Source: Bdellovibrionota bacterium (GTDB lineage: Bacteria; Bdellovibrionota_C; UBA2361; OMII01). Taken from it: a DNA stretch of 64,000 nt. Every line of letters begins with the position of its first letter. Position 1 is the stretch's first letter. The translations under genes and the position numbers were made by a program. Shown here one piece after another: positions 1 through 64,000 of the stretch. Under the pieces are notes generated by a model. The model was not told the origin of the DNA and made no database searches. It saw only the letters and a list, made by a program, of their open reading frames with translations. The DNA lies in contig JBILFA010000004.1 of assembly GCA_044351795.1 (NCBI GenBank), positions 3-64,002 of the forward strand. Direction: 5' to 3'.

Positions 1-239
1 CCCGAGCTCCGCCGCGCTTCGCTTCGCGGGGGCTTTTGATTGCCCCCCGCTCAGCGCGGCTCCTTACCAATTCCGGAATTTACAGAAAGGATGGTGCACT
101 ATCTATCGTGACGTATGAGCTGTTAAGATAACGAAGCAGGAGAGCACACGTCGCAGTGGAAACGTAACAGGAGCGAGCCCAGATCGGATTCTATCAATAA
201 AGAAGCCAAGAGTTTTAACTACAGTGACAGAGAGATGGT

Positions 240-767
240 ATGAGAGAGATGAAATTGTTTTTCGATCAAAACCAGCTTTTCGAAGTCATATTTACAGACC
301 GTGCTAGTGGCTTACATTGCCACTGCGTGAGAGGTAAAGGTGCTGGAGCATACCACTCCGCGGGCTCGTTTCAGTGGACGGCCGCGGTAAAGGGACTAGC
401 TCTACTGCTCGTGCGAGCGGTCAGTGGCCTGGACCCGCACGTCATACACGGATATGCAGGGTCGCTTGCTTCAAGCCTCGATTATGCTATCTCCAAGCAG
501 CCTGTATGGATCTCAGACATGTTCGGCTTTGACGCCGCTGGAACCTGCCTAGTCCGACGATTGGTGCGTCGAACCAACCCTGAGCGCAAGAGGCCAGGGC
601 CAGTGGTGCTCTCGTTGAATGAGCGATTTATGCCCTCTGGCGCGATTACCATCTTTGTGAATGGTATCCCATGCTCACGAGAGGAGTTAGTCGTATTGGC
701 TGCAGCTCTTTCTCGCGAGGACACGGAACTCCCGCGGAAATCTGTCACATTATCAGCAGCCGCGTAG
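240..767 (+). CDS. Hypothetical protein, family-A paralog 1 (unrecognised conserved domain)
   Basis: 175-aa ORF, probable start ATG 249 (MKLFF). Shares the ordered motifs GSFQWTAAVKGLALLLV / SLASSLDYAISKQPVWISDMFG / NPERKRPGPVVL / ITIFVNG with the ORFs at 3543, 6792 and 8701. Confidence 0.75.
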   Translation: MREMKLFFDQNQLFEVIFTDRASGLHCHCVRGKGAGAYHSAGSFQWTAAVKGLALLLVRAVSGLDPHVIHGYAGSLASSLDYAISKQPVWISDMFGFDAAGTCLVRRLVRRTNPERKRPGPVVLSLNERFMPSGAITIFVNGIPCSREELVVLAAALSREDTELPRKSVTLSAAA

Positions 768-935
768 CATGTTCACAGTGGTACACGAAGACAGGGGTAT
801 GCAGCCACCCAATCTATGGCTCTATTGAATTTCTAAATCAGGCCGAACGGCTGATGAGGCAGAGCTATCTCTAGAATAGCTGGCTACTACCCTGTCTTGG
901 TTCGACACCACTTTGTGCAGCAGAGGAGCGTCTTG

Positions 936-1124
936 TTAGTAATAGAGGTTTTGTACCTTTGGGCGGGGTAGTATCAAAGTAGTCATGCCGCGATCGATAT
1001 TGGCAACCGACACAGCTTGAGGAGCAACGTCACCAAGCAAACGAGCAGTTTCTCGTTGCAGATTGCCTGTTGTGCTAGCACAGCCTAGCAGTAGCGGTAT
1101 AGTAACGAGCGCGAATAGAACCAT
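936..1124 (-). CDS. Small putative lipoprotein
   Basis: Track ORF 936-1184. An internal ATG at 1124 gives MVLFALVTIPLLLGCAS, a signal peptide with lipobox LLGC. The 20 codons upstream run through the att-like repeat and are probably not coding. Confidence 0.4.
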   Translation of the reverse strand: MVLFALVTIPLLLGCASTTGNLQRETARLLGDVAPQAVSVANIDRGMTTLILPRPKVQNLYY

Positions 1125-1145
1125 CCATTTTGTTATCTTAACGTT

Positions 1146-1179
1146 CTCCCCTCTCCTTCTTCTCGAGGTATAAGCGCTG
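1146..1179. repeat. Direct repeat DR-c: 34-bp copy of the rep 3' core (candidate distal att site)
   Basis: ctcccctctccttcttctcgaggtataagcgctg matches 38640-38673 with one mismatch. It also matches 27298-27329 over the same core. All three copies are in the same orientation. Confidence 0.6.
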
Positions 1180-1511
1180 AGCAAATCAAGACTGGCCTCA
1201 ATTAGGCATAGGGGCTCCGTCTATTGCCCTTTGCCACACACGTTTCTGACGGCTGCGAGCGCCACTCTGCGGATCGCAACTGGAATATCAGTAGTTTATG
1301 GACTCACTGCGTCTTAGCGAGCTGTCCTAACCACAATTTACCATGCTGCATATTACTTACAGTTTAGTCAGACTCACTCTAGCTGAGCCTATGAGACGTA
1401 GGCCCCTGCTCCAGAAGGACCTAAGAGCTAAAAGAATCGCGCGGCTTCCTTGTCTACTGGTGAAACCACGGGTCAAAGCTCGTGGGTGGCTGAAAAAGTG
1501 TTTGACTTTGA

Positions 1512-2927
1512 TTGGTCAGCACTACTACATATAGCCGATTAGTTCTGCGTTATGAGGATAAGCAAGTGAAAGTGACTCAGCGCCAGCGATCAAACCCCGC
1601 AGAGAATCCTCGCTTTTGGTCAGCTAATGCCCATGGCCTTCATCCCTCGCTTGCCGCTGCATTTACCCGTGCGCACAAAACTGCAAACGTTTATGGCTCT
1701 GCTCCATATGCGCAAGATACCTACACAAAAGCTCTCGCCCATGCTGTTAGTGAACTCTTCGGGCCAACTGCGCAGGCTCACCTTGTTCCTTCGGGAACGA
1801 GCGCTAATGCTTTAGCGCTTTCTACCTTTGTTGATTCTACCTCGACTATCGTAACGCCGGCTTGCTCCCACATTGCGCACTTCGAAGTTGGGGCAATCGA
1901 GTATGCCACCCAGGGAGCGCGTATCGACCTTATTCCCGATTATATGGGGAAGATTGACGCCCGCTCGATAGATTGGAAGTTGAGGGCGCGGTCTTCCTTG
2001 TTGCCCGAACAGCTACCTCAGCCCAAGGTGCTAGTTGTGTCACAGCTCACTGAGCTTGGTACTTGCTACTCTGTCGCTGAAATGCAGGAACTCTCCGAAA
2101 TTGCTCATACTCGGGATATGAAATTGGTGGTAGACGGGGCGCGGTTATTCCAGGCGGCTCAGGCTTCCAACGTCGACCTACGACGTTTTGTTACAGACAC
2201 CGGAGTAGATGCACTTTCACTCGATCTTTCGAAATGCGGCGGGGACGGATGCCTGGTTATCTTCTTTTCGGATGAATCGATGAGCCTACAGCTGCGACGC
2301 CGTATGAAACAATGTGGTTTGGTGCGTCCCTCTGGGTTCGGTGCTGCCGCCGCGGCCGTAGAGCTCCTTGGGTCGAGCATGTGGAAGCAGCTCGCTTTGC
2401 AGGTCAATAGCCATGCATCTGCGCTAGCTCACGGCTTGGCGCGAATAGGAATCAGCACAGCATACCCCGTTCAGGGAAATTTAGTCTTTGTTCGGCTGCC
2501 ACAGGTTGTTCGAAGCCACCTTGAGACTTCACATCGTTTTTATACCTGGGACCGAGTCAAAGGGCTGGTACGTTTCGAAATAGGGCATGCAACTACACAC
2601 GAGTGGATAAAGTCGCTTCTGGATGACATCGAGGCCTGCTTGCCTTTACTTGAGGTGTTTGCATACGATGTAAAAACCTTTAGCGAAATGCCGCTCCGAA
2701 AACTTCGCATGCTCCACAACGATGGAAAAATATCAGATGAGATGTTCTTCGCTGCAGCGCAGCGATCAGTTTCGAATCTAACTGTGGGGCAGCTGCACCA
2801 GCTCCTTGAATCTGGAGTACTTACCCCTGCTGAGGTATCTGAGTTATGCATATCGGTTGCAGGAATAGAAGATGAGTTCGCTCAGTGCCACCGTAAGCTA
2901 AGGGCATGTGCCAATGGGGATTTGTAG
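1512..2927 (+). CDS. PLP-dependent threonine-aldolase-like enzyme (beta-eliminating lyase family) with a C-terminal extension
   Basis: VPSGTSANALAL, DGARL and LSLDLSKCGG (candidate PLP lysine) line up with low-specificity threonine aldolases. The start is uncertain (in-frame GTG at 1566). I cannot match roughly the last 110 aa to anything. Confidence 0.6.
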   Translation: MVSTTTYSRLVLRYEDKQVKVTQRQRSNPAENPRFWSANAHGLHPSLAAAFTRAHKTANVYGSAPYAQDTYTKALAHAVSELFGPTAQAHLVPSGTSANALALSTFVDSTSTIVTPACSHIAHFEVGAIEYATQGARIDLIPDYMGKIDARSIDWKLRARSSLLPEQLPQPKVLVVSQLTELGTCYSVAEMQELSEIAHTRDMKLVVDGARLFQAAQASNVDLRRFVTDTGVDALSLDLSKCGGDGCLVIFFSDESMSLQLRRRMKQCGLVRPSGFGAAAAAVELLGSSMWKQLALQVNSHASALAHGLARIGISTAYPVQGNLVFVRLPQVVRSHLETSHRFYTWDRVKGLVRFEIGHATTHEWIKSLLDDIEACLPLLEVFAYDVKTFSEMPLRKLRMLHNDGKISDEMFFAAAQRSVSNLTVGQLHQLLESGVLTPAEVSELCISVAGIEDEFAQCHRKLRACANGDL

Positions 2928-3036
2928 CCGCTGGGGACTTTTCTCTCCATTGGCTTGGTCGACACTAGGACCTGAATGTTGATTAGTTCGGAAGCGCTGC
3001 GAAGTACTCTGTCTTAATGTATCAAAGGAACAGGTT

Positions 3037-3381
3037 ATGATGAGTCCCTTTATTCAATTACGAAACGTCCCCAGCGCAGAACCCATGGAGGGGTTTTCTG
3101 GGAAGTTTGTCCATTCCGAATACATGACAATAGCGCGCTGGATTATTAGATCAGGCTCTATCCTTCCGGCTCATTCTCACTTGCATGAACAGGTAGCCGA
3201 AGTCCTTTCAGGGGAATTCGAGCTTACGATAGACGGGGACACCGAGGTCCTGACACCCGGAATCGTAGCCGTTATTCCGCCTAATGCTGTGCACTCGGGT
3301 CGAGCTATCACTGATTGCGAGATTATCGACGTGTTTTTCCCCGTGAGAGAGGATTATCGCTCGGCAGACACTCACACATAG
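3037..3381 (+). CDS. Cupin domain protein
   Basis: 114 aa. PAHSHLHEQVAEVLSGEFEL followed by IPPNAVHSGRA resembles the two cupin metal-binding motifs. SD-like aaaggaacagg lies upstream of the ATG. Confidence 0.65.
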   Translation: MMSPFIQLRNVPSAEPMEGFSGKFVHSEYMTIARWIIRSGSILPAHSHLHEQVAEVLSGEFELTIDGDTEVLTPGIVAVIPPNAVHSGRAITDCEIIDVFFPVREDYRSADTHT

Positions 3382-3542
3382 CAGACAGCTGGCTGGGTCA
3401 AGGATACCAGGCACTCAAATCACATTTGGGAGGGTAGCGCTAAGCTAGGAGCTTCATCACAGTTTTGTGTAGAACTCATAGCTATATTGTGGCATGAATT
3501 AAGTTGAGAGCATCTTGTTAAGGTCCAAAGTGCGGGAGGTCC

Positions 3543-4775
3543 ATGCACATTAACCTTGCGTTCCTCAGTTGCCCCGGGGGTCCCGAGCTCCTACACATCG
3601 TATTTACTTGCGACACTATCAGGCGCGAGTGCAGCAGAGGTTCGCCAGTAACAAGCAAAGACGGCCGCGGGGCATTCCGCTGGTCTGCGGCAGTCCAGGC
3701 CCTCGCTCTCTTACTAACGCACCACGCCGTTGCCGAGCTCGAGGGTAGGCCACGTGGGACGCTGGAAGGCGATAAGGGCTCTCACGCTGCTTCGCTAGAT
3801 TACGCCATCTCTAAGGAACCTGTCTGGCTCCTGGACATGTTCGGAACTACCGCGAGAGGAGACGCATTTATCAACCGGATTGTGGAGCGCGAAAACTCTG
3901 AGCGCCGTCGCCCCGGTCCAGTGGTCCTGAAAGTCCGATCAGAAGCCCTAGCCCCTACAGATGTAAAAATCCATCTGGACGGAGCTCCACTAGAGGGCAA
4001 ACAGCAGCTACTGGACTTTTGCGGGATCCTACGACGTGCGCTGTCTGTTAGCTCAGAGGGCGACGACCCGGGATACTTGAGTGGAATGCTCGAAAAATTA
4101 GTGATCGACGGAGATGCATTTCTGCGTACACTGAACCTTCAGTCCTATGTGCGGGATCTACGAGCGGATCTTAAGTTACTGGCTGATAGACCGGAGCAAG
4201 GCTGCATAATTGAGTACATAAAGAAGCAGATTAAAGAAGTCTGCATCATGAGTGAAGCGCACTACGCCTCCACCCTCGGTGGGCTGGCAGCTGACGAGCC
4301 CTTTTTATTTTCATGTTCATCGCTCATTGATGCTGGAGTCGAAGCATATGTTTCTGACCCTCATTGGCAATACTTGTTATTCCGCTTCGGTAGCGCCTTT
4401 AAGGTGCGCGGGAAGGTTCCCCCTCTTCGCATCTTTTTTGTAAATAGTGAAACCTTGTGGCAGACAAATCTTCATCATATCGATCACATCATTCGCCAAC
4501 ATCTCGCCTGCGGCATCAATGTAAAATTGGTGCCAGATGAGGCAGTGGTACAAGCAGCGCGTGATAAACGCAACATGGCCATTTTTGGCCATAAGGTGCT
4601 GCTGCATGCGACAGATCAAGTCTCGTGGGACTTAGATTTGACCGTTGAGATGAGTGCGCTGCGGGCTGCCAAGGACAAGCATTTTTATTTTCAAAGTCTT
4701 GACGGTTGTCATATAAAGGCCACGACTCGAGATCCACTTGCTCTGGTAGCGGAGTTTTCGCGCACCATGCTCTGA
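3543..4775 (+). CDS. Family-A paralog 2 fused to an uncharacterised C-terminal domain of about 230 aa
   Basis: The N-terminal part carries GAFRWSAAVQALALLLT / ASLDYAISKEPVWLLDMFG / NSERRRPGPVVL / VKIHLDG. I do not recognise the C-terminal half (PHWQYLLFRFGSAF...IFFVNSE...NMAIFGHKVLLH). Confidence 0.7.
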   Translation: MHINLAFLSCPGGPELLHIVFTCDTIRRECSRGSPVTSKDGRGAFRWSAAVQALALLLTHHAVAELEGRPRGTLEGDKGSHAASLDYAISKEPVWLLDMFGTTARGDAFINRIVERENSERRRPGPVVLKVRSEALAPTDVKIHLDGAPLEGKQQLLDFCGILRRALSVSSEGDDPGYLSGMLEKLVIDGDAFLRTLNLQSYVRDLRADLKLLADRPEQGCIIEYIKKQIKEVCIMSEAHYASTLGGLAADEPFLFSCSSLIDAGVEAYVSDPHWQYLLFRFGSAFKVRGKVPPLRIFFVNSETLWQTNLHHIDHIIRQHLACGINVKLVPDEAVVQAARDKRNMAIFGHKVLLHATDQVSWDLDLTVEMSALRAAKDKHFYFQSLDGCHIKATTRDPLALVAEFSRTML

Positions 4776-4792
4776 CGCTAAGGACCTACACT

Positions 4793-5725
4793 ATGGCAAA
4801 TAATCTTATCGTATCGGGCATTCGAAATACGGGAGAGAACTGCTCTTCGGACCCTAATATAGATGTCGAGTCCAGAGTCAACTGGAGCTCAGTAGCTGAA
4901 AGCTATGACTGGGGAAGGCCATTTCCGCCAGAGCATGTACAGAAGTTATTTGAACAAGCACCTGAGGTTCACAGGCTCCTCTTACAGGGGGCAGTGGTCG
5001 TGGATATTGGAGCGGGGACCGGCAGAATTACCGTTCCTCTGGCAAAGCAATATCCGAACAGCACATTTATAGCGGTTGATAATTCAGAGACACTGCTCCA
5101 AGTCTTATCCCGACGCTCACATGATCTATCGAAACAGCCGCAGTGTATTCACCAAGATCTCATAGCTTCTCAGCTCTTACCTTCGGGGGATGTTTATATC
5201 TTGAGTTCCGTACTGCATGCCCTTCCCGTCTGGAAGAATGTTTGCAGGGCTATTGCCGAAAGTATACGTCCAGGCGGTCTCGTAGCATTAATCGGCGAGG
5301 AGGGAGACATCTATAACCTTTCACTTGGAAGAGCTCCAGCTCAGCTGCCACCCATGCCAGCTAGCAATATCCTATCTAGCTTCTGGAAACAGTACCACGA
5401 ACTGCGCACCTCTGTAGGAGCGCCACCCGTAGAAGGAACGCAGATCGGCTGCAGCTGGGAGGCCACTAATGCTGAGGCAGTTGATTGCTTTCGTGCTCTA
5501 GGATTCAAGGAGTCAGGCAGTGCCAGTCTGCAGTGGACACGCACTGTCGAAGCTTCTGAACTTATGAGAATTGTCGATGAACGAGTTTTTTCGTCGCTTA
5601 TGGCACTTTCCCCACACCAGTTTTCGCAAATTCAAAATGGACTGCGGGCCCTCGTGTCATTACACAAAGATCTGTCCGATGAAGCTCGGTGTTTAGCGAC
5701 TCTTCGACTTATGACCAAAGAGTAA
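4793..5725 (+). CDS. Class I SAM-dependent methyltransferase
   Basis: Motif I VVDIGAGTGRITVPLA. Start refined to ATG 4793 (SD aagga 8-12 nt upstream). The track start at 4706 would overlap the upstream gene by 70 nt. Confidence 0.7.
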   Translation: MANNLIVSGIRNTGENCSSDPNIDVESRVNWSSVAESYDWGRPFPPEHVQKLFEQAPEVHRLLLQGAVVVDIGAGTGRITVPLAKQYPNSTFIAVDNSETLLQVLSRRSHDLSKQPQCIHQDLIASQLLPSGDVYILSSVLHALPVWKNVCRAIAESIRPGGLVALIGEEGDIYNLSLGRAPAQLPPMPASNILSSFWKQYHELRTSVGAPPVEGTQIGCSWEATNAEAVDCFRALGFKESGSASLQWTRTVEASELMRIVDERVFSSLMALSPHQFSQIQNGLRALVSLHKDLSDEARCLATLRLMTKE

Positions 5726-5773
5726 GACAGATATAAGCGGCTCAGGAGAAGTTAAGTATTCAGGAGATAAGGT

Positions 5774-6574
5774 ATGACTGAAGAAGCATTCGAGTCACAG
5801 TTCGCTGACGTTGAGCTCGAGGACTATAAGGACAACGCCGAGTTCTATGAGCTTGAAGAGCGAGCTCGCCCCGATGAAATGGCCATGATTCACGGTGCCG
5901 GCATGGAAGCGCTGGCTATTGCTCGATCGAGGGGAAAAGCTACCGTTCTTGATCTTTGTTGTGGTACAGGTCTCTCGCATGAGCTTTTGGTGAACGACCC
6001 GTCGATTTCGCGGATCGTAGGCGTTGACATCTCAGAGCCCTACCTGGAGTTCGCCCGGAGTGCATACGCCTCTGCTAAAACTGTCCCGTCTTATATCCTG
6101 GGTGATGTCGTCACTCATCCTCTGCCTGTTGTTGCATGGGACATAGTCATGATGTGCTCCGCTTACCATCACATCGAAGATAGTCGAAAAGTCGACTTCC
6201 TCAAGCGAGTGAGGGGATTGATCCAGCATGGAGGAAGAGGAATCTTTGCCGAGAATATTCTTCCTGCATACAGCCCTGGGGATACACAGCAGTACTCTCA
6301 ATCCGTTCGCCTGTTTTATGAGTCCGTTTTAGAGACAGCTCGCAAAGACAATCCCGCACTTCCAGAGGTTGTAGAACGCCTAATATGGCGTGTGGCCCAG
6401 TATGGGTTCGATGGTGAATATGAGTATAAGGTCAGTTATGACATCTTCCAGGCCCATTTGAATGAGGCTGGCTTAGAGGTCGTAAAGGAGCAAAAAGTTT
6501 GGCCTTCGATCTCCAACAACCTGCTCGGCACGGGTGGAAACTACGTTGTAGTGGTCAAAGCTCGAGACGCCTAG
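5774..6574 (+). CDS. Class I SAM-dependent methyltransferase
   Basis: Motif I VLDLCCGTGLS, with downstream DIVMMCSAYHH. SD aggaga lies upstream of ATG 5774. Confidence 0.75.
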   Translation: MTEEAFESQFADVELEDYKDNAEFYELEERARPDEMAMIHGAGMEALAIARSRGKATVLDLCCGTGLSHELLVNDPSISRIVGVDISEPYLEFARSAYASAKTVPSYILGDVVTHPLPVVAWDIVMMCSAYHHIEDSRKVDFLKRVRGLIQHGGRGIFAENILPAYSPGDTQQYSQSVRLFYESVLETARKDNPALPEVVERLIWRVAQYGFDGEYEYKVSYDIFQAHLNEAGLEVVKEQKVWPSISNNLLGTGGNYVVVVKARDA

Positions 6575-6596
6575 GGTAGGACTTTACACATAAAAT

Positions 6597-6624
6597 ACCA
6601 GCAGCTAGTTCCCTAGCTGCTGGT
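6597..6624 (+). terminator. Strong hairpin after the methyltransferase operon (terminator candidate, no clear U tract)
   Basis: accagcagctag-ttcc-ctagctgctggt forms a perfect 12-bp stem 23 nt after the stop at 6574. Confidence 0.45.
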
Positions 6625-6791
6625 CCTATGAAGCTTCCCACCTTATCTGAATTTGGCTCCAGAATAAGACTCTGACTTTTCCGTATACGATTTCCCCAGT
6701 TGCAGCGCCCTACGGGGGCCGGCAACAAATAAATGTGCGGCTTCTGCCGAGTCTTTATCGTTTCCGCTGTTGATGGGCACATTAAGGGGGG

Positions 6792-7355
6792 ATGATCATT
6801 ATGTACATGGCAATTGAGCTCCATTTCGCGTCGGGTAATGAGGTTCAGCTAACCCACACAAAGGTCAGAGATCAGAGGGGCATCTGGTATAGAACAGTCA
6901 GAGGACACACGGAGGGGGCTTATAAAGGTCACGGAACCTTCCAGTGGACTCGCGCTGTGAGAGCTCTTTCGCTCCTGCTCGTTGAATACTGCATGTCGGG
7001 AAGCGTGCGCCTCGAAGGTACGAACGGGTCTCTTGCGAGCTCTCTTGACTATGCCCTCAGCAAAAGACCGATTTGGCTCCTTGACGTATTCGGCGTCGAT
7101 AGCGCCGGAGTTCCCTCCGCACGCCGTCTCTTTAAAGTCACTAACCCCAACCGTAAACGCCCGGGGCCGGTAGCTATTCGAGTTGACGAACACGTTCTTC
7201 CAAGCGGCAACATTAGAATATTCCTGGACAGAGTTCCAATTGAGACAACTAGCGAACTTGAGCCCCTTGCGAGAACTCTCAAGGTAAATGAGAGTGGCGG
7301 CGGCAACGTTAGCCTCCGACCGGTGCCCGCAGCTGCTGTCACATGCGCAGCCTAA
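6792..7355 (+). CDS. Hypothetical protein, family-A paralog 3
   Basis: Probable start ATG 6807 (MAIELHF). Motifs GTFQWTRAVRALSLLLV / SLASSLDYALSKRPIWLLDVFG / NPNRKRPGPVAI / IRIFLDR. The antisense ORFs 6849-7391 and 7049-7342 are treated as shadows. Confidence 0.75.
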   Translation: MIIMYMAIELHFASGNEVQLTHTKVRDQRGIWYRTVRGHTEGAYKGHGTFQWTRAVRALSLLLVEYCMSGSVRLEGTNGSLASSLDYALSKRPIWLLDVFGVDSAGVPSARRLFKVTNPNRKRPGPVAIRVDEHVLPSGNIRIFLDRVPIETTSELEPLARTLKVNESGGGNVSLRPVPAAAVTCAA

Positions 7356-7410
7356 GCCAGCGGCGGTCTCCTCCTCTCTATCAAGCCGCACTAGGAGGAT
7401 TTCGGATACA

Positions 7411-7426
7411 TCGCCTCATTCACAGG
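7411..7426 (+). promoter_or_regulatory. Upstream box copy (tcGCCTCATTCAcagg)
   Basis: One of seven oriented copies of the GCCTCATTCAGG core. It lies about 60-75 nt upstream of the ATG at 7488. Confidence 0.4.
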
Positions 7427-7487
7427 ACCCCATAGATAGTAGGATAGACAGGCATCATCATAGTTCGCTAACAAAGGAGCACTGTGC

Positions 7488-8237
7488 ATGAAGAAGCATG
7501 ATTGGAAGCCTGATACGATCTTGAGCTATGATGCCTCTAGCGACATTTGTAAGTTAGCGCACGGTGAGCCTCGGATGTCGGTGGCCCTCGCCGTTCTGGA
7601 AGACGAAATCCTTACTACAGAACAGATTGTACAATTCAGATGTCTACTACGCCGAAAAGAAGCGCTTCTTCAGGTCGACACAATCACGCACCATCGACGT
7701 GCCGGTACACTCGATAAGATAGCCAGGAGCATCCTCGACTCGCTCGTTATTACGAAAGGGGGATACGTAGCTCTAACAATCCCGGCACAGACAAGCGACC
7801 TTGAGGCTCTCATAGCGTTGAATGCCTATTTTCGAACGCTGCACCCCGCCTTTAAAAGGGACGCTATCTACACTGGAGACCTTGAATGGTATGGAGCACT
7901 GGAGAGCGTTACTCAGCGCGACACAACTATGCCACGGCGTATTTCTATACAGACGCTCGTTCCAAGTACTCAGGGCAAGACGTACAAGCAGCAGGAAAGG
8001 GTACTCGAGCTTCGGCGCTTAGAGCCAGCGGACCCCTTGGAGCAGGCTCTCGTCGCAGCTGCATATGCGTGCGCGAACAAGGGAAAGGATATTTTTCAAG
8101 GGAAGTGGGTCCGTGGTGCTATCGAAGGCATAGTGATAGCGGCACCCGCGAGCGATGGCATCACAGTCGTTAAGTTAGGTGCTGCTGGCGACCCAAACAC
8201 CGCAATTTCTGGAACTCCGATTAAGACGAGGTCCTAA
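7488..8237 (+). CDS. Hypothetical protein, family-B member 1 (partner of family-A paralog 3)
   Basis: 249 aa with SD aaaggag upstream. The N-terminal SSDICKLAHGEPRMSVALAVLEDEILTTEQIVQFRCLL aligns with the N-terminus of ORF 9704. The rest is unrelated to it and unrecognised. Confidence 0.65.
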   Translation: MKKHDWKPDTILSYDASSDICKLAHGEPRMSVALAVLEDEILTTEQIVQFRCLLRRKEALLQVDTITHHRRAGTLDKIARSILDSLVITKGGYVALTIPAQTSDLEALIALNAYFRTLHPAFKRDAIYTGDLEWYGALESVTQRDTTMPRRISIQTLVPSTQGKTYKQQERVLELRRLEPADPLEQALVAAAYACANKGKDIFQGKWVRGAIEGIVIAAPASDGITVVKLGAAGDPNTAISGTPIKTRS

Positions 8238-8310
8238 CAGGAGGTTTCTTCTGATAGGCGAGAACAACTGTTAACTGGATGCCGTACAGGAGAAGTCAAA
8301 GATAGAGTTA

Positions 8311-8496
8311 CTATGCATCCTGAGAAGGACTGAGGCGTTTTGCCATCAGTTGTGCATTGAACTCCGCTCCGTCGTAGCCGTGATGAACCCGTCGATGACA
8401 GTTCGGGCATAGGGCAGTGACCCAGTCTGGATGGTTGCAGTTCCGTGATATCCCGCCACCGCCATCCACGCGTAGAAGCTCCCCTTGAGAGATTCC
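8311..8496 (-). pseudogene. HNH endonuclease C-terminal remnant
   Basis: A minus-strand frame different from track ORF 8234-8722 reads ...NCNHPDWVTALCPNCHRRVHHGYDGAEF...*. LCPNCHrrvH is the HNH zinc-finger end. There is no start codon and the frame opens right after a stop. Confidence 0.3.
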
Positions 8497-8665
8497 TTAC
8501 AAGGTAGGAAGGTTTATGCGCTAATCCCTGCTCTTTCTCTCTCGAGGGCGTACGTGCCCCATTTCTCCCCAGCATTGGGGAGAAGCTCCCCAGTAATGAA
8601 CACCCGCACCCGAATGATTTCAAGTGGTTGTGGTGGCTTCTTGAGTGGCACGTCGCTTGCGGAAG

Positions 8666-8708
8666 GTCCTCACATAAAACCACCGCACTAAGGTTAACAT
8701 GTGAGGAC
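8666..8708 (+). promoter_or_regulatory. 10-bp perfect inverted repeat that would occlude the SD of family-A paralog 4
   Basis: gtcctcacat (8666-8675) pairs with atgtgaggac (8699-8708). The right arm contains GAGGA 8-9 nt upstream of ATG 8716. Confidence 0.3.
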
Positions 8709-9312
8709 ACCATATATGGCAAAGACTAACACCCGACTTGAACTTTACTTCGGCAACACCTCTTCTCCTGGCCTCTACCGTACGGTGTTCGTACCGCCCT
8801 ACCAAACCCAACCAATTGTAGGCCTCCGAGGGACAACGCTTCACACTACGGCTCTTCCGTTTATCTGGGGCCCGGCTTCGCAAGCTCTTTCGCTTCTGTT
8901 CGTATCAGCAGTCGTGCGCAAGCTGTCAGGTGAGCCGATTGCGCTACCGCTCCTTGAAGGACCCAGCTTGAGTCCCGCAGGCGCGCTTGCCCGCCTATTA
9001 AAGAAGAGAACTACCTCGTGGCTACATGACCTCTTCGGTTCCGACGCTATGGGACGTTCTCTCCTTCACCGAATTATTATGTTGGGAAATGCTAGAGGTA
9101 AGCAGCAAGGACCTATCATCGCCACGCTCAACGAAGCCTACCTGTCTTCTCACGACATATCGATCCTCGTAGAGGGGCAGGACATTTCCAACGACTTTAA
9201 GGCTCTGGTGAAGCTACGTGATTCATTGCGCAGCTCTTTTATTCCGCGGAAAGACCCTCTCGCCAACAGTGTTCTCTCTCGCAACCGGAGCATTGAGCTC
9301 AAAGCAGCCTAG
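8701..9312 (+). CDS. Hypothetical protein, family-A paralog 4 (most diverged)
   Basis: Probable start ATG 8716 (MAKTN). It keeps the family skeleton: LELYF, PFIWGPASQALSLLFV, WLHDLFGSDAMG, GKQQGPIIATLNE, ISILVEG. Confidence 0.65.
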   Translation: MRTPYMAKTNTRLELYFGNTSSPGLYRTVFVPPYQTQPIVGLRGTTLHTTALPFIWGPASQALSLLFVSAVVRKLSGEPIALPLLEGPSLSPAGALARLLKKRTTSWLHDLFGSDAMGRSLLHRIIMLGNARGKQQGPIIATLNEAYLSSHDISILVEGQDISNDFKALVKLRDSLRSSFIPRKDPLANSVLSRNRSIELKAA

Positions 9313-9377
9313 CACAAGCTCTTAGATTGTACTTGAAAGGCGACAGTAAGATAAGAGCACGAGTGAGAGCCGGACAG

Positions 9378-9482
9378 ATGCCGGAGATCGACACCCAGGA
9401 ACTCGACGCGCTCACTAGGGAGCACGAGAAGAGGGAACAGCAACACAATCTTGGGCTATCGCGGTCACGATTTAAGCGGTGA
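9378..9482 (+). CDS. Small conserved charged peptide (paralog of 46187-46372)
   Basis: MPEIDTQELDALTREHEKREQQHNLGLSRSRFKR. The DNA at 9365-9483 is an inverted copy of 46187-46305, and several of the differences are synonymous. The frame is open upstream, with a possible TTG start at 9333. Confidence 0.4.
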   Translation: MPEIDTQELDALTREHEKREQQHNLGLSRSRFKR

Positions 9483-9581
9483 GTAATCGGAACAAAACCG
9501 ACAGGTTGCGACAGCAAGGTTGCTTAGCGCACGCGTTTTCTTACAATACCCATATCGCTGTTGTAATTCGAAGGAGAGCGC

Positions 9582-9701
9582 ATGAGCGATTCACTGTACG
9601 AACAATTTAGAGAGCTTTTAACAGGCGAGGTCCTTTCTCCCGAGGAAAAAGAAGTTCTCAGTCGTAAGATCCTTGCAATCATATTTGGAGAGGAGCAGTA
9701 G
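9582..9701 (+). CDS. 39-aa ORF translationally coupled to family-B member 2
   Basis: ATG 9582 with SD aaggag at 9571-9576. MSDSLYEQFRELLTGEVLSPEEKEVLSRKILAIIFGEEQ. The stop ends 2 nt before ATG 9704. Confidence 0.4.
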   Translation: MSDSLYEQFRELLTGEVLSPEEKEVLSRKILAIIFGEEQ

Positions 9702-9703
9702 TT

Positions 9704-10294
9704 ATGGAATCGGTTCAGATAACACCAAAAGCTAGTTTGGATATAGCAAAGCTTGCGCTGGGAGCTGATAGAGCTCAGGTTGCGCTTGATGCTCTTCAGG
9801 AATCCAACCTTAGCCCGGCTCAGGTCAAACAGCTTGAAGCTCTACTGAAAATGGTATCGCCAACTGAAGGCGCCGCTTCCGCCACTACATCCCCAGCTGT
9901 CGCCGAGCTAAAGTCAGTCGATGGCCACCAAGCTGTGGTAGGCAAAATAACAGTCAATGGCCAGCAATTAGATACCCTCCTGTCGGAAGGGGCTTTTAAC
10001 AAATCACGAGCGGATCAACACGAGTATGCCGCAAAATTAGATTGCCGGATGGCTACCCGCGCAGAGAGTCGAGCGTATGTAGATAGTTTGCTTACAAAAG
10101 AGGAAGATAAATCAATTAACGCAGCTGAAGCCAATGCCCTTAAAACCTACAGGAATTGGTTCGTACGGGATGATGAAGGCGGGCTTGTTGTTGATGGTCG
10201 GCGTGTTCGCGACGGCCGCGGCAACTACTGGCGCGAAGACGCCTATCCTGGCCTCGGTGCGTTGTTTGTGCGCGCTTCTGCGGAATCAAAATAA
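9704..10294 (+). CDS. Hypothetical protein, family-B member 2 (partner of family-A paralog 4)
   Basis: The N-terminal SLDIAKLALGADRAQVALDALQESNLSPAQVKQLEALL aligns with ORF 7488. The C-terminus (CRMATRAESRAYVDSLL...GNYWREDAYPGLGALFVRAS) only faintly recalls DUF1566/FGE-type folds. Confidence 0.65.
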   Translation: MESVQITPKASLDIAKLALGADRAQVALDALQESNLSPAQVKQLEALLKMVSPTEGAASATTSPAVAELKSVDGHQAVVGKITVNGQQLDTLLSEGAFNKSRADQHEYAAKLDCRMATRAESRAYVDSLLTKEEDKSINAAEANALKTYRNWFVRDDEGGLVVDGRRVRDGRGNYWREDAYPGLGALFVRASAESK

Positions 10295-10322
10295 TTTGAT
10301 CGTTGATCATTGGTTTCTTGGT

Positions 10323-10340
10323 CCCCTCCGGTAGGAGGGG
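10323..10340. terminator. Hairpin between convergent genes
   Basis: cccctcc-ggta-ggagggg forms a 7-bp GC-rich stem between the stop at 10294 (+) and the stop at 10399 (-). There is no clear U tract. Confidence 0.3.
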
Positions 10341-10398
10341 TTGGGTCCATTGATCCTTGGTACTTTGATCGAAAAATTTTCTACTTTAGCCGTGGTCG

Positions 10399-10998
10399 TT
10401 AATGGGCCACCAGCGAGTTATACGCATCGATGATCCTCTTAGTTCTCTCAGTAGCCACCTGCTGAAGATACGGATCTAGGCTGGCTACCTTATCTGGATG
10501 ATTCATTTGCACCAATTTAAGGTAGCGGGCTTTAAGCTCTGTTCTCGAGGTCCCCGGCGAGACGCCTAATATGTAGTGCGGATCGTCTGGATCCAGATCT
10601 TCGCCGCCACCACAAGGACCTGTATCATCAGATGGATTAGGTCCGCCGTTTCCTGACCCGTAATCATCCCCCGAGTGATAGCTTCCGCTGGAGTAGGTCT
10701 TAGCCTTCTCCTGAACTTTAAATCCCAACTTTGCGAGAGCCAGTCTTCCAAGTGCTCCAACACTTCCGATGCAGGCGCGCCAGAGATAAAGCACCGCGCG
10801 CGTCACAAGTCGAAGCAGCGGGGCAAAGACTGTCAGAACCCGAACAACCAGGTGCAAGGCGAACAAAAAAATACAGGCTGCCACCAGATAGGGAACGATA
10901 ACTACCAGAACCGGCCAGGCGTGGAAGACTATCCATGCAGGTATAGCAAGAACAAAAAAGAGCGCCTCGAAAGCATTTCCTACTAGAGTCCAACCCAT
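10399..10998 (-). CDS. Membrane-anchored J-domain (DnaJ-like) protein
   Basis: The C-terminal YILGVSPGTSRTELKARYLKLVQMNHPDKV carries the HPD motif. The N-terminal approx. 90 aa are hydrophobic (2-3 TM helices), followed by a Gly/Ser/Asp-rich linker. Confidence 0.75.
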   Translation of the reverse strand: MGWTLVGNAFEALFFVLAIPAWIVFHAWPVLVVIVPYLVAACIFLFALHLVVRVLTVFAPLLRLVTRAVLYLWRACIGSVGALGRLALAKLGFKVQEKAKTYSSGSYHSGDDYGSGNGGPNPSDDTGPCGGGEDLDPDDPHYILGVSPGTSRTELKARYLKLVQMNHPDKVASLDPYLQQVATERTKRIIDAYNSLVAH

Positions 10999-11080
10999 GC
11001 AAAGTTCCTATCGATACCTACATTACGATACGACAAAATGCTCCTGCATGATGTAACGTTTTTGTAAAAACCCCTCGAGA

Positions 11081-11096
11081 CACCTGAATGAGGCAC
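11081..11096 (-). promoter_or_regulatory. Upstream box copy (gtGCCTCATTCAGGtg on the minus strand)
   Basis: About 85 nt upstream of the J-domain gene start at 10998, in the same orientation as the gene. Confidence 0.4.
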
Positions 11097-11122
11097 TAGT
11101 AGGGGGCCAGTGCCGGCGAGCT

Positions 11123-12094
11123 CTATAGTCGCTCGAGATCTCTCCCGATACGGCTTAGGATTTCAGCTAGTGATGGGCGTCCCTTAAAATAGAGGCTCGC
11201 GCTTCGATCGTACTCCTTCTCAAACAGGGCTCGATCCAGTGAGTCGGTCAGCTTGAAGGCGTCACTATTTGCTATCTTGATGTCGTCGCCACCGAATCGC
11301 TCTTTCTTAAAATGCTCATACTCATCGGTACCGATGAAGCCTTGAACATCCGGCCGCTCAATCAGGTGGAAAAGATCGTAGTAGTGTCTAATGAAATTAG
11401 CTGGCAAGCTTCGTCCTGGATCCCCATCCTTGTAAAGGCGAAACTTTCGAACTACTGCCTGGAGCTTCTCCACAAAAGTGAACTTAGGCTCGTAGCAAAG
11501 AACTCCCAGAGCTCGGTTATCGATGATATCAATGCCAGGTGCGCTGGCAGCTCGCTCGTATGCCCATGAGGTAATGAGTCGCGGTTGGTTGGGTGCAGTT
11601 CGATCAAATCCCAATTCGAGCAGGATGCCATTTTTTAGGCCATGAATGGTAAAAAGAGAGCGATAAAAGAGCCTGACACCGCCACTCCTGAGCTTCGCGG
11701 TATCATCAAACGCTTGATCACGCTCGCTACCTATAATACCGGGAATCGCGTCCCTTAGATAATCGGCGATCCAATCGAAGTACCGTTTTCGCGACTCCCG
11801 ATGCTTCCGTTCATCGTGGTTTCTACTCGAATAAACTTTGAATCCGCATAGCTTCTCATCAGGCTCGATTTTAATGTCGATGTCCTCTGAAAAGCGGTGG
11901 ATGCAATCGTATCCCTTCGACAGAGAAGTGCCTCCTTTAAGTTGGAACTGCAGTCCCTGCTGCTGAAGCCCCCACAGCACATGCATCAACCAGTAATCTT
12001 TCTCTACAAGAAAGGGGTCCTTGATACCCATCGCGGTTGAGGTGATCTCAATGAGGTCTTTGAAGTCGTCTCGGTTGTGGAGGAAGTCGCTCAT
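11123..12094 (-). CDS. abiEii: Nucleotidyltransferase toxin, AbiEii/AbiGii family
   Basis: LKGGTSLSKGYDCIHRFSEDIDIKI is the family NTase motif. The start overlaps the upstream antitoxin stop by 1 nt (TAATG). Confidence 0.8.
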   Translation of the reverse strand: MSDFLHNRDDFKDLIEITSTAMGIKDPFLVEKDYWLMHVLWGLQQQGLQFQLKGGTSLSKGYDCIHRFSEDIDIKIEPDEKLCGFKVYSSRNHDERKHRESRKRYFDWIADYLRDAIPGIIGSERDQAFDDTAKLRSGGVRLFYRSLFTIHGLKNGILLELGFDRTAPNQPRLITSWAYERAASAPGIDIIDNRALGVLCYEPKFTFVEKLQAVVRKFRLYKDGDPGRSLPANFIRHYYDLFHLIERPDVQGFIGTDEYEHFKKERFGGDDIKIANSDAFKLTDSLDRALFEKEYDRSASLYFKGRPSLAEILSRIGRDLERL

Positions 12095-12705
12095 TAAACA
12101 CTATGCTCATGACTATCAGCGATTTCGAGTAGCCGCTTGAGTTTTTTTTGAGTACTGAGTGTGCCGTACTTAGAGGCCGCCAGTAAAAGCCGCCTACGAT
12201 TGAACTCTGGAAGCTTGTCCTTTAGACGATCAAGCACTTGTTCTCGATCTTCTGAGAGCTCCTCTAGGCGATTGAGCAGCTCAACAACAAGAAACTCTGG
12301 CGTGACCCTCTTGGGAGCTTCGCGCCAACGATGAAATGAATACGTGCGCTCTCCAAAAGTGAACTCTCCAACTCGCTTGCGGTTGAAAACTATCAGGCGA
12401 TCATAAAGCTGCGTGGTGCCCAGGCCTAACGAGTTGAACTGGCTTGGCCCATAGACTACAAAGTGATCGTCCTTAAGAAAGCTTTTCAGAAGCGACTCAA
12501 CATCTGGCGGAGCCTCCCCAAAATCAGTGATCTTTGGCGCCGCGTAGAGCCCCTGTGAGAGCTTTTTCAGAGTCCCCTCTGCAACGAGCTTAGCTAGGTG
12601 GCGGTCAACATTTGCGGAGTAGGGGGCAAGATCTGCGCGGCGGTACACCTGCCCAGGAACTAGCAGGTTCTTTAGTTTGCTGAGTGTTTCAGTCTGGCGC
12701 ATCAA
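12094..12705 (-). CDS. abiEi: AbiEi-like antitoxin / transcriptional regulator
   Basis: 203 aa. The wHTH-like HLAKLVAEGTLKKLSQGLYAAP fits the AbiEi pattern (L..Lv..G.l.r...GlY). It is coupled to the abiEii-family gene. Confidence 0.65.
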   Translation of the reverse strand: MMRQTETLSKLKNLLVPGQVYRRADLAPYSANVDRHLAKLVAEGTLKKLSQGLYAAPKITDFGEAPPDVESLLKSFLKDDHFVVYGPSQFNSLGLGTTQLYDRLIVFNRKRVGEFTFGERTYSFHRWREAPKRVTPEFLVVELLNRLEELSEDREQVLDRLKDKLPEFNRRRLLLAASKYGTLSTQKKLKRLLEIADSHEHSV

Positions 12706-12919
12706 TAAGTCCTTCCCTCTCGTTTAAGGATGCTGCTAGCGCGGTATTATGTCAATAAATTTAGTAATAGTTCATGTAAACACACCTAGACAATGAGTAT
12801 ATTCAATATGTTATGGTAGTCATTCAATAGTTATTGGCCTCTGCGTTAGCGATGGCGGAAATGTAATCCGAAGAACATGACCCTGCTATAAAGAAGGAGA
12901 TAAAGGTAGCGGAGCTCAA

Positions 12920-13918
12920 TTAACTAAGCTTAAAACGCAGCAGATAGCCCTCGACCCATGCGATCCAGGATTCATCTGCGCTTGGATCACGTTTGAGGGC
13001 TCGAAGATACCGCTCTAAGCGCCGCTGCATCTCCCACTGTTCCATAGCGTGGAGCAGGCGTCTCACGCGCTGCTCTTCTTCGTATCGCAGCCGATCACGT
13101 TCTCTGCGAAGTTCATCTTCCTTCCTTTGTTGAAGTGCGTGTCGCTCAGCCGCCTCGCCTATAAGGCAGACGGACTCTACGATCTGTCCCGCCATGTCTT
13201 CTAGGCGTTGCCGCTTTCCGTCGCGAAAGGAGGTATTCAGTCCAAACGCGCGGCCATCAAAAACAAAACTCAGGCGCCCTGTAGGGGTAAAGTCCCGCTC
13301 TGGTCGGTACCAGCGATCTGTTTTCGCTTTCTCGGGCTCCTCACGAAGCACAAGCTTGCTGTACTCGTGTATATGGAATGGAATCTTCTCCAGTCCAATG
13401 ACGGCGAAAGTCTTCTGATCCTCGAGGAGCACCGAGACTTTTCTATCCTCCAAAGCCCTGATAATCGTGTTAAAGATTCTGAGGGCGCGAGCACGGGAAG
13501 CATCGTGCACTCGAATATCGACCCGTTTGAGGTGTCTGCCCACATCCCACCGCGTTTTCTCAGGGAGTCTGTAGTACTCCAGGGTCGAAGCAATGAGCTC
13601 GTGAGGATTAGTCAGACGCTCGGGCACCCGTATCGTCGCGACGTTGGTAAGAGCAAGAGGTGTCTCTTGCCGTGGTCCCTGTATGGTTGCTTCGCGAGCC
13701 GTGTATGTCTCTGGGAGAGCCATCTTTGTAGGCTGGTGTCCGCACTCTAGTTGCCTCCAGTAGCCTCGAGGAGGCACAGGAACATTCAATCGCTGGCAAA
13801 GCTTAGCGAGACCGCGGTCGCTCAGTCCAAATTCCTTGCAGAGAGCAACCATTGGAGTCGCCCAGATTTTTGCATAGAGCTCTTCACGGGTGATTTTCTT
13901 CATCGTCTTGGCCTTCAA
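12920..13918 (-). CDS. Hypothetical protein with an HTH-like N-terminus and a coiled-coil C-terminus
   Basis: ELYAKIWATPMVALCKEFGLSDRGLAKLCQRLNVPVPPRGYW is a recurring N-terminal module of unknown function. The C-terminus is Arg/Glu-rich coiled coil. It lies 33 nt downstream of the PRTase gene on the same strand. Confidence 0.55.
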   Translation of the reverse strand: MKAKTMKKITREELYAKIWATPMVALCKEFGLSDRGLAKLCQRLNVPVPPRGYWRQLECGHQPTKMALPETYTAREATIQGPRQETPLALTNVATIRVPERLTNPHELIASTLEYYRLPEKTRWDVGRHLKRVDIRVHDASRARALRIFNTIIRALEDRKVSVLLEDQKTFAVIGLEKIPFHIHEYSKLVLREEPEKAKTDRWYRPERDFTPTGRLSFVFDGRAFGLNTSFRDGKRQRLEDMAGQIVESVCLIGEAAERHALQQRKEDELRRERDRLRYEEEQRVRRLLHAMEQWEMQRRLERYLRALKRDPSADESWIAWVEGYLLRFKLS

Positions 13919-13951
13919 AGGTGCTCCGACGTACTTGCTGGAGCTCGGAAC

Positions 13952-14626
13952 CTACGGGCTCCTCGAGAGTTTCCCGTTCTCGTAGGCAACTTCACTCTCC
14001 GCCGGATCAATAAATTGCCCACCATGGTCTGAGAAGAGAGCTCTAACGAGGGCGAAGCAGTGAATGGGTTTGTCGGGAAACTGCTCTCGTAATACTGCGT
14101 ACATTCCAACGAAGGTAGAACCGCGGGTTATAACATCATCGACGAGTGTAATGGCTTTTGCCGAGGAAGGGATCTTTGCGGCGTGGAGCTTGACCGATTC
14201 ATAGTGAGTCTGTGGATCTGGTCGCCCTCCTGGTGGTGCCGTAGCTGACTTCATCACAAGCGAAACTCGCTCGAGAGCTGGAACCACCTTAACGGGGACG
14301 GCACTAGCCATCTCCTGAGCAAAACGGAGAATGGGCCAAACGGCATCGGGGTCACGACGAGGCGCATGTCCTGGAACTGGAATAATAATGGTATCCTCGA
14401 AAAAGCACTGTCGGAGAAAAGCAAACTCGTTACACTTTGCGAGCACCGTTTTCGCCATTCGTAGGGTTACACGAACAGATTCCCCATTCAGGGGCACGAA
14501 CCCATCCTGCTTGAGGGCTTTAACGATATCGTTGGCGCTGTCTTTCTGACGCGGCAGATAGGAGTAGCAAGAAGAAACAGTAAGTTTAGAAGGAAAGGCT
14601 GGCATCTGAGCTAGTGAGTGCTGCAC
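13952..14626 (-). CDS. Phosphoribosyltransferase (ComF/GntX-like PRTase)
   Basis: PRPP-binding loop AITLVDDVITRGSTFVGM. It overlaps the upstream DprA-like gene by 41 nt. Confidence 0.75.
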   Translation of the reverse strand: MQHSLAQMPAFPSKLTVSSCYSYLPRQKDSANDIVKALKQDGFVPLNGESVRVTLRMAKTVLAKCNEFAFLRQCFFEDTIIIPVPGHAPRRDPDAVWPILRFAQEMASAVPVKVVPALERVSLVMKSATAPPGGRPDPQTHYESVKLHAAKIPSSAKAITLVDDVITRGSTFVGMYAVLREQFPDKPIHCFALVRALFSDHGGQFIDPAESEVAYENGKLSRSP

Positions 14627-15335
14627 TAGGCAGCGAGTCCTCTAAATCGTCGAAAGAGTCATCCGAGAGCACCTGTGCTCCATACCTTAAAAACTCCTGG
14701 GGCCACTTGAGGTCTGGATTGTTAGCTGCTGATTGAAGAATCCAAAGAGGTCTTGCAAGCCGTAACGCTTCCCAACCTTGATGAGTGGTGCCGCTGCCAT
14801 CCTGAGCCTCGACGATAACGGTGGCGTCAGAGAGAAGCGCCATAAGACGATTTCTAGTTGGGAAGTTTCCTTTACGAGCGGGAGTTCCGGGCGCAAACTG
14901 CGAGATCAGAAGGTGATTTATTGCGATTTCAGTCTGTAGTCTTTGATTTTCTTTTGGGTAGCAGACGTCGATCGGTGTGCCAATCACGCCTATCGTCCGG
15001 CCTCCGGCTTCAATCGCTGCTTTATGGGCTGCCGTATCGATTCCGCGAGCAAGACCACTCACAATACACACACCCCTTCGGACTAGTAGAGTGGACAGCT
15101 TCCGGGCCCGCGCAAGTCCTGACTCCGACGCATCCCTTGAGCCGATGATAGAGACTCGAGCTGCCGCAGATAGTAATGAAATGTCTCCTTCGAGGTAGAT
15201 ATGGAGTGGTGCGTACTTCTGCTCCGCCTCATTCAGAGGCCGAAAGACTTCGCTAAAGGTGTGTAATTCTGCTGCCATAATCGCCCTCGGGTCCTTCGAT
15301 ACTAATACCCCATAACGTCCTCGAATGACAGACAA
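14586..15335 (-). CDS. DprA/Smf-like Rossmann (SLOG) protein
   Basis: IGSRDASESG...IVSGLARGIDTAAHKAAIEAGGRTIGVIGTPIDVCYPKEN...FPTRNRLMALLSDATVIVEA matches the DprA core. I see no SAM or winged-helix extensions typical of competence DprA. Confidence 0.75.
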   Translation of the reverse strand: MSVIRGRYGVLVSKDPRAIMAAELHTFSEVFRPLNEAEQKYAPLHIYLEGDISLLSAAARVSIIGSRDASESGLARARKLSTLLVRRGVCIVSGLARGIDTAAHKAAIEAGGRTIGVIGTPIDVCYPKENQRLQTEIAINHLLISQFAPGTPARKGNFPTRNRLMALLSDATVIVEAQDGSGTTHQGWEALRLARPLWILQSAANNPDLKWPQEFLRYGAQVLSDDSFDDLEDSLPSAALTSSDASLSF

Positions 15336-15349
15336 ACCTCTCTACGGTA

Positions 15350-15615
15350 TTATCTCGTGCAAATATGCGAACATGCGGCTGTAATTTGCTGAGTGCGCTG
15401 AGCTGCGAACTCCGCCCTTAGGAGGGACTTAACCGCGCGTATTACCGAGTCGAGTACAGTTAAGAAGATTCCCAAGGCAGGGAGGAAAATGAGAAGCGCT
15501 GACAAGTAAGGGAGACTACCGAGACAACTGGCCAAAACTTGATGGTAAGCCAAATCGGCGCCGTTATGACCAGCAAAAGAACGTAGAGCGCGTAGCCTAC
15601 AAGAGTCCAACCCAT
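15350..15615 (-). pseudogene. Frameshifted, J-domain-less paralog of the 10399-10998 membrane protein
   Basis: ATG 15615 gives MGWTLVGYALYVLLLVITAPIWLTIKFWPVVSVVS (compare MGWTLVGNAFEALFFVLAIPAWIVFHAWPVLVVIV). Similarity continues in another frame (PYLSALLIFLPALGIF) after a shift near 15512. The 5' UTR is also duplicated. Confidence 0.4.
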
Positions 15616-15696
15616 ACCAAGCTCCCTATCGATACCTTCTGAGGTTACAACAAGAGGATCGCGTATTATGTGATCTATTTTCGATACCTCTCGAGG

Positions 15697-15712
15697 CCCC
15701 CGAATGAGACAC
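15697..15712 (-). promoter_or_regulatory. Upstream box copy, degenerate (gtGtCTCATTCgGGgg on the minus strand)
   Basis: About 85 nt upstream of ATG 15615. It is part of the duplicated upstream region also seen at 11020-11100. Confidence 0.3.
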
Positions 15713-15746
15713 CTATCAGTATGAGATACCGGTCCTTCACAGAGAG

Positions 15747-16055
15747 TTACCTGGGCCGTTTAGTAGGTTTGCGAGCTCGCGTGGTAGCTGAAGACAAGAC
15801 AAGCTCCTCGAGAGCATACGTAGGCGAGCCAGCCTTACCTCGCGCCATATAAAGAAGCTTCAAAGCCTCTATAACAAGACTCTGCTTCTCAATCCGCTGC
15901 GGATAAGATAGGTGTCGGTACTCATCGAGCCAAGCATTGAGCTCCGCAGGAATCCGTAAGGTGACAGTCATGGTAGGGCTCTTAGCCTTAAGCTCTGCAT
16001 CAGCAAGCCGCTCCTTCAAAAGAGCCTTCGATGGCAATCTCACGTCTGTTGTCAT
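15747..16055 (-). CDS. Ribbon-helix-helix (CopG/Arc-like) protein
   Basis: MTVTLRIPAELNAWLDEYRHLS...EKQSLVIEALKLLY has the beta-alpha-alpha RHH pattern. It is divergent from the recombinase gene at 16278. Confidence 0.45.
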   Translation of the reverse strand: MTTDVRLPSKALLKERLADAELKAKSPTMTVTLRIPAELNAWLDEYRHLSYPQRIEKQSLVIEALKLLYMARGKAGSPTYALEELVLSSATTRARKPTKRPR

Positions 16056-16131
16056 GCTCTAATCTCACCGAATTCAGATATTCTCCCCTCTAGGATAGCA
16101 AAGCCCCCTACCCTCAAGCCACGTAAATGTA

Positions 16132-16197
16132 TGTCATATTGTCATAATGGTATATTACCTGTCATAATAATGTCCGATAACCTTTTACTTATCGGAC
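16132..16197. promoter_or_regulatory. Repeat-rich divergent control region (3x TGTCATA plus a 9-bp palindrome)
   Basis: TGTCATA at 16132, 16140 and 16160. gtccgataa (16172-16180) pairs with ttatcggac (16189-16197). The region lies between the RHH gene and the recombinase gene. Confidence 0.3.
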
Positions 16198-16277
16198 GTT
16201 ATTTCCGCAGCATTTTCAGGGCTTCTCGCATCAAAAGGATGTAGTACATTTAAGTTGTAAAGTATGAGGTCTTCACT

Positions 16278-17252
16278 ATGCGAAGCGCGCACACCCCACA
16301 ACCATCGTCTCAAAATAGTGCAGTGTCTGAGATTGAAACTCTTCTGCACGAAGCTCGAGAGTATCTTGATGCGTCACTGTCGGCTAATACTCGACGCGCG
16401 TACGCTGCTGACCTAAAGGAGTTTCGCGCCTGGTGCGACGCTCACGGTGCGTGCTGGATGCCCGCGGAGCCAACGACTCTTGTCGCTTACCTTACATCTC
16501 TTGCTAAGACTCATAAGGTTTCAACTATCACGCGACGCCTCGCTGCTATCTCTGTTGCTCACCAATTTTCGCAGCAAGGAACAAACCCTGTTAAGGATTT
16601 TAAGGTGCGTCAGATCCTCGAAGGCATAAAGCGCAAAAAGAAGTGTGCCCCTACACAGAAGCAGCCTACCGTGACTCTACACATAAAAGAGATGGTCGGT
16701 GAGATCCCTCCTACCCTTCAAGGACTGCGTGATAGGGCACTCCTGCTCCTTGGTTTCTCTGGAGCTCTTCGAAGGAGCGAGCTTGTCGGGATAGATGTTG
16801 AGGATCTTGCACTCTGTAAAGAAGGGCTTGTCGTCACTGTGCAGAAAAGCAAGACCGACCAGTATTCGTACGGGCGTAAAGTCGGCGTGTGCTTTGGTGA
16901 TAACGAAGCCACTTGTCCTGTAAAGGCTGTGACCGCTTGGATGAGAGCGTCTGGGATTAGTACGGGGCCGTTGTTTAGGCCTGTCAAATGGGGGAGGGTT
17001 CAAGAGCAACGGCTATCCGATAAAGCTGTTGCGCGCATGGTAAAGCGGTATGGGGCTGACATTGGACTCGAGACCAGTAAATTCTCAGGACACTCTCTAC
17101 GAGCGGGGCTTGTGACATCGGCTATTCAAGCAGGTGTTGATCCGCTTGATGTTCAGCGGCATTCGGGGCATGCATCGCTTGATATGCTCAAGCGGTATAT
17201 TAGAGATGCGACGGTGTTTAGGGGTAACCCAACTAGTAAACTAGGGCTTTAA
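16278..17252 (+). CDS. Tyrosine recombinase (XerC/D-like phage integrase family)
   Basis: GALRRSELVGIDVEDL (Arg I), HSLRAGLVTSA (H-x-x-R) and GHASLDMLKRYI (catalytic Tyr region). Confidence 0.85.
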   Translation: MRSAHTPQPSSQNSAVSEIETLLHEAREYLDASLSANTRRAYAADLKEFRAWCDAHGACWMPAEPTTLVAYLTSLAKTHKVSTITRRLAAISVAHQFSQQGTNPVKDFKVRQILEGIKRKKKCAPTQKQPTVTLHIKEMVGEIPPTLQGLRDRALLLLGFSGALRRSELVGIDVEDLALCKEGLVVTVQKSKTDQYSYGRKVGVCFGDNEATCPVKAVTAWMRASGISTGPLFRPVKWGRVQEQRLSDKAVARMVKRYGADIGLETSKFSGHSLRAGLVTSAIQAGVDPLDVQRHSGHASLDMLKRYIRDATVFRGNPTSKLGL

Positions 17253-17601
17253 CAACAGCGTGTTTGTGCTTCTGCTCGCAGTAGAGTGCGAAATGTGCGC
17301 CTTCGTTTAGAGGACTGGCATCGGTTGTTGCGAACTTGGGGCTGTGTTATTCGGCGCTAACGGACTTTCCGAGTCTGATTAGTTGATGCCCCGCCCCCCA
17401 TGCATCATGTCGATACCTCTGCTTTGGTTTTGTTTCGCACTGACCTAGCTAGGGCAGACATACAGGAGTCTGGGAACGCCGCCACTTAAGGCACCTGCGG
17501 ACGTTCGCGCAAAAGCACGACTTGCCAGCTGGTCCGCATGCGTTGTTGGACTGCGGAACCACAGCATGATCGTCCTACAGGAGTTCCCATGTAGAGGGGA
17601 G

Positions 17602-18336
17602 CTAGGCGCATTCGAAGTACTCCCGTATCAGACGACGAATAGCATATTCATGCCCACGTACAATACCGAAAAATTCGCGAACTCCTGAAAGGTTCCTATT
17701 CTGGATATGTTCGGGGTCACTGTACACAACTCGTTGCTCTGAGGGCGCTGCTACCAGCCAATCATTCCTGGGGCTGTCCGAGAACATGTCTTCGTCGAGC
17801 CAACATCGCACTTTCAGCTCCCAGACATTTTCTGTAACAAATTCAACTTCGAACAGTCGCTCGCCAGCTTCGATACTCCAAGTTGAATACTTGGTGGCCA
17901 TGCTCTTTTCACGAGCAAGTCGATCTGTGGTCCTCAAGAAGTACCAAACGAACTCGGCCAATTGTTTAGTATTGTCATAAGAGGGTGGCGGTGAATCCTC
18001 GTGCTCCACGGCATTTCGAATGTCGTACAACTTTCCAAGCATTAGTTGGCGAACAATTCCGAATCGCTCCATGACGTCTAACTGTTCCTTCGGGAGGTCT
18101 TTAAGCGGAATCCCTTTGAAGCAATAGAGGTCGTTTAGGATCTTGAGGCGGTGATCGACAGCACGCTTCAAGTTCGAAATCACGTCTGCCCGTTGATTCC
18201 GGTCGGAACTCGGGGTCAACATTCGCTCTGCATGGTCGAGCAACTCATAGGCGCGCTGCGCTCCCCAATAGTCACCGGGAGTCCAACTAGACCGGGAACA
18301 CGGCCAGGTAAAGATTTTGCTTGATATCCAAATCAT
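17602..18336 (-). CDS. Hypothetical protein (possible HEPN-like Rx4H motif)
   Basis: 244 aa, predicted helical. YDIRNAVEHED contains R-x4-H. There is no other recognisable signature. Confidence 0.45.
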   Translation of the reverse strand: MIWISSKIFTWPCSRSSWTPGDYWGAQRAYELLDHAERMLTPSSDRNQRADVISNLKRAVDHRLKILNDLYCFKGIPLKDLPKEQLDVMERFGIVRQLMLGKLYDIRNAVEHEDSPPPSYDNTKQLAEFVWYFLRTTDRLAREKSMATKYSTWSIEAGERLFEVEFVTENVWELKVRCWLDEDMFSDSPRNDWLVAAPSEQRVVYSDPEHIQNRNLSGVREFFGIVRGHEYAIRRLIREYFECA

Positions 18337-18443
18337 TGGGGCTAGCCCACTGTCACTATTTATCCAGTGCCGGATCGCAGCTCATATCTGCTTATGACAT
18401 GCAGAAAAATCATCGACCATCTTGGCGGTAATACCTTTACCCG

Positions 18444-19661
18444 TTAGCTATCACGCACCACCTGCGCCGTGCCACGATCGTATCGATAGTTAGCAATGGC
18501 TCCGTCTTTGAGCTTCTCGATCGCCCTTTCAATCGCTGGCAACGGAACAAGGAACCACTCCCTAGGCTCAACCTCCACACCAAATCGGTCCTTTAATTCC
18601 AGATCTAAGCGCGCCTCGGAGAAGAACTTATGCAGAAGTGCCTCTAAACGCTTGCGATTGATGTTGGCCAGCTTGAAAGACGCGACCACTTCAACATCTG
18701 CTAGCAAGTACGTCGGGTCTTTCCTTGCATTCGCGATCCGGCTCTGAATATCGCCCCCGGTGACACCAATCTTGTGAACGACGCTTCTGTGCTCGGAAAT
18801 AAAGGGATGTTCTGACTTACTTCGCAGGACATAGATGTAGCCCGTCTCAGTATCCCCCTCCTCCTCCTTGTCCGAGAACAGGTGGTATTGCGTCCCTGAT
18901 ATGATACGACGACTTGCTTTATCTTTATTCAGTGCTCGCTGGAGAGAGCGGACAAGCAGTTCGCTTTCCGTGCCATTGTCGTAAATAACTCGTATACGAC
19001 GATCCTTACGGCCATGGTCTGGAACAAACCAATCCCCGAGCTCGGCCACAAGGACTTTTTGACCATCGAGCACGAACAGGTCTCTCTTCGCCACCTCGGC
19101 ATCATCCCGATACTTAATGGTAACTCTCTCGCCAGATCCTAGGTCGCGTTGAACAGCTTCAAACACCGGCTTGAATTTCTCAAAATCGACGCACGGATTA
19201 CGCTGAGCAATCTCCTCTGCCGCCCGAATGTCCTCCTGCGACCGCACATGAACTAGTTTGGTGATTGAGCCTCCAGGTGATTCCTCCCCACCTAGTGAGG
19301 CAAGTAGAGTCACATCATCGAGCTCTTCGTCTACAGCTTGTCCAGCATCGAGGAGTCCGTTGGTGTCGAAATGTTTCAGGACATCTCGGCACTCCGGAGA
19401 CTTTCGTATGCTATCGAGTCTCACGGCGTACAGCCGTTCGAAGATGTCTCGATTCTCACTCCGCTCTGGCAAGCGCCCATGCTCCGATACAAACCTGACG
19501 ATCTCCTCGAAACCCGCGATGATACGTTGCTCCCGTGGGGAAGTGGCATCATCTGCCTCAGAGGCAGTCTCAACCCCTAATTCATCCAAAAGCTCAATGT
19601 CTTCGTTGGTTACACCCTTAGGCATTCGTACTTTCCTTGACTTTCTTCTGAAGGAAGGCAA
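18444..19661 (-). CDS. T5orf172 / GIY-YIG-superfamily domain protein
   Basis: The C-terminal GYIYVLRSKS...HKIGVTGGDIQSRIANARKD...EWFLVPL is the T5orf172 pattern. The N-terminus has a GRLPERS helicase-associated-like module. An alternative start is ATG 19625 (8-nt overlap with the helicase stop). Confidence 0.7.
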   Translation of the reverse strand: MPSFRRKSRKVRMPKGVTNEDIELLDELGVETASEADDATSPREQRIIAGFEEIVRFVSEHGRLPERSENRDIFERLYAVRLDSIRKSPECRDVLKHFDTNGLLDAGQAVDEELDDVTLLASLGGEESPGGSITKLVHVRSQEDIRAAEEIAQRNPCVDFEKFKPVFEAVQRDLGSGERVTIKYRDDAEVAKRDLFVLDGQKVLVAELGDWFVPDHGRKDRRIRVIYDNGTESELLVRSLQRALNKDKASRRIISGTQYHLFSDKEEEGDTETGYIYVLRSKSEHPFISEHRSVVHKIGVTGGDIQSRIANARKDPTYLLADVEVVASFKLANINRKRLEALLHKFFSEARLDLELKDRFGVEVEPREWFLVPLPAIERAIEKLKDGAIANYRYDRGTAQVVRDS

Positions 19662-21678
19662 CGCCCTCGGCCATACGCTTCTCCCAAGGGTCCATCGCGG
19701 TTAGGGAAGGCAGCCTACCCTTCTCCTCCTTGAAGCGCTTTGCTCGCTTCGCGAGCTCACGAGCCTCCTCTATAGACATGCTGATTCGCTTTGCTGCAAT
19801 AACTTCGGCGACCATCCTAAGGCGCTCTTCACTCATGGACTTAGCGAGTATCGCGTATGCCTCACCAAACGGATTGACGCTATCAATAAGGTCGATATCA
19901 AGTTCTCTCACATGCAGAGCATATCGTCGAACACCATCGATGAGAGCCGTATTCCCGGTCTCGACTGAGCTCCCTTGATTCAAATCCGTCAGCGCCTTCT
20001 TGCCCTGCTGGACAAGATTTAGTGCAGCGACCGCGTGCTGGCGGATCGCTTCTTGATCCTCCTCTCCACATTCAGGGTATCGCTCCTTGATAATCTTACC
20101 CATTCTGACTTGTGTTAGCTCCTGCGGGACCACCTCACTGTCGAACAAGCCTCGCTCAATAGTCTGCTTGTCTTGGACAAATGCTGTAATCAATTCAGTC
20201 AGGTCTTCTCGACAGATCCGTTGGGCCTCCCTACTCTTCGGTGCCGCTAACCCCTTTATCTCAAGCTCAAGTTGACCGGTGTTTGGGTTCACACCGACAT
20301 TACACCTAGCTTGGTCGTACCCCCCGTCCCCGTAATCCATCCCAGGGGTCGGTCCGTTATTGGGATTCTTCGGGCGGAACTCGAACCTCGGAGCTAGAAC
20401 CTGCTCCATTAGAAGACTTGCGGCGATTGCCTTCAGAGTATCGTTCACCGCTTCATTGACCGCCGATTCGGCCGCGTCAGGCTCAGCAATTAGATTGGTG
20501 AATCGAGCTCTCGTCTTTCCAGGCGCATCTCGAGTGGCTCGTCCAATGATCTGGACTATTTCTGTGAGGCTCGCTCTGTATCCAATCGTCAGCGCATGCT
20601 CACACCAAATCCAATCAAAGCCCTCCTTAGCCATACCCAGGGCGATGATGATATCCACATGGTCTCGGTTGTTCTTTTGATTCGGATCTTTGAGAGAGGC
20701 GGAAACCCTATCGCGTTTAGCTTGTTCATCATCAACCAGATCCGCGATTCGAAGTACCTTTCCGCTCGCAACCTTGACGAGTTGAAATCCTGTCGTTGGG
20801 TCCGTTCCCTGCCACTGTCCTAGCTGTTCGAGAATGTGCTCGACTTCGCGGATCTTGTCCTTCGTGCTCTCTCGCGAGTTCACGTTGGGAATATGGACTA
20901 TAGTTTTCTCATCGTGGTCAAGAACCTTGAGAATCTCGTCCGTGTAGCTGCCAGCATAGAAGTAATATCCAATATCGAGCTGCTTTAAGTACTGATAGCC
21001 ATTAAGCTGCTCGTAGTAGGTGTAAGTGACCGTCTCAAACTTTGCCTCGTCTTCTGGGTGCAAGACCGCTTCGGCGTCACCACGGAAGTATGATCCCGTC
21101 ATAGCCACCAGGTGCGTTTTACCTCGAGCTATCAGCTGACGGACGTGATCCCCTAACCTGCTGTCAGGGTTTGCTGATACGTGATGGAACTCATCTACCG
21201 CTATAAGGCGATCGTCGAATACCTCGACACCGTATTTTTCAACCGCGAACCGGAAAGTTGCGTGCGTACAGACCAGCGCCTTATCTTCGGTCGCAAGAAA
21301 CGCCTTTAGACCATCCACTTTACCACCGTTGTCGCCACCCGGCGCATCGCATAAGTTCCACTTCGGTTCTACCTTCCAGTCAGCCCAAAATCCGTACTGG
21401 GTAAGCGGCTCGTCGTGAAAACTGGATCCTATGGATTTCTCGGGCACTACGATAATAGCCTGTTTGAGCCCTTGATTCTGGAGCTTATCGAGGGCGATAA
21501 ACATTAAGGCCCGACTTTTTCCTGACGCAGGTGGGGACTTTATCAAAAGGTACTGCTCGCCGCGTTTCTGATAAACGCGCTCTTGCATCGGCCGCATGCC
21601 GAGAGCGTTTGAGCGAGTGGAACTTCCGTCCTGAGCATAACTTACCGAAACTGACGGAACCGATATCCCGTTACTCAT
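19618..21678 (-). CDS. DEAD/DEAH-box (SF2) helicase
   Basis: Walker A SPPASGKSRAL, DEFHH box and motif VI QIIGRATRD. There is a C-terminal GRLPSL helicase-associated-like tail. The start overlaps the methyltransferase stop (ATGA). Confidence 0.85.
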   Translation of the reverse strand: MSNGISVPSVSVSYAQDGSSTRSNALGMRPMQERVYQKRGEQYLLIKSPPASGKSRALMFIALDKLQNQGLKQAIIVVPEKSIGSSFHDEPLTQYGFWADWKVEPKWNLCDAPGGDNGGKVDGLKAFLATEDKALVCTHATFRFAVEKYGVEVFDDRLIAVDEFHHVSANPDSRLGDHVRQLIARGKTHLVAMTGSYFRGDAEAVLHPEDEAKFETVTYTYYEQLNGYQYLKQLDIGYYFYAGSYTDEILKVLDHDEKTIVHIPNVNSRESTKDKIREVEHILEQLGQWQGTDPTTGFQLVKVASGKVLRIADLVDDEQAKRDRVSASLKDPNQKNNRDHVDIIIALGMAKEGFDWIWCEHALTIGYRASLTEIVQIIGRATRDAPGKTRARFTNLIAEPDAAESAVNEAVNDTLKAIAASLLMEQVLAPRFEFRPKNPNNGPTPGMDYGDGGYDQARCNVGVNPNTGQLELEIKGLAAPKSREAQRICREDLTELITAFVQDKQTIERGLFDSEVVPQELTQVRMGKIIKERYPECGEEDQEAIRQHAVAALNLVQQGKKALTDLNQGSSVETGNTALIDGVRRYALHVRELDIDLIDSVNPFGEAYAILAKSMSEERLRMVAEVIAAKRISMSIEEARELAKRAKRFKEEKGRLPSLTAMDPWEKRMAEGVAFLQKKVKESTNA

Positions 21679-24497
21679 ACCGGAGTCTCCTTGGCTTTAC
21701 GCTTGGTGCCTGGCTTTGCGGTCCTATGCGAACTGGTCATTTTTGTGTAGAGCTCGAACAGTTTTTCTAATCGCTCGGTGTCGTTCTTAAAACGGCGCCC
21801 TATGTAAATACGTTCCAGTATCTCATCATTCCGTTCATGCGCTTCACGGAGATCCGCAGGCATAGCTTCAGGATCGTAGAGATCGGCGATTGTCGCCGGG
21901 AAATGTACCTCGCGGGTTAGTAGAATACTCTCGGCGCATCGGGTGAGATCAGCTTTGTTTTTCTCAGTCAGGGGAGGAAGCGGGAACGTATTCCATCCAA
22001 GCGTATTGGAATACGAGAAATCAGTCCTCATTCTAACGCAGACTGTCCCGATCCACACCCAATGGAGACGCGAGGCGATAACAGCTAAGTTCCAAAGAGG
22101 TGCGTCATATAATACGAAGTTTCGCTCGCTAATGACGCTATGCCCGTCTGTTATCCCAACCGGAAGATACGCTCGGTTCTCGGATGATACCCTCGGGACC
22201 ACTATTGCTTGTCCGTTTCTATGAGGGGCGAACACGAATCTGTGCGGGGTGTCAGCGTTATCACGTGCCTGTTTTCCCCCTTTCAGCCGCGCCTCTCTGA
22301 CTTTGTCGATCCGTGCTTTTATCGGGGGGCACATCAATGCAAGTTCGAGCTCGCTGTCTTCAATCCAGAGGCAATATTTGAACGTGGAGTGAATAAACTC
22401 CCTAGAGCCAATAAAGTACTTTATGAACTGTCTGCTGCCTGGATGCGTCGAACGGAGTGCTTCTGCTTCGGCAACATCCAGTACCAGGTGCCCGCCGTCA
22501 TTAGCCATGTTACCGCGAAGCATCTTCGCTCGCTCATCCGATGCGCATGAAGCCGGGCCAACCGTGATATTTGGCCCAGGCACGAGGTAGGGTCCGATGT
22601 TCCCTACAACTCTAGACATGTCTGCTCCACTGTCGTCGACATCAACTAATTCTCGTTTAGAAGACCCCTGGACGGAGAGCCCAACGATTACCACGGTGAC
22701 ACCAGCCTTGTAGGATGCCAAGTTGGCCCACTTGAACGACCGGTAAGCAAACTGAATGTGGTGGCCCGTGGCAAAAATCAGAGGCCAAAGAATAGCGACC
22801 TGCTCACCTTGGCAAATGGAGTTCGTTGCCACGAAGGCCGAGGCGCATCGAGCTTTAAGACCATACAGAGCGGCCTTGAACAACCATCCGGCAACGTAAT
22901 CCAGCGACTTCCAGTCTTTGGTGTACTTTTCAAAAATGCTTTTAAGATCGGCCTTTTGAGTCGGTGATTGCATAACCGACCCCAAATACGGTGGATTACC
23001 GCAAATGTACGTCTCTCCTCCTTCGTTAGCGAAATTAATCTCGGCTTGTTCCAGAGGGGTGGAGAATAGATCGTCCGCGTGACGTTTGACCGCAGTCCCT
23101 TCTGGTGGACACAGGCTCAGCCACTCGAGATGAAGGGCATTGCCACAGGATATCCAATTAGCTGCCTCAAGAGGGAGGAATTCGGCTAGCGCTCTCTCTT
23201 GCCCTCGATAAAGAACGTCACATTGGTATTCGGCAATAATGAGCGCGAGTCTCGCTATCTCAGCCGAAAAGTGTCGTAACTCGATCCCGCGAAAATTCGT
23301 CAATGGAATATCAGAGCGGCGAGATCGGTCGTTTCTCTTGCGATTGATCTCGGCCTCGATTGCCCGCATCTCTTTGTATGCAATAACTAGGAAGTTCCCA
23401 GATCCACAGGCCGGGTCGAAAACCCGAATGTGTGCTATCCGGTTGCGGAGGTTGAGAAGCTTTCGAGGGTTGTCACCTGCCTCTTCTAGCTGCCGCCGCA
23501 GGTCATCTAGAAAAAGTGGATTAAGAACCTTCAAAATATTCGGCACACTAGTGTAGTGCATACCAAGTTCGCCGCGCTCTTCATCGTCGGCCACGGCCTG
23601 AATCATCGACCCGAAGATATCCGGATTAATCTTCGTCCAGTCTAGGTTCCCGACATGTAAAAGGTATGACCGCGCGATCTTACTGAAACGAGGAACCTCT
23701 AAACTATCGGAGAAGAGCCCTCCATTGACGTAGGGAAAGTTTCTAGCCCAAGCTCGTATGTTTGCTTCCTCGCGTTCCGCAAGCGGCGTGTTCATCGAGC
23801 GAAAGAGCTCGGCCAGCACCTCGTGAGTGTTCGAAGCGTCCGGGGAGCTCATCTGTTCAATGGTCCCTGTGAACCGCGCCTGTATACCGAAGATGTTCGT
23901 ATCCTCTGCGAAAAAGCAAAAAATGAGCCTCGCAAAAAAGTGATTCAACTCCTCGCGACGCGAGGCGTTATCCCAATCGGGATTTACTTTCAGCAATTCG
24001 ACATAGAGCCGATTGAGTCGTCCAGTAGCCTTTATGTCAAAGGCGTTCTCACGGATCTCTCTTACGGTTGTAATTCCGGCCAACGGCAGGAAGAAGCCAA
24101 AGTGATCCGAGAAGTCACTATAGGCGCAAGCCACCGTTTCACCATCAACGACGTTCTCGGCCTCAAAACTCTTCCCATCCGTCGCAAGAATGAATTTGGC
24201 CTTCTGACGTATTGTCGTGGAACTTTCTCGCAACGCGGTAAGGGTTGCTGTAACCTCTCCCTCGGAGCATGTCGCTATGTGGATGTTATTGCGCTGGAGG
24301 ACTCCACCCGCGATATCGGATTGATTGGTCTCTCCACTCTTCAGTCGCTTTATGGTCGTCTCTTTATTTCCGAATGCTTCGAGAAATGCATAGGGAAACG
24401 ACTCGGCGTCGAAGGGCAATGCTGCCAATGCAGAAACCGCCTCTTCTATTTCGACTGCATTCATTAAGACTCCCCTACTGTGCTGCCGGCAAGGCAT
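21675..24497 (-). CDS. MmeI-family (type IIL/IIG-like) N6-adenine DNA methyltransferase with an atypical N-terminus
   Basis: RLIFCFFAEDTNIF, GMHYTSVPNILKVLNPLFLDDL, FDPACGSGNFL (motif I) and CGNPPYLG (motif IV). The probable start is ATG 24464 (MNAVEIEE). I cannot find the MmeI D-x9-E-x-K nuclease motif in the first 150 aa. Confidence 0.8.
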   Translation of the reverse strand: MPCRQHSRGVLMNAVEIEEAVSALAALPFDAESFPYAFLEAFGNKETTIKRLKSGETNQSDIAGGVLQRNNIHIATCSEGEVTATLTALRESSTTIRQKAKFILATDGKSFEAENVVDGETVACAYSDFSDHFGFFLPLAGITTVREIRENAFDIKATGRLNRLYVELLKVNPDWDNASRREELNHFFARLIFCFFAEDTNIFGIQARFTGTIEQMSSPDASNTHEVLAELFRSMNTPLAEREEANIRAWARNFPYVNGGLFSDSLEVPRFSKIARSYLLHVGNLDWTKINPDIFGSMIQAVADDEERGELGMHYTSVPNILKVLNPLFLDDLRRQLEEAGDNPRKLLNLRNRIAHIRVFDPACGSGNFLVIAYKEMRAIEAEINRKRNDRSRRSDIPLTNFRGIELRHFSAEIARLALIIAEYQCDVLYRGQERALAEFLPLEAANWISCGNALHLEWLSLCPPEGTAVKRHADDLFSTPLEQAEINFANEGGETYICGNPPYLGSVMQSPTQKADLKSIFEKYTKDWKSLDYVAGWLFKAALYGLKARCASAFVATNSICQGEQVAILWPLIFATGHHIQFAYRSFKWANLASYKAGVTVVIVGLSVQGSSKRELVDVDDSGADMSRVVGNIGPYLVPGPNITVGPASCASDERAKMLRGNMANDGGHLVLDVAEAEALRSTHPGSRQFIKYFIGSREFIHSTFKYCLWIEDSELELALMCPPIKARIDKVREARLKGGKQARDNADTPHRFVFAPHRNGQAIVVPRVSSENRAYLPVGITDGHSVISERNFVLYDAPLWNLAVIASRLHWVWIGTVCVRMRTDFSYSNTLGWNTFPLPPLTEKNKADLTRCAESILLTREVHFPATIADLYDPEAMPADLREAHERNDEILERIYIGRRFKNDTERLEKLFELYTKMTSSHRTAKPGTKRKAKETPV

Positions 24498-24807
24498 GTG
24501 AAGCCCGCGCTCCTACGGCATACGGCGCAACAAGCTATCGATTAATTCGTTACGAACGAATGCTCGCCAAGCGCCAAAAATGTACCTAAAAACACCTACT
24601 TGTGAAAGGGTCGCGTTAGTATGTGTAGCTTTTTTGGAGGCCTACTACCCACACTTACCTCTCTGAGACCTTGTTACCCACAAATAGAGCTGCTTTATTC
24701 CAGTGAACGGTCAGCTAGGAGCCCATTCCTGGCAACCCCGGGCCAGGAATGTAAGCTTCCCCCAAGACATATCACTTGTAGTTGTAAATCGATTAAACTC
24801 CAGCATC

Positions 24808-25731
24808 ATGAGAAAAGACGATTTAGCAAAGATGGAAGAATGGTGGGCCCGGTTTGAGGATGACGGTGGATTTTCGTCGGTTTTCGTTGCTCTCTTCGTT
24901 TTTATTGTCTCTCTTCCGTTAGCGTATGGCTTTCTTTATTTCCTCGAAGTGGTCACTTCTTCAGTAGGCTACCTCCACTCCTTTGTGGGAACTACTCCCC
25001 TGCTTATCTGCGTTGCACTGTTTGGTGGTGTGCTCGCCTGGCGGCTGTGGTCCGCCCCCAAGAACGAACCTGATAGGCATCAACCCGGACCAGACCCCTA
25101 CTCGATTGATTTCTCTGATGACCCGGAAGACGACTTGAGTGACACCGATACTGGTGATTTTACGAACGTCTATCTTCAAGACGATGGCTCGATACTTGAA
25201 GTCGAACCCGTTCTCGAACAAGCTTTTTTCGGCACCCCGGCTCTTTCCATCGAACTTGTTCCTCAATCATGTTGGTATTCGAACCTTCGGTCGATCCTTC
25301 CGCCGCCCGAATGGGATAACATTAAGCAGAAAGTGCGTTATAGGTCTGGATCTCGTTGCGAGATATGCGGAGGACGAGGTCCTAAATGGCCCGTGGAAAC
25401 TCATGAAGAATGGAGTTACGATGATGCTACATGTATTCAACGTTTAAGCGCCATCCGGGCTCTGTGCCCGGACTGTCACATGGTGAAGCACTTCGGTCTT
25501 GCCAATGTGCGTGGTAAGACAGAAGAAGCTTTCCAGCATCTTCAAAAAGTTAACGATTGGGATCACACCTGCGCGCAGCATTACGTGAGCTACTGCTTTC
25601 GGAAGTGGGAGGAGCGCTCTCATTTCACCTGGAAAATCGAACTTTCACTCCTGAAGGAGTACGGATTCTCGGACTCCGCGATTAGTGATCTCGAGAAAAA
25701 GGAGATCGACGATTCATCACGCTCAAGCTAG
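24808..25731 (+). CDS. Membrane protein with a C-terminal HNH-like zinc-finger domain
   Basis: Start refined to ATG 24808. Two hydrophobic helices and an acidic linker are followed by CEICGG...THEEWSYDD...LCPDCHMVKHFG (CxxC...CxxCH..H). Confidence 0.5.
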   Translation: MRKDDLAKMEEWWARFEDDGGFSSVFVALFVFIVSLPLAYGFLYFLEVVTSSVGYLHSFVGTTPLLICVALFGGVLAWRLWSAPKNEPDRHQPGPDPYSIDFSDDPEDDLSDTDTGDFTNVYLQDDGSILEVEPVLEQAFFGTPALSIELVPQSCWYSNLRSILPPPEWDNIKQKVRYRSGSRCEICGGRGPKWPVETHEEWSYDDATCIQRLSAIRALCPDCHMVKHFGLANVRGKTEEAFQHLQKVNDWDHTCAQHYVSYCFRKWEERSHFTWKIELSLLKEYGFSDSAISDLEKKEIDDSSRSS

Positions 25732-25840
25732 CTCTTAGCCCAGGTAATCACGCTAGCGATAGGGCGTATTTCTCGGCAGGTCAAATGGTTGCTAACCTTA
25801 CGACTAAATCTCTAGCCTGCTGTGTGCGCTATTGCGCTCT

Positions 25841-26923
25841 TTACACATTCAGGAATCTCCGATTCATGCTCTCAACAGCGCCGCCTAAGTGGTCGTCACT
25901 AAGGTGAGCGTAGCGATGTACTGTCTGAAGCTGTTTGTGTCCCAGCACACCAGCAATCTCAATTAGCGATGCGCCATTCATAGCAAGGTAGCTAGCCGTG
26001 GTGTGCCGTAGATCGTGAAACCTGAAGTCGGTAATTTTTGCGGCCTTACGCGCCGCTGTCCAGGGAGCAGTAATATCGAAGTGGCGATCCGCCTCTGGCA
26101 CAGGTCGGCAGGGCTTTTTTGGTGAGGGCTTTTCTCCCGGAAACAGAAAGTCAGAATCTGCACGTCTCTGCAAGAGATGCTCTCTTATCAGCTCAAGTGC
26201 CCTGCCCTTCAATGGTACACTACGTCGCTGTCCATTTTTCGTATGGACCAGTATCAGGCGTTCCCGATCCAGATCAACTTGCTTCCACGTGAGAGATAAG
26301 ATCTCCTCTTTTCGCATTCCGGTTGAGAGGGCTAGAAGCACAATCAGATAAAGGGGAGCGTAGTTACTCTTTCTGCAAGCATCCAGGAGACGGGTTAGTT
26401 CGTCCTGATTGAGGTATCGTACCCTAACCGCACTCTGAGGGAATCTCTCTACGTCCTCTACCGGATTGTGATCGATCCATCCCAAGCGACGAGCAAGCTT
26501 GCACGCAATTGACAAGCTACAGAGATGAACCCTCATACTGGATGGAGATAGCCCACCATCTGAAGTACGTCCTGGCGCTGCCTTCAGCGTGCCCATCGCT
26601 TTTTTAATAGCAGCATAGTTAAGTTGCCTGAAAGGGATCGAACCAAGAGCTGCGCCCCAACGAAAGAAGTGCGCTCGGCGACTTAGATCGCAATGATTCT
26701 CTAAAATGTATCTGTCTATCGCATCCTGGACTGTGGGCAGTCTCTCTGCCCCTTTTACTGTGGTGCGCCCTCCGAGTATTTTTAAGTCATGCGCCTTTAT
26801 CCATTCCACTGCGTCGATCCTTCTCTTGAAAGTGGCTGTCAGATTCGGATGCCCCGCACGACGTACCCTCGCCATATAGGTTAGTTCGCCTTTGGAGTTC
26901 TCTCTCCTAAAAATACTACCCAT
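25841..26923 (-). CDS. Tyrosine-type site-specific integrase
   Basis: ALSTGMRKEEILSLTW (Arg I), HDLRHTTASYLAMNG and LGHKQLQTVHRYAHL (catalytic Tyr). It lies next to direct repeat DR-b. Confidence 0.9.
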   Translation of the reverse strand: MGSIFRRENSKGELTYMARVRRAGHPNLTATFKRRIDAVEWIKAHDLKILGGRTTVKGAERLPTVQDAIDRYILENHCDLSRRAHFFRWGAALGSIPFRQLNYAAIKKAMGTLKAAPGRTSDGGLSPSSMRVHLCSLSIACKLARRLGWIDHNPVEDVERFPQSAVRVRYLNQDELTRLLDACRKSNYAPLYLIVLLALSTGMRKEEILSLTWKQVDLDRERLILVHTKNGQRRSVPLKGRALELIREHLLQRRADSDFLFPGEKPSPKKPCRPVPEADRHFDITAPWTAARKAAKITDFRFHDLRHTTASYLAMNGASLIEIAGVLGHKQLQTVHRYAHLSDDHLGGAVESMNRRFLNV

Positions 26924-27232
26924 CGACCCTCCTACTCATAATAGCTGTTGTTATTAGCACAGCTATCTGAAACAGACTCGGCAATCCTGGTTTAGTTGGC
27001 ACTAACGGCGTCGATTTCAAGGAACGCGAAGACGTCCTCTCGCTCCATGAGCTTAATCGGACTTAAGCTTGATGTTGCCGCCTTCTTCGCCCCATCTGTA
27101 AAAGACGATGTGGTGATGAATATCCCTTCATGGGCGCCCTCCCTATTTTGCGGCACTGCGTCTCCTGCCCTTTTCCTTTGGCGTGAACTAGCGGCGAGAC
27201 AAGCGTGCGCATGGCGCTACTAACGGTCTCCC

Positions 27233-27439
27233 CTACTTCGATCTCACCTCAAAGTGATCAATCAACATCCTGCGCTGGATGGTAGCGAACAGAACCCCTC
27301 CCCTCTCCTTCTTCTCGAGGTATAAGAGCATGTTAATTACCAGCGCCTTATGAACGGCTTCTTTCGTCGCATAAGGAGCTACCACAGCGTGATGCGCGGT
27401 GTTTTCGAAGTAGCGCCTTTGGTAAGGCTGGGAAGCCAC
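27233..27439 (-). pseudogene. Displaced 3' fragment of a rep-like gene
   Basis: ...KEAVHKALVINMLLYLEKKERGGVLFATIQRRMLIDHFEVRSK compares with the Rep C-terminus REAFDNALSFNQRFYLEKKERGGVLFATIQRRMLIDHFEAKS. Only about the last 45 codons are homologous. Confidence 0.6.
27240..27329. repeat. Direct repeat DR-b: 90-bp near-identical copy of the rep 3' end
   Basis: Aligns base for base with 38582-38671 with about 7 mismatches by eye, in the same orientation. Confidence 0.75.
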
Positions 27440-27467
27440 GAAAATAGGTAGGCGCTGGATTTAGGCC

Positions 27468-27692
27468 CTAGCTAGAAAGCATTTTTAACAGACGCCTGGT
27501 GATGTGATGGGAAAGCTCGCTTCTCAGGTCGTTAACGTCTTGGGTCAGCTTGCTAAGCAGATCAGTTAACTGCCCCAAGGTACCCACTAACCTATCTGCT
27601 TTCACTTGGTAATCCGCAAAATTCCTTTCGCCGGCTTCAGAAGAGTCCAGGAAATAGGCCCCTACTCTGTGCACAGATCGGAACGCTATCAT
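27468..27692 (-). CDS. Hypothetical small protein
   Basis: 74-aa ORF with no recognisable motif. Confidence 0.3.
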   Translation of the reverse strand: MIAFRSVHRVGAYFLDSSEAGERNFADYQVKADRLVGTLGQLTDLLSKLTQDVNDLRSELSHHITRRLLKMLSS

Positions 27693-27782
27693 TAATTCGC
27701 GAGGGGAGAACGGTACTGGAATGATAAGTATTCCATCTGTTGATACTAAGCTTAAATTTTCGAATCTGCCCGAATGCGGTTG

Positions 27783-28439
27783 CTAGTCGTGTATTCTCTT
27801 AACTTGCTCTATACAACTATCGAGGTACTTTTCCCGTCCTTCCTCAAGCAAGACGCGAATCTCTTCTCTCTGGCTCTCTGGTAATTGATTGAACTGCGCA
27901 GTAAGTGCGATGTTGCAGGATCCACCGGCAATACGCGTCACTTCTCTGTCTAGATTCTCCCATTCCTCTGTCCTTTGATTCTTAAGACTTAAGTGCATTT
28001 GTGCTTCGATTAAGAGACCTGCAAGAGTCAAAGAAGGGAGAATTTCACTTCTTAGTACTTGATGAACCTGAACCCGAGTATGTTCTTCTATCGCCAGATT
28101 TTCGCGGCGTCTTCGAGCCAGCTCGTCTTTCAGTTGTTCCGACTGTCGCCCTAATTCCACCTGTCTGTGCGACTGTGCAGTAACTAGGTTGAGAAGCGTC
28201 TCAAATACCGAAGAAGGCTTAATAGAGCTGGGTATCGAATTTAACTTGGTCGACAAAAAATCCAGTTGAGAGTCGGGCGTATAGGGCCTAAAGGGTTCGG
28301 TGCAGTTATTTAACAGGCACTGTCCTGCAGGCGAGTCCCTCAGCCATCGATCAATTGCTTCGTCCAAGCTGGGGCATGATGAGTCAGCAGGGTTTATTGA
28401 AGGGAGCCTTTGCGGATTAAACTCTGGTTGCTGAAACAT
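27783..28439 (-). CDS. Hypothetical protein
   Basis: 218-aa ORF, helical/coiled-coil-like in its second half, with no recognisable motif. Confidence 0.45.
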   Translation of the reverse strand: MFQQPEFNPQRLPSINPADSSCPSLDEAIDRWLRDSPAGQCLLNNCTEPFRPYTPDSQLDFLSTKLNSIPSSIKPSSVFETLLNLVTAQSHRQVELGRQSEQLKDELARRRRENLAIEEHTRVQVHQVLRSEILPSLTLAGLLIEAQMHLSLKNQRTEEWENLDREVTRIAGGSCNIALTAQFNQLPESQREEIRVLLEEGREKYLDSCIEQVKRIHD

Positions 28440-28751
28440 TTTGCCTTATCCACCTTATTGTCCTGCTTTACGCGCCAATCGACAGCCGCTCCACAAATTG
28501 AAATGCAACAAAGCACGAACGATTCGATGAAGCTTTTATTGGCCAAAGACTTACAAGGACTGCTGCCTATGTCCGCAGTCTACTTTCTTTCTCGCCATTA
28601 GAGTTCCGTGTACGTCTAAGCTGGTCCATTGAGGGCATAGCCTTGCTCTCATACGCCTCATGTTTCAATTACCAATTTGGTTTTAGGAACGATATGGCGA
28701 CGAAGAAAGAATTCGCTGGCAGGCATGAGATTGCTAGCTCCACTTTGGACA

Positions 28752-29531
28752 CTATTTCAGCTGCCCTTTCCTCGGAATTAATGAGGCGGGTAAGGGCCCC
28801 ATGTCGAATCCAATGCCTCGGGAATGAAGGTATCTAAAGCCTTCCCGCTCGAAGTGCTGGCGAAGCTCTTTAAGAGACCACTCGTGGATATGTTCGCTAT
28901 GAACTTCCCTCGTTCGGCCCCACAGATGCCTTTCGATTTGAAACATCTGAGTCTGGTTGACTGTGGGGTAAGTCACCACCATTAATCCACCGGGCTTTAA
29001 CGCGTAAAAAAAATTTCGGATGACCGTTTGGGGATTTAAAACATGTTCCAGAGTCTCAACACTCACCACCTTATCAAATTGGCCTTCATGGACAGCGGCA
29101 GGGCGATCCTGAGCGCTTTCTGTGATCGACTCAAGATCGGATTCAATAAACTGAATTCCAGTGTGATTGTTAGCAGCGGCGGATTCGAAGGCTTTACTGG
29201 TGATGTCTATCGCTACCACCTGGGCCCCCATTTCGGCTACTTTCAAGGAAAGACGGCCATCTCCGCACGCAGCGTCCAAAATAACCTCCCCCGCTTTCGG
29301 GCACAGAAGCTTTAAAGCTGCTTTATGACGTGCCTCATGGTACGCGGCACTTACGTCAAAATTCCCAACGAGGTGAGACGGCTGATATCCTCCACCTTGA
29401 TACTTTTCCTGGTAATAAGCCCTAAGAGCCTCCGGAGAGCCAAAGGTTAGCTTTCCCTCACTCACTACAGATTCCGCGTCACGTTCAGGGCGAGTATTAC
29501 TCAGAGATGGTTCCACTTTTATAGCTCCCAA
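28752..29531 (-). CDS. Class I SAM-dependent methyltransferase
   Basis: Motif I VILDAACGDGRLSL, then DKVVSVETLEHV. It is divergent from the 29801-38001 operon. Confidence 0.75.
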   Translation of the reverse strand: MGAIKVEPSLSNTRPERDAESVVSEGKLTFGSPEALRAYYQEKYQGGGYQPSHLVGNFDVSAAYHEARHKAALKLLCPKAGEVILDAACGDGRLSLKVAEMGAQVVAIDITSKAFESAAANNHTGIQFIESDLESITESAQDRPAAVHEGQFDKVVSVETLEHVLNPQTVIRNFFYALKPGGLMVVTYPTVNQTQMFQIERHLWGRTREVHSEHIHEWSLKELRQHFEREGFRYLHSRGIGFDMGPLPASLIPRKGQLK

Positions 29532-29800
29532 GGAAGCAGACGCTTTAATTTAGCAGACCGCTATTTTAAACCCGCTCAGACTTATACCTGAGTTCTTGAG
29601 TTTGTATAGCGTTAATTGGCCGGGTGTGCTCGCCTCTCCGCGCTGCCTTCCTCACGTGGCAAACCTAGACGATCATGTACGTCGAACTTTACTTTCTATG
29701 AGACCTCATAGAACGATTTTAATTTACATTCAGGAGGATCTACGTTACGAGTGGGCCGCCTGACTTTCTCTATTCCTCTTAAGTACACGTGAGGGGGTTT

Positions 29801-30817
29801 ATGTTTTCATCTCAACACAGCTCGTCCTTTCCCTTTTTGCCGAGACAAAGGGAGTCTGGGGCCTCGGAAAGCACCCAGGGGCCGATGATTGCTCTCTCTG
29901 ATCGTTCACGGGATATTTTCTCTTCTATCCTTGCAGAAGTCGCGGGCGGTCCCTACTCTAACCAAGAGCTACCGCGTTACCTAACAGCTGCAACGAGACT
30001 TTGGGCGGAGAATCTTCCCGAGCTAGATAGAGCCCGTTCTCTATTGGTAGACCACGCCGTCCCTGCAGTTCTGTTAACGAACCTTCCCCAGGATGAGACG
30101 GTCCCACCGACCGGACCAGACGGCCGCATGATGAAGAAGACATCTGTTAGTGAAGCGGTGAGCGTCGCCTTGCTGCATCCCTTAGGGCGGCTGGCCACGC
30201 ATGCAGACAAACGAGACGGTGCTGTTGTTAGTGACCTGTATCCAAAAAAGTCTGATGCGGCAGCCCAGCTTGGCTCAAATTCAGTGTTTTTGGAGTGGCA
30301 TACAGACGAAGCTTTTCATGACGTCCCACCATCTTTTGTTTGCCTCTACGGTGTACGAGGAGAACCCTTAGCACAAACCCTTATCGCTGAGTTCAATTGC
30401 TCTGAGCTGCCACCGGAGATCGCGAGAGTCCTTTCCGAACCTCACTTCAGCATTCGATCGGACGGTTCCCATGCTGTGTTAGGGCAAAGAAAGAAAGCTG
30501 CTGTTCTTGACGGCGAAGGAGCCGATGCGCTGGTTAGATATGACCCGGTATTCACGGATTTCGACAACGCTGAGGCTGAGCTCGCCTTCGCTCAGTTTGA
30601 AGCATTTACGTTGAGAAAGTCGCTTAGCTTTACCATAGATACGGGGCAGGCACTTATCTTCAATAATAAAATCGGGATACATGCGAGAACAGAGTTTCCT
30701 CCCCGATTTGATGGCACTGATAGGTGGATCATCAAGTCGCAAGTAGTACCCGTAAGCACCCCCGAAGAGAAGTTTCACAATTCCAATCGATTTTGGCTAA
30801 ACCCAATTGGAGCTTGA
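29801..30817 (+). CDS. Fe(II)/2-oxoglutarate dioxygenase, clavaminate-synthase-like (VioC/AsnO/TauD superfamily)
   Basis: LEWHTDEAFHDVPPSFVCLYGVRGEPLAQT carries the HxD facial-triad start, followed by the FH..P....L.C.R....T pattern of CAS-like amino-acid hydroxylases. The distal IGIHARTEF follows. The start is ATG 29801 (the track GTG at 29789 is also possible). Confidence 0.7.
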   Translation: MFSSQHSSSFPFLPRQRESGASESTQGPMIALSDRSRDIFSSILAEVAGGPYSNQELPRYLTAATRLWAENLPELDRARSLLVDHAVPAVLLTNLPQDETVPPTGPDGRMMKKTSVSEAVSVALLHPLGRLATHADKRDGAVVSDLYPKKSDAAAQLGSNSVFLEWHTDEAFHDVPPSFVCLYGVRGEPLAQTLIAEFNCSELPPEIARVLSEPHFSIRSDGSHAVLGQRKKAAVLDGEGADALVRYDPVFTDFDNAEAELAFAQFEAFTLRKSLSFTIDTGQALIFNNKIGIHARTEFPPRFDGTDRWIIKSQVVPVSTPEEKFHNSNRFWLNPIGA

Positions 30818-30821
30818 GCTC

Positions 30822-31712
30822 ATGAACCAAGAAATACAAAAGCATACCGAACTCGGATTATCCGACCTACTAATAAAACCCTTCCTGTATGAATCTAGCG
30901 CTCAGTACAGCGTAGTCCTCCCCGAGTACCATTTCGCCGAAGGGACGGACATGGAGATGGCCGCGAGCAAGCTGAATAAGTTGGCGAGTCGACGAGAAAA
31001 GCCAGTCACGTTAGTGGACTGCGGGGCAGGCCCCGGTCGAGTGTGGGAATATCTAGGGGCGGATTTTGCCACAGTTGTCGCTGTCGAGCCGAGTCGAGGC
31101 ATGTGGAGAGCTGACCCGCCCTCTAACGTTAAATACGTGGAGTCAGGTGCTTTTGAATTTCTGAAAGCCAATCCAAGTACCGAAAGAATCGTTTCATTTC
31201 TTTGGTCAGTGAACTACCCACTACTGAGCTTTTTCGAGAAGTACGATCCAAAACAAGGAAAGGTCATTCAATTCGACGCACACAAGGGAGATGCTGATTG
31301 TAGAGCGGCAGTGCGCGAGGTGCTAGAGCGCAACTCTGGCTCCGACTATTTTATCATGGTGTTCGATGATGAGTCGCCCGAACAGCAATTTGTTACCTCT
31401 GTTTGGGAACGGGAAGCTCCATTTCCTTTCAATGACCGTTCCTATACTCGGCGACTCTTATTAGATGAAATGCAACGCTTCGCAGAGAAAAGTGGTGCCC
31501 TTTTCACGCAGGAGCATCACGCGGGTTTTGCGGACTATGGGCCCGGAGGTGTTGCCTTGAGTCGCATGCTCAATTTCCATCTGAGGGGACACTTCAACAA
31601 TGACCCAGAAGTTGTACAAGCCGCAGCGACTTTTCTTAGCTCCTACCGTGATGACAGCACTACTAAGGTGCCTGTGGGGATGCACATACTTCAGCTGCAG
31701 GCTGTTCCATGA
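30822..31712 (+). CDS. Class I SAM-dependent methyltransferase
   Basis: Motif I LVDCGAGPGRVWEYL. The ATG at 30822 lies 4 nt after the upstream stop. The track start at 30807 is a non-ATG codon inside the upstream gene. Confidence 0.65.
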   Translation: MNQEIQKHTELGLSDLLIKPFLYESSAQYSVVLPEYHFAEGTDMEMAASKLNKLASRREKPVTLVDCGAGPGRVWEYLGADFATVVAVEPSRGMWRADPPSNVKYVESGAFEFLKANPSTERIVSFLWSVNYPLLSFFEKYDPKQGKVIQFDAHKGDADCRAAVREVLERNSGSDYFIMVFDDESPEQQFVTSVWEREAPFPFNDRSYTRRLLLDEMQRFAEKSGALFTQEHHAGFADYGPGGVALSRMLNFHLRGHFNNDPEVVQAAATFLSSYRDDSTTKVPVGMHILQLQAVP

Positions 31713-32536
31713 GCACTCCTTGCGTTCTCATTACCGGGGCCTCGGGTACGTTCGGGCTAGCGCTTACAGATTTCTTTCTGAATACCGGTTGGTCTGTGAT
31801 TGCTGGGGTGCGTCGTGCTGCCGCGGAATCATATGTCAGAGAGCGCTTTGGAGCGGCGGTTTCGAACCAACGGCTCTCCATACTGTCCTTAAATGCGCTT
31901 GATTTATCACAGTGCCACGAAGTCCTGAAGGTGTATCTGCAATCGAATCCAGCCCCAAATGCGCTCATCAACAACGCTGCGACGGATTCATGGGAGGCAA
32001 TTGAGGACTTAACCCCGGAAGTTCTCATTGAAGTGCTACAGGTCAACTTGGTATTTCCCGCAATTCTAACGCGAGTTCTTATTAAACACTGGCGAGATGC
32101 CAAGCAGAGCGGCTCTATCCTTCACATTTCGTCTCTGCTTGCTAACTTTGGGGCTCTCGATAGCAGTGCCTATGCTGCTAGCAAGGGGGGTCTAGAGGCG
32201 TTCTCGAGAGCCGTTGCGGTTGAAGCAGGGCCTTATGGTATCCGCTCGAATGTTCTTCGTATTGCTGCGTGTCAACATGGTCTGACATCGCGTCACGAGC
32301 TACCGAGCCTAGATATTCGCTTCACAAGCGCTAACAACAACTCTACTAATATCGAGCTCATCCCCTTACAGCGACGAGGTGATATCGCCGACTTCTGTCG
32401 TGCTGCATCTTTTCTCGTTGGTCCAGAGGCGTCCTTTATTACAGGACAGGAGTTGACTGCTGATGGTGGACTCTCGGTTGTCTATCCTGGGTATTCTTCA
32501 CCGAGCTGCGGCCAGTTAGGAGCCGAAAATGTTTGA
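31709..32536 (+). CDS. Short-chain dehydrogenase/reductase (SDR)
   Basis: ITGASGTFG (TGxxxGxG), LINNAAT and YAASKGGLEAF (YxxxK). ATGA overlap with the upstream gene. Confidence 0.85.
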   Translation: MSTPCVLITGASGTFGLALTDFFLNTGWSVIAGVRRAAAESYVRERFGAAVSNQRLSILSLNALDLSQCHEVLKVYLQSNPAPNALINNAATDSWEAIEDLTPEVLIEVLQVNLVFPAILTRVLIKHWRDAKQSGSILHISSLLANFGALDSSAYAASKGGLEAFSRAVAVEAGPYGIRSNVLRIAACQHGLTSRHELPSLDIRFTSANNNSTNIELIPLQRRGDIADFCRAASFLVGPEASFITGQELTADGGLSVVYPGYSSPSCGQLGAENV

Positions 32537-33779
32537 ACGGGTTGTTAATCCATCTGCTTTTGCACTCCCCTCTGGGCTTGGTCAGCTCGAGAGGTCGACA
32601 GTGTCTATATCTGGAGATGACCATGAAGTAATGGCGGCATTTGCCCATCGGGCCGTAGTCGAAGGAGCGAACGTAGTACTTCTGCCAAGTTCGGGTGGAC
32701 AAGTTACGCTACCTTCTTTTAACGACAACATTATCGTCAACCTTCACTGCCCAAAAGATTCGCCTACCATTATTTCTACACAAAGCTCCGATGGGCGCCT
32801 GGGACCTCTTCATTCGGGAACCCTGACCTTGTACACTTCCGGAAGTACGGGGGAGCCAAGGCCTGTAACCTTGTCCCGACAGCAGCTGGATTTAACGGCG
32901 CGATGGTATCGTGACATATATGGTCTAACTCCCGACTCCGTCATAGTGAGTTCCCTTCCGCTTACTTACAACTTTTCCTTCATAGCAGGCGTATGGACTG
33001 CGCAGACTACTGGATGCGTTTATCAGCATGTGTCGCAAGAGCGCTTTGCCCTTGGCATCGAGGCAGCTCGATTGCATGCTGATAAGGTCATTGTGCTCGC
33101 GAATCCCGTGGTTATTGAGTCAATGATGAACGAGCACAGTCTCAGTGCTTTCAGTAATATCTTATTCGATACTGGCGGGGCTCCCTTGAGTACAACAGCA
33201 TTGCGCATGTTTAGGGATCGCATAGGAGATATTCGTGAAGGGTACGGGCTAACGGAAACCTGCTCGCTCACACACTTTGATACCGAGGGCACAGAGGACT
33301 CGTTAGGTACTGTAGGGCGGGCGCTGACCGGGGTAAATTTTGATATTCGTCACACACCTGCACGGCAGCCTGAGTTATGGATAGCATCACCTAATCTAGA
33401 ACAAGGGGGTTTTAGCGCGGATCGCTTAGTCGACGGGTATTACCGCACTGGCGATTTAGCACGCATAGATGCGGGCGGGCGCTTGCGACTTTTGGGCCGA
33501 TCTTCTGATCACTGTATTGGGGGGTATTATCCACGCGATACTCTCGACATTCTCGGCCCCCTCTTGGGTATGCGATGTGCATTGGTGCAACACGCTGGGC
33601 CGAATAGCGTGCTTATCAAGTTGAGACACATTGATGAGGAGCAACTGCCTGCACGTATGGCAGCGCTCGTATCCGAGACACACCAGATACCCTACAGTGG
33701 CGTTCGCGTGATGAGCCAGACCTCACCTCTTACCCACTCTCTTAAGTTAACTCGTGAGCTCGGGGGGCAGACCAACTGA
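32529..33779 (+). CDS. Adenylate-forming enzyme (AMP-dependent synthetase/ligase, short form)
   Basis: LYTSGSTGEPRPV, GYGLTET and YRTGDLA core motifs. At 416 aa it is shorter than typical acyl-CoA ligases. 8-nt overlap with the SDR gene. Confidence 0.75.
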   Translation: MFERVVNPSAFALPSGLGQLERSTVSISGDDHEVMAAFAHRAVVEGANVVLLPSSGGQVTLPSFNDNIIVNLHCPKDSPTIISTQSSDGRLGPLHSGTLTLYTSGSTGEPRPVTLSRQQLDLTARWYRDIYGLTPDSVIVSSLPLTYNFSFIAGVWTAQTTGCVYQHVSQERFALGIEAARLHADKVIVLANPVVIESMMNEHSLSAFSNILFDTGGAPLSTTALRMFRDRIGDIREGYGLTETCSLTHFDTEGTEDSLGTVGRALTGVNFDIRHTPARQPELWIASPNLEQGGFSADRLVDGYYRTGDLARIDAGGRLRLLGRSSDHCIGGYYPRDTLDILGPLLGMRCALVQHAGPNSVLIKLRHIDEEQLPARMAALVSETHQIPYSGVRVMSQTSPLTHSLKLTRELGGQTN

Positions 33780-35578
33780 TGTGTGGCCTTGTCGGAATAA
33801 TTCAACTTCGCGGTGAGATTACGTCCAATCAGGTGGACCAAGTACGCTGGGGTGTCGAGCGCCTAAAACACCGCGGCCCCGACGGTGCCCAGTACTGGGC
33901 TTCTGGGAACTTTTGTGTGGCGCACGCAAGGTTGTCAATATTCAACCATGAGTCCAGCGCTTCTCAGCCTTTTGTATCAGACCGAGCTGTCCTTGCGTGC
34001 AATGGCGAAATCTACAACTGTCGCGAACTCGCGGCTGAATTGGGTATAGACTACCACTCTCTCAGAAGCGACTGTGAAGTCGTGTTACGGGGATACGAAG
34101 TATGGGGCATATCTGTGGTGGCGCGTCTGAGGGGAGATTTCGCATTTGCCCTTTTTGATCGGATCTCTCACAAGGCTTACCTCGTTCGAGACCATATCGG
34201 GGTTAAGCAGCTAGTCTATACTCGTATCGGTGATGCCATAGCATTCGCTTCAGAAGCCAAAGCATTAGCAGGCCTCGGTGGTTTGGTGCTGGAGCCGTCT
34301 GTCGATAAGATTGCCGAAGACTGGGTGATGGGGTTTTGGGGCGATAAGGCGTCTACCTACTTCAAATCGGTAGACCACATCAAACAGGGGTGTTTTCTGG
34401 AGTGCTCAGTAGAGGGGCCCCCTAGGGAAGTCACTTATTGGTCTCCCCTGGACCTGCCGATCCGCTCGATGTCAAAAGATGTCTTTGTGAGTCAATTCGA
34501 TGACACGCTAAAGACAGCCACCGCAGTGCGGCTAATGGGTCAGGCTAAGATAGGTACCCTTCTTTCCGGCGGTGTAGATAGCAGTCTCACTACAGCAATG
34601 ACTGCCAAGGCACTACCGAGGGTGACCTCCTACACTACCACCTACTCTAAAAGTGCGACCAACGAAGATCTAGTTCACGCCGAATTAGTAGCCCAGAAGT
34701 ACCCAAATATTGAACACAGGAAGGTAGATAATGTCCCGGAAGACTTCTCATGGCAGAATCTCTCGACGACTTCCTATCACATGGAGGAAGTCGTATGGGA
34801 TAGGGTGTACTGGGCAATCCTCAACAACTATCGCGCTGCTTCTTCAGATGGGCATCGGGTTATCCTGAGTGGACAGGGTTCTGACGAGCTTTGGCTCGGT
34901 TACTTTTTCACGTTCCCTCACTACAGAGTGTGCGGTTCACAGTGGCAGAAGGATTATCTTATTAACGATTTTTCTCAGGATTCTTTAAGATTCATGGACG
35001 CGCTAGACCCGGCTTTCCTGAATAGCGAACGAGCCAAGGAAATAGTCGCGTCCAATATCGAGCGGAACTTGCTCCCTTATGGGGATCGGGACAAATTAAA
35101 TGGAATCGCTCACTGGGCATTTCGGACGCATCTTCAGAGTAATTTGATGCAAGAGGACCGGCTTTCTATGGCCAGTTCAGTTGAATGCAGAGTACCTCAT
35201 GTCGATATCGAGGTAGTAAAGCTCGCTTATGCTACTCCCAGCTATTTAAAGCTTTTAGATGGGCGCGAAAAGTATCCTGTTCGACAGGTAGCTGCGCGAT
35301 GGCTTCCGATTCAGGTCGCTAACCGCAGCAAGTTCGCCTTCCCTGAGAGTCCGGATTCATATAACAGTGAGATTCATGCAAGACTTCGGGATGGTACTAT
35401 CCCGTCGCTAAACGAGCCAATTCTAGGAGCGATATTCAAGGAAGAGGTTCTAAAGCTTGCGCGCACCAATCCTGCTTCACTTGCCCCTCAGCTTCTATGG
35501 CGCATCGTAGCCATAGCAAACTTCAGCGCTATTTTTACTTCGTCCTTGAAGACGCTCACTGTGCATGATACTCGGTAG
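33779..35578 (+). CDS. Asparagine synthetase B-type glutamine amidotransferase
   Basis: N-terminal MCGLVGI (Ntn Cys2 nucleophile present) and the PP-loop LLSGGVDSS. The start overlaps the upstream stop (TGATG). Confidence 0.85.
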   Translation: MCGLVGIIQLRGEITSNQVDQVRWGVERLKHRGPDGAQYWASGNFCVAHARLSIFNHESSASQPFVSDRAVLACNGEIYNCRELAAELGIDYHSLRSDCEVVLRGYEVWGISVVARLRGDFAFALFDRISHKAYLVRDHIGVKQLVYTRIGDAIAFASEAKALAGLGGLVLEPSVDKIAEDWVMGFWGDKASTYFKSVDHIKQGCFLECSVEGPPREVTYWSPLDLPIRSMSKDVFVSQFDDTLKTATAVRLMGQAKIGTLLSGGVDSSLTTAMTAKALPRVTSYTTTYSKSATNEDLVHAELVAQKYPNIEHRKVDNVPEDFSWQNLSTTSYHMEEVVWDRVYWAILNNYRAASSDGHRVILSGQGSDELWLGYFFTFPHYRVCGSQWQKDYLINDFSQDSLRFMDALDPAFLNSERAKEIVASNIERNLLPYGDRDKLNGIAHWAFRTHLQSNLMQEDRLSMASSVECRVPHVDIEVVKLAYATPSYLKLLDGREKYPVRQVAARWLPIQVANRSKFAFPESPDSYNSEIHARLRDGTIPSLNEPILGAIFKEEVLKLARTNPASLAPQLLWRIVAIANFSAIFTSSLKTLTVHDTR

Positions 35579-35581
35579 CCC

Positions 35582-36103
35582 ATGAGACGTTATTGTATTT
35601 TTCTTATCGCCGAATCGCCTGCCCTTGCGCTGATAGAGGATATCAGAATACTGCTCGATCCATTGAGCGGTGTTGTTCCTGCTCACCTTACGGTGGTGTT
35701 TCCTTTTTCTACAGAGATGTCTCCTAAGGTTATTATCGACCATGTGGCTGATCGCGCTGCTCACTTCTCTCCCATCGAGACGACCTTGGTAGGTTGTCAC
35801 CTTCAAAACGATGGATACATTCACATTTCAGTCCTGGATCAGCAGAAGCAACTATCCGCGCTACATGCGCAGCTGTATTCGGGTAGCCTCGAGTCGTTCT
35901 TGGATCCGAATTTTCCATTCCTGCCTCACATAACTATTGGGCGCTACACGGCTACGTCTCAAGACGGCGCAGAAAAACAGATACAGAGACTTTCCTTCCC
36001 AATTTGTTTGCGTTTAAGCAGGTTAGTCTTAGAGGAGATCCTTGAGGACGATAAATCGAGCCCTCTGCTGGAAGTGACGTTAGGAGGTAAGGTATCAACA
36101 TGA
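35582..36103 (+). CDS. 2H phosphoesterase (LigT / 2'-5' RNA ligase-like)
   Basis: Two H-x-T/S motifs at the expected spacing, AHLTVVFPF and LPHITIGR. 173 aa. Confidence 0.7.
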   Translation: MRRYCIFLIAESPALALIEDIRILLDPLSGVVPAHLTVVFPFSTEMSPKVIIDHVADRAAHFSPIETTLVGCHLQNDGYIHISVLDQQKQLSALHAQLYSGSLESFLDPNFPFLPHITIGRYTATSQDGAEKQIQRLSFPICLRLSRLVLEEILEDDKSSPLLEVTLGGKVST

Positions 36104-38001
36104 ATGTATCTATAAACTCATCAAATAACTCAAGCCCTCAGCCATCGGCAGAGAGTATCTCGGAAAAGATAGGCGGGGTGATCTCGACTTTTCAGGAGTT
36201 TGCCACTCTAGCCACTCATCTTAGGCTGGATAGGGAGAGCCGTGGTTACATTGCCCGATTGTCGTATCCCCTTTTGCGTGCCATCGCGACTCTAGAGTGT
36301 GCGGCGGCGGAGGTTACAAAGGCACCGCTATCTCCCGCTCGCCTCGGTGACGTGCCAGAGGGCGTCGTTGGAGATTTATCGGTTTCTTTCCCCCACTTGA
36401 TGAAGGAGGACCGCCGCCGATTTCCAGAGCTAGCCAGTGAGATCGCTGCGGTTGCAGTTCAGCAACGAGAGATAGGATTTTTAGAGGTGTATAATACCGG
36501 TCCTTATCTGAATGCCGTGCTCGATCGTCGAACCTTCATTCCTGCGGTGTTGTCTCAAGTGGCCGAGCTCGGAGCGCTTTATGGGCAGACCGATACACAT
36601 AGAGGAGAGGCTGCCTACATCGATTTTTCAAGTCCGAACATCGGAAAGAGCCTTCACGTTGGGCATGCAGGATCTACGATTGTTGGCCATGTACTTTCAA
36701 ATATCTTTGATGCGGCTGGCTACTCGGTGCTGCGGGTTAACTATATTGGAGATTGGGGGGTCGCTGCAGCCAAGCTCCTTCAAGGTGTTCGAACACAGGG
36801 AGACCCGCCAAGAAGTCTATCCCCTGAAGAAGCGCTAGACAGATACTCAACTATCTATTCCACCACTTCTCAGCGCTATAAGGAAGAGGAGGCTCTTCAA
36901 CAGAGCGTGAATCATGTATTGTTGCAATTACAATCCAGAGACAGTCAGACGCTTGATCTTTTGGACTCCATACGCCGCCGCTCCGTCGACGGTTTGAACG
37001 AAATTTATGCCAAGCTCGGTGTATACTTTCATGCCTATGTGGGAGAGAGCTTCTACGAGGAATCTCTTGCAGATACTATAAGCGAATGCCTCGCTCGTGG
37101 AATCGCTCAACAAGAGGCGACTGCGTGTCCTGTAGTCGTTGATTTGTGCGATAAAAGGCTGCCATCTTTTGTTCTCGCTAGGGAGGATGGCACCTCGACA
37201 TACTTGGCACGAGATGTTGCATCCTTGAGGGTACGAAAAGAATTAACCGCTGCTGATATCTCCCTATATGTTGTGGGAAGTGAGCAGAGGCTTCATCTGG
37301 CGCAGGTCATTGAAACGGCTACACGGATGGGATACATCGCGCCTGGAGAGGCACACCATGTAGTGATTGGCTTACTCACGAAGTACGGAGAAAAAGTATC
37401 GTCACGGGATGGCTCGTCTCTTGCTCTTGAAGGTTTTCTCGCATTTCTTGAGAAGGAAGCGGCAACTGTAATAGCAAGCCGACAGCCAGACATGGCAATT
37501 GAGGAGCAACGACGCTTGGCGAGCCAACTAGCGAGGGGCGCTCTATTCTTCACTTTCTCTCAGCGAAATCCCGACAAAGGATTTGAGTTTGATGTCCAGA
37601 AGATATTCGCGCTAGATGGGCGAAGCGCGTTATACCTTCAGTATGCGGCCACTCGAGCGGATAGCCTTCTGACGAAAGCAGGTACAGCCAATAAAGAAAT
37701 TTCAGCTCTCAACTGGGAGGAAGTTTGTCGTCTCATGCCTAAGGCTGCTGAGGAATTGGTGTTTGAAATATCACGACTACCGATAGCAATCGAAAATGCT
37801 CTTCAGCTTCGCTCTCCCCATCCGCTCGCAGATAGTGGTTTTCGCCTTGCCCAACGCTTCAACCGATTCTTCAATGAGGTGCAGGTTAAGGGCGCTGAGG
37901 GAGATGTTGGGCAGTTTTACCGGCATCTGGTTAAAGCATTCCGGCAGACACTAGGAAATATACTGACCATGATTAACATAGAAGTCCCTGAGCGGATTTA
38001 G
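36100..38001 (+). CDS. argS: Arginine--tRNA ligase paralog (class I aaRS, full length)
   Basis: SSPNIGKSLHVGHAGSTIVGHVLSNIFDAAGYSVLRVNYIGDWG carries the HIGH region and the ArgRS-specific GDWG. It also has KYGEKVSSRDG (degenerate KMSK), a DALR-type anticodon-binding end YLQYAATRADSLL, and an N-terminal additional domain (GPYLNAVLD). ATGA overlap with the 2H gene. Confidence 0.8.
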   Translation: MNVSINSSNNSSPQPSAESISEKIGGVISTFQEFATLATHLRLDRESRGYIARLSYPLLRAIATLECAAAEVTKAPLSPARLGDVPEGVVGDLSVSFPHLMKEDRRRFPELASEIAAVAVQQREIGFLEVYNTGPYLNAVLDRRTFIPAVLSQVAELGALYGQTDTHRGEAAYIDFSSPNIGKSLHVGHAGSTIVGHVLSNIFDAAGYSVLRVNYIGDWGVAAAKLLQGVRTQGDPPRSLSPEEALDRYSTIYSTTSQRYKEEEALQQSVNHVLLQLQSRDSQTLDLLDSIRRRSVDGLNEIYAKLGVYFHAYVGESFYEESLADTISECLARGIAQQEATACPVVVDLCDKRLPSFVLAREDGTSTYLARDVASLRVRKELTAADISLYVVGSEQRLHLAQVIETATRMGYIAPGEAHHVVIGLLTKYGEKVSSRDGSSLALEGFLAFLEKEAATVIASRQPDMAIEEQRRLASQLARGALFFTFSQRNPDKGFEFDVQKIFALDGRSALYLQYAATRADSLLTKAGTANKEISALNWEEVCRLMPKAAEELVFEISRLPIAIENALQLRSPHPLADSGFRLAQRFNRFFNEVQVKGAEGDVGQFYRHLVKAFRQTLGNILTMINIEVPERI

Positions 38002-38121
38002 TAGCCTTTTGTGACCCGCGACCTGGAGGTACCAGGCCATGCAAAGCAGTTAGGTTCCCCATCGCTACTATCAGTCCTAATGGTGAAACTGTCCTGCCAG
38101 GTAGCATGAGAACCTCTTTCT

Positions 38122-38490
38122 TTACGTTCGCTCATCCTGAGTTTTGCACTGGTCAATAGGTGGACTAAGCGTTGACAAGTCAGGCAAGGACCGCACCTCG
38201 CCGAAGAGATCAATTTGTTGACGGAAAGCGTCTAGAAGAGCTCTTCTACGTTGGCCGTCTAACATCACCCTCCCTTTGTTGTCATCAACACACCAAGAAA
38301 GCACATATTGATCTGGCGCTACTACCAGTTGGTATACTGGATAATGAGCTACAACAATAACGTGCGGCAGAATATTAACCGCAAATCCCGGACGTGCAGG
38401 AAGCTTTTCGTCCGCAAGATCTTCGATAATCCCCTCTCGGGGGCCTATGAATCTCTTAAGTGCATCTTTTACGGCCTGCTGGATGTTCAT
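38122..38490 (-). CDS. Hypothetical protein
   Basis: Probable start ATG 38490 (MNIQQAVKDAL). No recognisable motif. Confidence 0.4.
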   Translation of the reverse strand: MNIQQAVKDALKRFIGPREGIIEDLADEKLPARPGFAVNILPHVIVVAHYPVYQLVVAPDQYVLSWCVDDNKGRVMLDGQRRRALLDAFRQQIDLFGEVRSLPDLSTLSPPIDQCKTQDERT

Positions 38491-38577
38491 AATGGCACCC
38501 CGATACTTAAATCCCACTAGACCGTGAAAGACTATGATGGACAATTCACCGCGAGGGATTTACTTACCAGAACCCTA

Positions 38578-40080
38578 TCATGATTTCGCCTCAAAGTGAT
38601 CAATCAACATCCTGCGCTGGATAGTAGCAAACAGGACCCCTCCCCTCTCCTTCTTCTCGAGGTAAAAGCGCTGGTTAAACGACAGCGCATTATCAAAGGC
38701 CTCCCTCTCAAAGCTCACTTTCTCTTCCTCACTGAGAGCAGCCCAAAATGTATCGAACTCCTGCTCTAGTTCAGACGGCTTCTCAGGAGCCTTAGCTTCA
38801 GGCTGAACTGCTGGCTCCTGCTTGCGCGTAGGCTTTACAGCGAGTCCAGCTGAGACAACGCGAAGTTCAGACTTAGCCTCCTCTTTGCTCTTTAGAAAGC
38901 CGCTCGGTGGCGAGTAATCATCCTGGATAGCAGTCACAAGAAACCCTGCGGGGTTGCTCGAGCAGCGCTTATCCCCTCGCTGCATCATCCAATCGAAGAT
39001 AGCTATCTTGCTAGCGATGCGATTTGCCTCATAGCTCCTCACAAGCTTTGACGCTTTCGCTGGAGAGACCCCCCTGGCCTTTAGCTGCTCAAAGGCCGCG
39101 TCCTGCTCTGTAGACAACAGGAGCTTCGCTTCAGAGGCTCCCCTATCGAAAACCACTTTCCAGTTACCCTTGGTGACCTTTATGAAGCGCTCTTCCTTTG
39201 GAAGCGGCTTAATAAAGCCCATCCCTTCAAGCTCTAAGAGAGGCTTAGAGAACAAGCGCTTTACTTCAGCCACAGGCGTCGTGCGCGATATGCCGACGTG
39301 CTCATAGGCGAAGCGCAACAGGTCATACTCAAGGCGTGCCCTGCGATAGAAGTGCTTGTCGAGGAATCGGTACATACGCTTTGAGATAGCGCTCTTTAGT
39401 TGCTTGTAGATGTCTAAGTCGATCTCTTTAAGGTTACCGGCCTTAAAGCTTCTAAAGACGATATCGTTCCACACGAAGTGAGAGCGGCCAGCGTTTTCGT
39501 CTCCTGGGTTAAGGCTCTTTTTGTTCGCGCGGCGCTCCTTGTCGTACACCGTCACTGAGTCCAGTAAGTGAAAGCTCTCGTTGACCCAGCACTGCTCTTC
39601 CTTGGACCACCACGCCTTGTCGTAAAAGAGCGTAATGCTCACCCAGCGCTTGAGGGACTCATCGATGCGCCTGTAGCTCTTCGCTGAGTCGTTCCACCCC
39701 AAAAGCTTAATGAGCTCGTACGAAGAGAAGTACACGGTGCGACTTGCAAAGCGCTGCTTGTCGGTAAGCTGGATGAGCCCAAGGATAACCTCCTCGTCTA
39801 AGGCGGTAGGAAGCCCATACATGTCAGAGGCAGCGATGGTTAACTTGCGAGTGATGTGCTGGCCAATGCTCTGGTCGAAGATGGTGTCGTGAAACTCTAG
39901 CTTCTTCTGCCCATCGGGAACTCGGTCAGCAAGGCTCGCAAGAGGAAACTCCGCAAAGTTCAGTTCGTCCTTGAAGCGCTCAGCATGGTTCGACGGTGAG
40001 AACTCGTCACTGCCCTCGGGTAGAGAGGACACGATCTCAAAGAGAGGCTCGGTCTGTTTTGCATGGTTTGAGTTGGTCAT
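38578..40080 (-). CDS. Plasmid replication initiator (replication initiator protein A / RPA-like)
   Basis: ELNFAEFPLASLADR...YGLPTALDEEVILGLIQLT resembles the RPA N-terminal domain. The gene sits directly downstream of an iteron array. Confidence 0.7.
   Translation of the reverse strand: MTNSNHAKQTEPLFEIVSSLPEGSDEFSPSNHAERFKDELNFAEFPLASLADRVPDGQKKLEFHDTIFDQSIGQHITRKLTIAASDMYGLPTALDEEVILGLIQLTDKQRFASRTVYFSSYELIKLLGWNDSAKSYRRIDESLKRWVSITLFYDKAWWSKEEQCWVNESFHLLDSVTVYDKERRANKKSLNPGDENAGRSHFVWNDIVFRSFKAGNLKEIDLDIYKQLKSAISKRMYRFLDKHFYRRARLEYDLLRFAYEHVGISRTTPVAEVKRLFSKPLLELEGMGFIKPLPKEERFIKVTKGNWKVVFDRGASEAKLLLSTEQDAAFEQLKARGVSPAKASKLVRSYEANRIASKIAIFDWMMQRGDKRCSSNPAGFLVTAIQDDYSPPSGFLKSKEEAKSELRVVSAGLAVKPTRKQEPAVQPEAKAPEKPSELEQEFDTFWAALSEEEKVSFEREAFDNALSFNQRFYLEKKERGGVLFATIQRRMLIDHFEAKS
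38582..38673. repeat. Direct repeat DR-a: the resident rep 3' end (candidate attB-derived core)
   Basis: Counterpart of 27240-27329 and 1146-1179. Confidence 0.7.
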
Positions 40081-40226
40081 ACCCTGTGGCTCCTTGAAGA
40101 CACGCTCTGTCCTAAACCAAAAAGAGAAAACACCATCACGGCTGCTGATGTATTTTTAATATCAGTTTTAAGGACATCTTTTAGAGATGAGATTGTTTGT
40201 GTAATTGAGCACTTAGAAGACCTTTT

Positions 40227-40630
40227 TGTGGGCCAAAAGACGGTAGTTCTCGTTAATTCGATGGGTAGAGGCACGGTACCCCTGTGGGTCAAGGCACGGT
40301 AGCAACATGGGTCAAAGCACGGTAAAAATGTGGGTGGAAGTACGGTATGTGAGTTCAGAAGGTATGAACTTCTTAACTTCTGAAGTGATGAACCTCTGAA
40401 ATTCCTCATTACCGACCCAGTGAGAGGAGAAAACATGGGTGAAAGCACGGTAGAAACGTGGGTCAAAGCACGGTAGGTGCTCACCAAAACGTGGGCCAAG
40501 GGTCGGGGTGGAAGGGTAACCGTAGAGGAGTGCAGGGGGTTGCGTAAGTGCTCTAAATGCCTAGGTAAATAGGTGATTCGTGCCGGGAGAAAGGCACTCC
40601 ATGTAGCGCTTTTGTGGTTCAAAGCACGGT
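40227..40630. repeat. oriV-like iteron array
   Basis: At least 9 copies of a roughly 19-bp unit (approx. aTGGGTCAAAGCACGGTAg). TGGGT cores lie at 40229, 40262, 40285, 40308, 40331 (four phased at 23 bp), 40436, 40459, 40492 and 40615. The array lies directly upstream of rep. Confidence 0.85.
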
Positions 40631-40978
40631 AAATAGAGCTGAGAAGGCCTCTTTCGCCAAGGCCTCCGAACATGCGTGGCAGCACTGCATATATAGAGGA
40701 GTAAGGGGGTCTGTTACCCCGACACAAATCTCCTACCCGCTCCTGGCTGAAGCGGTATGTGGCTTCCCTCTGGCTCTGGAACACCACTGGTTACTCCTTC
40801 TCGTTTCCTCATCCACCCGCACTGAGTCGGATAGTCTTGGGGCACAAAACATCCGGTGCCACTCACATTCATACATTTCTCTAAACACAGAAGCTTCAAG
40901 TGCTCCTCTGCGTTCACCGCGCTCGATGAGACGTGAGGCCTCCCCTACTCTGCTTCTCGCTTCACTACTGCTTTACCC

Positions 40979-41728
40979 CTAGGTTCTGCGCTTCACCTTT
41001 GCCTTCGTAAGAGCGTAAAGCTCCTCTTCCGTGCGCGGTGCCTCAGTGTCTAAGGGTAAAAGCTCTTCGAGAAAAATCTTGATAGCGACGCGTGTAAGCG
41101 TATTGGCGGTAATACGCTCTGTGGGGTCGTTCTTTCTGCGCTGAAGATTAGCAGCGAGTTGGCTCATATGGTCGCGCATCTCTGGACTCATAATCGTGGT
41201 GACACGTTCCGTGTACATGTCACTCTTAGGAGCGCTGTGAGATGTGGGTGGCTTCTCCTGCGCCTCTGATGGCCGAGCAGTACGAGGCTCAGGAGTAATC
41301 CGTTGCTTAGCGATGGGTGACGGGGTGACTGGGCGAGATACGGGCTGTGGAGTGACAGCACTAGCCTGAGGCGCTCGGGGAGCAAGGTTGACCTCGGGTG
41401 CCTTGACCGGCGCTACAGTAGGAGCCGGTTGCTGCGGTGGTGTGACGACAGGCTGCGGCGCCGCTTGCGTGACTGGTGCAGCGGTAGCGATCGGCGTCTT
41501 TAGCTCTATCACCGTTTCTTGCTTCGGTGTTGGTAATGGAGGAGCTGCGATTGCCGCAGGTGTCACTGGTGCCGGCTGCGGCAGGTGCGCAGCCGGAGCT
41601 GTTTTGGCAAAGCTTGTCCCAAATGGACTGTCTCTCCGAGCGGTTCCCGCTCCCGTTAATCCACCAAAGCCGCCAAGAGATGACAGACCAGCCTTGAGCT
41701 CTTCTTCAGTAACGGTTGGTTTAGCCAT
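40979..41728 (-). CDS. Putative centromere-binding protein: long Pro/Ala-rich region plus a C-terminal RHH-like fold (ParG/omega-like role)
   Basis: It is immediately downstream of parA with an 8-nt overlap. The C-terminal ERVTTIMSPEMRDHMSQLAANLQ...ITANTLTRVAIKIFLEE fits beta-alpha-alpha. The middle roughly 130 aa are PAxV-rich low complexity. Confidence 0.5.
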   Translation of the reverse strand: MAKPTVTEEELKAGLSSLGGFGGLTGAGTARRDSPFGTSFAKTAPAAHLPQPAPVTPAAIAAPPLPTPKQETVIELKTPIATAAPVTQAAPQPVVTPPQQPAPTVAPVKAPEVNLAPRAPQASAVTPQPVSRPVTPSPIAKQRITPEPRTARPSEAQEKPPTSHSAPKSDMYTERVTTIMSPEMRDHMSQLAANLQRRKNDPTERITANTLTRVAIKIFLEELLPLDTEAPRTEEELYALTKAKVKRRT

Positions 41729-42569
41729 TTACTGCTACCTCCTCCTGTGTGGCCATCACAGCTTGAGTGGCGGGAGTGCTAGCGGACATACCCAAGCGCT
41801 CAAGGAACTCTCGTGCTAACTGAGAGTAGTCTTCAGTGCCCCTACCCTTTGGTGAGTCTTCGTAATCAAAGATCGTCTTTCGCAAGCTCGGTGCTGCTTT
41901 GGCCTTCGTGTTCACACGCACCTTGGTCTTAAAGAGCATGTTGCCGAGCTCCTTCTGAAGGGTCGACTCAACCGTACGGCAGATCTTCTCTGATTGAGAG
42001 TACATCGTGAGTACGACACCAAGTGGCTTTAGTAGAGGTGCTATCTTCTCCATGCGACCGATTGAGTTGCCAAGGAGCGTGAGCCCCACCATGGGAAGAT
42101 ACTCAGCGCTACAAGGGACGAGAAAATAGTCGCTTGCTACAAGTGAGTTCATCACGACTAAAGAGATCGACGGTGGATTATCAAGGAAGACGATGTCGTA
42201 TCCTTGAATCTCAGGGGTTCGCTCGATACATCCCTTGAGGATCGCTTCTCGCCCTACTGCGCTTACGAGGCTTATGTCCGCGCCGGCGAAATCCTCAGAG
42301 CACGGAATGATATCGAGATTCATCGTTGTTGTGGGAGTGATGAGATGTCCAAGAGTGGTCTCATCCATCAGGGCATCAAAGAGTGTCGCTACCCCGTCCA
42401 CGAGCGGCACAGGTCCAATGAGGCTGTGAGTCAGATTCTGCTGAGCATCAAGATCAATCACAAGTATGCGCTTCCCCACTCGCGCAAGCGCTGCAGCCAG
42501 GTTCACTGTGGTCGTTGTCTTAAGACAGCCGCCTTTGTGATTTACGACGCTAATAATAAGTGGGCTCAT
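41721..42569 (-). CDS. parA: ParA-family partition ATPase
   Basis: Deviant Walker A VVNHKGGCLKTTT, plus ILVIDLDAQ and VFLDNPPS. Confidence 0.9.
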   Translation of the reverse strand: MSPLIISVVNHKGGCLKTTTTVNLAAALARVGKRILVIDLDAQQNLTHSLIGPVPLVDGVATLFDALMDETTLGHLITPTTTMNLDIIPCSEDFAGADISLVSAVGREAILKGCIERTPEIQGYDIVFLDNPPSISLVVMNSLVASDYFLVPCSAEYLPMVGLTLLGNSIGRMEKIAPLLKPLGVVLTMYSQSEKICRTVESTLQKELGNMLFKTKVRVNTKAKAAPSLRKTIFDYEDSPKGRGTEDYSQLAREFLERLGMSASTPATQAVMATQEEVAVNG

Positions 42570-42814
42570 AGTCGCCTCCGTGCTTCTTGATCCTGGAGCC
42601 AGCTCTCGAGCTCAGTGCGACGAAACCTCCACCTTCCACCAGTAGTGAGACGAAAGGCTGGAATCTCAGCTGTCTCTAAAAGCTTGTAGAGGGTGTTCCT
42701 ATGAATACCCAAGATCTCGCAGGCCTCAGCAGCCGAGATAATATCGGAGCGGTTTGACGGTGCAGCTTGGACACTTGATAGGGGCGGCTCTGTTCGGAGA
42801 GCATTATTGGACAT
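42566..42814 (-). CDS. Excisionase-family helix-turn-helix DNA-binding protein
   Basis: ISAAEACEILGIHRNTLYKLLETAEIPAFRLTTGGRWRFRRTELESWL is the MerR-like HTH_17 pattern. ATGA-type overlap with parA. Confidence 0.75.
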   Translation of the reverse strand: MSNNALRTEPPLSSVQAAPSNRSDIISAAEACEILGIHRNTLYKLLETAEIPAFRLTTGGRWRFRRTELESWLQDQEARRRL

Positions 42815-42978
42815 AGTTGGTACCTAGCACTGACAATTTACTCGCGCAACGCATAAAACAGCAGCGAGTTGCACAGTATGGCCTCGGGCAGACCAGAGTT
42901 CATGTGTTCTGAATAGTGAAGACCTCGTTTTATCGCAAGAGGAAAAATCAACTCGTCCCCCAGTTTCGACTGAGAGAT

Positions 42979-43662
42979 CTCTGAAGTTCTGAAGGTATGA
43001 AGTTCCGAAGGTGTGAAGGGCTGAACATCGGAAGTTCATGCCGTCATAGTTCGTAGGCCGGCTTGAGGCGCTATTGGCGAAAGTTCTGAATATGCGAACT
43101 TCTGAAGGTATGAACTTCAGAAGTTTAGAACTTGAGGATTGTAGAAACGCTCTCGCGAGAACAGGCTGAGATTTCGGGCTTCTGAAGGTATGAAGTTCTG
43201 AATGTCTGAAGTTCATATCTTTGGTGCCTTTGATAGTTAACGAAAGATCGTTGCTCAAAGGTGTGAACTTATGAACATGCGAAGTTCTGAACTTCATATG
43301 TTCTGAACTGCCGACCTTTGGCGGCTTGTTTGTCAGTGGAGAGTGAAGTTCAGAATGTCTGAAGATATGAAGTTCATAAGTTTGGAACTTCATATCTTTG
43401 GACCATGGTTGAAGGGCGGAACTCGTGGCTACCAAAGTTCTGAATATATGAACATCTGAAGTTATGAACTTCGGAACTTCTGAACTCTGCGGGCGTGGGC
43501 CTGTTGTCTCAGGGCGCGGGTGAAGCTCTGAACTTCTGAACTTCATATGTTCGGAACTTCCTAAGTTCATAGCTTTGTCGGCCTGCTGCTCATTTCCAAG
43601 GACATCCCTTGAGGGGATACCTGCGGTAAAGTCTGAAGTTATGAAGTTCAGACCTTCTGATG
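42979..43662. repeat. Eight clusters of 8-bp-phased GAA(G/C)TTC repeats (candidate centromere / operator array)
   Basis: Clusters start near 42979, 43078, 43176, 43259, 43341, 43433, 43519 and 43629. An example is ctgaagtt|ctgaaggt|atgaagtt|ccgaaggt|gtgaaggg|ctgaacat|cggaagtt. Units occur in both orientations. One further cluster lies in the origin at 40353-40405. Confidence 0.75.
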
Positions 43663-43800
43663 TTTGGCTATATGTCTTTGGTATCACAACTTTTACCGTC
43701 TCGAATTCCACTTACCGTCAGCTTTGGCGAACTGTCCCTTAGCCCCGATCCGCGTAGCAGGCTCGAGCACTTTACCTTTGTCGCAAACAGGGTAGGGGGC

Positions 43801-43815
43801 GACTGAATGAGGCAC
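43801..43815 (-). promoter_or_regulatory. Upstream box copy (gtGCCTCATTCAGtc on the minus strand)
   Basis: It sits at the distal edge of the repeat array upstream of the HTH-parA operon, in the same orientation as the operon. Confidence 0.35.
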
Positions 43816-44259
43816 GCGAGGTTACTAACCCCTCATTTGGAGAGTAGCTCTTGAGCTAGAGGCCTCGCTCCTGGCTCTCCGTTACCTAAAGGGGGGTCGG
43901 ATGGACTTCTGAGACTACCGAGGGGTTTAGGAAACAAGTGGCAAGACGCAGAGAAAAGTGTTCCACGGTTTTTGACAGACGATTTTCGTAGTTAATTCTC
44001 GAGTTCGGTTTTACGCGTGATTTTGGTAGCTTGCTCGGATCCAAAAAGCGTTTCCTGTTGAAAACTGCAAGGTGTTCCACGGACAACTCTAACTATCCAA
44101 AGATCCACATAGGTTGGCAGGGAGGGTGCCTAGCGACTAGCAAAGTGACTAGCCGAAGGAGTGATGAAGTAGCTTCGCCCGCGAATCTCGGCGAAGTCAC
44201 GTCTACAAGGCCCATGGCCATTTCGAAGACTCTCTTGAGCAAAGTCTATCCGATGCCGG

Positions 44260-44700
44260 TTGCGGGCGCTCGAATTAACCACTGACCGAATCGACATGTC
44301 CGAGGGTGTCATAACCTTTGAGTCACTCAAAAAACGGAAGAGGGGAGTCTATCGCTCGGTGCCTGTTCCTCCAAAGCTTCTCGATGAACTAGAGCTCGTC
44401 CACTCGATTCGAGAGACGGAGCGGAACCGAAAGAAGGGAAAGAAGGTTTACTTGTGGGACTGGTCGCGGGCTACCGCGTGGCGTCGAGTCAAAGAAGTGC
44501 TCGATGCGGCGGGAGTAGGAGAGGGGCCGGCAGCATCACCCAAAGGGCTGCGCCACGGGTTCGGCGTTGCTGCCGTCTCCGCTGGTATCCCGCTTAATCT
44601 ACTGCAAAAGTGGTTAGGCCACGCGCAGCTATCTACTACCGCTATCTATGCCGATGCGGTTGGAGCAGAGGAAAAGAATATAGCTTCCAGGATGTGGTGA
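44260..44700 (+). pseudogene. Truncated tyrosine recombinase (catalytic domain only)
   Basis: RALELTTDRIDM (Arg I region), GLRHGFGVAAVSAG and LGHAQLSTTAIYA (Tyr) are present. The frame opens only at 44239 after a stop, has no ATG, and lacks an N-terminal core-binding domain. Confidence 0.55.
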
Positions 44701-44846
44701 CTCTTTAAGGGAGCTAAACGAGCGTTTAGGTTCTTAACAAGCCGCAAAATCGCTTCATCGGAAATACGCTTTTACGATTCTGCGTTTTTACGATTGCCTG
44801 GTAGGGCGATGTGGTAGCCTCAAAGAGGCCTAAGCGAGCTTCAGAT

Positions 44847-45212
44847 CTATTTGATACGCCTGCACTTAGTGCCGCAGGCTCTTCTGAGCCTGCGGACAAG
44901 AGATATTTGATCTTGAGCAACTATAAAAAAGTTATGAGCCAGGGTAATGAGCGAAGTGGTAAAAGTTCCATAAGCGTCAATTAACCCTTGGTCTGTTTCT
45001 GTTTGTGCGGCAAAGGCACTCCCCACAGTGCGTGCAGGGGTTACCCATTGGTAGGATCCGTCGCCTGTAACATAACACGTTGGTGGCTCTTGATATAAGC
45101 TTCTCTCTGCGTCTGTAACATAGCAGCCTGCAGGAACAGGTTCCGCGAATGTCGCGTTAGTGTGCACAACGCTCAGCACAAGTGACGCCATTATAATACG
45201 GAATTTACGCAT
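44847..45212 (-). CDS. Small secreted protein (hypothetical)
   Basis: Signal peptide MRKFRIIMASLVLSVVHTNATFA. Flanked by 29-bp direct repeats at 44814 and 45312. Confidence 0.5.
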   Translation of the reverse strand: MRKFRIIMASLVLSVVHTNATFAEPVPAGCYVTDAERSLYQEPPTCYVTGDGSYQWVTPARTVGSAFAAQTETDQGLIDAYGTFTTSLITLAHNFFIVAQDQISLVRRLRRACGTKCRRIK

Positions 45213-45463
45213 GGACGCCTCTTAAGATGGGTTTATGTTAGGCTAAGAGCCTAGCTAAAAAACACTACCCGATCTAGGGGTATCTGACCCATATATTAAG
45301 ATTAGGGTATAGTAGCCTCAAAGAGACCTAAGCGAGCTTCCTTGGGGAGGTCGTTGTATTTCCCGCCGGTCTCTTCAAGGTACGGTCTTATATCGGCGAT
45401 TCAAGACGTTTGTTGCGTGGGTCAGCGGCAGCTCTAGAAACTCGTTAGCCTATCCGTGTGCGC

Positions 45464-46015
45464 TCACTTGGCAGGTAAAGCGGAAACGCGAACCGGACAA
45501 TCCAGCTTAATAGTATCAAACCGACCGCCGTCGGTTGCTCGAAGAGGAACAAGCTGCCAAGCGACCACCTTCCCAAGTATATCGGAATCTTTTGAAACAG
45601 CTCCGGAAAAGTCAGTTAACGAGAAGGGGCCCAAATTACCGTATTCATCGAGATTATATGAGAATCGATAAGTTGACACCGTGCCCAAATATCGTTGCTC
45701 TAGAGTCATTGAATTTCTAGTTGCGCTAGTAACTTTGAGATCGCCCGAATTTGTGCTTGTAGTCTCCACTTTGATAAATCCGTAAGAGCCTAATCCAAAT
45801 CCTCCCAAGTCCCAGCACTGATTAAGGGTCACAGTTTGCAAACGGCAGTCACCCGCATAGCAGGCTAATTCGACTTCGTGATATCCCTTTCCAATCGCAC
45901 CATTTTCGGACTGACGATAAGTAACGCGGAGCGTGCCATTTGGGATTTGAGCCTCAGAAGTACCTAAGAAGGTAAACATAAATAGGTAGGTTAGTAGTAA
46001 GGTGATTAGTCTCAT
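45464..46015 (-). CDS. Secreted protein (hypothetical)
   Basis: Probable start ATG 46015. MRLITLLLTYLFMFTFLGTSEA is a signal peptide. No known motif. Confidence 0.5.
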   Translation of the reverse strand: MRLITLLLTYLFMFTFLGTSEAQIPNGTLRVTYRQSENGAIGKGYHEVELACYAGDCRLQTVTLNQCWDLGGFGLGSYGFIKVETTSTNSGDLKVTSATRNSMTLEQRYLGTVSTYRFSYNLDEYGNLGPFSLTDFSGAVSKDSDILGKVVAWQLVPLRATDGGRFDTIKLDCPVRVSALPAK

Positions 46016-46186
46016 GTCCTTGAACCTCCTATACACAAACGCAGTCTACGCACGTAGCTCAGTAATTCCATAATCGGTTACATTAGACGAACCGCATGGT
46101 CTCTGGTAGTGCGAAGAACTGTTTAATACCAGCAGCATCACCTAAAGGAGGGCTACGCCACGGGCTCGGCGTTTTTGTTACGTGGG

Positions 46187-46372
46187 TCAGCGCCTAAATC
46201 GTGAGCGCGATAGCCCGAGATTGTGTTGCTGTTCTTTCTTCTGCTCGTACTCTCTAGTGCGCGCGTCGAGTTCCTGGGTGTCGATCTCTGGCATCTGTCC
46301 GGCCTTCGCTCGAGTCCTCTCTAGCCGTCTTCTCGTCTGAAAGAATCGGTCTTCGCTCTGAAAAAGTGCCAT
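46187..46372 (-). CDS. Small conserved charged protein (paralog of 9378-9482)
   Basis: ...RTRAKAGQMPEIDTQELDARTREYEQKKEQQHNLGLSRSRFRR. The DNA is an inverted copy of 9365-9483. Confidence 0.45.
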   Translation of the reverse strand: MALFQSEDRFFQTRRRLERTRAKAGQMPEIDTQELDARTREYEQKKEQQHNLGLSRSRFRR

Positions 46373-46380
46373 CTAAAGTG

Positions 46381-46592
46381 CTTACTCAAAAGTTCTGCCA
46401 GGGGCCCGCGCCGGAGGAGCCGTCGCACCCTGTCATACCTTTTGACGCACTTTAGAAGTCACTTTCCGCTCAGGTACAGCTCTCTTCTTTGGTTAAGGTC
46501 TTCCGCTTCGCTCCAGGCAGACAAGGCCATTTTATCCTTTCGGAATGTGGCGGGGGGTCAGCGGGAGTGAACCCCCCGCCACCTCCCGAAAG
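46381..46592 (+). repeat. Structured intergenic element, copy 1 (upstream of the small ORF and radC)
   Basis: Homologous to 47501-47705. It ends in the hairpin ctttcggaatgtggcgggggg-tcagcgggagtgaa-ccccccgccacctcccgaaag (46537-46592). Confidence 0.7.
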
Positions 46593-46657
46593 CGATGTTT
46601 TTTACATCACTAACGGGACAAGGCGGCCTTAAACCAAAAGAAAGGAGCTTTGACACG

Positions 46658-46867
46658 ATGAGCATCACGAAGATCGAACAACAATCCTTAAACATTCCAG
46701 CTAAGGGAACGAGCGAGATCGATCTCTCGCTTCACACCTTTACCAGCTCAGACGAAAACCTCATGAGCCTTCTTGAGAGCTTCATGAAGCTGCAGGTTGA
46801 TCTTGAGTTCTTAGAGATTCGATTCCGAGAGCTTCAACAACAGATCACAAGCTTCATCCTTCGGTGA
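46658..46867 (+). CDS. Hypothetical small protein
   Basis: ATG 46658 with SD aaaggag at 46641. 69 aa with a coiled-coil-like C-terminus. Confidence 0.45.
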   Translation: MSITKIEQQSLNIPAKGTSEIDLSLHTFTSSDENLMSLLESFMKLQVDLEFLEIRFRELQQQITSFILR

Positions 46868-46930
46868 CGTGGCTCCTCTTGTGGCCTCCCCCCCTCAAGG
46901 AGGAGGCCATAAGGCCCTTGCACGAAACTA

Positions 46931-47404
46931 ATGCTCAAAAACCAAATTTCAATCGAAAGGCTACGCATCATGGAAACAACTATCGTAAGAGAAGTCACTG
47001 TTAACTATCGAAGCTCTGTAGCGATGTCGGAAACCCTCTCGGGGCCGGCAGCCGTGGCAGCGATTTTCCGTCAGATCCTTCCCGACAATTCACGTGAGCA
47101 TCTGATGGCGCTTTACCTAAATGGTGTCCACCAGCCGATCGCCTACTCGATAGTCTCTACGGGTACGGCAACCTCAAGCGCTGCGCACCCTCGAGAACTC
47201 TTTCAGCCAGCCTTGTTAGTGGGGGCAGTTGCTTTGCTCATCGGACATAATCATCCATCGGGGAGTCTCGAGCCGAGTAAAGAGGATCGGACCGTCACGC
47301 GCCGCATCAAGGAGGTGTCAGAGCTTATCGGGATCAAACTGCTCGACCACGTTATCGTGACCGATGAAGGCTACATGTCATTTAGTGACAGGGGCGAGCT
47401 GTAG
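46931..47404 (+). CDS. radC: RadC-like JAB/MPN domain protein
   Basis: GHNHPSGSLEPSKEDRTVTRRI is the JAMM motif H-x-H-P-x-G...S..D. Confidence 0.85.
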   Translation: MLKNQISIERLRIMETTIVREVTVNYRSSVAMSETLSGPAAVAAIFRQILPDNSREHLMALYLNGVHQPIAYSIVSTGTATSSAAHPRELFQPALLVGAVALLIGHNHPSGSLEPSKEDRTVTRRIKEVSELIGIKLLDHVIVTDEGYMSFSDRGEL

Positions 47405-47500
47405 GAAAGAAACAGGTTAGGGGACCCCGTGTGAGGTCCTCTACTACAGATAGGGAGAAGGCAGAAACTGTCCTCGCTCTATGAAGTGCCCACTACAGCG

Positions 47501-47705
47501 CTTACTCAAAAGTTCTGCCAGGGGCCCGCGCCGGTGAAACCGTCGCACCCTGTCATACCTTTTGACGCGCTGTAGCAGGCACTTCCCGCTCGGGGCTCCT
47601 TGTTTGGCAGCGGTCTTTCGCTGCGCTCCAGTCGTAGCAGCCTTTTATCTCCACTTGGAAAGTGGCGGGGGGTCAGCGGGAGTGAACCCCCCGCCACCTT
47701 CCAAG
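47501..47705 (+). repeat. Structured intergenic element, copy 2 (upstream of ardC)
   Basis: The first roughly 75 nt are nearly identical to copy 1. It ends in the hairpin cttggaaagtggcgggggg-tcagcgggagtgaa-ccccccgccaccttccaag (47654-47705), with an identical 14-nt loop. Confidence 0.7.
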
Positions 47706-47789
47706 TTCGTTGGTTTTGTTTTCTTCGGTGGGTTAGAGACGGTTTGCTTGAGGGTGGCGGGGCTTTTTCTTTTAACAGGAGGGCTCCCT

Positions 47790-48671
47790 ATGAACGTCTT
47801 TCAGAGTGTAACTCAAACCATCGTCGAGAAACTAAGTGAGGGTGTGATCCCTTGGCGTAAAACCTGGGCGGGAGGTCTTCCCGCTAGCTACCGCTCGAGA
47901 AAGGAGTACCGAGGGATAAACATCATCCTGTTAGGCCTTCAGGATTTTACCTCTCGGTACTGGGTAACGTTCAAGGAAGCGCAGCGCCTAGGCGGCTTTG
48001 TGTCCAAGGGCTCAAAGAGTGCAAAGGTCATCTACTGGCACTGGAGGACAGAGGAGGAGCGCGCGCAGTTAAAGGCTTCCGGTAAGTGTGAGGCTCCAGC
48101 ACCCTGTTTCCCCTTCATCTCATCGGTGTTTAACCTCGAGCAGACTGAAGGGTTAGAGATTCCAGAGGATGACATTCACGTGGAGCGGAAGGTAAAACTG
48201 GCCGCTGCTGAGGAGTTCTTAAGCCACCTGAAAGGGGGGCCGCAGGTGACCCACGGACTTTCGTTTGCTCCGTGCTACCAGCCGCTTGTGGACGTCATCC
48301 AGATGCCGCACCTCTCCCAGTTCTGTAGCGCTGAGCACTACTACTCAACGCTTTTTCATGAGCTTGTGCACAGCACAGGGCACTCCTCACGGCTTAACCG
48401 CGAGCTGGCCTCAAGTCGTAACGTGCTCGCCTATAGCTACGAAGAGCTTGTGGCAGAGCTTGGAGCAGCTTTCCTGTGTGCCATCACAGGCATTGAGAAT
48501 CAAAGAACCGTAGCCGACCACGCTGCATACATCGACGGGTGGAAGCGCTTTCTGTCGAGTGACTCAAGCGCCTTTCTTCGTGCTGCAGGTGACGCACAGC
48601 GCGCTGTAGACCTCTTGCGAGGGGGAGCGCTCGAGCACAAGGAGAAGGAGGAGGAGGCAGAGGCGGCCTAG
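47790..48671 (+). CDS. ardC: ArdC-like antirestriction protein (ssDNA-binding N-domain plus zincin metallopeptidase)
   Basis: Start refined to ATG 47790 (SD aggagg). N-terminus: IPWRKTW...YRGINIILL. C-terminus: the HExxH motif FHELVHSTGH. The track start at 47562 would translate the repeat element. Confidence 0.8.
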   Translation: MNVFQSVTQTIVEKLSEGVIPWRKTWAGGLPASYRSRKEYRGINIILLGLQDFTSRYWVTFKEAQRLGGFVSKGSKSAKVIYWHWRTEEERAQLKASGKCEAPAPCFPFISSVFNLEQTEGLEIPEDDIHVERKVKLAAAEEFLSHLKGGPQVTHGLSFAPCYQPLVDVIQMPHLSQFCSAEHYYSTLFHELVHSTGHSSRLNRELASSRNVLAYSYEELVAELGAAFLCAITGIENQRTVADHAAYIDGWKRFLSSDSSAFLRAAGDAQRAVDLLRGGALEHKEKEEEAEAA

Positions 48672-48976
48672 GGGGGCCGTTTGTAAAAGGTGGGGAGAGC
48701 GGACTCTCCCCGCTGGGTTTTCCAGCTAGTGAAGTCAGATTCGGGAGAGGCTACGGAAGCGAGCGAGGCAGATACGGGAGAACTTAGCGGAACAGGTAGC
48801 GTAGGCGATCACAAGGCTTCTATAGAGAGAGAATGTCCAACAAAGGCGTATGCGCTGGATATTATTATTAATATTTGTCTAAACAAGTAAGGCGCATGTG
48901 GTAGGGGGATTTATACAGGTTTTAGCAGAAAAGATTTTAATTGACCCATAGGTACGTAATAGCGTACGCTTTTGTT

Positions 48977-49219
48977 ATGGATAGCACTTCTGCCACCAAG
49001 GCCCGGGCCTCCTTGTACAAACTCATAGATGAAGTTGGGGAGTCTGAGCGTCCTGTGCTCATCACGGGAAAGAGAAAGAACGCGGTGCTCATCTCTGAAG
49101 AGTCATGGAATGCAATTCAGGAAACTCTTTACCTTGTGTCTATTCCGGGGATGAGAGACTCGATACGGGAAGGTCTAGCGACTCCTGTGGAAGATTGCAG
49201 TGATGAGGTCGAGTGGTAG
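48977..49219 (+). CDS. yefM: Phd/YefM-family antitoxin
   Basis: MDSTSATKARASLYKLIDEV...PVLITGKRKNAVLISEESWNAIQETLYL. Start refined to ATG 48977. Confidence 0.85.
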   Translation: MDSTSATKARASLYKLIDEVGESERPVLITGKRKNAVLISEESWNAIQETLYLVSIPGMRDSIREGLATPVEDCSDEVEW

Positions 49220-49485
49220 AGGCCCAGTGGAAGCTGGTATTTACCAAACAGGCTCAGAAGGACGCTAAGAAACTTTCCTCTTCAGGCCTCCAAGACAAGG
49301 CGCAAAAGTTACTAGCAATCCTCAAAGCCAATCCGTATCAGAATCCTCCCCCATACGAAAAATTGGTTGGAGATCTGGAAGGTGCCTATTCAAGGCGCAT
49401 CAACATTCAGCACCGGTTAGTGTACGAAGTGGTCTTAGAAGGCAAGCTCGTGAAGGTGATTCGTATGTGGACGCATTACGAGTAG
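49213..49485 (+). CDS. yoeB: Txe/YoeB-family toxin (mRNA interferase)
   Basis: KLVFTKQAQKDAKKL...YSRRINIQHRLVYEV...VKVIRMWTHYE. 7-nt overlap with the antitoxin gene. Confidence 0.85.
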   Translation: MVEAQWKLVFTKQAQKDAKKLSSSGLQDKAQKLLAILKANPYQNPPPYEKLVGDLEGAYSRRINIQHRLVYEVVLEGKLVKVIRMWTHYE

Positions 49486-49547
49486 TTCACTTCGTCTACC
49501 TTCTTTGCTGCCCGCTCCTTAGCAGAGAATAGCGGCGCAAGAACCGC

Positions 49548-49643
49548 GAGGGGTAAAACGCGGATTATCTCAGCTAGGAAAGCCAAGCGTAAGGAGAGGA
49601 GGGGTTACTATGAGCGTCTCAAAGAAACGATTGAAGGAGCTTA
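49548..49643 (+). pseudogene. Possible BrnT toxin C-terminal remnant
   Basis: The frame reads ...RGKTRIISARKAKRKERRGYYE..., resembling the conserved BrnT tail (RIISARkAtk.Er..Y). It overlaps the brnA start in the usual brnT-brnA layout. There is no start codon, and the upstream part is replaced by yefM-yoeB. Confidence 0.3.
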
Positions 49644-49864
49644 GAGCGATTAAGGGCTCTGCTATCGACACCTCAGATATACCGGAGCTCGATGAAAGCT
49701 TCTGGAAGAAGGCAAAGGTTCACGTACCCAAGGCTAAGATAGCGATCTCGATTAGGCTCGATGCGGAGGTGCTCGACTGGTTTCGCTCCCAGGGAAAGGG
49801 GTACCAATCCATCATGAACGCAGTCTTGAAATCCTTTGTAGAGGCACGCAAAGGACGTTCCTAA
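49610..49864 (+). CDS. brnA: BrnA-family antitoxin
   Basis: IDTSDIPELDESFWKKAKV...ISIRLDAEVLDWFRSQGKGYQSIMNAVLKSFVEA. Confidence 0.8.
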   Translation: MSVSKKRLKELRAIKGSAIDTSDIPELDESFWKKAKVHVPKAKIAISIRLDAEVLDWFRSQGKGYQSIMNAVLKSFVEARKGRS

Positions 49865-49900
49865 GAGGCGTCCCTATCTAGACAGCCGCGCGCTCTCTTT

Positions 49901-50128
49901 TCAATTTCGTAAGCCCCTGGATGGGTCCGCCAGGATGAGCGAGGAAACGAGCTCCATGAGCGCTGTATTTGAAGCCTTTAGGTAGTGGATCTCTGCCTGC
50001 TGCTCCTCGAGTCTAGTTGCTTGCTCGGCCATGACCTCTTCATAGAGCGTGATGACATCGGCTGCCGTTGTCAGGGTCTCATTGAGGATGTCTCCTCCGC
50101 ATCGGGGCAGTGGCCGTTGTCTTCTCAT
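49901..50128 (-). CDS. Hypothetical small protein
   Basis: 75-aa ORF, helical, with no recognisable motif. Confidence 0.25.
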   Translation of the reverse strand: MRRQRPLPRCGGDILNETLTTAADVITLYEEVMAEQATRLEEQQAEIHYLKASNTALMELVSSLILADPSRGLRN

Positions 50129-50243
50129 ACTCTCTCTCTCCTTGCATAGCGGTTACTGGATAATCGCCACTTACAGAGAAATGTTGCGTCCTAGAGTGGT
50201 TTCTTTTCACGTAAGACCCTTGCTGGGGCTTACGTTCTTGGAA

Positions 50244-50258
50244 TGCCTCATTCAGGAG
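50244..50258 (+). promoter_or_regulatory. Upstream box copy (tGCCTCATTCAGGag)
   Basis: About 330 nt upstream of the S8 protease gene. The box plus roughly 55 nt downstream is homologous to 54791-54860. Confidence 0.35.
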
Positions 50259-50587
50259 CCCCTGGGAGGGTCTCTTTGAAAAGCTATGAAGCCTTGATGC
50301 AAGAATCCAGAACCGGCGTATGGTTTTACCAGGGAGAAAGGCAACCCTTCGAAACGCTAAGCAATTCAGCAGGTCAGGGCACCTTTTAAGGGTACTTCTC
50401 AAGACAAATGAAATGGTACGCCGTGCATGGTCGTGTTTTCTTGATGAATTGTATGGGTCAATAAGCTACATTGCTCGACGATAAGCTTTGCGCTGGTGTT
50501 TCTTTTAGTGTCGCGCACGGAATCTTAGGTCAATCAATCGTTAGCGTGGTTTTTGAAACGTTTTGATTCAGCTAAGGGAGTGTAGAG

Positions 50588-52663
50588 ATGCAAAACGGGA
50601 AAAACCGACTCGTTGTCTTAGTTGCTTGTGCAGCATTTTTGGTGACTACTCTGGGCGGCGAGACCCCGACAGCTGCAGCGCAAACTGAGCCTGTGAAGGT
50701 AGTTACCGGGCGTTACATCATAACGCGCAAATCCACGAGCACCGCTCGCGCCGCCACTGCCACACGCAACTATGTCACCCAACGTTCGACGGGGTACTTC
50801 GATGTGGTCGTCCCGAAATCAAGTCGGGTGAGTGTGCAATCTGTAGCCAATCAGACCGAGACGCTCAATTGGTCCAAGGTCGCTCAAGATTGTCGGGCGA
50901 TCGAGCAGGATCCGACCGTTGCCTCGTGTGAGCCGGATGTGCTCGTTCCGCTTCAAGCGATTCCTAACGACGCAAGCTTTGGAGAGTTGTGGGGGTTCCA
51001 TGATCCCGTAAACGATGTCGACGTGGACGCCCCTCGAGCATGGGATCGAGGCACGGGATCAGCATCAGTACTGGTTGGAGTGATCGACTCAGGTATTTAC
51101 TATGAGCATCCGGATTTATCTCCAAACATTTGGAATCATCCGGCAGAGCCAGTGGACGGTGTCGATAACGACGGCAATGGGTACGTCGATGATGTCCGGG
51201 GCATCAACGGTCACTTTGGAGACAACGATCCTATCGATTGTAGCGGACACGGTACGCACGTAGCGGGGATTATCGGTGCCAAGGGAAATAACGGGATAGG
51301 TGTCACGGGCGTCAACTGGAGCTCGAGTATTGTCAGCGTCTCAGCTCGCTACGACTGTAGCGGTTATTTATCCTCGGCAGGGATCATAGCCGGATACGAC
51401 TATTTCTACGATCTGAAGGTGCGAGGGTATAATGTTCGTGTGGTCAACGCATCCTTCGGAGGAGTGGTGTACTCGCAAGCCGCATACGATGCAATCGCAC
51501 GATTACATGCGGTAGGAGTGCTCCTGGTAGCAGCAGCAGGTAATGAAGAGAATAACAACTCGGCTAATCCTTCATATCCGGCGTCTTATGACCTTCCAAA
51601 CGTGATCGCAGTAGCGGCGACGAACAAGAATTTAGCACTGGCGAGTTACTCTAACTACGGCGCAAATGTGCATATCGCTGCGCCGGGTGGAGAGCCTGCT
51701 GATCCACAGGGCAAAATACTAAGTACCTATTCGCCACTGGCGGAGGGGGAAAAGTGGTATAAAGGTTTAGCAGGAACCTCTATGGCTGCTCCAATAGTGG
51801 CGGGGGCGATTGCACTTGTGGCATCTCAGGCGCCGCAGCTCTCAGGCGTGCAGCTCAAGGAGATCATGTTTACTTCGGCCTTTAAACTCTCGCACCTTGA
51901 AGGGGTGGTTGCGGGGGGGCGATTCCTCAATTTAGGGAGTATGGCGGAGTTGGCAGCTCAACCGAGTGATCAGTGTCCCAGTGATCCCGACAAGACTACA
52001 CCTGGGGAGTGTGGCTGCGGCGTAGCCGATACCGACTCAGATGGGGATGGGGTAGCCAATTGTAAGGACTCTTGCCCAAGTGATCTAGGCAAAACATCCC
52101 CGGGAGCATGCGGTTGTGGCGTAACCGATACCGATTCAGATGGGGATGGGGTAGCCAATTGTAAGGACTCTTGTCCAAATGATAGTGGCAAGACATCGCT
52201 TGGGGCATGCGGTTGTGGAGTCGCCGATACGGACTCAGACGGAGATGGGACCCCTAATTGCCAGGACTCTTGTCCAAGTGATGGAGGTAAGACAACTCCT
52301 GGGGCGTGCGGGTGCGGAATCGCGGATACCGATGTTAACGGTAATGGGAAGATCGACTGCCTCGACACGGGTCTTACGTCTATCGTACCTCAGAAGCCCC
52401 AACTTACTGTCCGTGGGAGAAATGTGTTCATCTCCATGGCGCCCAGCACAGGGGTCAACTATTACTTGCAGATTAGCTTGATCCCCACATGGGAAACCGG
52501 GAAGAAGCGACAGACGAAAATTTATGTGGTGAGCTCTCCGGTAGTGAAAATGCCCAAGCCACCGCGAAGGTGGGGCGTACGAGTGCGCTATGCGTACCTG
52601 GCTAAAGGAAGTGACAGAGACTTCTCATACTGGAGCCACTTTACCAATCAAACTATGCGCTGA
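50588..52663 (+). CDS. Secreted S8 (subtilisin-like) serine peptidase with Cys-rich TSP3-like repeats
   Basis: Signal peptide. Catalytic triad contexts GVIDSGI (D), HGTHVAGIIGA (H) and GTSMAAPIVAG (S). Followed by four 33-aa modules CPSD.GKT.PGACGCGV.DTDSDGDG..NC.DS. Confidence 0.9.
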   Translation: MQNGKNRLVVLVACAAFLVTTLGGETPTAAAQTEPVKVVTGRYIITRKSTSTARAATATRNYVTQRSTGYFDVVVPKSSRVSVQSVANQTETLNWSKVAQDCRAIEQDPTVASCEPDVLVPLQAIPNDASFGELWGFHDPVNDVDVDAPRAWDRGTGSASVLVGVIDSGIYYEHPDLSPNIWNHPAEPVDGVDNDGNGYVDDVRGINGHFGDNDPIDCSGHGTHVAGIIGAKGNNGIGVTGVNWSSSIVSVSARYDCSGYLSSAGIIAGYDYFYDLKVRGYNVRVVNASFGGVVYSQAAYDAIARLHAVGVLLVAAAGNEENNNSANPSYPASYDLPNVIAVAATNKNLALASYSNYGANVHIAAPGGEPADPQGKILSTYSPLAEGEKWYKGLAGTSMAAPIVAGAIALVASQAPQLSGVQLKEIMFTSAFKLSHLEGVVAGGRFLNLGSMAELAAQPSDQCPSDPDKTTPGECGCGVADTDSDGDGVANCKDSCPSDLGKTSPGACGCGVTDTDSDGDGVANCKDSCPNDSGKTSLGACGCGVADTDSDGDGTPNCQDSCPSDGGKTTPGACGCGIADTDVNGNGKIDCLDTGLTSIVPQKPQLTVRGRNVFISMAPSTGVNYYLQISLIPTWETGKKRQTKIYVVSSPVVKMPKPPRRWGVRVRYAYLAKGSDRDFSYWSHFTNQTMR
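51974..52369 (+). repeat. 4 x 99-bp in-frame tandem repeat inside the S8 peptidase gene
   Basis: Modules 2 and 3 share long identical DNA stretches (gatggggatggggtagccaattgtaaggactcttg). Confidence 0.85.
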
Positions 52664-52996
52664 TGTGGTTGGGGGAGTAGCTCGACTTGCGTAGACGTCG
52701 TTCTCGAAAATAATGGAGTGCTTGAACGCTGCTCGAGCCGTAAGGAGGGCCGCCGAAAGTGCTCCTCTGAGTATGCCACGGAGTGGCAGAGGTAGCCTAA
52801 GGCACGACTTTTGGAAGCTTAGCAAAGCGGCAAAAATACCGGCAATAACTTCGGTGTTTAATGGACTAACATATTGATGTCACCTATCAAGTAGGAGTTT
52901 CTGAAGCGGCACAAGCCAGCACCCCACTACAGATCCCCTTCGCAGCCGACAAGAGCGGTGACCCATGTGGGTATTTATTGATACCTTTATTGCCAA

Positions 52997-53628
52997 ATGT
53001 CATATGTTACCCACATGGTAAAATCCCCTAAATCCTCAACCAATCAGCAAGCTGCCATACGCAAGCTATCCCAGATAGCAACCTTTACCCTTAAGGATGC
53101 AGCCCTTGCCGGGATTCCGAGAACAACCGTTGCCCGGTTGGTAGACAGGGGCGTCTTCACGAAATTTGCTCTGGTCTCTACTCTGTTGCTGAGTCTGAGC
53201 CGCTCGGAGAGGCTGCTGATTTTCCCGTGGCCTGCAAACGGTTTGGGCCTCGCAGTGTAATCGGCGGACACACTGCCTTGTTTCAGTACGGGCTTGTCGA
53301 GGAGGTCCCAACGCAAATTTGGGTGCTCGTACCCCCGACAGTCCGGACCTCAAGTCCTCGCTACCGTCTTATTAGAACCAAGCGCAATCTGGCCGAAGGG
53401 GGGCTCTCAAAGGAGGGGTATCGAATTACCTCGATCGAGCGAACACTACTCGACGCTCTCGTATTCGCCTCTAAACTCGGTGAGCGAATCGCAATAACCG
53501 CCACCATTAAAGCCCTTAGACAGAAGGACACCTCGGAGAAGAAGCTCTATAACCTGGCGAAACAGATGGGGGAGCTTTCGATACTGGATCGATACTGGCA
53601 GTCGGTTCTTGCAGGGGTGTCTCAGTGA
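52997..53628 (+). pseudogene. abiEi: AbiEi-family antitoxin gene interrupted by a frameshift (or sequencing error)
   Basis: Frame 1 (52997-53260) gives the wHTH ...GIPRTTVARLVDRGV. The expected continuation HEICSGLYSVAESEP...SVIGGHTALFQYGL is in the frame of ORF 53227-53628. The shift is at the G run near 53145-53152. Confidence 0.6.
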
Positions 53629-54413
53629 CAACAGACCCAAAGCAGCGTTCAATTATGAAGCGCTTGAGCAACGTCAGTAAGGAACGTGGTGCGGCGTACC
53701 AGTTCGTTCTGACCGAGTTTCTCATCGAGCGGATGGTTGTTCGATTGGCGAGCTCCGCAAGCCTCGCGAAAGTCTTTGTATTCAAAGGCGGATACGTGGG
53801 GCAGCGGGCCTATGGTTCCCCTCGATACACCGTCGATCTCGACGCCCTCCTCCGACGGGGCAACCCGATAGCGATAGAGCAGGAGGTCATCTCGACACTT
53901 GAAATGGATTCCCAAGATGGAACTTGGTACCGTTTCGAGAAGAAAGTTGATCTGACAACGCAAGGCGAGTACCCCGGTATCCGGTACGCCTTTCGGGCTG
54001 GAATAGGCACACCCCTGCAAGATCTTCGCCGAGCACAGCTTCTTAACTTCGATATCGGGGTCGGTGACGCCGTTGATCCGATCGAGAGTACCCTACAACC
54101 CATCCTCGATAGGGAGTCGGTGAGCTGGCTTGTGTACCCGCGAGAAGTAATTATCGCAGAGAAGCTCCATTCCTTCCTTTCACGACCGTTAGAAAACTCC
54201 CGGTCAAAGGATCTTTTCGACCTGCAGTTTCATCTTCCAAAGGCTGACGCTTCCGGCGTTGTCGAGTCCACACGCCGGACGTTCAAAGCACGAGGCGACG
54301 ACGTCCCCCAGAACGTGGCCGAGGCTTTTTCTGAGCTCCGAACAGACACCCTGAGAAGGGGATGGGTCTCGGCCGTCTTCGGATTACCCAACGCTCCATC
54401 ATTGGATGAATAG
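53625..54413 (+). CDS. abiEii: Nucleotidyltransferase toxin, AbiEii/AbiGii family
   Basis: FKGGYVGQRAYGSPRYTVDLDAL is the NTase motif. 4-nt overlap with the abiEi reading frame. Confidence 0.8.
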   Translation: MTTDPKQRSIMKRLSNVSKERGAAYQFVLTEFLIERMVVRLASSASLAKVFVFKGGYVGQRAYGSPRYTVDLDALLRRGNPIAIEQEVISTLEMDSQDGTWYRFEKKVDLTTQGEYPGIRYAFRAGIGTPLQDLRRAQLLNFDIGVGDAVDPIESTLQPILDRESVSWLVYPREVIIAEKLHSFLSRPLENSRSKDLFDLQFHLPKADASGVVESTRRTFKARGDDVPQNVAEAFSELRTDTLRRGWVSAVFGLPNAPSLDE

Positions 54414-54790
54414 TTCGAAGCGGTCGTAGAGGAGCTCCGCCGGATATTCACATAGCTGAGAGGGTTCGACCGGCTCCCTCCCTGCTTGAGAGGTCTTCGT
54501 CTTTTTCGAAATCACGAATTCTGCCCTGTTTTACAGCGAGTCGTTTTGGATTCGCAGCTGCCTTATGAACCATGCGGTACGTTTGCCTAGGGACCGAATT
54601 CCCGCCTCATAGATCTCGATGGTCTCGCTAGCCATCTTCAAGGTATCGCATGGTTCACCGGTATTCGGTTCATGGGCCATGGAGGACGCCTGCTTCATGT
54701 AAGCAAGAGAGGATCTGCAATCACCGCCAAAAGTTGCCTCCTGGATCGAAAAAACTCCCTAAGCCCCAGATTGGGGCCTCCCGTGGAAGG

Positions 54791-54805
54791 CGCCTCATTC
54801 ATGTG
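54791..54805 (+). promoter_or_regulatory. Upstream box copy (cGCCTCATTCAtGtg)
   Basis: About 90 nt upstream of ATG 54894, at the head of the relaxase operon. Confidence 0.4.
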
Positions 54806-54893
54806 CCCCTAGGAGGGTCTCTTAAAAGAGCTAAGAAGACTCTACGCAAGCATTCAGAAAAGTAGCGTGCTTTACGGGATAAAGAGGGTCCTC

Positions 54894-55190
54894 ATGGAAA
54901 ACCAAGTGGTTCAAGAGCAACAGCGGGAGAGAGAAAAGGTAGAGGGCATGGAGGTTCAGTGTTCATCGGGACTCAAAGCCAAGAGGACTAAGGTCATCCG
55001 AATTGTACTCTCAGCACCTAAGGACCTCTTTTCTCTCACAGAGGCTCTCTCACGGCGGGGAAACTATCCACACCTTGAAGAGTTTCTTGCACGACGAGCA
55101 CGAGAGAGCCTTGAAGAGTACTTAAGCCAGGCAGATGAGATGGTGAGTCGCGCCTCCTCCCTTGCTAAGAGCGCCCCCCGGAAAGGCTAG
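54894..55190 (+). CDS. Hypothetical protein, possible RHH relaxosome accessory factor
   Basis: Start refined to ATG 54894. VIRIVLSAPKDLFSLTEALSRRGNYPHLEEFLARRARESLEEY could form beta-alpha-alpha. The position upstream of the relaxase supports the call. Confidence 0.35.
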   Translation: MENQVVQEQQREREKVEGMEVQCSSGLKAKRTKVIRIVLSAPKDLFSLTEALSRRGNYPHLEEFLARRARESLEEYLSQADEMVSRASSLAKSAPRKG

Positions 55191-55424
55191 CCAGACTTTC
55201 ATCCCACTCACCGTCTTTGTAGCTCTCGGTCGAACAGGAAAACAGGAACAAGAGGAGGAAGAAAGAGAAAGAGAGAGGAGAAGTACAGTTAAAAGTCACG
55301 TAGCAAGATAAAGGCATAGGGTCTATGGCTGATGTATGTGTCCGAAGAGACTCGTAAAAGGTGAGACCCATGGACGAAAAAAGAGCCCCAGAAGAGACCC
55401 ACCTAGAGGTAGCGAGCAACAGAG

Positions 55425-57473
55425 ATGAGATCAACCCGCAAACCGCTGGAACCCCACATCGATCGGTCCGAGGATTTCGAGCCGCGTTTGCCCTCAAGCA
55501 TGCGTCGTGAACGCTCCGGGGTCATCGGGCGCCTTAAGTTCCTTCGACAGCGAGCACTCGGTGCCACTGGTGCAGGGAAGACAAAAGCCAGCCGCGGGGC
55601 CAAAGCCGGGCGCGGAAGGCTACGAGCCCCTAAGACCTTCAAGCAGCGGGTGGTCTTCAAAGCGCGAGTAGTGAAGGGAAAAGGTAAAGCAGCGATTCAC
55701 AAAATGCGCGATCACCTCAGTTACCTCTCTCGCTCCGGTACCGCCTTAAACGGTGAGCGGCCCGAGTTTTTCGGCAAAGAGGGGGCGCTTACTCGCGAGG
55801 AACTCTCGCAGCAAGCGCGCACCTGGGAGAACGATGGGCACCACTTTCGGTTCATTATCTCTCCCGAAAGAGGAGCAGAAATTGAGCTCGAGCAGTACAT
55901 AAGGGACGTTCTAAAAACGATGGAAGGTGATTTAAAGACGCGTCTTGAGTGGTACGCAGTGTGTCATTACAACACCGATAACCCGCATGCTCACGTTGTG
56001 CTTCGAGGAGTTGATGATAAGGGGCAGCTTCTCATTTTAGACCGAGACTACTTAAGTCACGGCATTCGCCACATCTTAGAACACGAAGCTACGTTACGGC
56101 TTGGGGACCGAACCCTTGGGGCTGTTGAGCAAGGTATAGAGCGCTGTCTCTCAGAAGAGCGCTTTACCTTCCTCGACAAGCAGCTTCTTCGCGAGCAAGA
56201 GAGGTCTCCGGCGCGCTGCGTAGAGGTGAAAGCTTTAGGCATAAGAGCTCGAGAGTGGGAGAAGAAAGGACGGCTCAATCATCTTAAGCGCCTCGCCTTC
56301 CTTGAATCAAAGGGACTAGCTCACGAGGTTAAGGCAGGTGTCTGGAAGCTTAACGACAACCTTGAAGAGGTTCTTAGAGATCTCGCGCACACGCGGCGCG
56401 TGGAAAAACTCGTTGCCCCTCACCTTCGCGGTACTGAGGCCAGAAAACAACAACTCGTCATTCACCGAGAGAAGCACCCGCTAGCAGCAGAGGTTTTAGG
56501 GCTCGTTATAGCCAAGGAGCTAGTGGATGAGTTGCACGATAAACGCTTTGTTCTTCTGGACGGAAGTGATGGGAGGACCCACTTTATTCCGCTTGGAAAT
56601 TTCTCAGAGCCGCTTGGTTTTGAGTGCCGTCCGGGTCAGCTCGTTACGGTAGCACCACCCAAGGCGTCTCCAGTGCGGGCTGAGGAGGTCATCGTAGCGT
56701 TCCTTAATAACCAGCCTGGAGAGTTTTCGCTCACGCGCTTCTCGCAGCACGTAACTCAAGCTGAGAAAGCAAAGACCTGGAAGCTTCCTGAGGGTCTTAC
56801 CGTAGAGCACTACGTTCAGATGTTTGCCACTCGCTGCGAAACACTTTCGCGCGCAGGGATCCTACGAGAGCTTGGCCCTGATCGGTGGGAGGTTCCTCTG
56901 GACGTCGTAGAGAGAGCCAGAGAGTACGATGAAGGGCGCCCCAAAAACCTCCGTACGACCATAAAGACGCACACCTTTCGGCCTCTATCGGAGGAGGTCT
57001 CTACCGTGGGTGCCTCATGGCTAGACCTTATTCTAGGCGAGGCGAGGGAGAAGCCTTCTCTACGAGGCTCGCTTGCTCTTCAGGTGGAGCGAGCGATAGC
57101 TCGGCGAGCAGAGGTTCTGCAAGAGAGGCGGGTCGATATCAGTTCTGGGACCTTTAAGCAGCTCCTGTCGCGTGAGGAGCAGCGCCTGGTAAGAAAATTA
57201 GAGCACCGACTCGGTCAACAACGAAGCCTTAAGGTCGGCGAGGAGGTATCGGGAAAGGTCGTTGGCTACGAGCTCATGGGAGATGGCCACCGGATGATAG
57301 TCAGGGTGGAAAACGGCTTTGTCATTCGGAAGGTTTCAGGGAAAGAGCCACAACTGGCCTACGGGACCGAGGTGACCCTGCAGCGCGTAGCAGTGGCTAG
57401 TCGTGGTCGAGAGCGGAATTTCATCAGCATGAAACGTCAAGACACAGGGTCAAATCGAGGACGTTCGCGGTAG
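55425..57473 (+). CDS. Conjugative relaxase (VirD2/MobP-like N-domain with a DUF3363-type C-terminal region)
   Basis: HYNTDNPHAHVVLRG is the 3-His relaxase motif. YLSRSG lies upstream. At 682 aa its architecture matches the relaxases found next to TraG in Tn4371-type ICEs and plasmids. Confidence 0.75.
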   Translation: MRSTRKPLEPHIDRSEDFEPRLPSSMRRERSGVIGRLKFLRQRALGATGAGKTKASRGAKAGRGRLRAPKTFKQRVVFKARVVKGKGKAAIHKMRDHLSYLSRSGTALNGERPEFFGKEGALTREELSQQARTWENDGHHFRFIISPERGAEIELEQYIRDVLKTMEGDLKTRLEWYAVCHYNTDNPHAHVVLRGVDDKGQLLILDRDYLSHGIRHILEHEATLRLGDRTLGAVEQGIERCLSEERFTFLDKQLLREQERSPARCVEVKALGIRAREWEKKGRLNHLKRLAFLESKGLAHEVKAGVWKLNDNLEEVLRDLAHTRRVEKLVAPHLRGTEARKQQLVIHREKHPLAAEVLGLVIAKELVDELHDKRFVLLDGSDGRTHFIPLGNFSEPLGFECRPGQLVTVAPPKASPVRAEEVIVAFLNNQPGEFSLTRFSQHVTQAEKAKTWKLPEGLTVEHYVQMFATRCETLSRAGILRELGPDRWEVPLDVVERAREYDEGRPKNLRTTIKTHTFRPLSEEVSTVGASWLDLILGEAREKPSLRGSLALQVERAIARRAEVLQERRVDISSGTFKQLLSREEQRLVRKLEHRLGQQRSLKVGEEVSGKVVGYELMGDGHRMIVRVENGFVIRKVSGKEPQLAYGTEVTLQRVAVASRGRERNFISMKRQDTGSNRGRSR

Positions 57474-57499
57474 CGGAACTAACGAAGAGGTAGCTCGGT

Positions 57500-59575
57500 A
57501 TGAGTAAGCAACAACAGGTATTAGGGAAGCTTCTATCGCTTGTGCTCTTTGTAGGGTGTGCTTTAGGGGGCATGTTCGCGGGAACTCAAACAGTCGCAGC
57601 ACACCACGCCTACAATAGTAGGCTACTTGGAGCGCCACTCTTCTGGCTCCAGGATACAGCAATCTATGCCCCCTGGAGGGGCCTTCAGTGGGGGAGCTCG
57701 CTTAGCATACATAAAGAGAGCGCTCAGTTTGGATACATGCTGACCCTTATAGGTGTGGGCCTTGGCTTAGTGCTTGGACTTGCAGCACGCTACTTCGTGG
57801 GAGGCTCGGCCACCCCAGCCAGAAGCAACATTTACGGTGATGCCGCTTTCGCCACGCAGAAGGAGATTAAACAGATGGGGCTCCTCGGTCAGGGTAGGGG
57901 CGTATTTCTAGGGAAGACAGCCAAGGGCGAGTACCTCCGTCACAACGGTCCAGAGCACTATGCCATTATTGCTCCAACCCGAAGTGGTAAGGGAGCCGGT
58001 ATCGTCGTACCGACGCTACTTACCTGGAGGGATTCGTGCATCGTTTACGATCTGAAAGAAGAGAACTTTCAGCGGACCGCCGGCGAGCGAAGTCAATTCA
58101 GCGATATCCTCTATTTTAATCCAAATAGCCGAGCCACTACGCGCTTTAATCCGCTCTTGGAGATTCGTCGCGGAGACTTTGAGGTCCGAGATGCTCAGAA
58201 TATCGCCAACATGATCATTGAGCCCGACCGACCTGGTTCTCACGACCACTGGATTAGAACAGGTAACTCACTCCTAACGGCAGCTATTTTGCACGTACTC
58301 TATGCAGCCCCTGAGAAGGAGAAAAACTTAGCTGGAGTGGCTGCACTCCTTTCCCGACCAGACAAAACCCTCACACAAACCCTTGAGGAGATGCTCCACA
58401 CGAAGCACATGAAGGATGAAAGCGGCAGGCCTACGAAACCACACCCAGGAGTTGTTCAGGCAGTGCGAGATGTCTTAAACAAATCAGGAGATGATAGATC
58501 AAGCGTTGTCTCCACCGTGATGGGGTACTTAGCTCTCTACCGAGACCCGCTCCTTGCCAAGGCCACTGAAGCAAGTGACTTCTCGGTACAGGACCTTGTA
58601 AACGGCGATCGTCCTAAGTCGCTCTACATGGTGATTCCTGCAGGAGACATCGATCGCTTACGTCCTGTGATTCGTCTGATAGTGAATCTCATCTGCCGAC
58701 GCCTTACGGAGCAGGCGGTAAAGGGTGAGAAAAGAGACCAAGAACACAAACATAAGCTCCTTCTTATGCTCGATGAGTTTCCAGCGCTTGGACGGCTTGA
58801 GTTCTTCGAGAGCGCTCTTGGATTTCTGGCAGGATACGGACTCAAAGCGATGCTCGTCGCCCAGTCACTTGCTCAACTGAAGCAGGTCTATGGGGAGAGG
58901 TCCTCAATATTGGACAACACCCATGTGCGAGTGTTCTTCCGCCCCGAAACCATCGAGACTGCCGAGTACATCTCAAAGACCCTCGGCCAGACAACGATCT
59001 CCTATAAGACCCGCAGTGAGAGCGGAAAGAAGGGTAGCCCGTGGTTTTCAAGTATCAATGACTCGGTTCATTACAGCTCACGCCAGCTCCTCACACCACG
59101 GGAGGTGATGGAGCTCCCTGATGATGAGGCTTTCGTCTTAGTTGGAGGCGGGAGACCCATTAGGGCAAAGAAGATTAGGTATTTCGATGACGGCTCCTTT
59201 ATTCCGCTACTTACTAAAGCACACTACCCAGGGAGCAAACAGCACGGGCGCTACACTTCACCGTGGGCCGGAGAGACTTGTTCTCCCGAAAGTAACAAGC
59301 AACCGACCTTTACCGCGAAAGCCCTGGATGAGGACCCTTTTACTGCGCCCGGCTGGAGCCCCGACGCCCCAGTCTATGATGAGCCTACTCAAGGAGCTGC
59401 TCCTCGAGGACCAGGGGAGACTAGAGGTGGTGGTTACGGTTCAAACCGCTCGACTCGTAAGGTAGTGCTCATGCACCCCTACCGACGTATGCGGGAGGAA
59501 GAGAAACAAAAGGAGAAACGAACGTTTTCGTACACAGATGATGCCCAAAGTGAGCTTGAGGAGGAACTAGCATGA
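57500..59575 (+). CDS. traG: Type IV coupling protein (TraG/VirD4 family)
   Basis: Two N-terminal TM helices, Walker A IAPTRSGKGAGIVVPTLL and Walker B LLLMLDEFPALG. Confidence 0.9.
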   Translation: MSKQQQVLGKLLSLVLFVGCALGGMFAGTQTVAAHHAYNSRLLGAPLFWLQDTAIYAPWRGLQWGSSLSIHKESAQFGYMLTLIGVGLGLVLGLAARYFVGGSATPARSNIYGDAAFATQKEIKQMGLLGQGRGVFLGKTAKGEYLRHNGPEHYAIIAPTRSGKGAGIVVPTLLTWRDSCIVYDLKEENFQRTAGERSQFSDILYFNPNSRATTRFNPLLEIRRGDFEVRDAQNIANMIIEPDRPGSHDHWIRTGNSLLTAAILHVLYAAPEKEKNLAGVAALLSRPDKTLTQTLEEMLHTKHMKDESGRPTKPHPGVVQAVRDVLNKSGDDRSSVVSTVMGYLALYRDPLLAKATEASDFSVQDLVNGDRPKSLYMVIPAGDIDRLRPVIRLIVNLICRRLTEQAVKGEKRDQEHKHKLLLMLDEFPALGRLEFFESALGFLAGYGLKAMLVAQSLAQLKQVYGERSSILDNTHVRVFFRPETIETAEYISKTLGQTTISYKTRSESGKKGSPWFSSINDSVHYSSRQLLTPREVMELPDDEAFVLVGGGRPIRAKKIRYFDDGSFIPLLTKAHYPGSKQHGRYTSPWAGETCSPESNKQPTFTAKALDEDPFTAPGWSPDAPVYDEPTQGAAPRGPGETRGGGYGSNRSTRKVVLMHPYRRMREEEKQKEKRTFSYTDDAQSELEEELA

Positions 59576-60072
59576 GTGGCCACAAGGATTTTCATATTCG
59601 AATCCCTACAGAGGTTCACAACCGATTAAAACTCATCGCCGCTGAGCGAGGAATCGCCCAGAGGTCGATTATGGTTTCGGCCATCAAGGAGTTTATCGGT
59701 CTCGATGACGACAAAGAGCAGGAGAAGCAATTAGCCGAGCAGTCACGTCGCGATATCTATGAACTTAAGCTTCAAGTGTCGTCTCTTCGAGAGGATATAG
59801 AAATCATCGGAGAGCTCTTATCGTTCTATATCTACCACTGGATAGGCTACACCCCGCGACTCTCTAAGGAGGAGCGGGCAGGGCTTGCAGTAGAGGCAAA
59901 GGAGCGCCACGAGCGATTCATGACCCTCTTCGCCAGAAAGCTAAGCGGTGGAGAACTGTCGTTGGGAGCACTCCTTGCCAAGGGGGTAAGTCGGGATGAT
60001 TCAGACCCACAAATTCAGGAATCAGACCACCGAAGTGACACTGTCCGGCATCCAGTAGGAGGAGCACCGTAG
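59572..60072 (+). CDS. Ribbon-helix-helix (CopG-like) protein
   Basis: FHIRIPTEVHNRLKLIAAERGIAQRSIMVSAIKEFI. ATGA overlap with traG. Confidence 0.65.
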   Translation: MSGHKDFHIRIPTEVHNRLKLIAAERGIAQRSIMVSAIKEFIGLDDDKEQEKQLAEQSRRDIYELKLQVSSLREDIEIIGELLSFYIYHWIGYTPRLSKEERAGLAVEAKERHERFMTLFARKLSGGELSLGALLAKGVSRDDSDPQIQESDHRSDTVRHPVGGAP

Positions 60073-60145
60073 CCACACTCCGAGGTAGGCGAGGAGAGCA
60101 GTAAGAGATAATGAGGCGATTTTAACGATGAAAGGAGACAAACCT

Positions 60146-60367
60146 ATGGAAGACAAACTTGGATGGAAAGCTATTCAGAACTCTATGGCCATTTCCGGGT
60201 ACGAGATCAGTGATGAGGACCTCGCGCTCATGACAGCTCACTATGAGGCTAAGAACATGGATGAACTGGCCCTTAAGATAGTCCAGATAACTCAGGAGAC
60301 CGGTCGCCCGATGCTTGATGTTGCCAAGGAAGTTTTAGGCGGAGTCGTGGAGGGATACCAAAAATGA
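60146..60367 (+). CDS. VbhA/FicA-like small partner of the Fic protein (inhibitory Glu apparently replaced)
   Basis: ATG 60146 with SD aaaggag. AIQNSMAISGYEISDEDLALM aligns with the VbhA inhibition helix ([ST]xxxE[GN]) but reads S-M-A-I-S-G. 4-nt overlap with the fic gene. Confidence 0.45.
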   Translation: MEDKLGWKAIQNSMAISGYEISDEDLALMTAHYEAKNMDELALKIVQITQETGRPMLDVAKEVLGGVVEGYQK

Positions 60368-61071
60368 GTGAGCTAGGAGAGCGAAGTTTTCACGACTGGC
60401 CTCACGTTAAAAGCTTAGGGGTGTTCCCCGATGTGGATAAGAGGGCCTACGTGTTCCGCACATGCCTTGGCGTTAAAATGGCAGAAAGTGCGCTCACTAA
60501 TTCAAAGCAAATCATTCCAACTGAGGATACCATAAAGGGTTTGCACTACATGGCCTTTGGTACGGTTCATCCGTGGGCAGGTCAGTACCGAAAGCTCGGA
60601 CAGGAGGTACCGGCTCACGGTCTTGAGTTCTCACGATCAAAGGAGGTTGCAGGAGCTATGGTCGCCCTGCGCAAGGAGATGTTAAGGAGCCCGCTCGAGG
60701 GAACAAAGCAGTACATGGCAGAGGCGCTTGGCTTCTACCACGCAACAGCCCTAGCTATTCATCCCTTCGTGGATGGTAACGGACGAACCTTTAGAGCGAT
60801 CCTCGATCAACAAGCTAAAGCACTACTGGGACATACCGTGACTCACAATTTGTCGAGGCAAGAGTACACTCAAGCGCTTCAGGAAGCGCAGCTTTATGGG
60901 CACCTTAAGCCACTGGCGAATATAATCCAGCGCGGTTCTCATAACCATTGGCTCGGTGTGCATCCAGACACGCTTAAGCTACCGATGAATGAGGCTTCGC
61001 GCTCCTATGCCTTAGACAGAGCCGAGCGCGAGAGAGCAGTCGATGGGCCATCGCGGGGACGGAAACGGTAG
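60364..61071 (+). CDS. Fic domain protein (AMPylation-competent motif)
   Basis: The canonical HPFVDGNGRTFR motif (HxFx[DE]GNGRxxR). 235 aa with a basic C-terminal tail, GPSRGRKR. Confidence 0.85.
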   Translation: MSELGERSFHDWPHVKSLGVFPDVDKRAYVFRTCLGVKMAESALTNSKQIIPTEDTIKGLHYMAFGTVHPWAGQYRKLGQEVPAHGLEFSRSKEVAGAMVALRKEMLRSPLEGTKQYMAEALGFYHATALAIHPFVDGNGRTFRAILDQQAKALLGHTVTHNLSRQEYTQALQEAQLYGHLKPLANIIQRGSHNHWLGVHPDTLKLPMNEASRSYALDRAERERAVDGPSRGRKR

Positions 61072-61226
61072 TGTGCTAGGTAAAGCTTCCATCGCCACAC
61101 ACATTTCCCAAGAACACGAAGAGGGGACGTGTGTGGCCTAGAGAGGTAGGCCTCGAACAGCGAGAGGCCTTCATGATCACCTCTCCTTATACATGCCGTG
61201 AGTCCAAGACAGAGAGCCTTCTCGCC

Positions 61227-61241
61227 TGCCTCATTCAGGTG
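61227..61241 (+). promoter_or_regulatory. Upstream box copy (tGCCTCATTCAGGtg)
   Basis: About 65-80 nt upstream of ATG 61307, at the head of the trbB-containing gene set. Confidence 0.4.
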
Positions 61242-61306
61242 TCCATTCCCACCTCAGTTCTTTAGGTCATAGTTGAACCACATACCACCAGTTTTGCGGG
61301 GGAACT

Positions 61307-61522
61307 ATGTCCACATACGAGGTTACACTTATTCTAGAGGCTCTAGCGAAGGTTTACTCATGCCACGAATTAGCGTCGGGTCTTCCCGTCATACGATCCC
61401 TTGTTAAGCACTTGAAGCTTGACCCAGAGCAAGCAGAGGCAGTTGTTGAAGGGGCGCTCCAACTAAAGCAAGCCAGGGCGCACATGAGAGAGCTCTCACC
61501 CTGTGAAATCTATGTTCAATAG
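61307..61522 (+). CDS. Hypothetical small protein
   Basis: 71 aa, helical, with no recognisable motif. It is the first gene after the upstream box. Confidence 0.4.
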   Translation: MSTYEVTLILEALAKVYSCHELASGLPVIRSLVKHLKLDPEQAEAVVEGALQLKQARAHMRELSPCEIYVQ

Positions 61523-61537
61523 GAGCGCGAAAGTATC

Positions 61538-62473
61538 GTGACTGCTACAACACGCCTCTCGGAACTCCTCATTAGCGCTCTTGGCTCCGGCATAGCGGCG
61601 CTCCTCCAAGACGAAGGAATTAGCGAAATCAGGCTAAACTCAGACGGATCGGTCTGGGCTAATCGGCTCGGACAGGGGAAATCAAAGACCTCTGTGACGA
61701 TATCTCAGGAGAATGCACGAAGAGCCATCTACGCCGTAGCGTACGGAGTGGGAGAGGTGTGTAACGATAACAAGCCCTCAATCTCGGCAGAGCTCCCCGG
61801 TACCGGCGAGCGCTTCCAGGGAGTACTCCCGCCGCTAGCGCAGGCACCTCTGTTCGTCATCAGAAAGAAGGCGGTGAAGATATTCTCGCTCGAAGAGCTC
61901 AATGAACAGGGAATCCTTCCGGTAGGAGGGCTAGAGTTACTGAGAGACGCCGTACTGGCTCGAAAAAATATCCTCGTCGTAGGTGGTACCGACTCTGGGA
62001 AAACCACCTTCACTAACGCCTTACTCCGAGTTATCGAGGATACAAACGACCGTCTCATCATTTTGGAAGACACACAGGAGCTCCAATGCCGGGCCAATGA
62101 TGTGGAGTACCTGCACACCAAAGACGCCGTTGCCTCATTGAGAGACCTCATTCGATATACCATGCGTATGAGCCCAGATCGGATAGTAATAGGCGAAGTA
62201 CGAGGGCCCGAAGCGCTGGATCTCTTGAAGGCTTGGAATACAGGTCACCCAGGAGGCGTGAGCACTGTGCATGCAAATTCCGCAGAGCGTGGGCTCCTAC
62301 GAATCGAACAGCTCGTACAGGAGGCCGGTGTTCAGCCGTGCAGGGAGATGATCGCGGAAGCAGTGAACGTGATCGTGTACATGCAAAAAGAGGGCACGAA
62401 ACGAAAGGTGAAAAACATTATGAACGTGCGCGGCGTAAGTGGTGGACAGTACGACCTTACGCCCCTTATCTAG
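61538..62473 (+). CDS. trbB: VirB11/TrbB-family T4SS ATPase
   Basis: Walker A VVGGTDSGKTTF, Asp box IILEDTQEL, RMSPDRIVIGEVRG and the His box GHPGGVSTVHA. Confidence 0.9.
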   Translation: MTATTRLSELLISALGSGIAALLQDEGISEIRLNSDGSVWANRLGQGKSKTSVTISQENARRAIYAVAYGVGEVCNDNKPSISAELPGTGERFQGVLPPLAQAPLFVIRKKAVKIFSLEELNEQGILPVGGLELLRDAVLARKNILVVGGTDSGKTTFTNALLRVIEDTNDRLIILEDTQELQCRANDVEYLHTKDAVASLRDLIRYTMRMSPDRIVIGEVRGPEALDLLKAWNTGHPGGVSTVHANSAERGLLRIEQLVQEAGVQPCREMIAEAVNVIVYMQKEGTKRKVKNIMNVRGVSGGQYDLTPLI

Positions 62474-62486
62474 AGGGTCCTTTATC

Positions 62487-63146
62487 ATGACTAATTTCTC
62501 CCATCCTTCCTACTCAAGAGTGCTCAATGAGATACTCACTGATGAGTACAAGCGATACCTACAGCCGCCTCGAGTAAGCGAAGAGCCCAGAGAACATCTT
62601 TCCGTCTCTCGTGACACGTCCTGGAAGAGGAAACCTTCCGGGTTCGAGCCATCCCCTTTTGCATACGGAACACTTTTAGGCGGAGCCGCTGTGCTATGCA
62701 CGTGGCTTCTCTTGAGTGTAGGTAGAGGCCAGCCAACAACTGCAGAGGTTAGGCCCCTCGCAGCGCCAGTCGAAAGTGTAGAGAGCGGCAACCACAGGAC
62801 ACAGCGCCTTGAAACAGAGATGGAGCTCGTAAAGAAGATCGTAGTAGGGCTCGTTGACAGTGTCGGCGAGCTTTCAAGCGCTGACCATAGCGTGGCGCGA
62901 GCAGGCTCAGAGGTAATAAGTCCTATGGTTAGTGACGGAGCTAGCCTGCCGTTTCCCGTGCAGGTGATAAGCGAAAAAGCAAACCTCAGGCGCTCTCCGG
63001 ACCTTAAAGCTCAAACAGTGGCAGAGGTACCCAAGAAGACTGTGCTCTTGGCTCTAGACCAACAGGATAAGTGGCTTAAGGTAACCACCCCAAAGGGTGA
63101 AGAAGCATGGGTTCATCGCACCGTGGTGAGTGAGACCGGGGAGTAG
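62487..63146 (+). CDS. Membrane protein with a C-terminal bacterial SH3 domain
   Basis: Start refined to ATG 62487. One TM helix (GTLLGGAAVLCTWLLL). The C-terminal ANLRRSPDLKAQTVAEVPKKTVLLALDQQDKWLKVTTPKGEEAWVHRTVV fits SH3_3. Confidence 0.6.
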   Translation: MTNFSHPSYSRVLNEILTDEYKRYLQPPRVSEEPREHLSVSRDTSWKRKPSGFEPSPFAYGTLLGGAAVLCTWLLLSVGRGQPTTAEVRPLAAPVESVESGNHRTQRLETEMELVKKIVVGLVDSVGELSSADHSVARAGSEVISPMVSDGASLPFPVQVISEKANLRRSPDLKAQTVAEVPKKTVLLALDQQDKWLKVTTPKGEEAWVHRTVVSETGE

Positions 63147-63151
63147 GAGAT

Positions 63152-63616
63152 ATGCTCTCGCTGTCAGCCATCGTTTTAGTTGGAGCCGTTAACCTTATGG
63201 CTCCCACAACACAAAAACTAGCTCAAGCATCAAGAGAGCTCCCTGTCGAGAGTGGCCGCGTCACAAGCAGCTACGGACGTCGTATAGATCCGTTCAATAA
63301 AAAAAGCCGCTTCCACGAAGGACTCGATATCGCCGCTCCCTACGGAAGTGTGATTCGCCCAGTTGCTCCAGGTATCGTTGTGTTCACCGGTCGCTATGAG
63401 GGATTCGGAAACCTGGTGGTGGTGAAGCATGGGAATGACCTGACTTCTCACTACGCACACTGCTGGGGAGTCAAAGTGAAAGTCGGCCAGCTCGTAACGA
63501 AAGCGACTCCTCTTGGCTTCGTAGGGTCTTCTGGAAGAGCTACGGGACCACACCTACATCTAGAGGTCCGATTTAAGGGAGCTTCGGTAGATCCTTTATG
63601 GATCCTCTCGAAATGA
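63152..63616 (+). CDS. M23-family metallopeptidase (peptidoglycan hydrolase)
   Basis: HEGLDIAAPYGS, VVVKHGNDLTSHYAHC and GRATGPHLHLEV (HxxxD and HxH zinc motifs). Confidence 0.9.
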   Translation: MLSLSAIVLVGAVNLMAPTTQKLAQASRELPVESGRVTSSYGRRIDPFNKKSRFHEGLDIAAPYGSVIRPVAPGIVVFTGRYEGFGNLVVVKHGNDLTSHYAHCWGVKVKVGQLVTKATPLGFVGSSGRATGPHLHLEVRFKGASVDPLWILSK

Positions 63617-63626
63617 GAAAATCACG

Positions 63627-64000
63627 ATGACAGACAAGAAAAGCACCGTTGAAGAGCTTGATCGTGAGCGCACCCTGAAAGGAGTAGGAGAAGGCTCTGT
63701 TGGCCCAATCGTGGAGCTGGCTAAGGTGAAAGGCTGGGCCAGCATCTCGGTGGAGGGCAACTGGGAACTGTGTCGAGCTGCATGGTTCGAGGGGAAGATG
63801 GTAGGGCTTGAAGTTCGTGGCTACCGCCCAACGAGGCGAGACGACGATCTCCTGCAGAGAATGCAAGAGTTCAGTCGCAGTATACCGCCAGACACTGTCT
63901 CCATGAGAGGGGTAGACGTCGTCCGAGATTACGATCATCGAGTGCTACCGTATTTACGAAAGGAGTTTCACGAGCTCGAACGGGAAAGACGAAAACTGGG
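63627..64000 (+). CDS. Partial ORF running off the window, LPD7-like domain
   Basis: ATG 63627, open to position 64000 and absent from the ORF track because it has no stop. KGWASISVEGNWELCRAAWFEGKMVGLEVRGYRP resembles the LPD7 module seen in conjugative polyvalent proteins. Confidence 0.45.
   Translation, partial: MTDKKSTVEELDRERTLKGVGEGSVGPIVELAKVKGWASISVEGNWELCRAAWFEGKMVGLEVRGYRPTRRDDDLLQRMQEFSRSIPPDTVSMRGVDVVRDYDHRVLPYLRKEFHELERERRKL

Follow-up and report, generated by a model that had tools for sequence, protein, structure and literature searches.

A translationally coupled seven-gene operon on a conjugative plasmid joins a set of small-molecule-type enzymes to a divergent arginyl-tRNA synthetase (ArgRS), and five of its enzymes recur beside a second ArgRS in another metagenomic lineage. 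Because the same enzymes recur beside unrelated ArgRS, the operon probably encodes an undescribed pathway, one that yields a product interfering with the charging of arginine. We tentatively favour a carrier-protein-free route to an arginine-derived compound that would target arginine charging, with the ArgRS as the producer's protective target-replacement copy, although we would not put this reading at even odds.

Operon architecture and enzymes

All eight open reading frames listed in an earlier note on this DNA are present in the window (the whole 64,000-nt stretch analysed; Table 1), and the tightly packed operon of seven genes at 29801–38001 that it described was borne out when all junctions were read from the sequence. 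The dioxygenase gene and gene 2 are separated by a 4-nt gap (TGA-GCTC-ATG), gene 2 and the SDR gene share ATGA, the SDR and ANL genes overlap by 8 nt and the ANL and AsnB genes by 1 nt (TGATG), the AsnB and 2H genes lie 3 nt apart, and the ArgRS start overlaps the stop of the 2H gene (ATGA). Because tight coupling is kept at the second-lineage locus L007 (overlaps of 4, 13 and 1 nt), it reflects more than chance. A Shine–Dalgarno-like GAGGGGG motif 5′ of the ATG at 29801 favours this codon as the operon start, as had been proposed, and disfavours the upstream GTG at 29789.

Table 1 Features of the window and the evidence for each
Feature	Coordinates	Strand	Evidence or remark
Direct repeat, left copy, 131 nt	27231–27361	.	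Relic of the final ~30 RPA replication-gene codons; left insertion edge
Divergent class I SAM methyltransferase	28752–29531	-	Pfam Methyltransf_23/31/11 at 59–75 bits
Fe(II)/2-oxoglutarate dioxygenase, clavaminate-synthase-like free-amino-acid hydroxylase family	29801–30817	+	NCBIfam, PDB
Gene 2, divergent class I SAM-dependent methyltransferase	30822–31712	+	AlphaFold fold; Pfam matches of distant relatives
SDR, short-chain dehydrogenase/reductase	31709–32536	+	Pfam adh_short_C2, 94 bits
Short ANL-superfamily adenylate-forming enzyme, 416 aa	32529–33779	+	Pfam AMP-binding, 80 bits
AsnB-type glutamine-hydrolysing amidotransferase	33779–35578	+	TIGR01536, 327 bits (cut-off 267)
YjcG-type 2H phosphoesterase	35582–36103	+	PF13563, 79 bits; PDB 2d4g
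Full-length, highly divergent arginyl-tRNA synthetase	36100–38001	+	TIGR00456, 323 bits (cut-off 262)
Direct repeat, right copy	38573–38703	.	Overlap with 3′ end of intact RPA gene; right insertion edge
Intact RPA replication gene (rep)	38578–40080	-	3′ end duplicated by the repeat

The enzyme families named in the note were recovered with Pfam and NCBIfam profiles, and for gene 2 through its fold and distant relatives. The dioxygenase carries an HxD...H metal triad (WHTDEAFH ... IHARTEF) and is TauD/CAS-like; its NCBIfam scores (GntD 116, VioC 100 and CS1 78 bits) all fall well short of the equivalog cut-offs; in the PDB it matches AsnO (79 bits), OrfP (76 bits), CmnC, KDO1, VioC, NapI and CAS, and its nearest relatives hydroxylate free amino acids, in several cases arginine specifically. 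Gene 2, which contains invariant DCGAGPGR and AVEP motifs, scores below threshold with the Pfam methyltransferase profile (20.8 bits against a 27-bit cut-off), but its AlphaFold (AF2) model (pLDDT 84) has a class I SAM-methyltransferase fold, matched in Foldseek by HNMT, Tam, HvrF and MrsA at TM of about 0.55, and distant members of its family match Methyltransf_11/12/25 in Pfam; the earlier assignment was thus right. Only 128 relatives of gene 2 were found in 1.84 billion representatives.

The SDR shows the TGxxxGxG motif and the S-Y-K triad. The ANL enzyme matches the AMP-binding profile over residues 100–292, covering only profile positions 167–381; it has a truncated N-terminal subdomain and carries motifs A3, A5, A7 and A8 together with the A10 lysine, and its PDB matches are MatB/MenE at about 50 bits across residues 100–338. 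The AsnB-type enzyme begins with MCGLVG, including the Cys2 nucleophile, and has an SGGVDSS PP-loop; its best solved relative is a natural-product hydroxyamidotransferase (7ylz, 128 bits), which ranks above E. coli AsnB. Both HxT motifs are present in the 2H phosphoesterase, which is translationally coupled on both sides. The divergent methyltransferase gene stands as annotated earlier, except that its start is more likely 29516 (254 aa) by gene call; its product matches PADLOC mad2 at 79 bits.

The window ArgRS retains the HVGH and VSSRDG motifs and, in PDB alignments, the catalytic and Arg-binding pocket residues, together with the anticodon-binding DALR domain. It is at most 31% identical to any match among 5.8 billion proteins, forms a long branch with P0001 in the tree, and departs from consensus at 12 of 54 near-invariant positions, which makes it the most deviant of about 150 ArgRS. 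Its atypical substitutions include R191G after the HIGH motif and T370A in the YLTRD loop, which binds arginine. Because it is encoded on a conjugative plasmid, it is presumably additional to an essential chromosomal copy.

Recurrence beside an unrelated synthetase

The earlier note had tied its proposal to co-conservation in other genomes, and five of the enzymes together with an ArgRS indeed recur in a second metagenomic lineage (loci L007–L010 and L015). Orthologues of the dioxygenase, gene 2, SDR, ANL and AsnB-type proteins are 47–56% identical to those of the window (dioxygenase 51%, SDR 49%, ANL 47% and AsnB-type 56% against L007; gene 2 51% against P0122). The ANL enzyme is also 37% identical to its orthologue at L013. 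The enzyme order and tight coupling are the same as in the window, and an ArgRS gene adjoins the set. Neither the 2H phosphoesterase nor the divergent methyltransferase occurs at these loci, which leaves just six of the eight genes shared by both lineages; the divergent methyltransferase, although within the insertion, is therefore accessory or unrelated.

The two ArgRS are only 22–24% identical, belong to different deep ArgRS clades in the tree, and differ in position and orientation relative to the enzyme genes. The L007 ArgRS nests among ArgRS found in housekeeping synteny; its closest relatives lie in a different, conserved YkuD-Lpp-YkuD synteny, and its single conservative change at 154 near-invariant positions equals the median of its relatives. 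Judged by its sequence, it looks fully canonical, with no mark of a resistant variant. Because two unrelated ArgRS stand beside orthologous enzyme sets, the enzymes appear linked to ArgRS function and not to an inherited gene, and such independent recruitment therefore points to selection for ArgRS activity itself, with n = 2, the two known lineages both being of uncultured organisms.

None of 185,579 reference genomes carries the ArgRS-linked variant. Gene 2, of which the module's signature protein is the product, also occurs with the SDR and ANL genes in a commoner four-gene module that includes an orphan protein of ~600 aa, and none of six loci of that module carries an aminoacyl-tRNA synthetase (aaRS) gene in the flanking sequence available, which extends up to 10 kb but is less on some short contigs. 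Only the variant with the dioxygenase and the AsnB-type enzyme has the link to ArgRS. As background, ArgRS lies within 10 kb in 1 of 80 generic AsnB neighbourhoods.

Candidate pathway, known systems and alternatives

The enzyme families suggest a pathway that would run without carrier protein, NRPS or PKS. The CAS/VioC-family enzyme would hydroxylate a free amino acid, with L-arginine or a near derivative the most plausible substrate; the SAM methyltransferase and SDR would tailor it by methylation and alcohol/ketone redox chemistry; the short ANL enzyme would activate a carboxylate as an acyl-adenylate and either couple the acyl group to an amine or leave a stable adenylate-like linkage; the glutamine-dependent AsnB-type enzyme would amidate a carboxylate to give a carboxamide or an N-substituted relative; and, in the window lineage, the 2H phosphoesterase may trim or detoxify a phosphoester. 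Either the product or a pathway intermediate would most likely interfere with arginine charging. An aaRS gene within the biosynthetic cluster is a marker of immunity in the agrocin 84, albomycin, microcin C-like and tiarin systems, and trifolitoxin provides a natural case of ArgRS inhibition (PMC8323819; bioRxiv 10.64898/2025.12.02.691738). For the operon such a role can only be inferred, since the L007 ArgRS has no unusual substitutions. An extra aaRS guards against inhibitors but only weakly against mis-incorporated analogues; together with the canonical L007 enzyme, the low dioxygenase scores, and the lack of an exporter, uptake-mimic moiety or regulator in either lineage's cassette, this counts against the favoured reading.

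No characterised pathway in the profile libraries, structure sets and literature searched matches the operon, as the earlier note had anticipated, nor does specific homology tie it to the agrocin 84, tiarin or microcin C systems. The note's further claim, that no ArgRS-linked cluster of this composition is described, holds for the composition but not for ArgRS-linked clusters as such, because tiarins and trifolitoxin have been described (bioRxiv 10.64898/2025.12.02.691738). These natural inhibitors of ArgRS and other aaRS come from clusters that often carry an aaRS of the targeted specificity, read as immunity; tiarins are, however, RiPPs whose defining features are the TfxB/TfxC pair of FMN dehydrogenases and a precursor peptide that has a conserved Gln. 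The operon has none of these, and the two enzyme sets have zero overlap. The agrocin 84 cluster (agn, on pAgK84, with the resistant LeuRS AgnB2) is, like the operon, borne on a conjugative plasmid and free of NRPS and PKS, and shares with it SAM methyltransferases, SDRs, an Fe/2OG dioxygenase, an adenylating enzyme and an embedded full-length class I aaRS (CP000632; PMC8323819). The agrocin aaRS is nevertheless a LeuRS, the best Agn match is a generic SDR (28%, 62 bits), AgnA, AgnC1, AgnC4–C7 and AgnG have no match in the operon, and the cassette lacks an exporter, nucleoside- or sugar-building genes and an MccF-like peptidase. As the agrocin 84 pathway is itself experimentally unresolved, the likeness is one of enzyme classes, and an arginyl-adenylate Trojan-horse mimic as the product could be proposed by analogy only.

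Dapdiamide biosynthesis likewise combines, by enzyme class, a stand-alone ANL ligase (DdaG), an AsnB-type amidotransferase (DdaH) and an Fe/2OG oxygenase (DdaC). DdaH converts a distal carboxylate into a carboxamide in a Gln-dependent manner, and dapdiamide is a Trojan-horse, amino-acid-derived antibiotic; unlike the operon, its pathway needs ATP-grasp and carrier-protein components and an efflux pump and has no aaRS gene, and the antibiotic targets GlmS rather than an aaRS. The operon's dioxygenase belongs to the same clavaminate-synthase-like family as the VioC, OrfP, CmnC, GntD, AsnO and FuzA-type hydroxylases, is about 25–30% identical to characterised members, and in PDB alignment has an HxD triad where AsnO has HxE, the usual form in this family. 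Known hydroxylase pathways have PLP cyclases, NRPS or hydrazine synthetases as partners, whereas here the partners are ANL, AsnB, SDR, methyltransferase and ArgRS; the fuscazine cluster couples a VioC-like arginine hydroxylase with a gene that protects translation (PMC13149037). The AsnB-type enzyme resembles the natural-product amidotransferases TsnB9 (a hydroxyamidotransferase) and FzmA at family level only. In such enzymes the Cys nucleophile is retained, and the group transferred can be NH3, NH2OH or hydrazine; the substrate of FzmA is an arginine carboxylate (PMC13622209), and FzmA requires a short precursor peptide, whereas the operon has no conserved small ORF.

Several other roles for the ArgRS can be weighed. 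It could be biosynthetic, supplying Arg-tRNA(Arg) as an activated arginine donor or carrier in place of a carrier protein, much as the SerRS VlmL serves a tRNA-dependent step in valanimycin biosynthesis. We consider this unlikely, although a profile search found no carrier protein or other means of arginine activation in the cluster, the L007 ArgRS is fully canonical, both ArgRS keep the DALR domain, no exporter is present and 2H phosphoesterases act on RNA 2′,3′-cyclic ends. The housekeeping ArgRS already makes Arg-tRNA, so that selection for a dedicated supply copy, gained twice, would be weaker than for immunity; the strong deviation of the window ArgRS in its active-site motifs would be needless in a plain supply enzyme; and no recognisable user of aminoacyl-tRNA (Fem/GNAT, CDPS, PEARL/LanB-like or L/F-transferase) occurs among the eight proteins or the insertion's other ORFs. 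Even so, the tiarin preprint gives tRNA-dependent biosynthesis as a second known reason why clusters contain an aaRS (bioRxiv 10.64898/2025.12.02.691738).

It is rather improbable that the pathway makes a translatable arginine analogue (for example, hydroxy- or methyl-arginine) and that a discriminating ArgRS limits mistranslation in the producer, a task performed elsewhere by tRNA deacylases. (3R)-Hydroxyarginine made by a VioC-like enzyme, of the same family as the dioxygenase here, does enter Arg codons, in clusters that carry a protective tRNA deacylase (PMC13149037), and T370A of the window ArgRS falls within the Arg-binding loop. A second, discriminating ArgRS would not, however, stop mis-charging by the housekeeping enzyme, the L007 pocket is unchanged, and the ANL, AsnB and SDR enzymes point to an end product more elaborate than a simple analogue.

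There is little likelihood that the linkage is meaningless, the ArgRS being a hitch-hiker on a mobile cassette or, at L007, the host's housekeeping argS beside an inserted operon. At conserved positions the L007 ArgRS cannot be told from its housekeeping relatives, the known lineages number only two and stray housekeeping paralogues do occur on plasmids; against this stand the two unrelated ArgRS adjoining orthologous sets, the ATGA overlap within the window operon, the L008 repeats that take in the ArgRS with the enzymes, the different synteny of the closest L007 relatives and the low background rate. Last, and very improbably, the genes might serve to modify macromolecules or to counter phage, with tRNA(Arg), ArgRS substrates or proteins as targets; a pyrrolysine-like cassette that makes and charges a non-canonical amino acid would be one form of this: the region is defence-rich, a 2H RNA-end esterase is included, the divergent methyltransferase matches mad2 and the architecture resembles pylSBCD, but PADLOC found no match for the seven operon proteins or the related module, neither the window nor any ArgRS-linked locus contains a tRNA gene, the occurrence of two non-orthologous ArgRS, of which one is canonical, speaks against a re-specified synthetase, all enzyme families are typical of small-molecule metabolism and the L007 neighbourhood is not defence-like.

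A mobile cassette on a conjugative plasmid

The operon is probably a self-contained biosynthetic cassette for a small molecule, and it is horizontally mobile. The direct repeat that bounds it has only two copies in the window, 84% identical where none is expected by chance, and the minus-strand translation of the left copy (...LEKKERGGVLFATIQRRMLIDHFE) matches the RPA C-terminus. Direct repeats flank the clusters of both lineages, with the ArgRS and enzymes inside and neighbouring genes outside. Within the repeat-bounded segment (27.4–38.6 kb), the earlier statement that there is no NRPS, PKS, RiPP precursor, transporter or regulator holds. A relaxase, a T4CP, a VirB11-like ATPase, the RPA replication protein, ParA and ArdC confirm that the replicon is conjugative, as had been suggested. 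The surroundings of the cassette are rich in defence genes, with an MmeI-type RM system, a helicase, T5orf172 and AbiEii.

Organization of the cassette and its enzymes

The six-frame ORF list contained all eight ORFs named in the earlier note, seven forming an operon and one, a divergent SAM methyltransferase (MTase) gene, lying on the opposite strand. The tight coupling claimed for the operon was borne out by reading its junctions from the sequence (a 4-nt gap, ATGA, an 8-nt overlap, TGATG, a 3-nt gap and ATGA), and a GAGGGGG motif lies directly 5′ of the ATG at 29801. Pfam and NCBIfam models supported the family calls for the Fe/2OG dioxygenase, SDR, short adenylate-forming (ANL) enzyme, AsnB-type amidotransferase, 2H phosphoesterase (both HxT motifs kept) and ArgRS, whereas the product of the second gene (gene 2) fell below the Pfam threshold and was recognized as an MTase through a structural model and profile searches.

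The dioxygenase is TauD/clavaminate-synthase-like, its best models being GntD, VioC and CS1 at 78–116 bits against equivalog cut-offs of 345–450. Alignment to AsnO located H-x-D, H (IHARTEF) and a C-terminal DGTDRW, giving a 2-His-1-carboxylate triad; we infer a functional role for the DRW arginine. By sequence, the protein is a predicted member of the CAS-like amino-acid hydroxylase family and the equivalog of no characterised member; the characterised enzymes closest to it are hydroxylases of free amino acids, several of them acting on arginine or cyclised arginine derivatives. For gene 2, the AlphaFold model (pLDDT 84) has a class I SAM-MTase fold according to Foldseek matches, the DCGAGPGR and AVEP segments are invariant (motif I GxGxG and the acidic residue ending strand 2), and an exhaustive profile search tied the family to ordinary Pfam MTase domains, which points to a class I SAM-dependent MTase with predicted SAM binding. 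The ANL enzyme carries all expected motifs, LYTSGSTGEPRP (A3), EGYGLTET (A5), YRTGDLA (A7), LGRSSD (A8) and HSLKLTR (A10 Lys), and its N-terminal subdomain is ~60 residues short; the core motifs are kept in the orthologues at L007, the reference locus of a second lineage, and at L013 and L016, two loci of a commoner gene module. The AsnB-type enzyme starts with MCGLVG (Cys nucleophile) and has an LLSGGVDSS PP-loop, both motifs also being kept in L007; it scores 327 bits against the TIGR01536 cut-off of 267, and among solved structures it is nearest to a natural-product carboxylate (hydroxy)amidotransferase. All six conserved proteins fall in families acting on small molecules.

None of the seven proteins of the operon, nor those of the related module, matched a PADLOC 2.0 defence model, and identity as a defence system was rejected on this ground. 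The divergent MTase matched mad2 of the methylation-associated defence system at 79 bits; as it does not recur with the cluster, it may be defence cargo rather than a pathway gene.

The operon is bounded by a 131-nt direct repeat that occurs only twice in the window, in copies 84% identical. In the left copy only a leftover of the C-terminus of RPA, the plasmid replication protein, survives, and the complete RPA gene terminates at the right copy; therefore, ~11.3 kb containing the operon was inserted into the 3′ end of the replication gene. A tyrosine integrase gene adjoins the cassette outside the repeats. At L008, a locus of the second lineage, repeats of ~330 nt (89–96% identical) lie inside a duplicated 174-aa ORF and enclose the ArgRS and five enzymes, and an S66 peptidase gene downstream stays outside. 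That both ArgRS-linked clusters are mobile cassettes is a firm result.

The conjugative element proposed for the window was confirmed, with genes for a relaxase, T4CP, VirB11-like ATPase, RPA with iteron-like repeats, ParA and ArdC. Proteobacterial plasmid proteins match the T4CP at only ~44% identity. The region had no megablast match among 72,556 plasmids, and tblastn with the AsnB-like protein and the dioxygenase returned only generic relatives (25–32%). Just upstream of the RPA gene, a 23-nt unit (TGGGTCAAAGCACGGTA plus spacer) occurs five times in an iteron-like array that is probably the plasmid origin, and a 236-aa ORF listed over it is probably spurious. Other cargo of the window includes a defence-type island, encoding an MmeI-family type IIL RM enzyme (940 aa), a DEAD/ResIII helicase (686 aa) and a T5orf172-domain protein, and a small operon for a beta-eliminating-lyase-family PLP enzyme, a 410-aa protein without Pfam match and two SAM MTases.

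Carrier protein, NRPS, PKS and conserved precursor peptide are absent from the cluster, the last three in agreement with the earlier note, and Pfam detected no transporter domain in the insertion. Searches for a T-box or riboswitch gave no Rfam match at the gathering threshold or at E ≤ 0.1, and promoter and terminator consensus scans scored at or below chance and were left out of account.

Coordinates of features in the window and at related loci
Sequence	Position	Strand	Feature
Window	1512–6574		Small cargo operon
Window	11123–12094		AbiEii toxin
Window	16278–17252		Second integrase
Window	17602–24497		Defence-type island
Window	25841–26923		Tyrosine integrase
Window	27231–27361		Direct repeat, left copy
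Window	28752–29531	−	Divergent MTase
Window	29801–38001	+	Seven-gene operon
Window	38573–38703		Direct repeat, right copy
Window	38578–40080	−	RPA gene
Window	40077–40787		236-aa ORF, probably spurious
Window	40262–40475		Iteron-like array, probable origin
Window	53625–54413		AbiEii toxin
Window	60364–61071		Fic protein
L002	3062–4891		ArgRS P0001
L008	793–1122		Repeat
L008	10527–10874		Repeat
L015	3846–5053		IS3-family transposase
L022	189–2064		Gene 2 relative
L013	7018–12090		Four-gene module
L016	10001–14608		Four-gene module
L017	185–2795		Four-gene module
L018	10001–14548		Four-gene module
L020	6275–10855		Four-gene module
L023	3627–8647		Four-gene module

A second lineage and the two ArgRS genes

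Gene 2 is the most specific marker of the cluster: 5.8 billion proteins yielded just two further clusters at 90% identity, and 1.84 billion representatives yielded 128 relatives. A 51%-identical relative sits in loci L007–L012 and L015, from several metagenomes. The enzymes, read in the earlier note as one system, are co-conserved at these L007-type loci, where dioxygenase, MTase, SDR, ANL and AsnB genes follow the order and tight coupling of the window at 47–56% identity. The ArgRS gene adjoins them, but upstream and divergently transcribed, and the 2H esterase and divergent MTase are missing. The six-gene conserved core is a firm result. The dioxygenase/AsnB variant forms one 50%-identity cluster in the whole library, and two scans of 185,579 species-representative genomes, with the gene 2 and AsnB profiles, did not find the cluster. 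Neighbourhoods of generic AsnB-like genes contained an ArgRS within 10 kb in 1 of 80 cases and other cluster enzymes in none of the 80. At L015, an IS3-family transposase lies inside the dioxygenase gene of a cluster otherwise 97% identical to the L007 type, so the pathway is inactivated in some populations.

The window and L007 ArgRS share 22–24% identity, against ~50% for the enzymes beside them, and on this sequence comparison are not orthologues. The window enzyme has the class Ia features HVGH and VSSRDG, with 68 bits to DALR_1 and 323 bits to TIGR00456 (cut-off 262). Its alignment to 1bs2 showed conserved equivalents of yeast E148, N153, Y347, D351 and Q375, which we take to be the residues, so numbered, of the yeast Arg pocket; catalytic and arginine-contacting residues are kept. 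It lies on a very long branch of the tree, and no relative in the whole database exceeds 31% identity. It has no PF03485 match, yet its residues 79–160 align with residues 32–110 of N. gonorrhoeae ArgRS; the N-terminal Add-1 (Arg_tRNA_synt_N) domain is present in the L007 ArgRS. At positions at least 90% conserved in ~150 ArgRS, the window enzyme deviates at 12 of 54, the most of this set (median 1), and the changes include R191G, which directly follows HVGH, and T370A, which lies in the arginine-binding loop (Y-L-T-R-D). The L007 ArgRS is changed at 1 of 154 near-invariant positions, by a conservative substitution. It belongs to a populous clade, is ~50% identical to Bdellovibrionota and Bacteroidota enzymes, and shows 62–64% identity to a group of ArgRS (63–64% for the closest); the two members examined, P0252 and P0258, sit in a conserved YkuD-Lpp-YkuD-ArgRS synteny, a housekeeping context that differs from that at L007. 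That the linkage of ArgRS to the enzyme set is convergent is a firm result. Because the cassette ArgRS is on a conjugative plasmid, we infer an essential chromosomal argS for the window host.

Only one ArgRS groups with that of the window: P0001, 31% identical and encoded at L002 beside Amt and GlnA in an organism of 34% G+C. The two share three rare substitutions (R to G after HIGH, W to F/L, and R to Y), and P0001 may stand for a divergent ArgRS subfamily that was the source of the plasmid copy. Three further ArgRS proteins (P0278, P0279 and P0302; 753–765 aa), 48–49% identical to the L007 ArgRS, carry an N-terminal GNAT acetyltransferase fusion. A GNAT acetyltransferase confers immunity to the ArgRS inhibitor trifolitoxin, and such a fusion could provide double immunity in one protein.

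Proposed role of the ArgRS and comparison with known systems

The enzyme set would form a carrier-free pathway to a tailored, amidated and probably arginine-derived compound. An aaRS inside a cluster can serve immunity against an inhibitor of aaRS, or biosynthesis that depends on tRNA (bioRxiv 10.64898/2025.12.02.691738; PMC8323819). We tentatively favour immunity to the product, because an ArgRS was recruited twice, because the window ArgRS is encoded on a plasmid and departs strongly from the norm at active-site motifs, and because no enzyme using aminoacyl-tRNA is recognisable. Other explanations stay alive because the L007 ArgRS is canonical, no exporter is present and the lineages are few. 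Among these, tRNA-dependent biosynthesis is an unlikely account of the ArgRS. That Arg-tRNA(Arg) from the dedicated ArgRS serves as donor, or as carrier on which the product is built, with tRNA in place of a carrier protein, is quite improbable, and if true would make this a tRNA-dependent small-molecule pathway of a new class. Its extreme form, a pyrrolysine-like cassette charging a modified arginine, is extremely improbable. That the ArgRS protects against an arginine analogue that can be translated is somewhat more doubtful than tRNA-dependent biosynthesis at large; the mistranslation of 3-hydroxyarginine, with deacylases encoded in the clusters, is a precedent (PMC13149037). Chance linkage is very unlikely, since orthologous enzyme sets with ArgRS of different origin are hard to explain other than by selection for ArgRS activity beside the pathway. 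A macromolecular or defence function, a pyrrolysine-like cassette included, is marginally less probable still, there being no defence-system signature and no dedicated tRNA gene in the window or at any ArgRS-linked locus.

The interpretation given in the earlier note thus finds partial support. With immunity as the preferred reading, we rate the cluster as a self-resistance-marked biosynthetic cluster; product, target and the aminoacyl-adenylate idea are hypotheses, and the case rests on two uncultured lineages. Tiarins are RiPPs that act as natural ArgRS inhibitors and whose cluster-borne aaRS tracks the target, and trifolitoxin, a ribosomal peptide, is to the tiarin authors' knowledge the first natural selective ArgRS inhibitor (bioRxiv 10.64898/2025.12.02.691738). 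A small molecule acting on ArgRS would therefore add a second chemotype, unrelated to trifolitoxin, and if the cassette's product targets arginine charging it would be the first non-ribosomal small-molecule chemotype for ArgRS. Pfam searches of the eight proteins and the other insertion ORFs found none of the paired FMN-dependent (nitroreductase-like) TfxB/TfxC dehydrogenases with RRE that mark tiarin clusters. The intergenic regions of the window and of L007 share no small ORF that could encode a tiarin precursor (conserved Gln after the aaRS-matching residue), and a convincing SD precedes none of the small ORFs there; a hidden precursor peptide, for which fosfazinomycin FzmZ is a precedent, was rejected on the lack of a conserved small ORF.

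The likeness to agrocin 84 drawn in the earlier note stands at the level of enzyme class, pAgK84 encoding SAM-MTases, SDRs, an Fe/2OG dioxygenase, an adenylating 'agrocin synthetase', an MccF-like peptidase and a resistant LeuRS, but does not extend to homology. In blastp of all window proteins against the 17 Agn proteins of CP000632, no Agn protein had a specific homologue, and AgnA and AgnC1 had no match better than E = 0.2. An agrocin 84-like cluster also includes a dedicated exporter (AgnG) and a resistant aaRS; here an aaRS is present, namely an ArgRS, and the insertion has no transporter domain. AgnA carries an aaRS-type adenylation domain, and the agrocin 84 pathway is itself unresolved (PMC8323819). 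The L007 S66 peptidase was rejected as an MccF-like immunity gene: its 31% identity to AgnC5 is family-level, it lies outside the repeats and it has no window counterpart. Microcin C has an MccB-type ThiF-like adenylyltransferase, whereas the window has no ThiF domain or precursor ending in Asn, and a small ThiF-like protein occurs only at some loci of the commoner module. Membership in the tiarin, agrocin 84 or microcin C systems was rejected because the defining genes are absent. Dapdiamide assembly recalls, by analogy, the ligase, amidotransferase and Fe/2OG logic of the cluster. That the cassette has no characterised relative is a firm result. Compact (~8 kb) and NRPS/PKS-free, it is directly suited to heterologous expression and would probably be missed by automated tools keyed to core biosynthetic enzymes; orthologous enzymes paired independently with two unrelated ArgRS offer a clean natural experiment for resistance-guided genome mining.

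A wider MTase/SDR/ANL module

A commoner four-gene module combines a gene 2-family MTase with an orphan ~600-aa protein, a short SDR (212–227 aa) and a short ANL (385–413 aa). Its six loci span 34–67% G+C, one lies in an archaeal-looking context (neighbours NAC and Trm56), and two have an added 164–167-aa ThiF-like protein. None of the six carries an aaRS within the sequenced flanks (up to 10 kb, shorter on some contigs), so the ArgRS link is specific to the rare dioxygenase and AsnB variant. The ~600-aa protein had no significant match in Pfam, NCBIfam, PADLOC or PDB (the sole PDB match, a HIT protein, had E = 1.8) and no profile similarity to ArgRS, AsnB, dioxygenase or ANL; a cryptic AsnB, ArgRS or HIT homologue was rejected at hhalign probability ≤0.2. 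Its invariant motifs are ExxHxHxxRxxDxDQ, DDDHV, ESSPxxR and NxLExYYxxQQxKVR. The MTase/SDR/short-ANL module, newly exposed here and wholly uncharacterised, thus occurs in Bacteria and on an archaeal-looking contig, paired with either the orphan ~600-aa protein or the dioxygenase/AsnB/ArgRS set. L022, a 2-kb contig, is a third context for the gene 2 MTase family: its relative, 40% identical and the closest to the window after L007, lies between a QueC-like PP-loop ATPase and an RlmN/Cfr-like radical SAM enzyme.

Follow-up and report, generated by a model that had tools for sequence, protein, structure and literature searches.

The window, i.e. the whole stretch of 64,000 nucleotides analysed here, contains a full-length arginyl-tRNA synthetase (ArgRS) gene as the last gene of a plasmid-borne operon, where it follows a five-gene biosynthetic cassette and a gene for a 2H phosphoesterase. 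The cassette-ArgRS linkage recurs in three arrangements and with two ArgRS lineages, and ArgRS genes are also linked to other arginine-analogue operons. A preliminary description of the sequence had considered self-resistance, supply of Arg-tRNA for a transfer step, and repair of tRNA-Arg as possible roles of this gene. Self-resistance is favoured by the comparative evidence (the recurring cassette-ArgRS linkage and the arginine-modifying operons), and we consider it on balance probable that the ArgRS is an analogue-insensitive enzyme by which the host protects itself from its own product, an ArgRS inhibitor or an antimetabolite derived from arginine.

According to this reading, the genes at 29789-35578 would constitute an NRPS-independent cassette, whose product would be a small molecule, either an antimetabolite derived from arginine or an inhibitor of ArgRS. 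The ArgRS itself would be a functional enzyme, of a lineage presumably insensitive to such analogues, and, being co-transcribed with the cassette, would keep the charging of tRNA-Arg correct in the producer while the compound is present. This would be a case of target-copy self-resistance, like those of MupM, AgnB2 and the tiarin ArgRS.

The operon and its replicon

The features of the locus are collected in Table 1. The replicon is a plasmid, as already stated in the preliminary description, because the window contains RepA, iterons and ParA, and in addition a relaxase, a T4 coupling protein and ArdC. The iteron-like sequence GGGTCAAAGCACGGTA occurs 8 times, whereas chance would account for 0.32 occurrences, and the nearest relatives of RepA are planctomycete plasmid RepA proteins (40-48% identity).

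Table 1. Features of the ArgRS locus and of the neighbouring replication region (positions in the window).
Feature	Position	Strand	Remarks
Class I SAM methyltransferase	28752..29531	-	Pfam Methyltransf_23/31/11/25
Fe(II)/2-oxoglutarate dioxygenase, clavaminate-synthase-like amino-acid hydroxylase family	29789..30817	+	Pfam TauD; opens the conserved cassette
SAM methyltransferase-fold protein	30807..31712	+	Signature gene of the cassette; weak Methyltransf_23 match
Short-chain dehydrogenase/reductase (SDR)	31709..32536	+	Pfam adh_short, adh_short_C2
Compact ANL-family adenylate-forming ligase	32529..33779	+	416 aa; Pfam AMP-binding 79.6 bits
AsnB-type glutamine-dependent amidotransferase	33779..35578	+	TIGR01536 327.4 bits (cut-off 267.1); Pfam GATase_7, Asn_synthase
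2H phosphoesterase, YjcG-like	35582..36103	+	173 aa; PF13563, PF02834; two HxT motifs
Full-length ArgRS, rare SPNxGKSLHVGHxG / GDWGTP clade	36100..38001	+	633 aa; TIGR00456; last gene of the operon
RepA replication initiator	38578..40080	-	PF10134, Rep3_N
Eight 16-nt iteron-like copies	40230..40631	+	Upstream of repA
ParA partition ATPase	41721..42569	-	CbiA / AAA_31 / MipZ

The ArgRS gene is part of an operon, in agreement with the earlier description: only 3 nt separate the stop codon of the AsnB gene from the ATG of the 2H gene, and the latter overlaps the ArgRS gene by an ATGA (the junction reads ATCAACATGAATG), with the ArgRS ATG at 36100 and the 2H TGA at 36101-36103. A Shine-Dalgarno sequence AGGAGG lies about 10 nt 5' of the ArgRS ATG, and the ArgRS gene is translationally coupled to the 2H gene. 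No tRNA gene or Rfam element such as a T-box was found within the window, and promoter and terminator scans gave no more matches than expected from shuffled sequences.

The dioxygenase that opens the cassette displays the HxD...H and RxDGTDRW motifs, matches AsnO, OrfP, CmnC, KDO1 and VioC in the PDB, and gives sub-threshold NCBIfam matches to GntD (115.7 bits), VioC (100.3 bits) and CS1 (77.9 bits). Its probable activity is the C3 hydroxylation of an arginine-type substrate, although among solved structures it is matched best by AsnO, an asparagine hydroxylase, which counts against an assured arginine substrate, and the alignment to AsnO, OrfP and CmnC does not settle the question. The next gene encodes a methyltransferase-fold protein of the small-molecule kind, which could be assigned to no family and has DCGAGPGR as motif I; only two clusters of homologues of it were found among 5.8 billion proteins, and its AlphaFold model (pLDDT 82) resembles histamine N-methyltransferase, trans-aconitate methyltransferase, HvrF and BioC (TM 0.5-0.64). 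Among solved structures, the ANL ligase comes nearest to malonyl-CoA synthetase and MenE, and its role could be that of a CoA ligase or of an amide-bond synthetase. The AsnB-type protein starts with MCGLVG and, since the N-terminal glutaminase Cys2 is retained, should be an amidotransferase converting a carboxylate into a carboxamide rather than a beta-lactam synthetase.

Recurrence of the cassette with ArgRS genes

Judging from the loci compared, the conserved partner of the ArgRS is the set of five genes upstream (dioxygenase, methyltransferase, SDR, ANL ligase and AsnB). The preliminary description had missed this cassette and had assigned the role of partner to the 2H phosphoesterase; it is the cassette, and not the 2H gene, that recurs with ArgRS. 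While in the window the order is cassette, 2H and ArgRS, in a second arrangement, represented in five metagenome samples (L009-L012 and L015), the ArgRS gene is located upstream of five homologous genes and is divergently transcribed. In a third arrangement (L140), an AsnB-like gene points away from a dioxygenase-ArgRS pair, whose ArgRS is the closest relative of the window enzyme. The identity with the L009 homologues is 51% for the dioxygenase, 49% for the SDR, 47% for the ANL ligase and 56% for AsnB; with the L140 homologues it is 38% for the dioxygenase and 42% for AsnB, the latter being a fragment in L140.

Because the cassette proteins of the window and of L009 are 47-56% identical, yet their ArgRS are only 24% identical and belong to different clades (the L009 enzyme is nearest to E. 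coli ArgRS 4OBY, the window enzyme falls in the G-clade), the ArgRS gene appears to have been recruited or replaced independently. The boundaries of the module can be seen in L010, where direct repeats some 330 nt long flank exactly the ArgRS gene and the five genes. The ArgRS gene thus lies by a biosynthetic operon and its link is kept across homologous clusters, as is the case for cluster-embedded aminoacyl-tRNA synthetases. On the other hand, in the distant cassette variant L013/L014 (ANL ligase 37% identical to its L013 homologue), ArgRS was not seen on its short contig, which counts against self-resistance.

The loci available for comparison are few, and mostly metagenomic fragments. A scan of JGI metagenomes added one locus of the L009 type, and no further copy of the cassette was found in GTDB representative genomes, from which the plasmid itself is also absent. 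Among viral contigs, the ANL ligase had no match and AsnB only generic ones, while plasmid searches gave only distant matches for AsnB and ArgRS, and no DNA match.

The data above make it very unlikely, in our opinion, that ArgRS and cassette have no functional link, the former being the sole housekeeping copy of the host or a hitch-hiker beside a metabolic operon. A sole argS on a plasmid does exist in Halobacterium, where argS is located on megaplasmids, and therefore plasmid location by itself proves nothing; moreover, some members of the window ArgRS clade (P0001, P0134 and P0130) are ordinary stand-alone chromosomal genes, which also counts against self-resistance. However, a missing link would not agree with the repeated linkage in different arrangements and with different ArgRS lineages, with the inclusion of ArgRS in a repeat-bracketed module, or with the start/stop overlap and the strong ribosome-binding site inside the operon. 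In addition, a close orthologue, which would be expected for the housekeeping gene of a lineage, was found nowhere: among 1.84 billion representatives, none was more than 38% identical to the window ArgRS, save a fragment of the same protein. Because of this, and because the replicon is planctomycete-like while the planctomycete ArgRS is of the canonical type, a housekeeping role appears unlikely, and we infer that the host possesses another argS.

As to the 2H gene, it is an accessory add-on specific to this plasmid's version of the operon. It is missing from all ten other ArgRS-linked loci examined, and only two homologues of its product were found among 5.8 billion proteins (P0122 and P0123), neither of them adjoining an ArgRS; a role as conserved ArgRS partner was ruled out on these grounds, and its coupling to ArgRS, previously regarded as the key feature of the locus, is not conserved. 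The protein matches PF13563 (78.9 bits, cut-off 27) and PF02834 (30.5 bits, cut-off 23.3) and, like YjcG and LigT, is about 170 aa long and carries two HxT motifs (H35-L-T37 and H116-I-T118), as had been noticed. However, the name 'LigT-type' used for it seems overly specific, because the protein fails the LigT equivalog TIGR02258 (22.9 bits, cut-off 65.7) and its nearest solved relative is B. subtilis YjcG (2D4G); 'generic YjcG-like 2H protein' would be a more suitable description. It further differs from YjcG and LigT in lying inside a small-molecule operon, without RNA-repair partners nearby.

It is therefore extremely improbable that the 2H protein and ArgRS form a module for tRNA-Arg repair or counter-defence, in which the former would open the 2',3'-cyclic phosphate ends produced by an anticodon nuclease (e.g. 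colicin D) and the latter would recharge the tRNA. Colicin D cleaves tRNA-Arg, the plasmid carries several defence islands (MmeI-type restriction-modification and AbiE), and the two proteins are co-translated because of the ATGA overlap. Nevertheless, the module is left without a ligase, kinase or nuclease partner: no ligase or kinase like those of the bacterial RNA repair systems (Pnkp/Hen1, RtcAB) is present next to the 2H gene, and RtcB, Pnkp/Hen1 and a nuclease are all absent nearby (the upstream methyltransferase scores 29.8 bits against Hen1, with a cut-off of 340). The 2H and ArgRS genes are not associated in the other loci, and the 3-nt gap ties the pair to a five-enzyme small-molecule operon. 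PADLOC gave no matches for either protein, and both were discarded as components of a defence system.

The ArgRS and its clade

The motifs ascribed to the ArgRS in the preliminary description were all located. The protein passes the argS equivalog TIGR00456 (322.9 bits, cut-off 261.65), matches the Pfam domains tRNA-synt_1d (PF00750, 190.7 bits) and DALR_1 (67.6 bits), and contains HVGH (186-189) as the HIGH region, GDWG (217-220), and VSSR (433-436) in place of MSTR/KMSK, aligned to the MSTR loop of yeast ArgRS. Residues D175, N180, Y368, D372 and Q396 align to E148, N153, Y347, D351 and Q375 of the yeast enzyme, which we take to be its arginine-binding residues (1BS2/1F7U); D, as present here at the first of these positions, also predominates among the homologues (99 of 119). 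Pfam did not detect Arg_tRNA_synt_N in the window ArgRS. However, the N-terminal additional domain (Add1) appears to be present, although divergent, because the AlphaFold model (pLDDT 87, pTM 0.89) superposes on the full-length ArgRS 6AO8 (TM 0.88, target-normalised, 584 columns); the GPxxN motif of Add1 is kept (G134...N138). The conserved residues, the equivalog score and the full-length model suggest that the enzyme is competent for catalysis and, as had been proposed, for binding of arginine and tRNA-Arg.

HIGH is normally followed by a nearly invariant Arg (HxGHxR), present in 110 of 119 homologues; in the window enzyme its place is taken by Gly191, a change absent from the earlier description. 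The equivalent residue is G in 11/11 members of the window ArgRS clade, including those found in housekeeping-like contexts. Because these contexts are conserved, the R-to-G change does not appear to be disabling, and an enzyme inactivated by Gly191 was ruled out; the search for disabling substitutions, suggested beforehand, thus found the arginine-binding residues kept and R191G common to the whole clade. An ArgRS devoid of this Arg may be regarded as a natural experiment in the discrimination between arginine and its analogues.

The clade, whose signature is SPNxGKSLHVGHxG, is rare, and the window ArgRS is an outlier in it: of the positions that do not vary among the other members it retains 82%, compared with 91-97% for each of these; its departures include the GDWGTPVG segment. 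In two loci (L141 and L021), the clade ArgRS is operon-coupled to the 2-ketoarginine C-methyltransferase MrsA (E 2.9e-109 to 8R4Z) and to a beta-methylarginine aminotransferase (TIGR04544, 310 bits). Elsewhere, it is accompanied by a NodU-type carbamoyltransferase (L143), by a PhyH dioxygenase and RiPP-like genes (L017), or by an MFS transporter and four genes of unknown kind (L019).

Known systems and possible functions

The arginine analogue 3-methylarginine is known to be secreted and toxic (PMC3662646; PMC10502145). The window locus resembles its mrsABC pathway in P. syringae in that arginine-modifying enzymes would act at C3 in both, and in that sister members of the window ArgRS clade are translationally coupled to MrsA and to the TIGR04544 aminotransferase, while it differs in being based on a hydroxylase and not on MrsA/MrsB. 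In P. syringae the cluster depends on an exporter (MrsC) and is not known to include an ArgRS. The window operon contains no exporter or regulator gene, which counts against self-resistance.

A combination similar to that of the cassette occurs in the early clavulanate pathway (beta-lactam synthetase, clavaminate synthase and clavulanate dehydrogenase) and, with DdaG, DdaH and DdaC, in dapdiamide biosynthesis, where an arginine-derived acid is processed by an AsnB-family enzyme together with an SDR and an oxygenase that is clavaminate-synthase-like or of the Fe/2OG class. DdaH, an amidotransferase of the AsnB type, caps a distal carboxylate and is paired with DdaG. The latter is an ANL amide-bond synthetase (PMC12568646). 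In contrast to these pathways, the window AsnB keeps the glutaminase Cys2, and CEAS, PAH and an ATP-grasp enzyme are absent; the likeness to the named enzymes is at the family level, below their equivalog cut-offs.

We regard as rather unlikely that the ArgRS has a biosynthetic role, namely that a step of the pathway depends on tRNA and receives from the enzyme Arg-tRNA, or tRNA-Arg charged with a modified arginine. A biosynthetic aminoacyl-tRNA synthetase has a precedent in the SerRS VlmL of valanimycin biosynthesis, and such a role would agree with the full length of the enzyme and the conservation of its tRNA-binding parts (Add1 and DALR), with the tight operon coupling to amino-acid-tailoring enzymes at several loci, and with the clade-specific changes (R191G, QF to PV), which could reshape the pocket for a C3-substituted arginine. 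However, the transferases known to use aminoacyl-tRNA (Fem/GNAT-type, cyclodipeptide synthase, LanB/PEARL, L/F- or R-transferase) are missing from every version of the cassette, including those of the window and of L009, and the five cassette proteins are all assigned to other folds. The use of two unrelated ArgRS lineages with the same cassette is hard to explain if a special pocket is needed, but easy to explain for resistance; the L009 ArgRS is divergently transcribed, as often happens with immunity genes; and the clade members in housekeeping-like contexts imply ordinary charging with arginine. The Arg-tRNA supply put forward earlier is therefore a weaker reading than self-resistance.

The self-resistance reading has its closest parallel in the clusters of the tiarins, which are trifolitoxin-like RiPPs. 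Trifolitoxin was found to inhibit ArgRS, and the cluster-encoded ArgRS of Legionella birminghamensis to confer resistance (Travin et al. 2025, bioRxiv 10.64898/2025.12.02.691738); the earlier remark that each proposed role would be new for ArgRS is thus outdated as far as self-resistance is concerned. Like the window, tiarin clusters have an extra ArgRS gene by a biosynthetic operon, which is expected to act as an insensitive target and derives from lineages other than that of the host's own enzyme. They differ from the window in the ArgRS clade (HxGHxG in the window) and in the chemistry, which in the window is that of an enzyme-only small-molecule pathway and not of a RiPP. Tiarin clusters are further recognised by a TfxB/TfxC FMN-dehydrogenase pair and by a precursor peptide with a conserved Gln; a scan of the operon proteins and of other window ORFs revealed neither of these, nor a YcaO, and the absence of the TfxB/C genes rules out a tiarin cluster.

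The agrocin 84 locus of pAgK84, where the LeuRS AgnB2 provides immunity, is likewise located on a transferable plasmid and has a synthetase gene as the last gene of an operon, which includes an asparagine-synthetase-type enzyme and a methyltransferase, with SDRs and a dioxygenase in the wider locus. Yet AgnA is of the AsnA and not of the AsnB type, the dioxygenase is PhyH-type rather than TauD, the target is LeuRS and not ArgRS, and the NUDIX, nucleotidyltransferase and ABC exporter genes of pAgK84 are missing from the window operon. An agrocin-84-like nucleotide antibiotic was discarded, as the enzyme classes are merely analogous and nucleotide-handling genes are absent from the window, and the comparison is to be taken as an analogy only.

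A broader proposal, which we advance tentatively and to which we give clearly less than an even chance, is that the HxGHxG clade serves specifically as an immunity determinant, exchanged by horizontal transfer, against a hidden family of arginine antimetabolites, such as arginines hydroxylated or methylated at C3, carbamoylated arginines, and the amides of these compounds. The product of the window cassette would then be the first non-ribosomal small-molecule natural product directed against ArgRS, ArgRS would be the target of 3-methylarginine, and the 2H protein would work alongside ArgRS as a second factor, for immunity or for tailoring. If so, this would be a second, chemically unrelated type of cluster with its own ArgRS, and a source of a new scaffold against a little-exploited essential drug target, the sole natural ArgRS inhibitor described being trifolitoxin, in 2025. 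SPNxGKSLHVGHxG would serve as a sequence tag for the mining of arginine-analogue pathways, and the operon link of the clade ArgRS with MrsA/MrsB would suggest both the mode of action of 3-methylarginine and the self-protection of its producers.

On the far side of the cassette, the methyltransferase gene at 28752..29531 is divergent from the operon and plasmid-specific; it is also present in L001, which is the same plasmid, and its position is taken by ArgRS in the L009-type cassette. The PADLOC match of its product to mad2 (78.8 bits) is probably due to the generic methyltransferase domain.

The ArgRS gene, its operon and the 2H gene

Two plus-strand ORFs occupy the whole of 35582-38001, and they are the final two genes of a seven-gene operon transcribed from one strand (+, 29789-38001; see table). 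The second encodes an ArgRS with HVGH, GDWG and a VSSR loop replacing MSTR, in agreement with the HIGH region, GDWG block and KMSK-like loop of the preliminary description. The equivalents of the yeast arginine-binding residues are D175, N180, Y368, D372 and Q396, and 61 of the 82 columns with at least 85% conservation among 119 homologues are kept. The N-terminal additional domain and the DALR domain had also been claimed; DALR was detected by Pfam, while the N-terminal domain (Add1), undetected by Pfam, is accounted for by the AlphaFold model (pLDDT 87, pTM 0.89), which superposes on complete ArgRS structures (6AO8, TM 0.88 on target, 584 columns). The residue two places after the HIGH motif is Gly191, whereas 110 of the 119 homologues have Arg (HxGHxR).

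Genes of the window operon, and other loci (L-handles, mostly metagenomic fragments; coordinates are those of the whole neighbourhood) with ArgRS proteins (P-handles) of the same clade
Feature	Position	Strand	Description
Clavaminate-synthase-like Fe/2OG amino-acid hydroxylase	29789-30817	+	Sub-threshold NCBIfam matches GntD, VioC, CS1; PDB matches AsnO, OrfP, CmnC, VioC
Family-less protein, SAM motif DCGAGPGR	30807-31712	+	Predicted small-molecule methyltransferase fold
SDR	31709-32536	+	Pfam adh_short
Compact ANL ligase	32529-33779	+	Malonyl-CoA synthetase and MenE closest
AsnB-type amidotransferase	33779-35578	+	Cys2 kept
2H phosphoesterase	35582-36103	+	173 aa; PF13563 78.9 bits, PF02834 30.5 bits, both above Pfam cut-offs
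ArgRS	36100-38001	+	633 aa; TIGR00456 322.9 bits (cut-off 261.65); Pfam catalytic and DALR domains
P0128 (closest relative of window ArgRS)	L140		After dioxygenase 38% identical to the window's; AsnB-like gene (42% identity) in opposite orientation
P0136	L141:7789-15249		5' end overlaps upstream aminotransferase gene; MrsA 2-ketoarginine C-methyltransferase and beta-methylarginine aminotransferase upstream
Unnamed member, 49% identical to P0136	L021:18-3638		MrsA-like gene and aminotransferase arranged as in L141
P0133	L143:372-4041		NodU/CmcH-type carbamoyltransferase overlaps ArgRS start by 17 nt
P0129	L017:10001-19243		PhyH dioxygenase and RiPP-like genes after ArgRS
P0132	L019:660-7656		Last gene, after MFS transporter and four tightly packed ORFs without family matches

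The first ORF encodes a 2H phosphoesterase with two HxT motifs (H35-L-T37 and H116-I-T118), whose closest solved relative is B. subtilis YjcG; the name LigT-type is not retained, because the protein does not reach the LigT equivalog cut-off. The gene starts 3 nt after the AsnB stop, and its end is joined to the ArgRS start by an ATGA overlap, with an AGGAGG ribosome-binding site upstream. The GC and GC3 values of these two genes agree with those of the other operon genes and depart slightly from the plasmid backbone.

The proposed coupling of the two genes stands for the window, where they overlap, but the pairing is not conserved in other loci. A search of 5.8 billion proteins returned only two homologue clusters of the 2H protein, with no ArgRS near either, and none of the related ArgRS or cassette loci described here (L009-L015, L140, L141, L021, L143, L017, L019) contains a 2H gene. 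The closest homologue (64% identical) is found in another locus (L007:943-2137), where a Peptidase_S51 gene (dipeptidase E/cyanophycinase family) precedes it by 10 nt and a transposase fragment adjoins it. The ArgRS does not have its conserved partner in the 2H gene, whose product may act on a phosphoester intermediate, tailoring or detoxifying it; alternatively, the gene may have been captured as a passenger between its AsnB and ArgRS neighbours. The suggestion that ArgRS and 2H enzyme together serve tRNA repair or counter-defence has become highly improbable, considering that partner genes are absent and that the 2H gene is not conserved.

The five-gene cassette and its ArgRS partners

The conserved partner of the ArgRS is the cassette formed by the first five genes. 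Homologues of the family-less methyltransferase form only two clusters, and the one with 51% identity is located in L009-L012 and L015, loci from five metagenome samples that contain all five cassette genes in the window order, with 47-56% identity to the window. Immediately upstream of the cassette, and divergently transcribed, these loci carry an ArgRS with 24% identity to that of the window; it retains HVGHMR and the Pfam N-domain, its nearest relative is E. coli ArgRS 4OBY, and a neighbour-joining tree places it in a clade other than the window's. In L010, direct repeats of ~330 nt (89-96% identical; 793-1122 and 10527-10874) flank exactly the ArgRS and the five genes. Each repeat is part of a 174-aa ORF that is duplicated, and directly outside the repeat there is a gene of the Peptidase_S66 family (MccF/LdcA). 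The L013/L014 variant is more distant and comprises a methyltransferase, a 602-aa unknown protein, an SDR-like protein and an ANL ligase, with no ArgRS within the short contigs.

The same cassette has gained an ArgRS at least two times, from unrelated lineages. It is unlikely that the window ArgRS is a housekeeping copy or stands beside the cassette by coincidence: the link recurs, the repeat-bracketed module includes an ArgRS, and close orthologues of the window ArgRS are absent, even though plasmid location as such would be possible for a housekeeping gene, Halobacterium having its sole argS on a plasmid.

No carrier protein, condensation domain, exporter or aminoacyl-tRNA-using transferase was found in the window operon. 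A role of the ArgRS as dedicated supplier of Arg-tRNA or analogue-tRNA is therefore rather unlikely, as the operon lacks a transferase that would consume the charged tRNA, and two unrelated ArgRS serving one cassette fit such a role poorly. At the class level, the cassette would perform C3 hydroxylation, methylation, redox chemistry, ANL-type acyl activation or amide formation, and amidation of a free carboxylate. DdaH is an enzyme of the dapdiamide pathway, where it is part of the DdaG/DdaH logic. The logic of the cassette resembles both this pair and the early clavam steps (DdaG: PMC12568646).

A rare ArgRS clade and its operon partners

When 1.84 billion representatives were searched exhaustively with HMMER, relatives of the window ArgRS were recovered with 32-38% identity, scoring 318-418 bits, whereas ordinary ArgRS score at most 250 bits. 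All share the signature SPNxGKSLHVGHxG, hence the same Arg-to-Gly change, and all members but the window enzyme, which has GDWGVA, carry GDWG(T/L)P instead of GDWGTQFG. Among 185,579 GTDB species representatives, just four have an ArgRS of this clade (two unclassified MAGs and two labelled Bdellovibrionales). Because three members have unremarkable chromosomal surroundings that are partly conserved (P0001 and P0134 next to amtB, P0130 as a stand-alone gene), Gly191 is a lineage trait of probably ordinary enzymes and not a lesion. The window ArgRS is the outlier of its clade: of the positions that do not vary among the other eight members it retains 82%, against 91-97% for each of those eight, and the GDWGTPVG segment is among the positions altered.

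This lineage is repeatedly wired to arginine-altering enzymes, especially those acting at C3 (see table). 3-Methylarginine, made by MrsA, is a toxic arginine analogue secreted by Pseudomonas syringae (PMC3662646, PMC10502145). The L141 MrsA matches 8R4Z with an E value of 2.9e-109 and the aminotransferase scores 310 bits on TIGR04544; L141 and L021 look like a cluster for a 3-methylarginine-derived product, perhaps of the D-series, with its own ArgRS. Genes for a 761-aa threonine-synthase-like PLP enzyme and an OSBS/N-succinylamino-acid-racemase-type enolase follow in L141, and a GNAT, a TauE exporter and an M20 peptidase lie upstream. The L017 neighbourhood is RiPP-like; P0129 is followed there by the PhyH dioxygenase, a signal-peptidase-like protein, a lasso-type PqqD chaperone, a 35-aa ORF, an HprK-related kinase, an NTP_transf_5 protein, a glycosyltransferase and an ABC exporter. 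L019 may be another pathway ending in an ArgRS.

Recurrent ArgRS linkage is the pattern expected of target-copy self-protection in producers of arginine antimetabolites or ArgRS inhibitors. In the trifolitoxin-like tiarin clusters, which recruit naturally resistant ArgRS lineages, the ArgRS of a Legionella cluster gives trifolitoxin resistance (Travin et al. 2025, bioRxiv 10.64898/2025.12.02.691738). Taken together, the linkage pattern and this demonstration lead us to lean towards reading the window operon as a putative plasmid-borne cluster for an arginine-derived compound, with an immunity ArgRS as its last gene. Self-resistance would not be new for ArgRS, as had been supposed: cluster-embedded aaRS immunity is of a known kind, and has been known for ArgRS since 2025. 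The cassette, the ArgRS clade and the link of this clade to arginine-analogue operons appear to be undescribed in the literature searched.

The plasmid environment

The replicon encodes a RepA, with eight iterons upstream and 40-48% identity to RepA of Isosphaeraceae and Gemmataceae plasmids, as well as ParA, a relaxase, a type IV coupling protein and ArdC; no tRNA genes or Rfam elements were found in the window. The RepA similarity makes a planctomycete the probable host. Two further contigs, one from JGI (55 kb) and one from Logan, carry the same operon. Upstream of the HTH-parA operon, a 295-aa 'ORF' (42824-43711, -) made of 16-nt and 24-nt DNA repeats (42980-43486) is probably a centromere-like parS array rather than a gene.

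A defence island (18444-24497, -) encodes an MmeI-type restriction-modification enzyme (940 aa), a DEAD/ResIII helicase (686 aa) and a T5orf172/MUG113 protein (405 aa). Two pairs, an AbiEii toxin with a DUF6088 partner (11123-12705, -) and a DprA/SLOG protein beside a weak PRTase-like protein (13952-15335, -), may represent additional modules of defence or toxin-antitoxin type. A second small-molecule locus may lie at 1512-6574 (+), where one strand encodes a beta-eliminating-lyase-type PLP enzyme, a 410-aa unknown protein and two SAM methyltransferases. A recurring domain family is suggested by several ORFs (363-695, 3669-4016, 6870-7286 and 8737-9222) that match the N-terminal part of a 626-aa unknown protein of L141 with 27-40% identity. 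Finally, the divergent methyltransferase at 28752-29531 (-) has a PADLOC 'mad2' match (78.8 bits) and weak Hen1-like similarity, both probably due to a generic methyltransferase domain.
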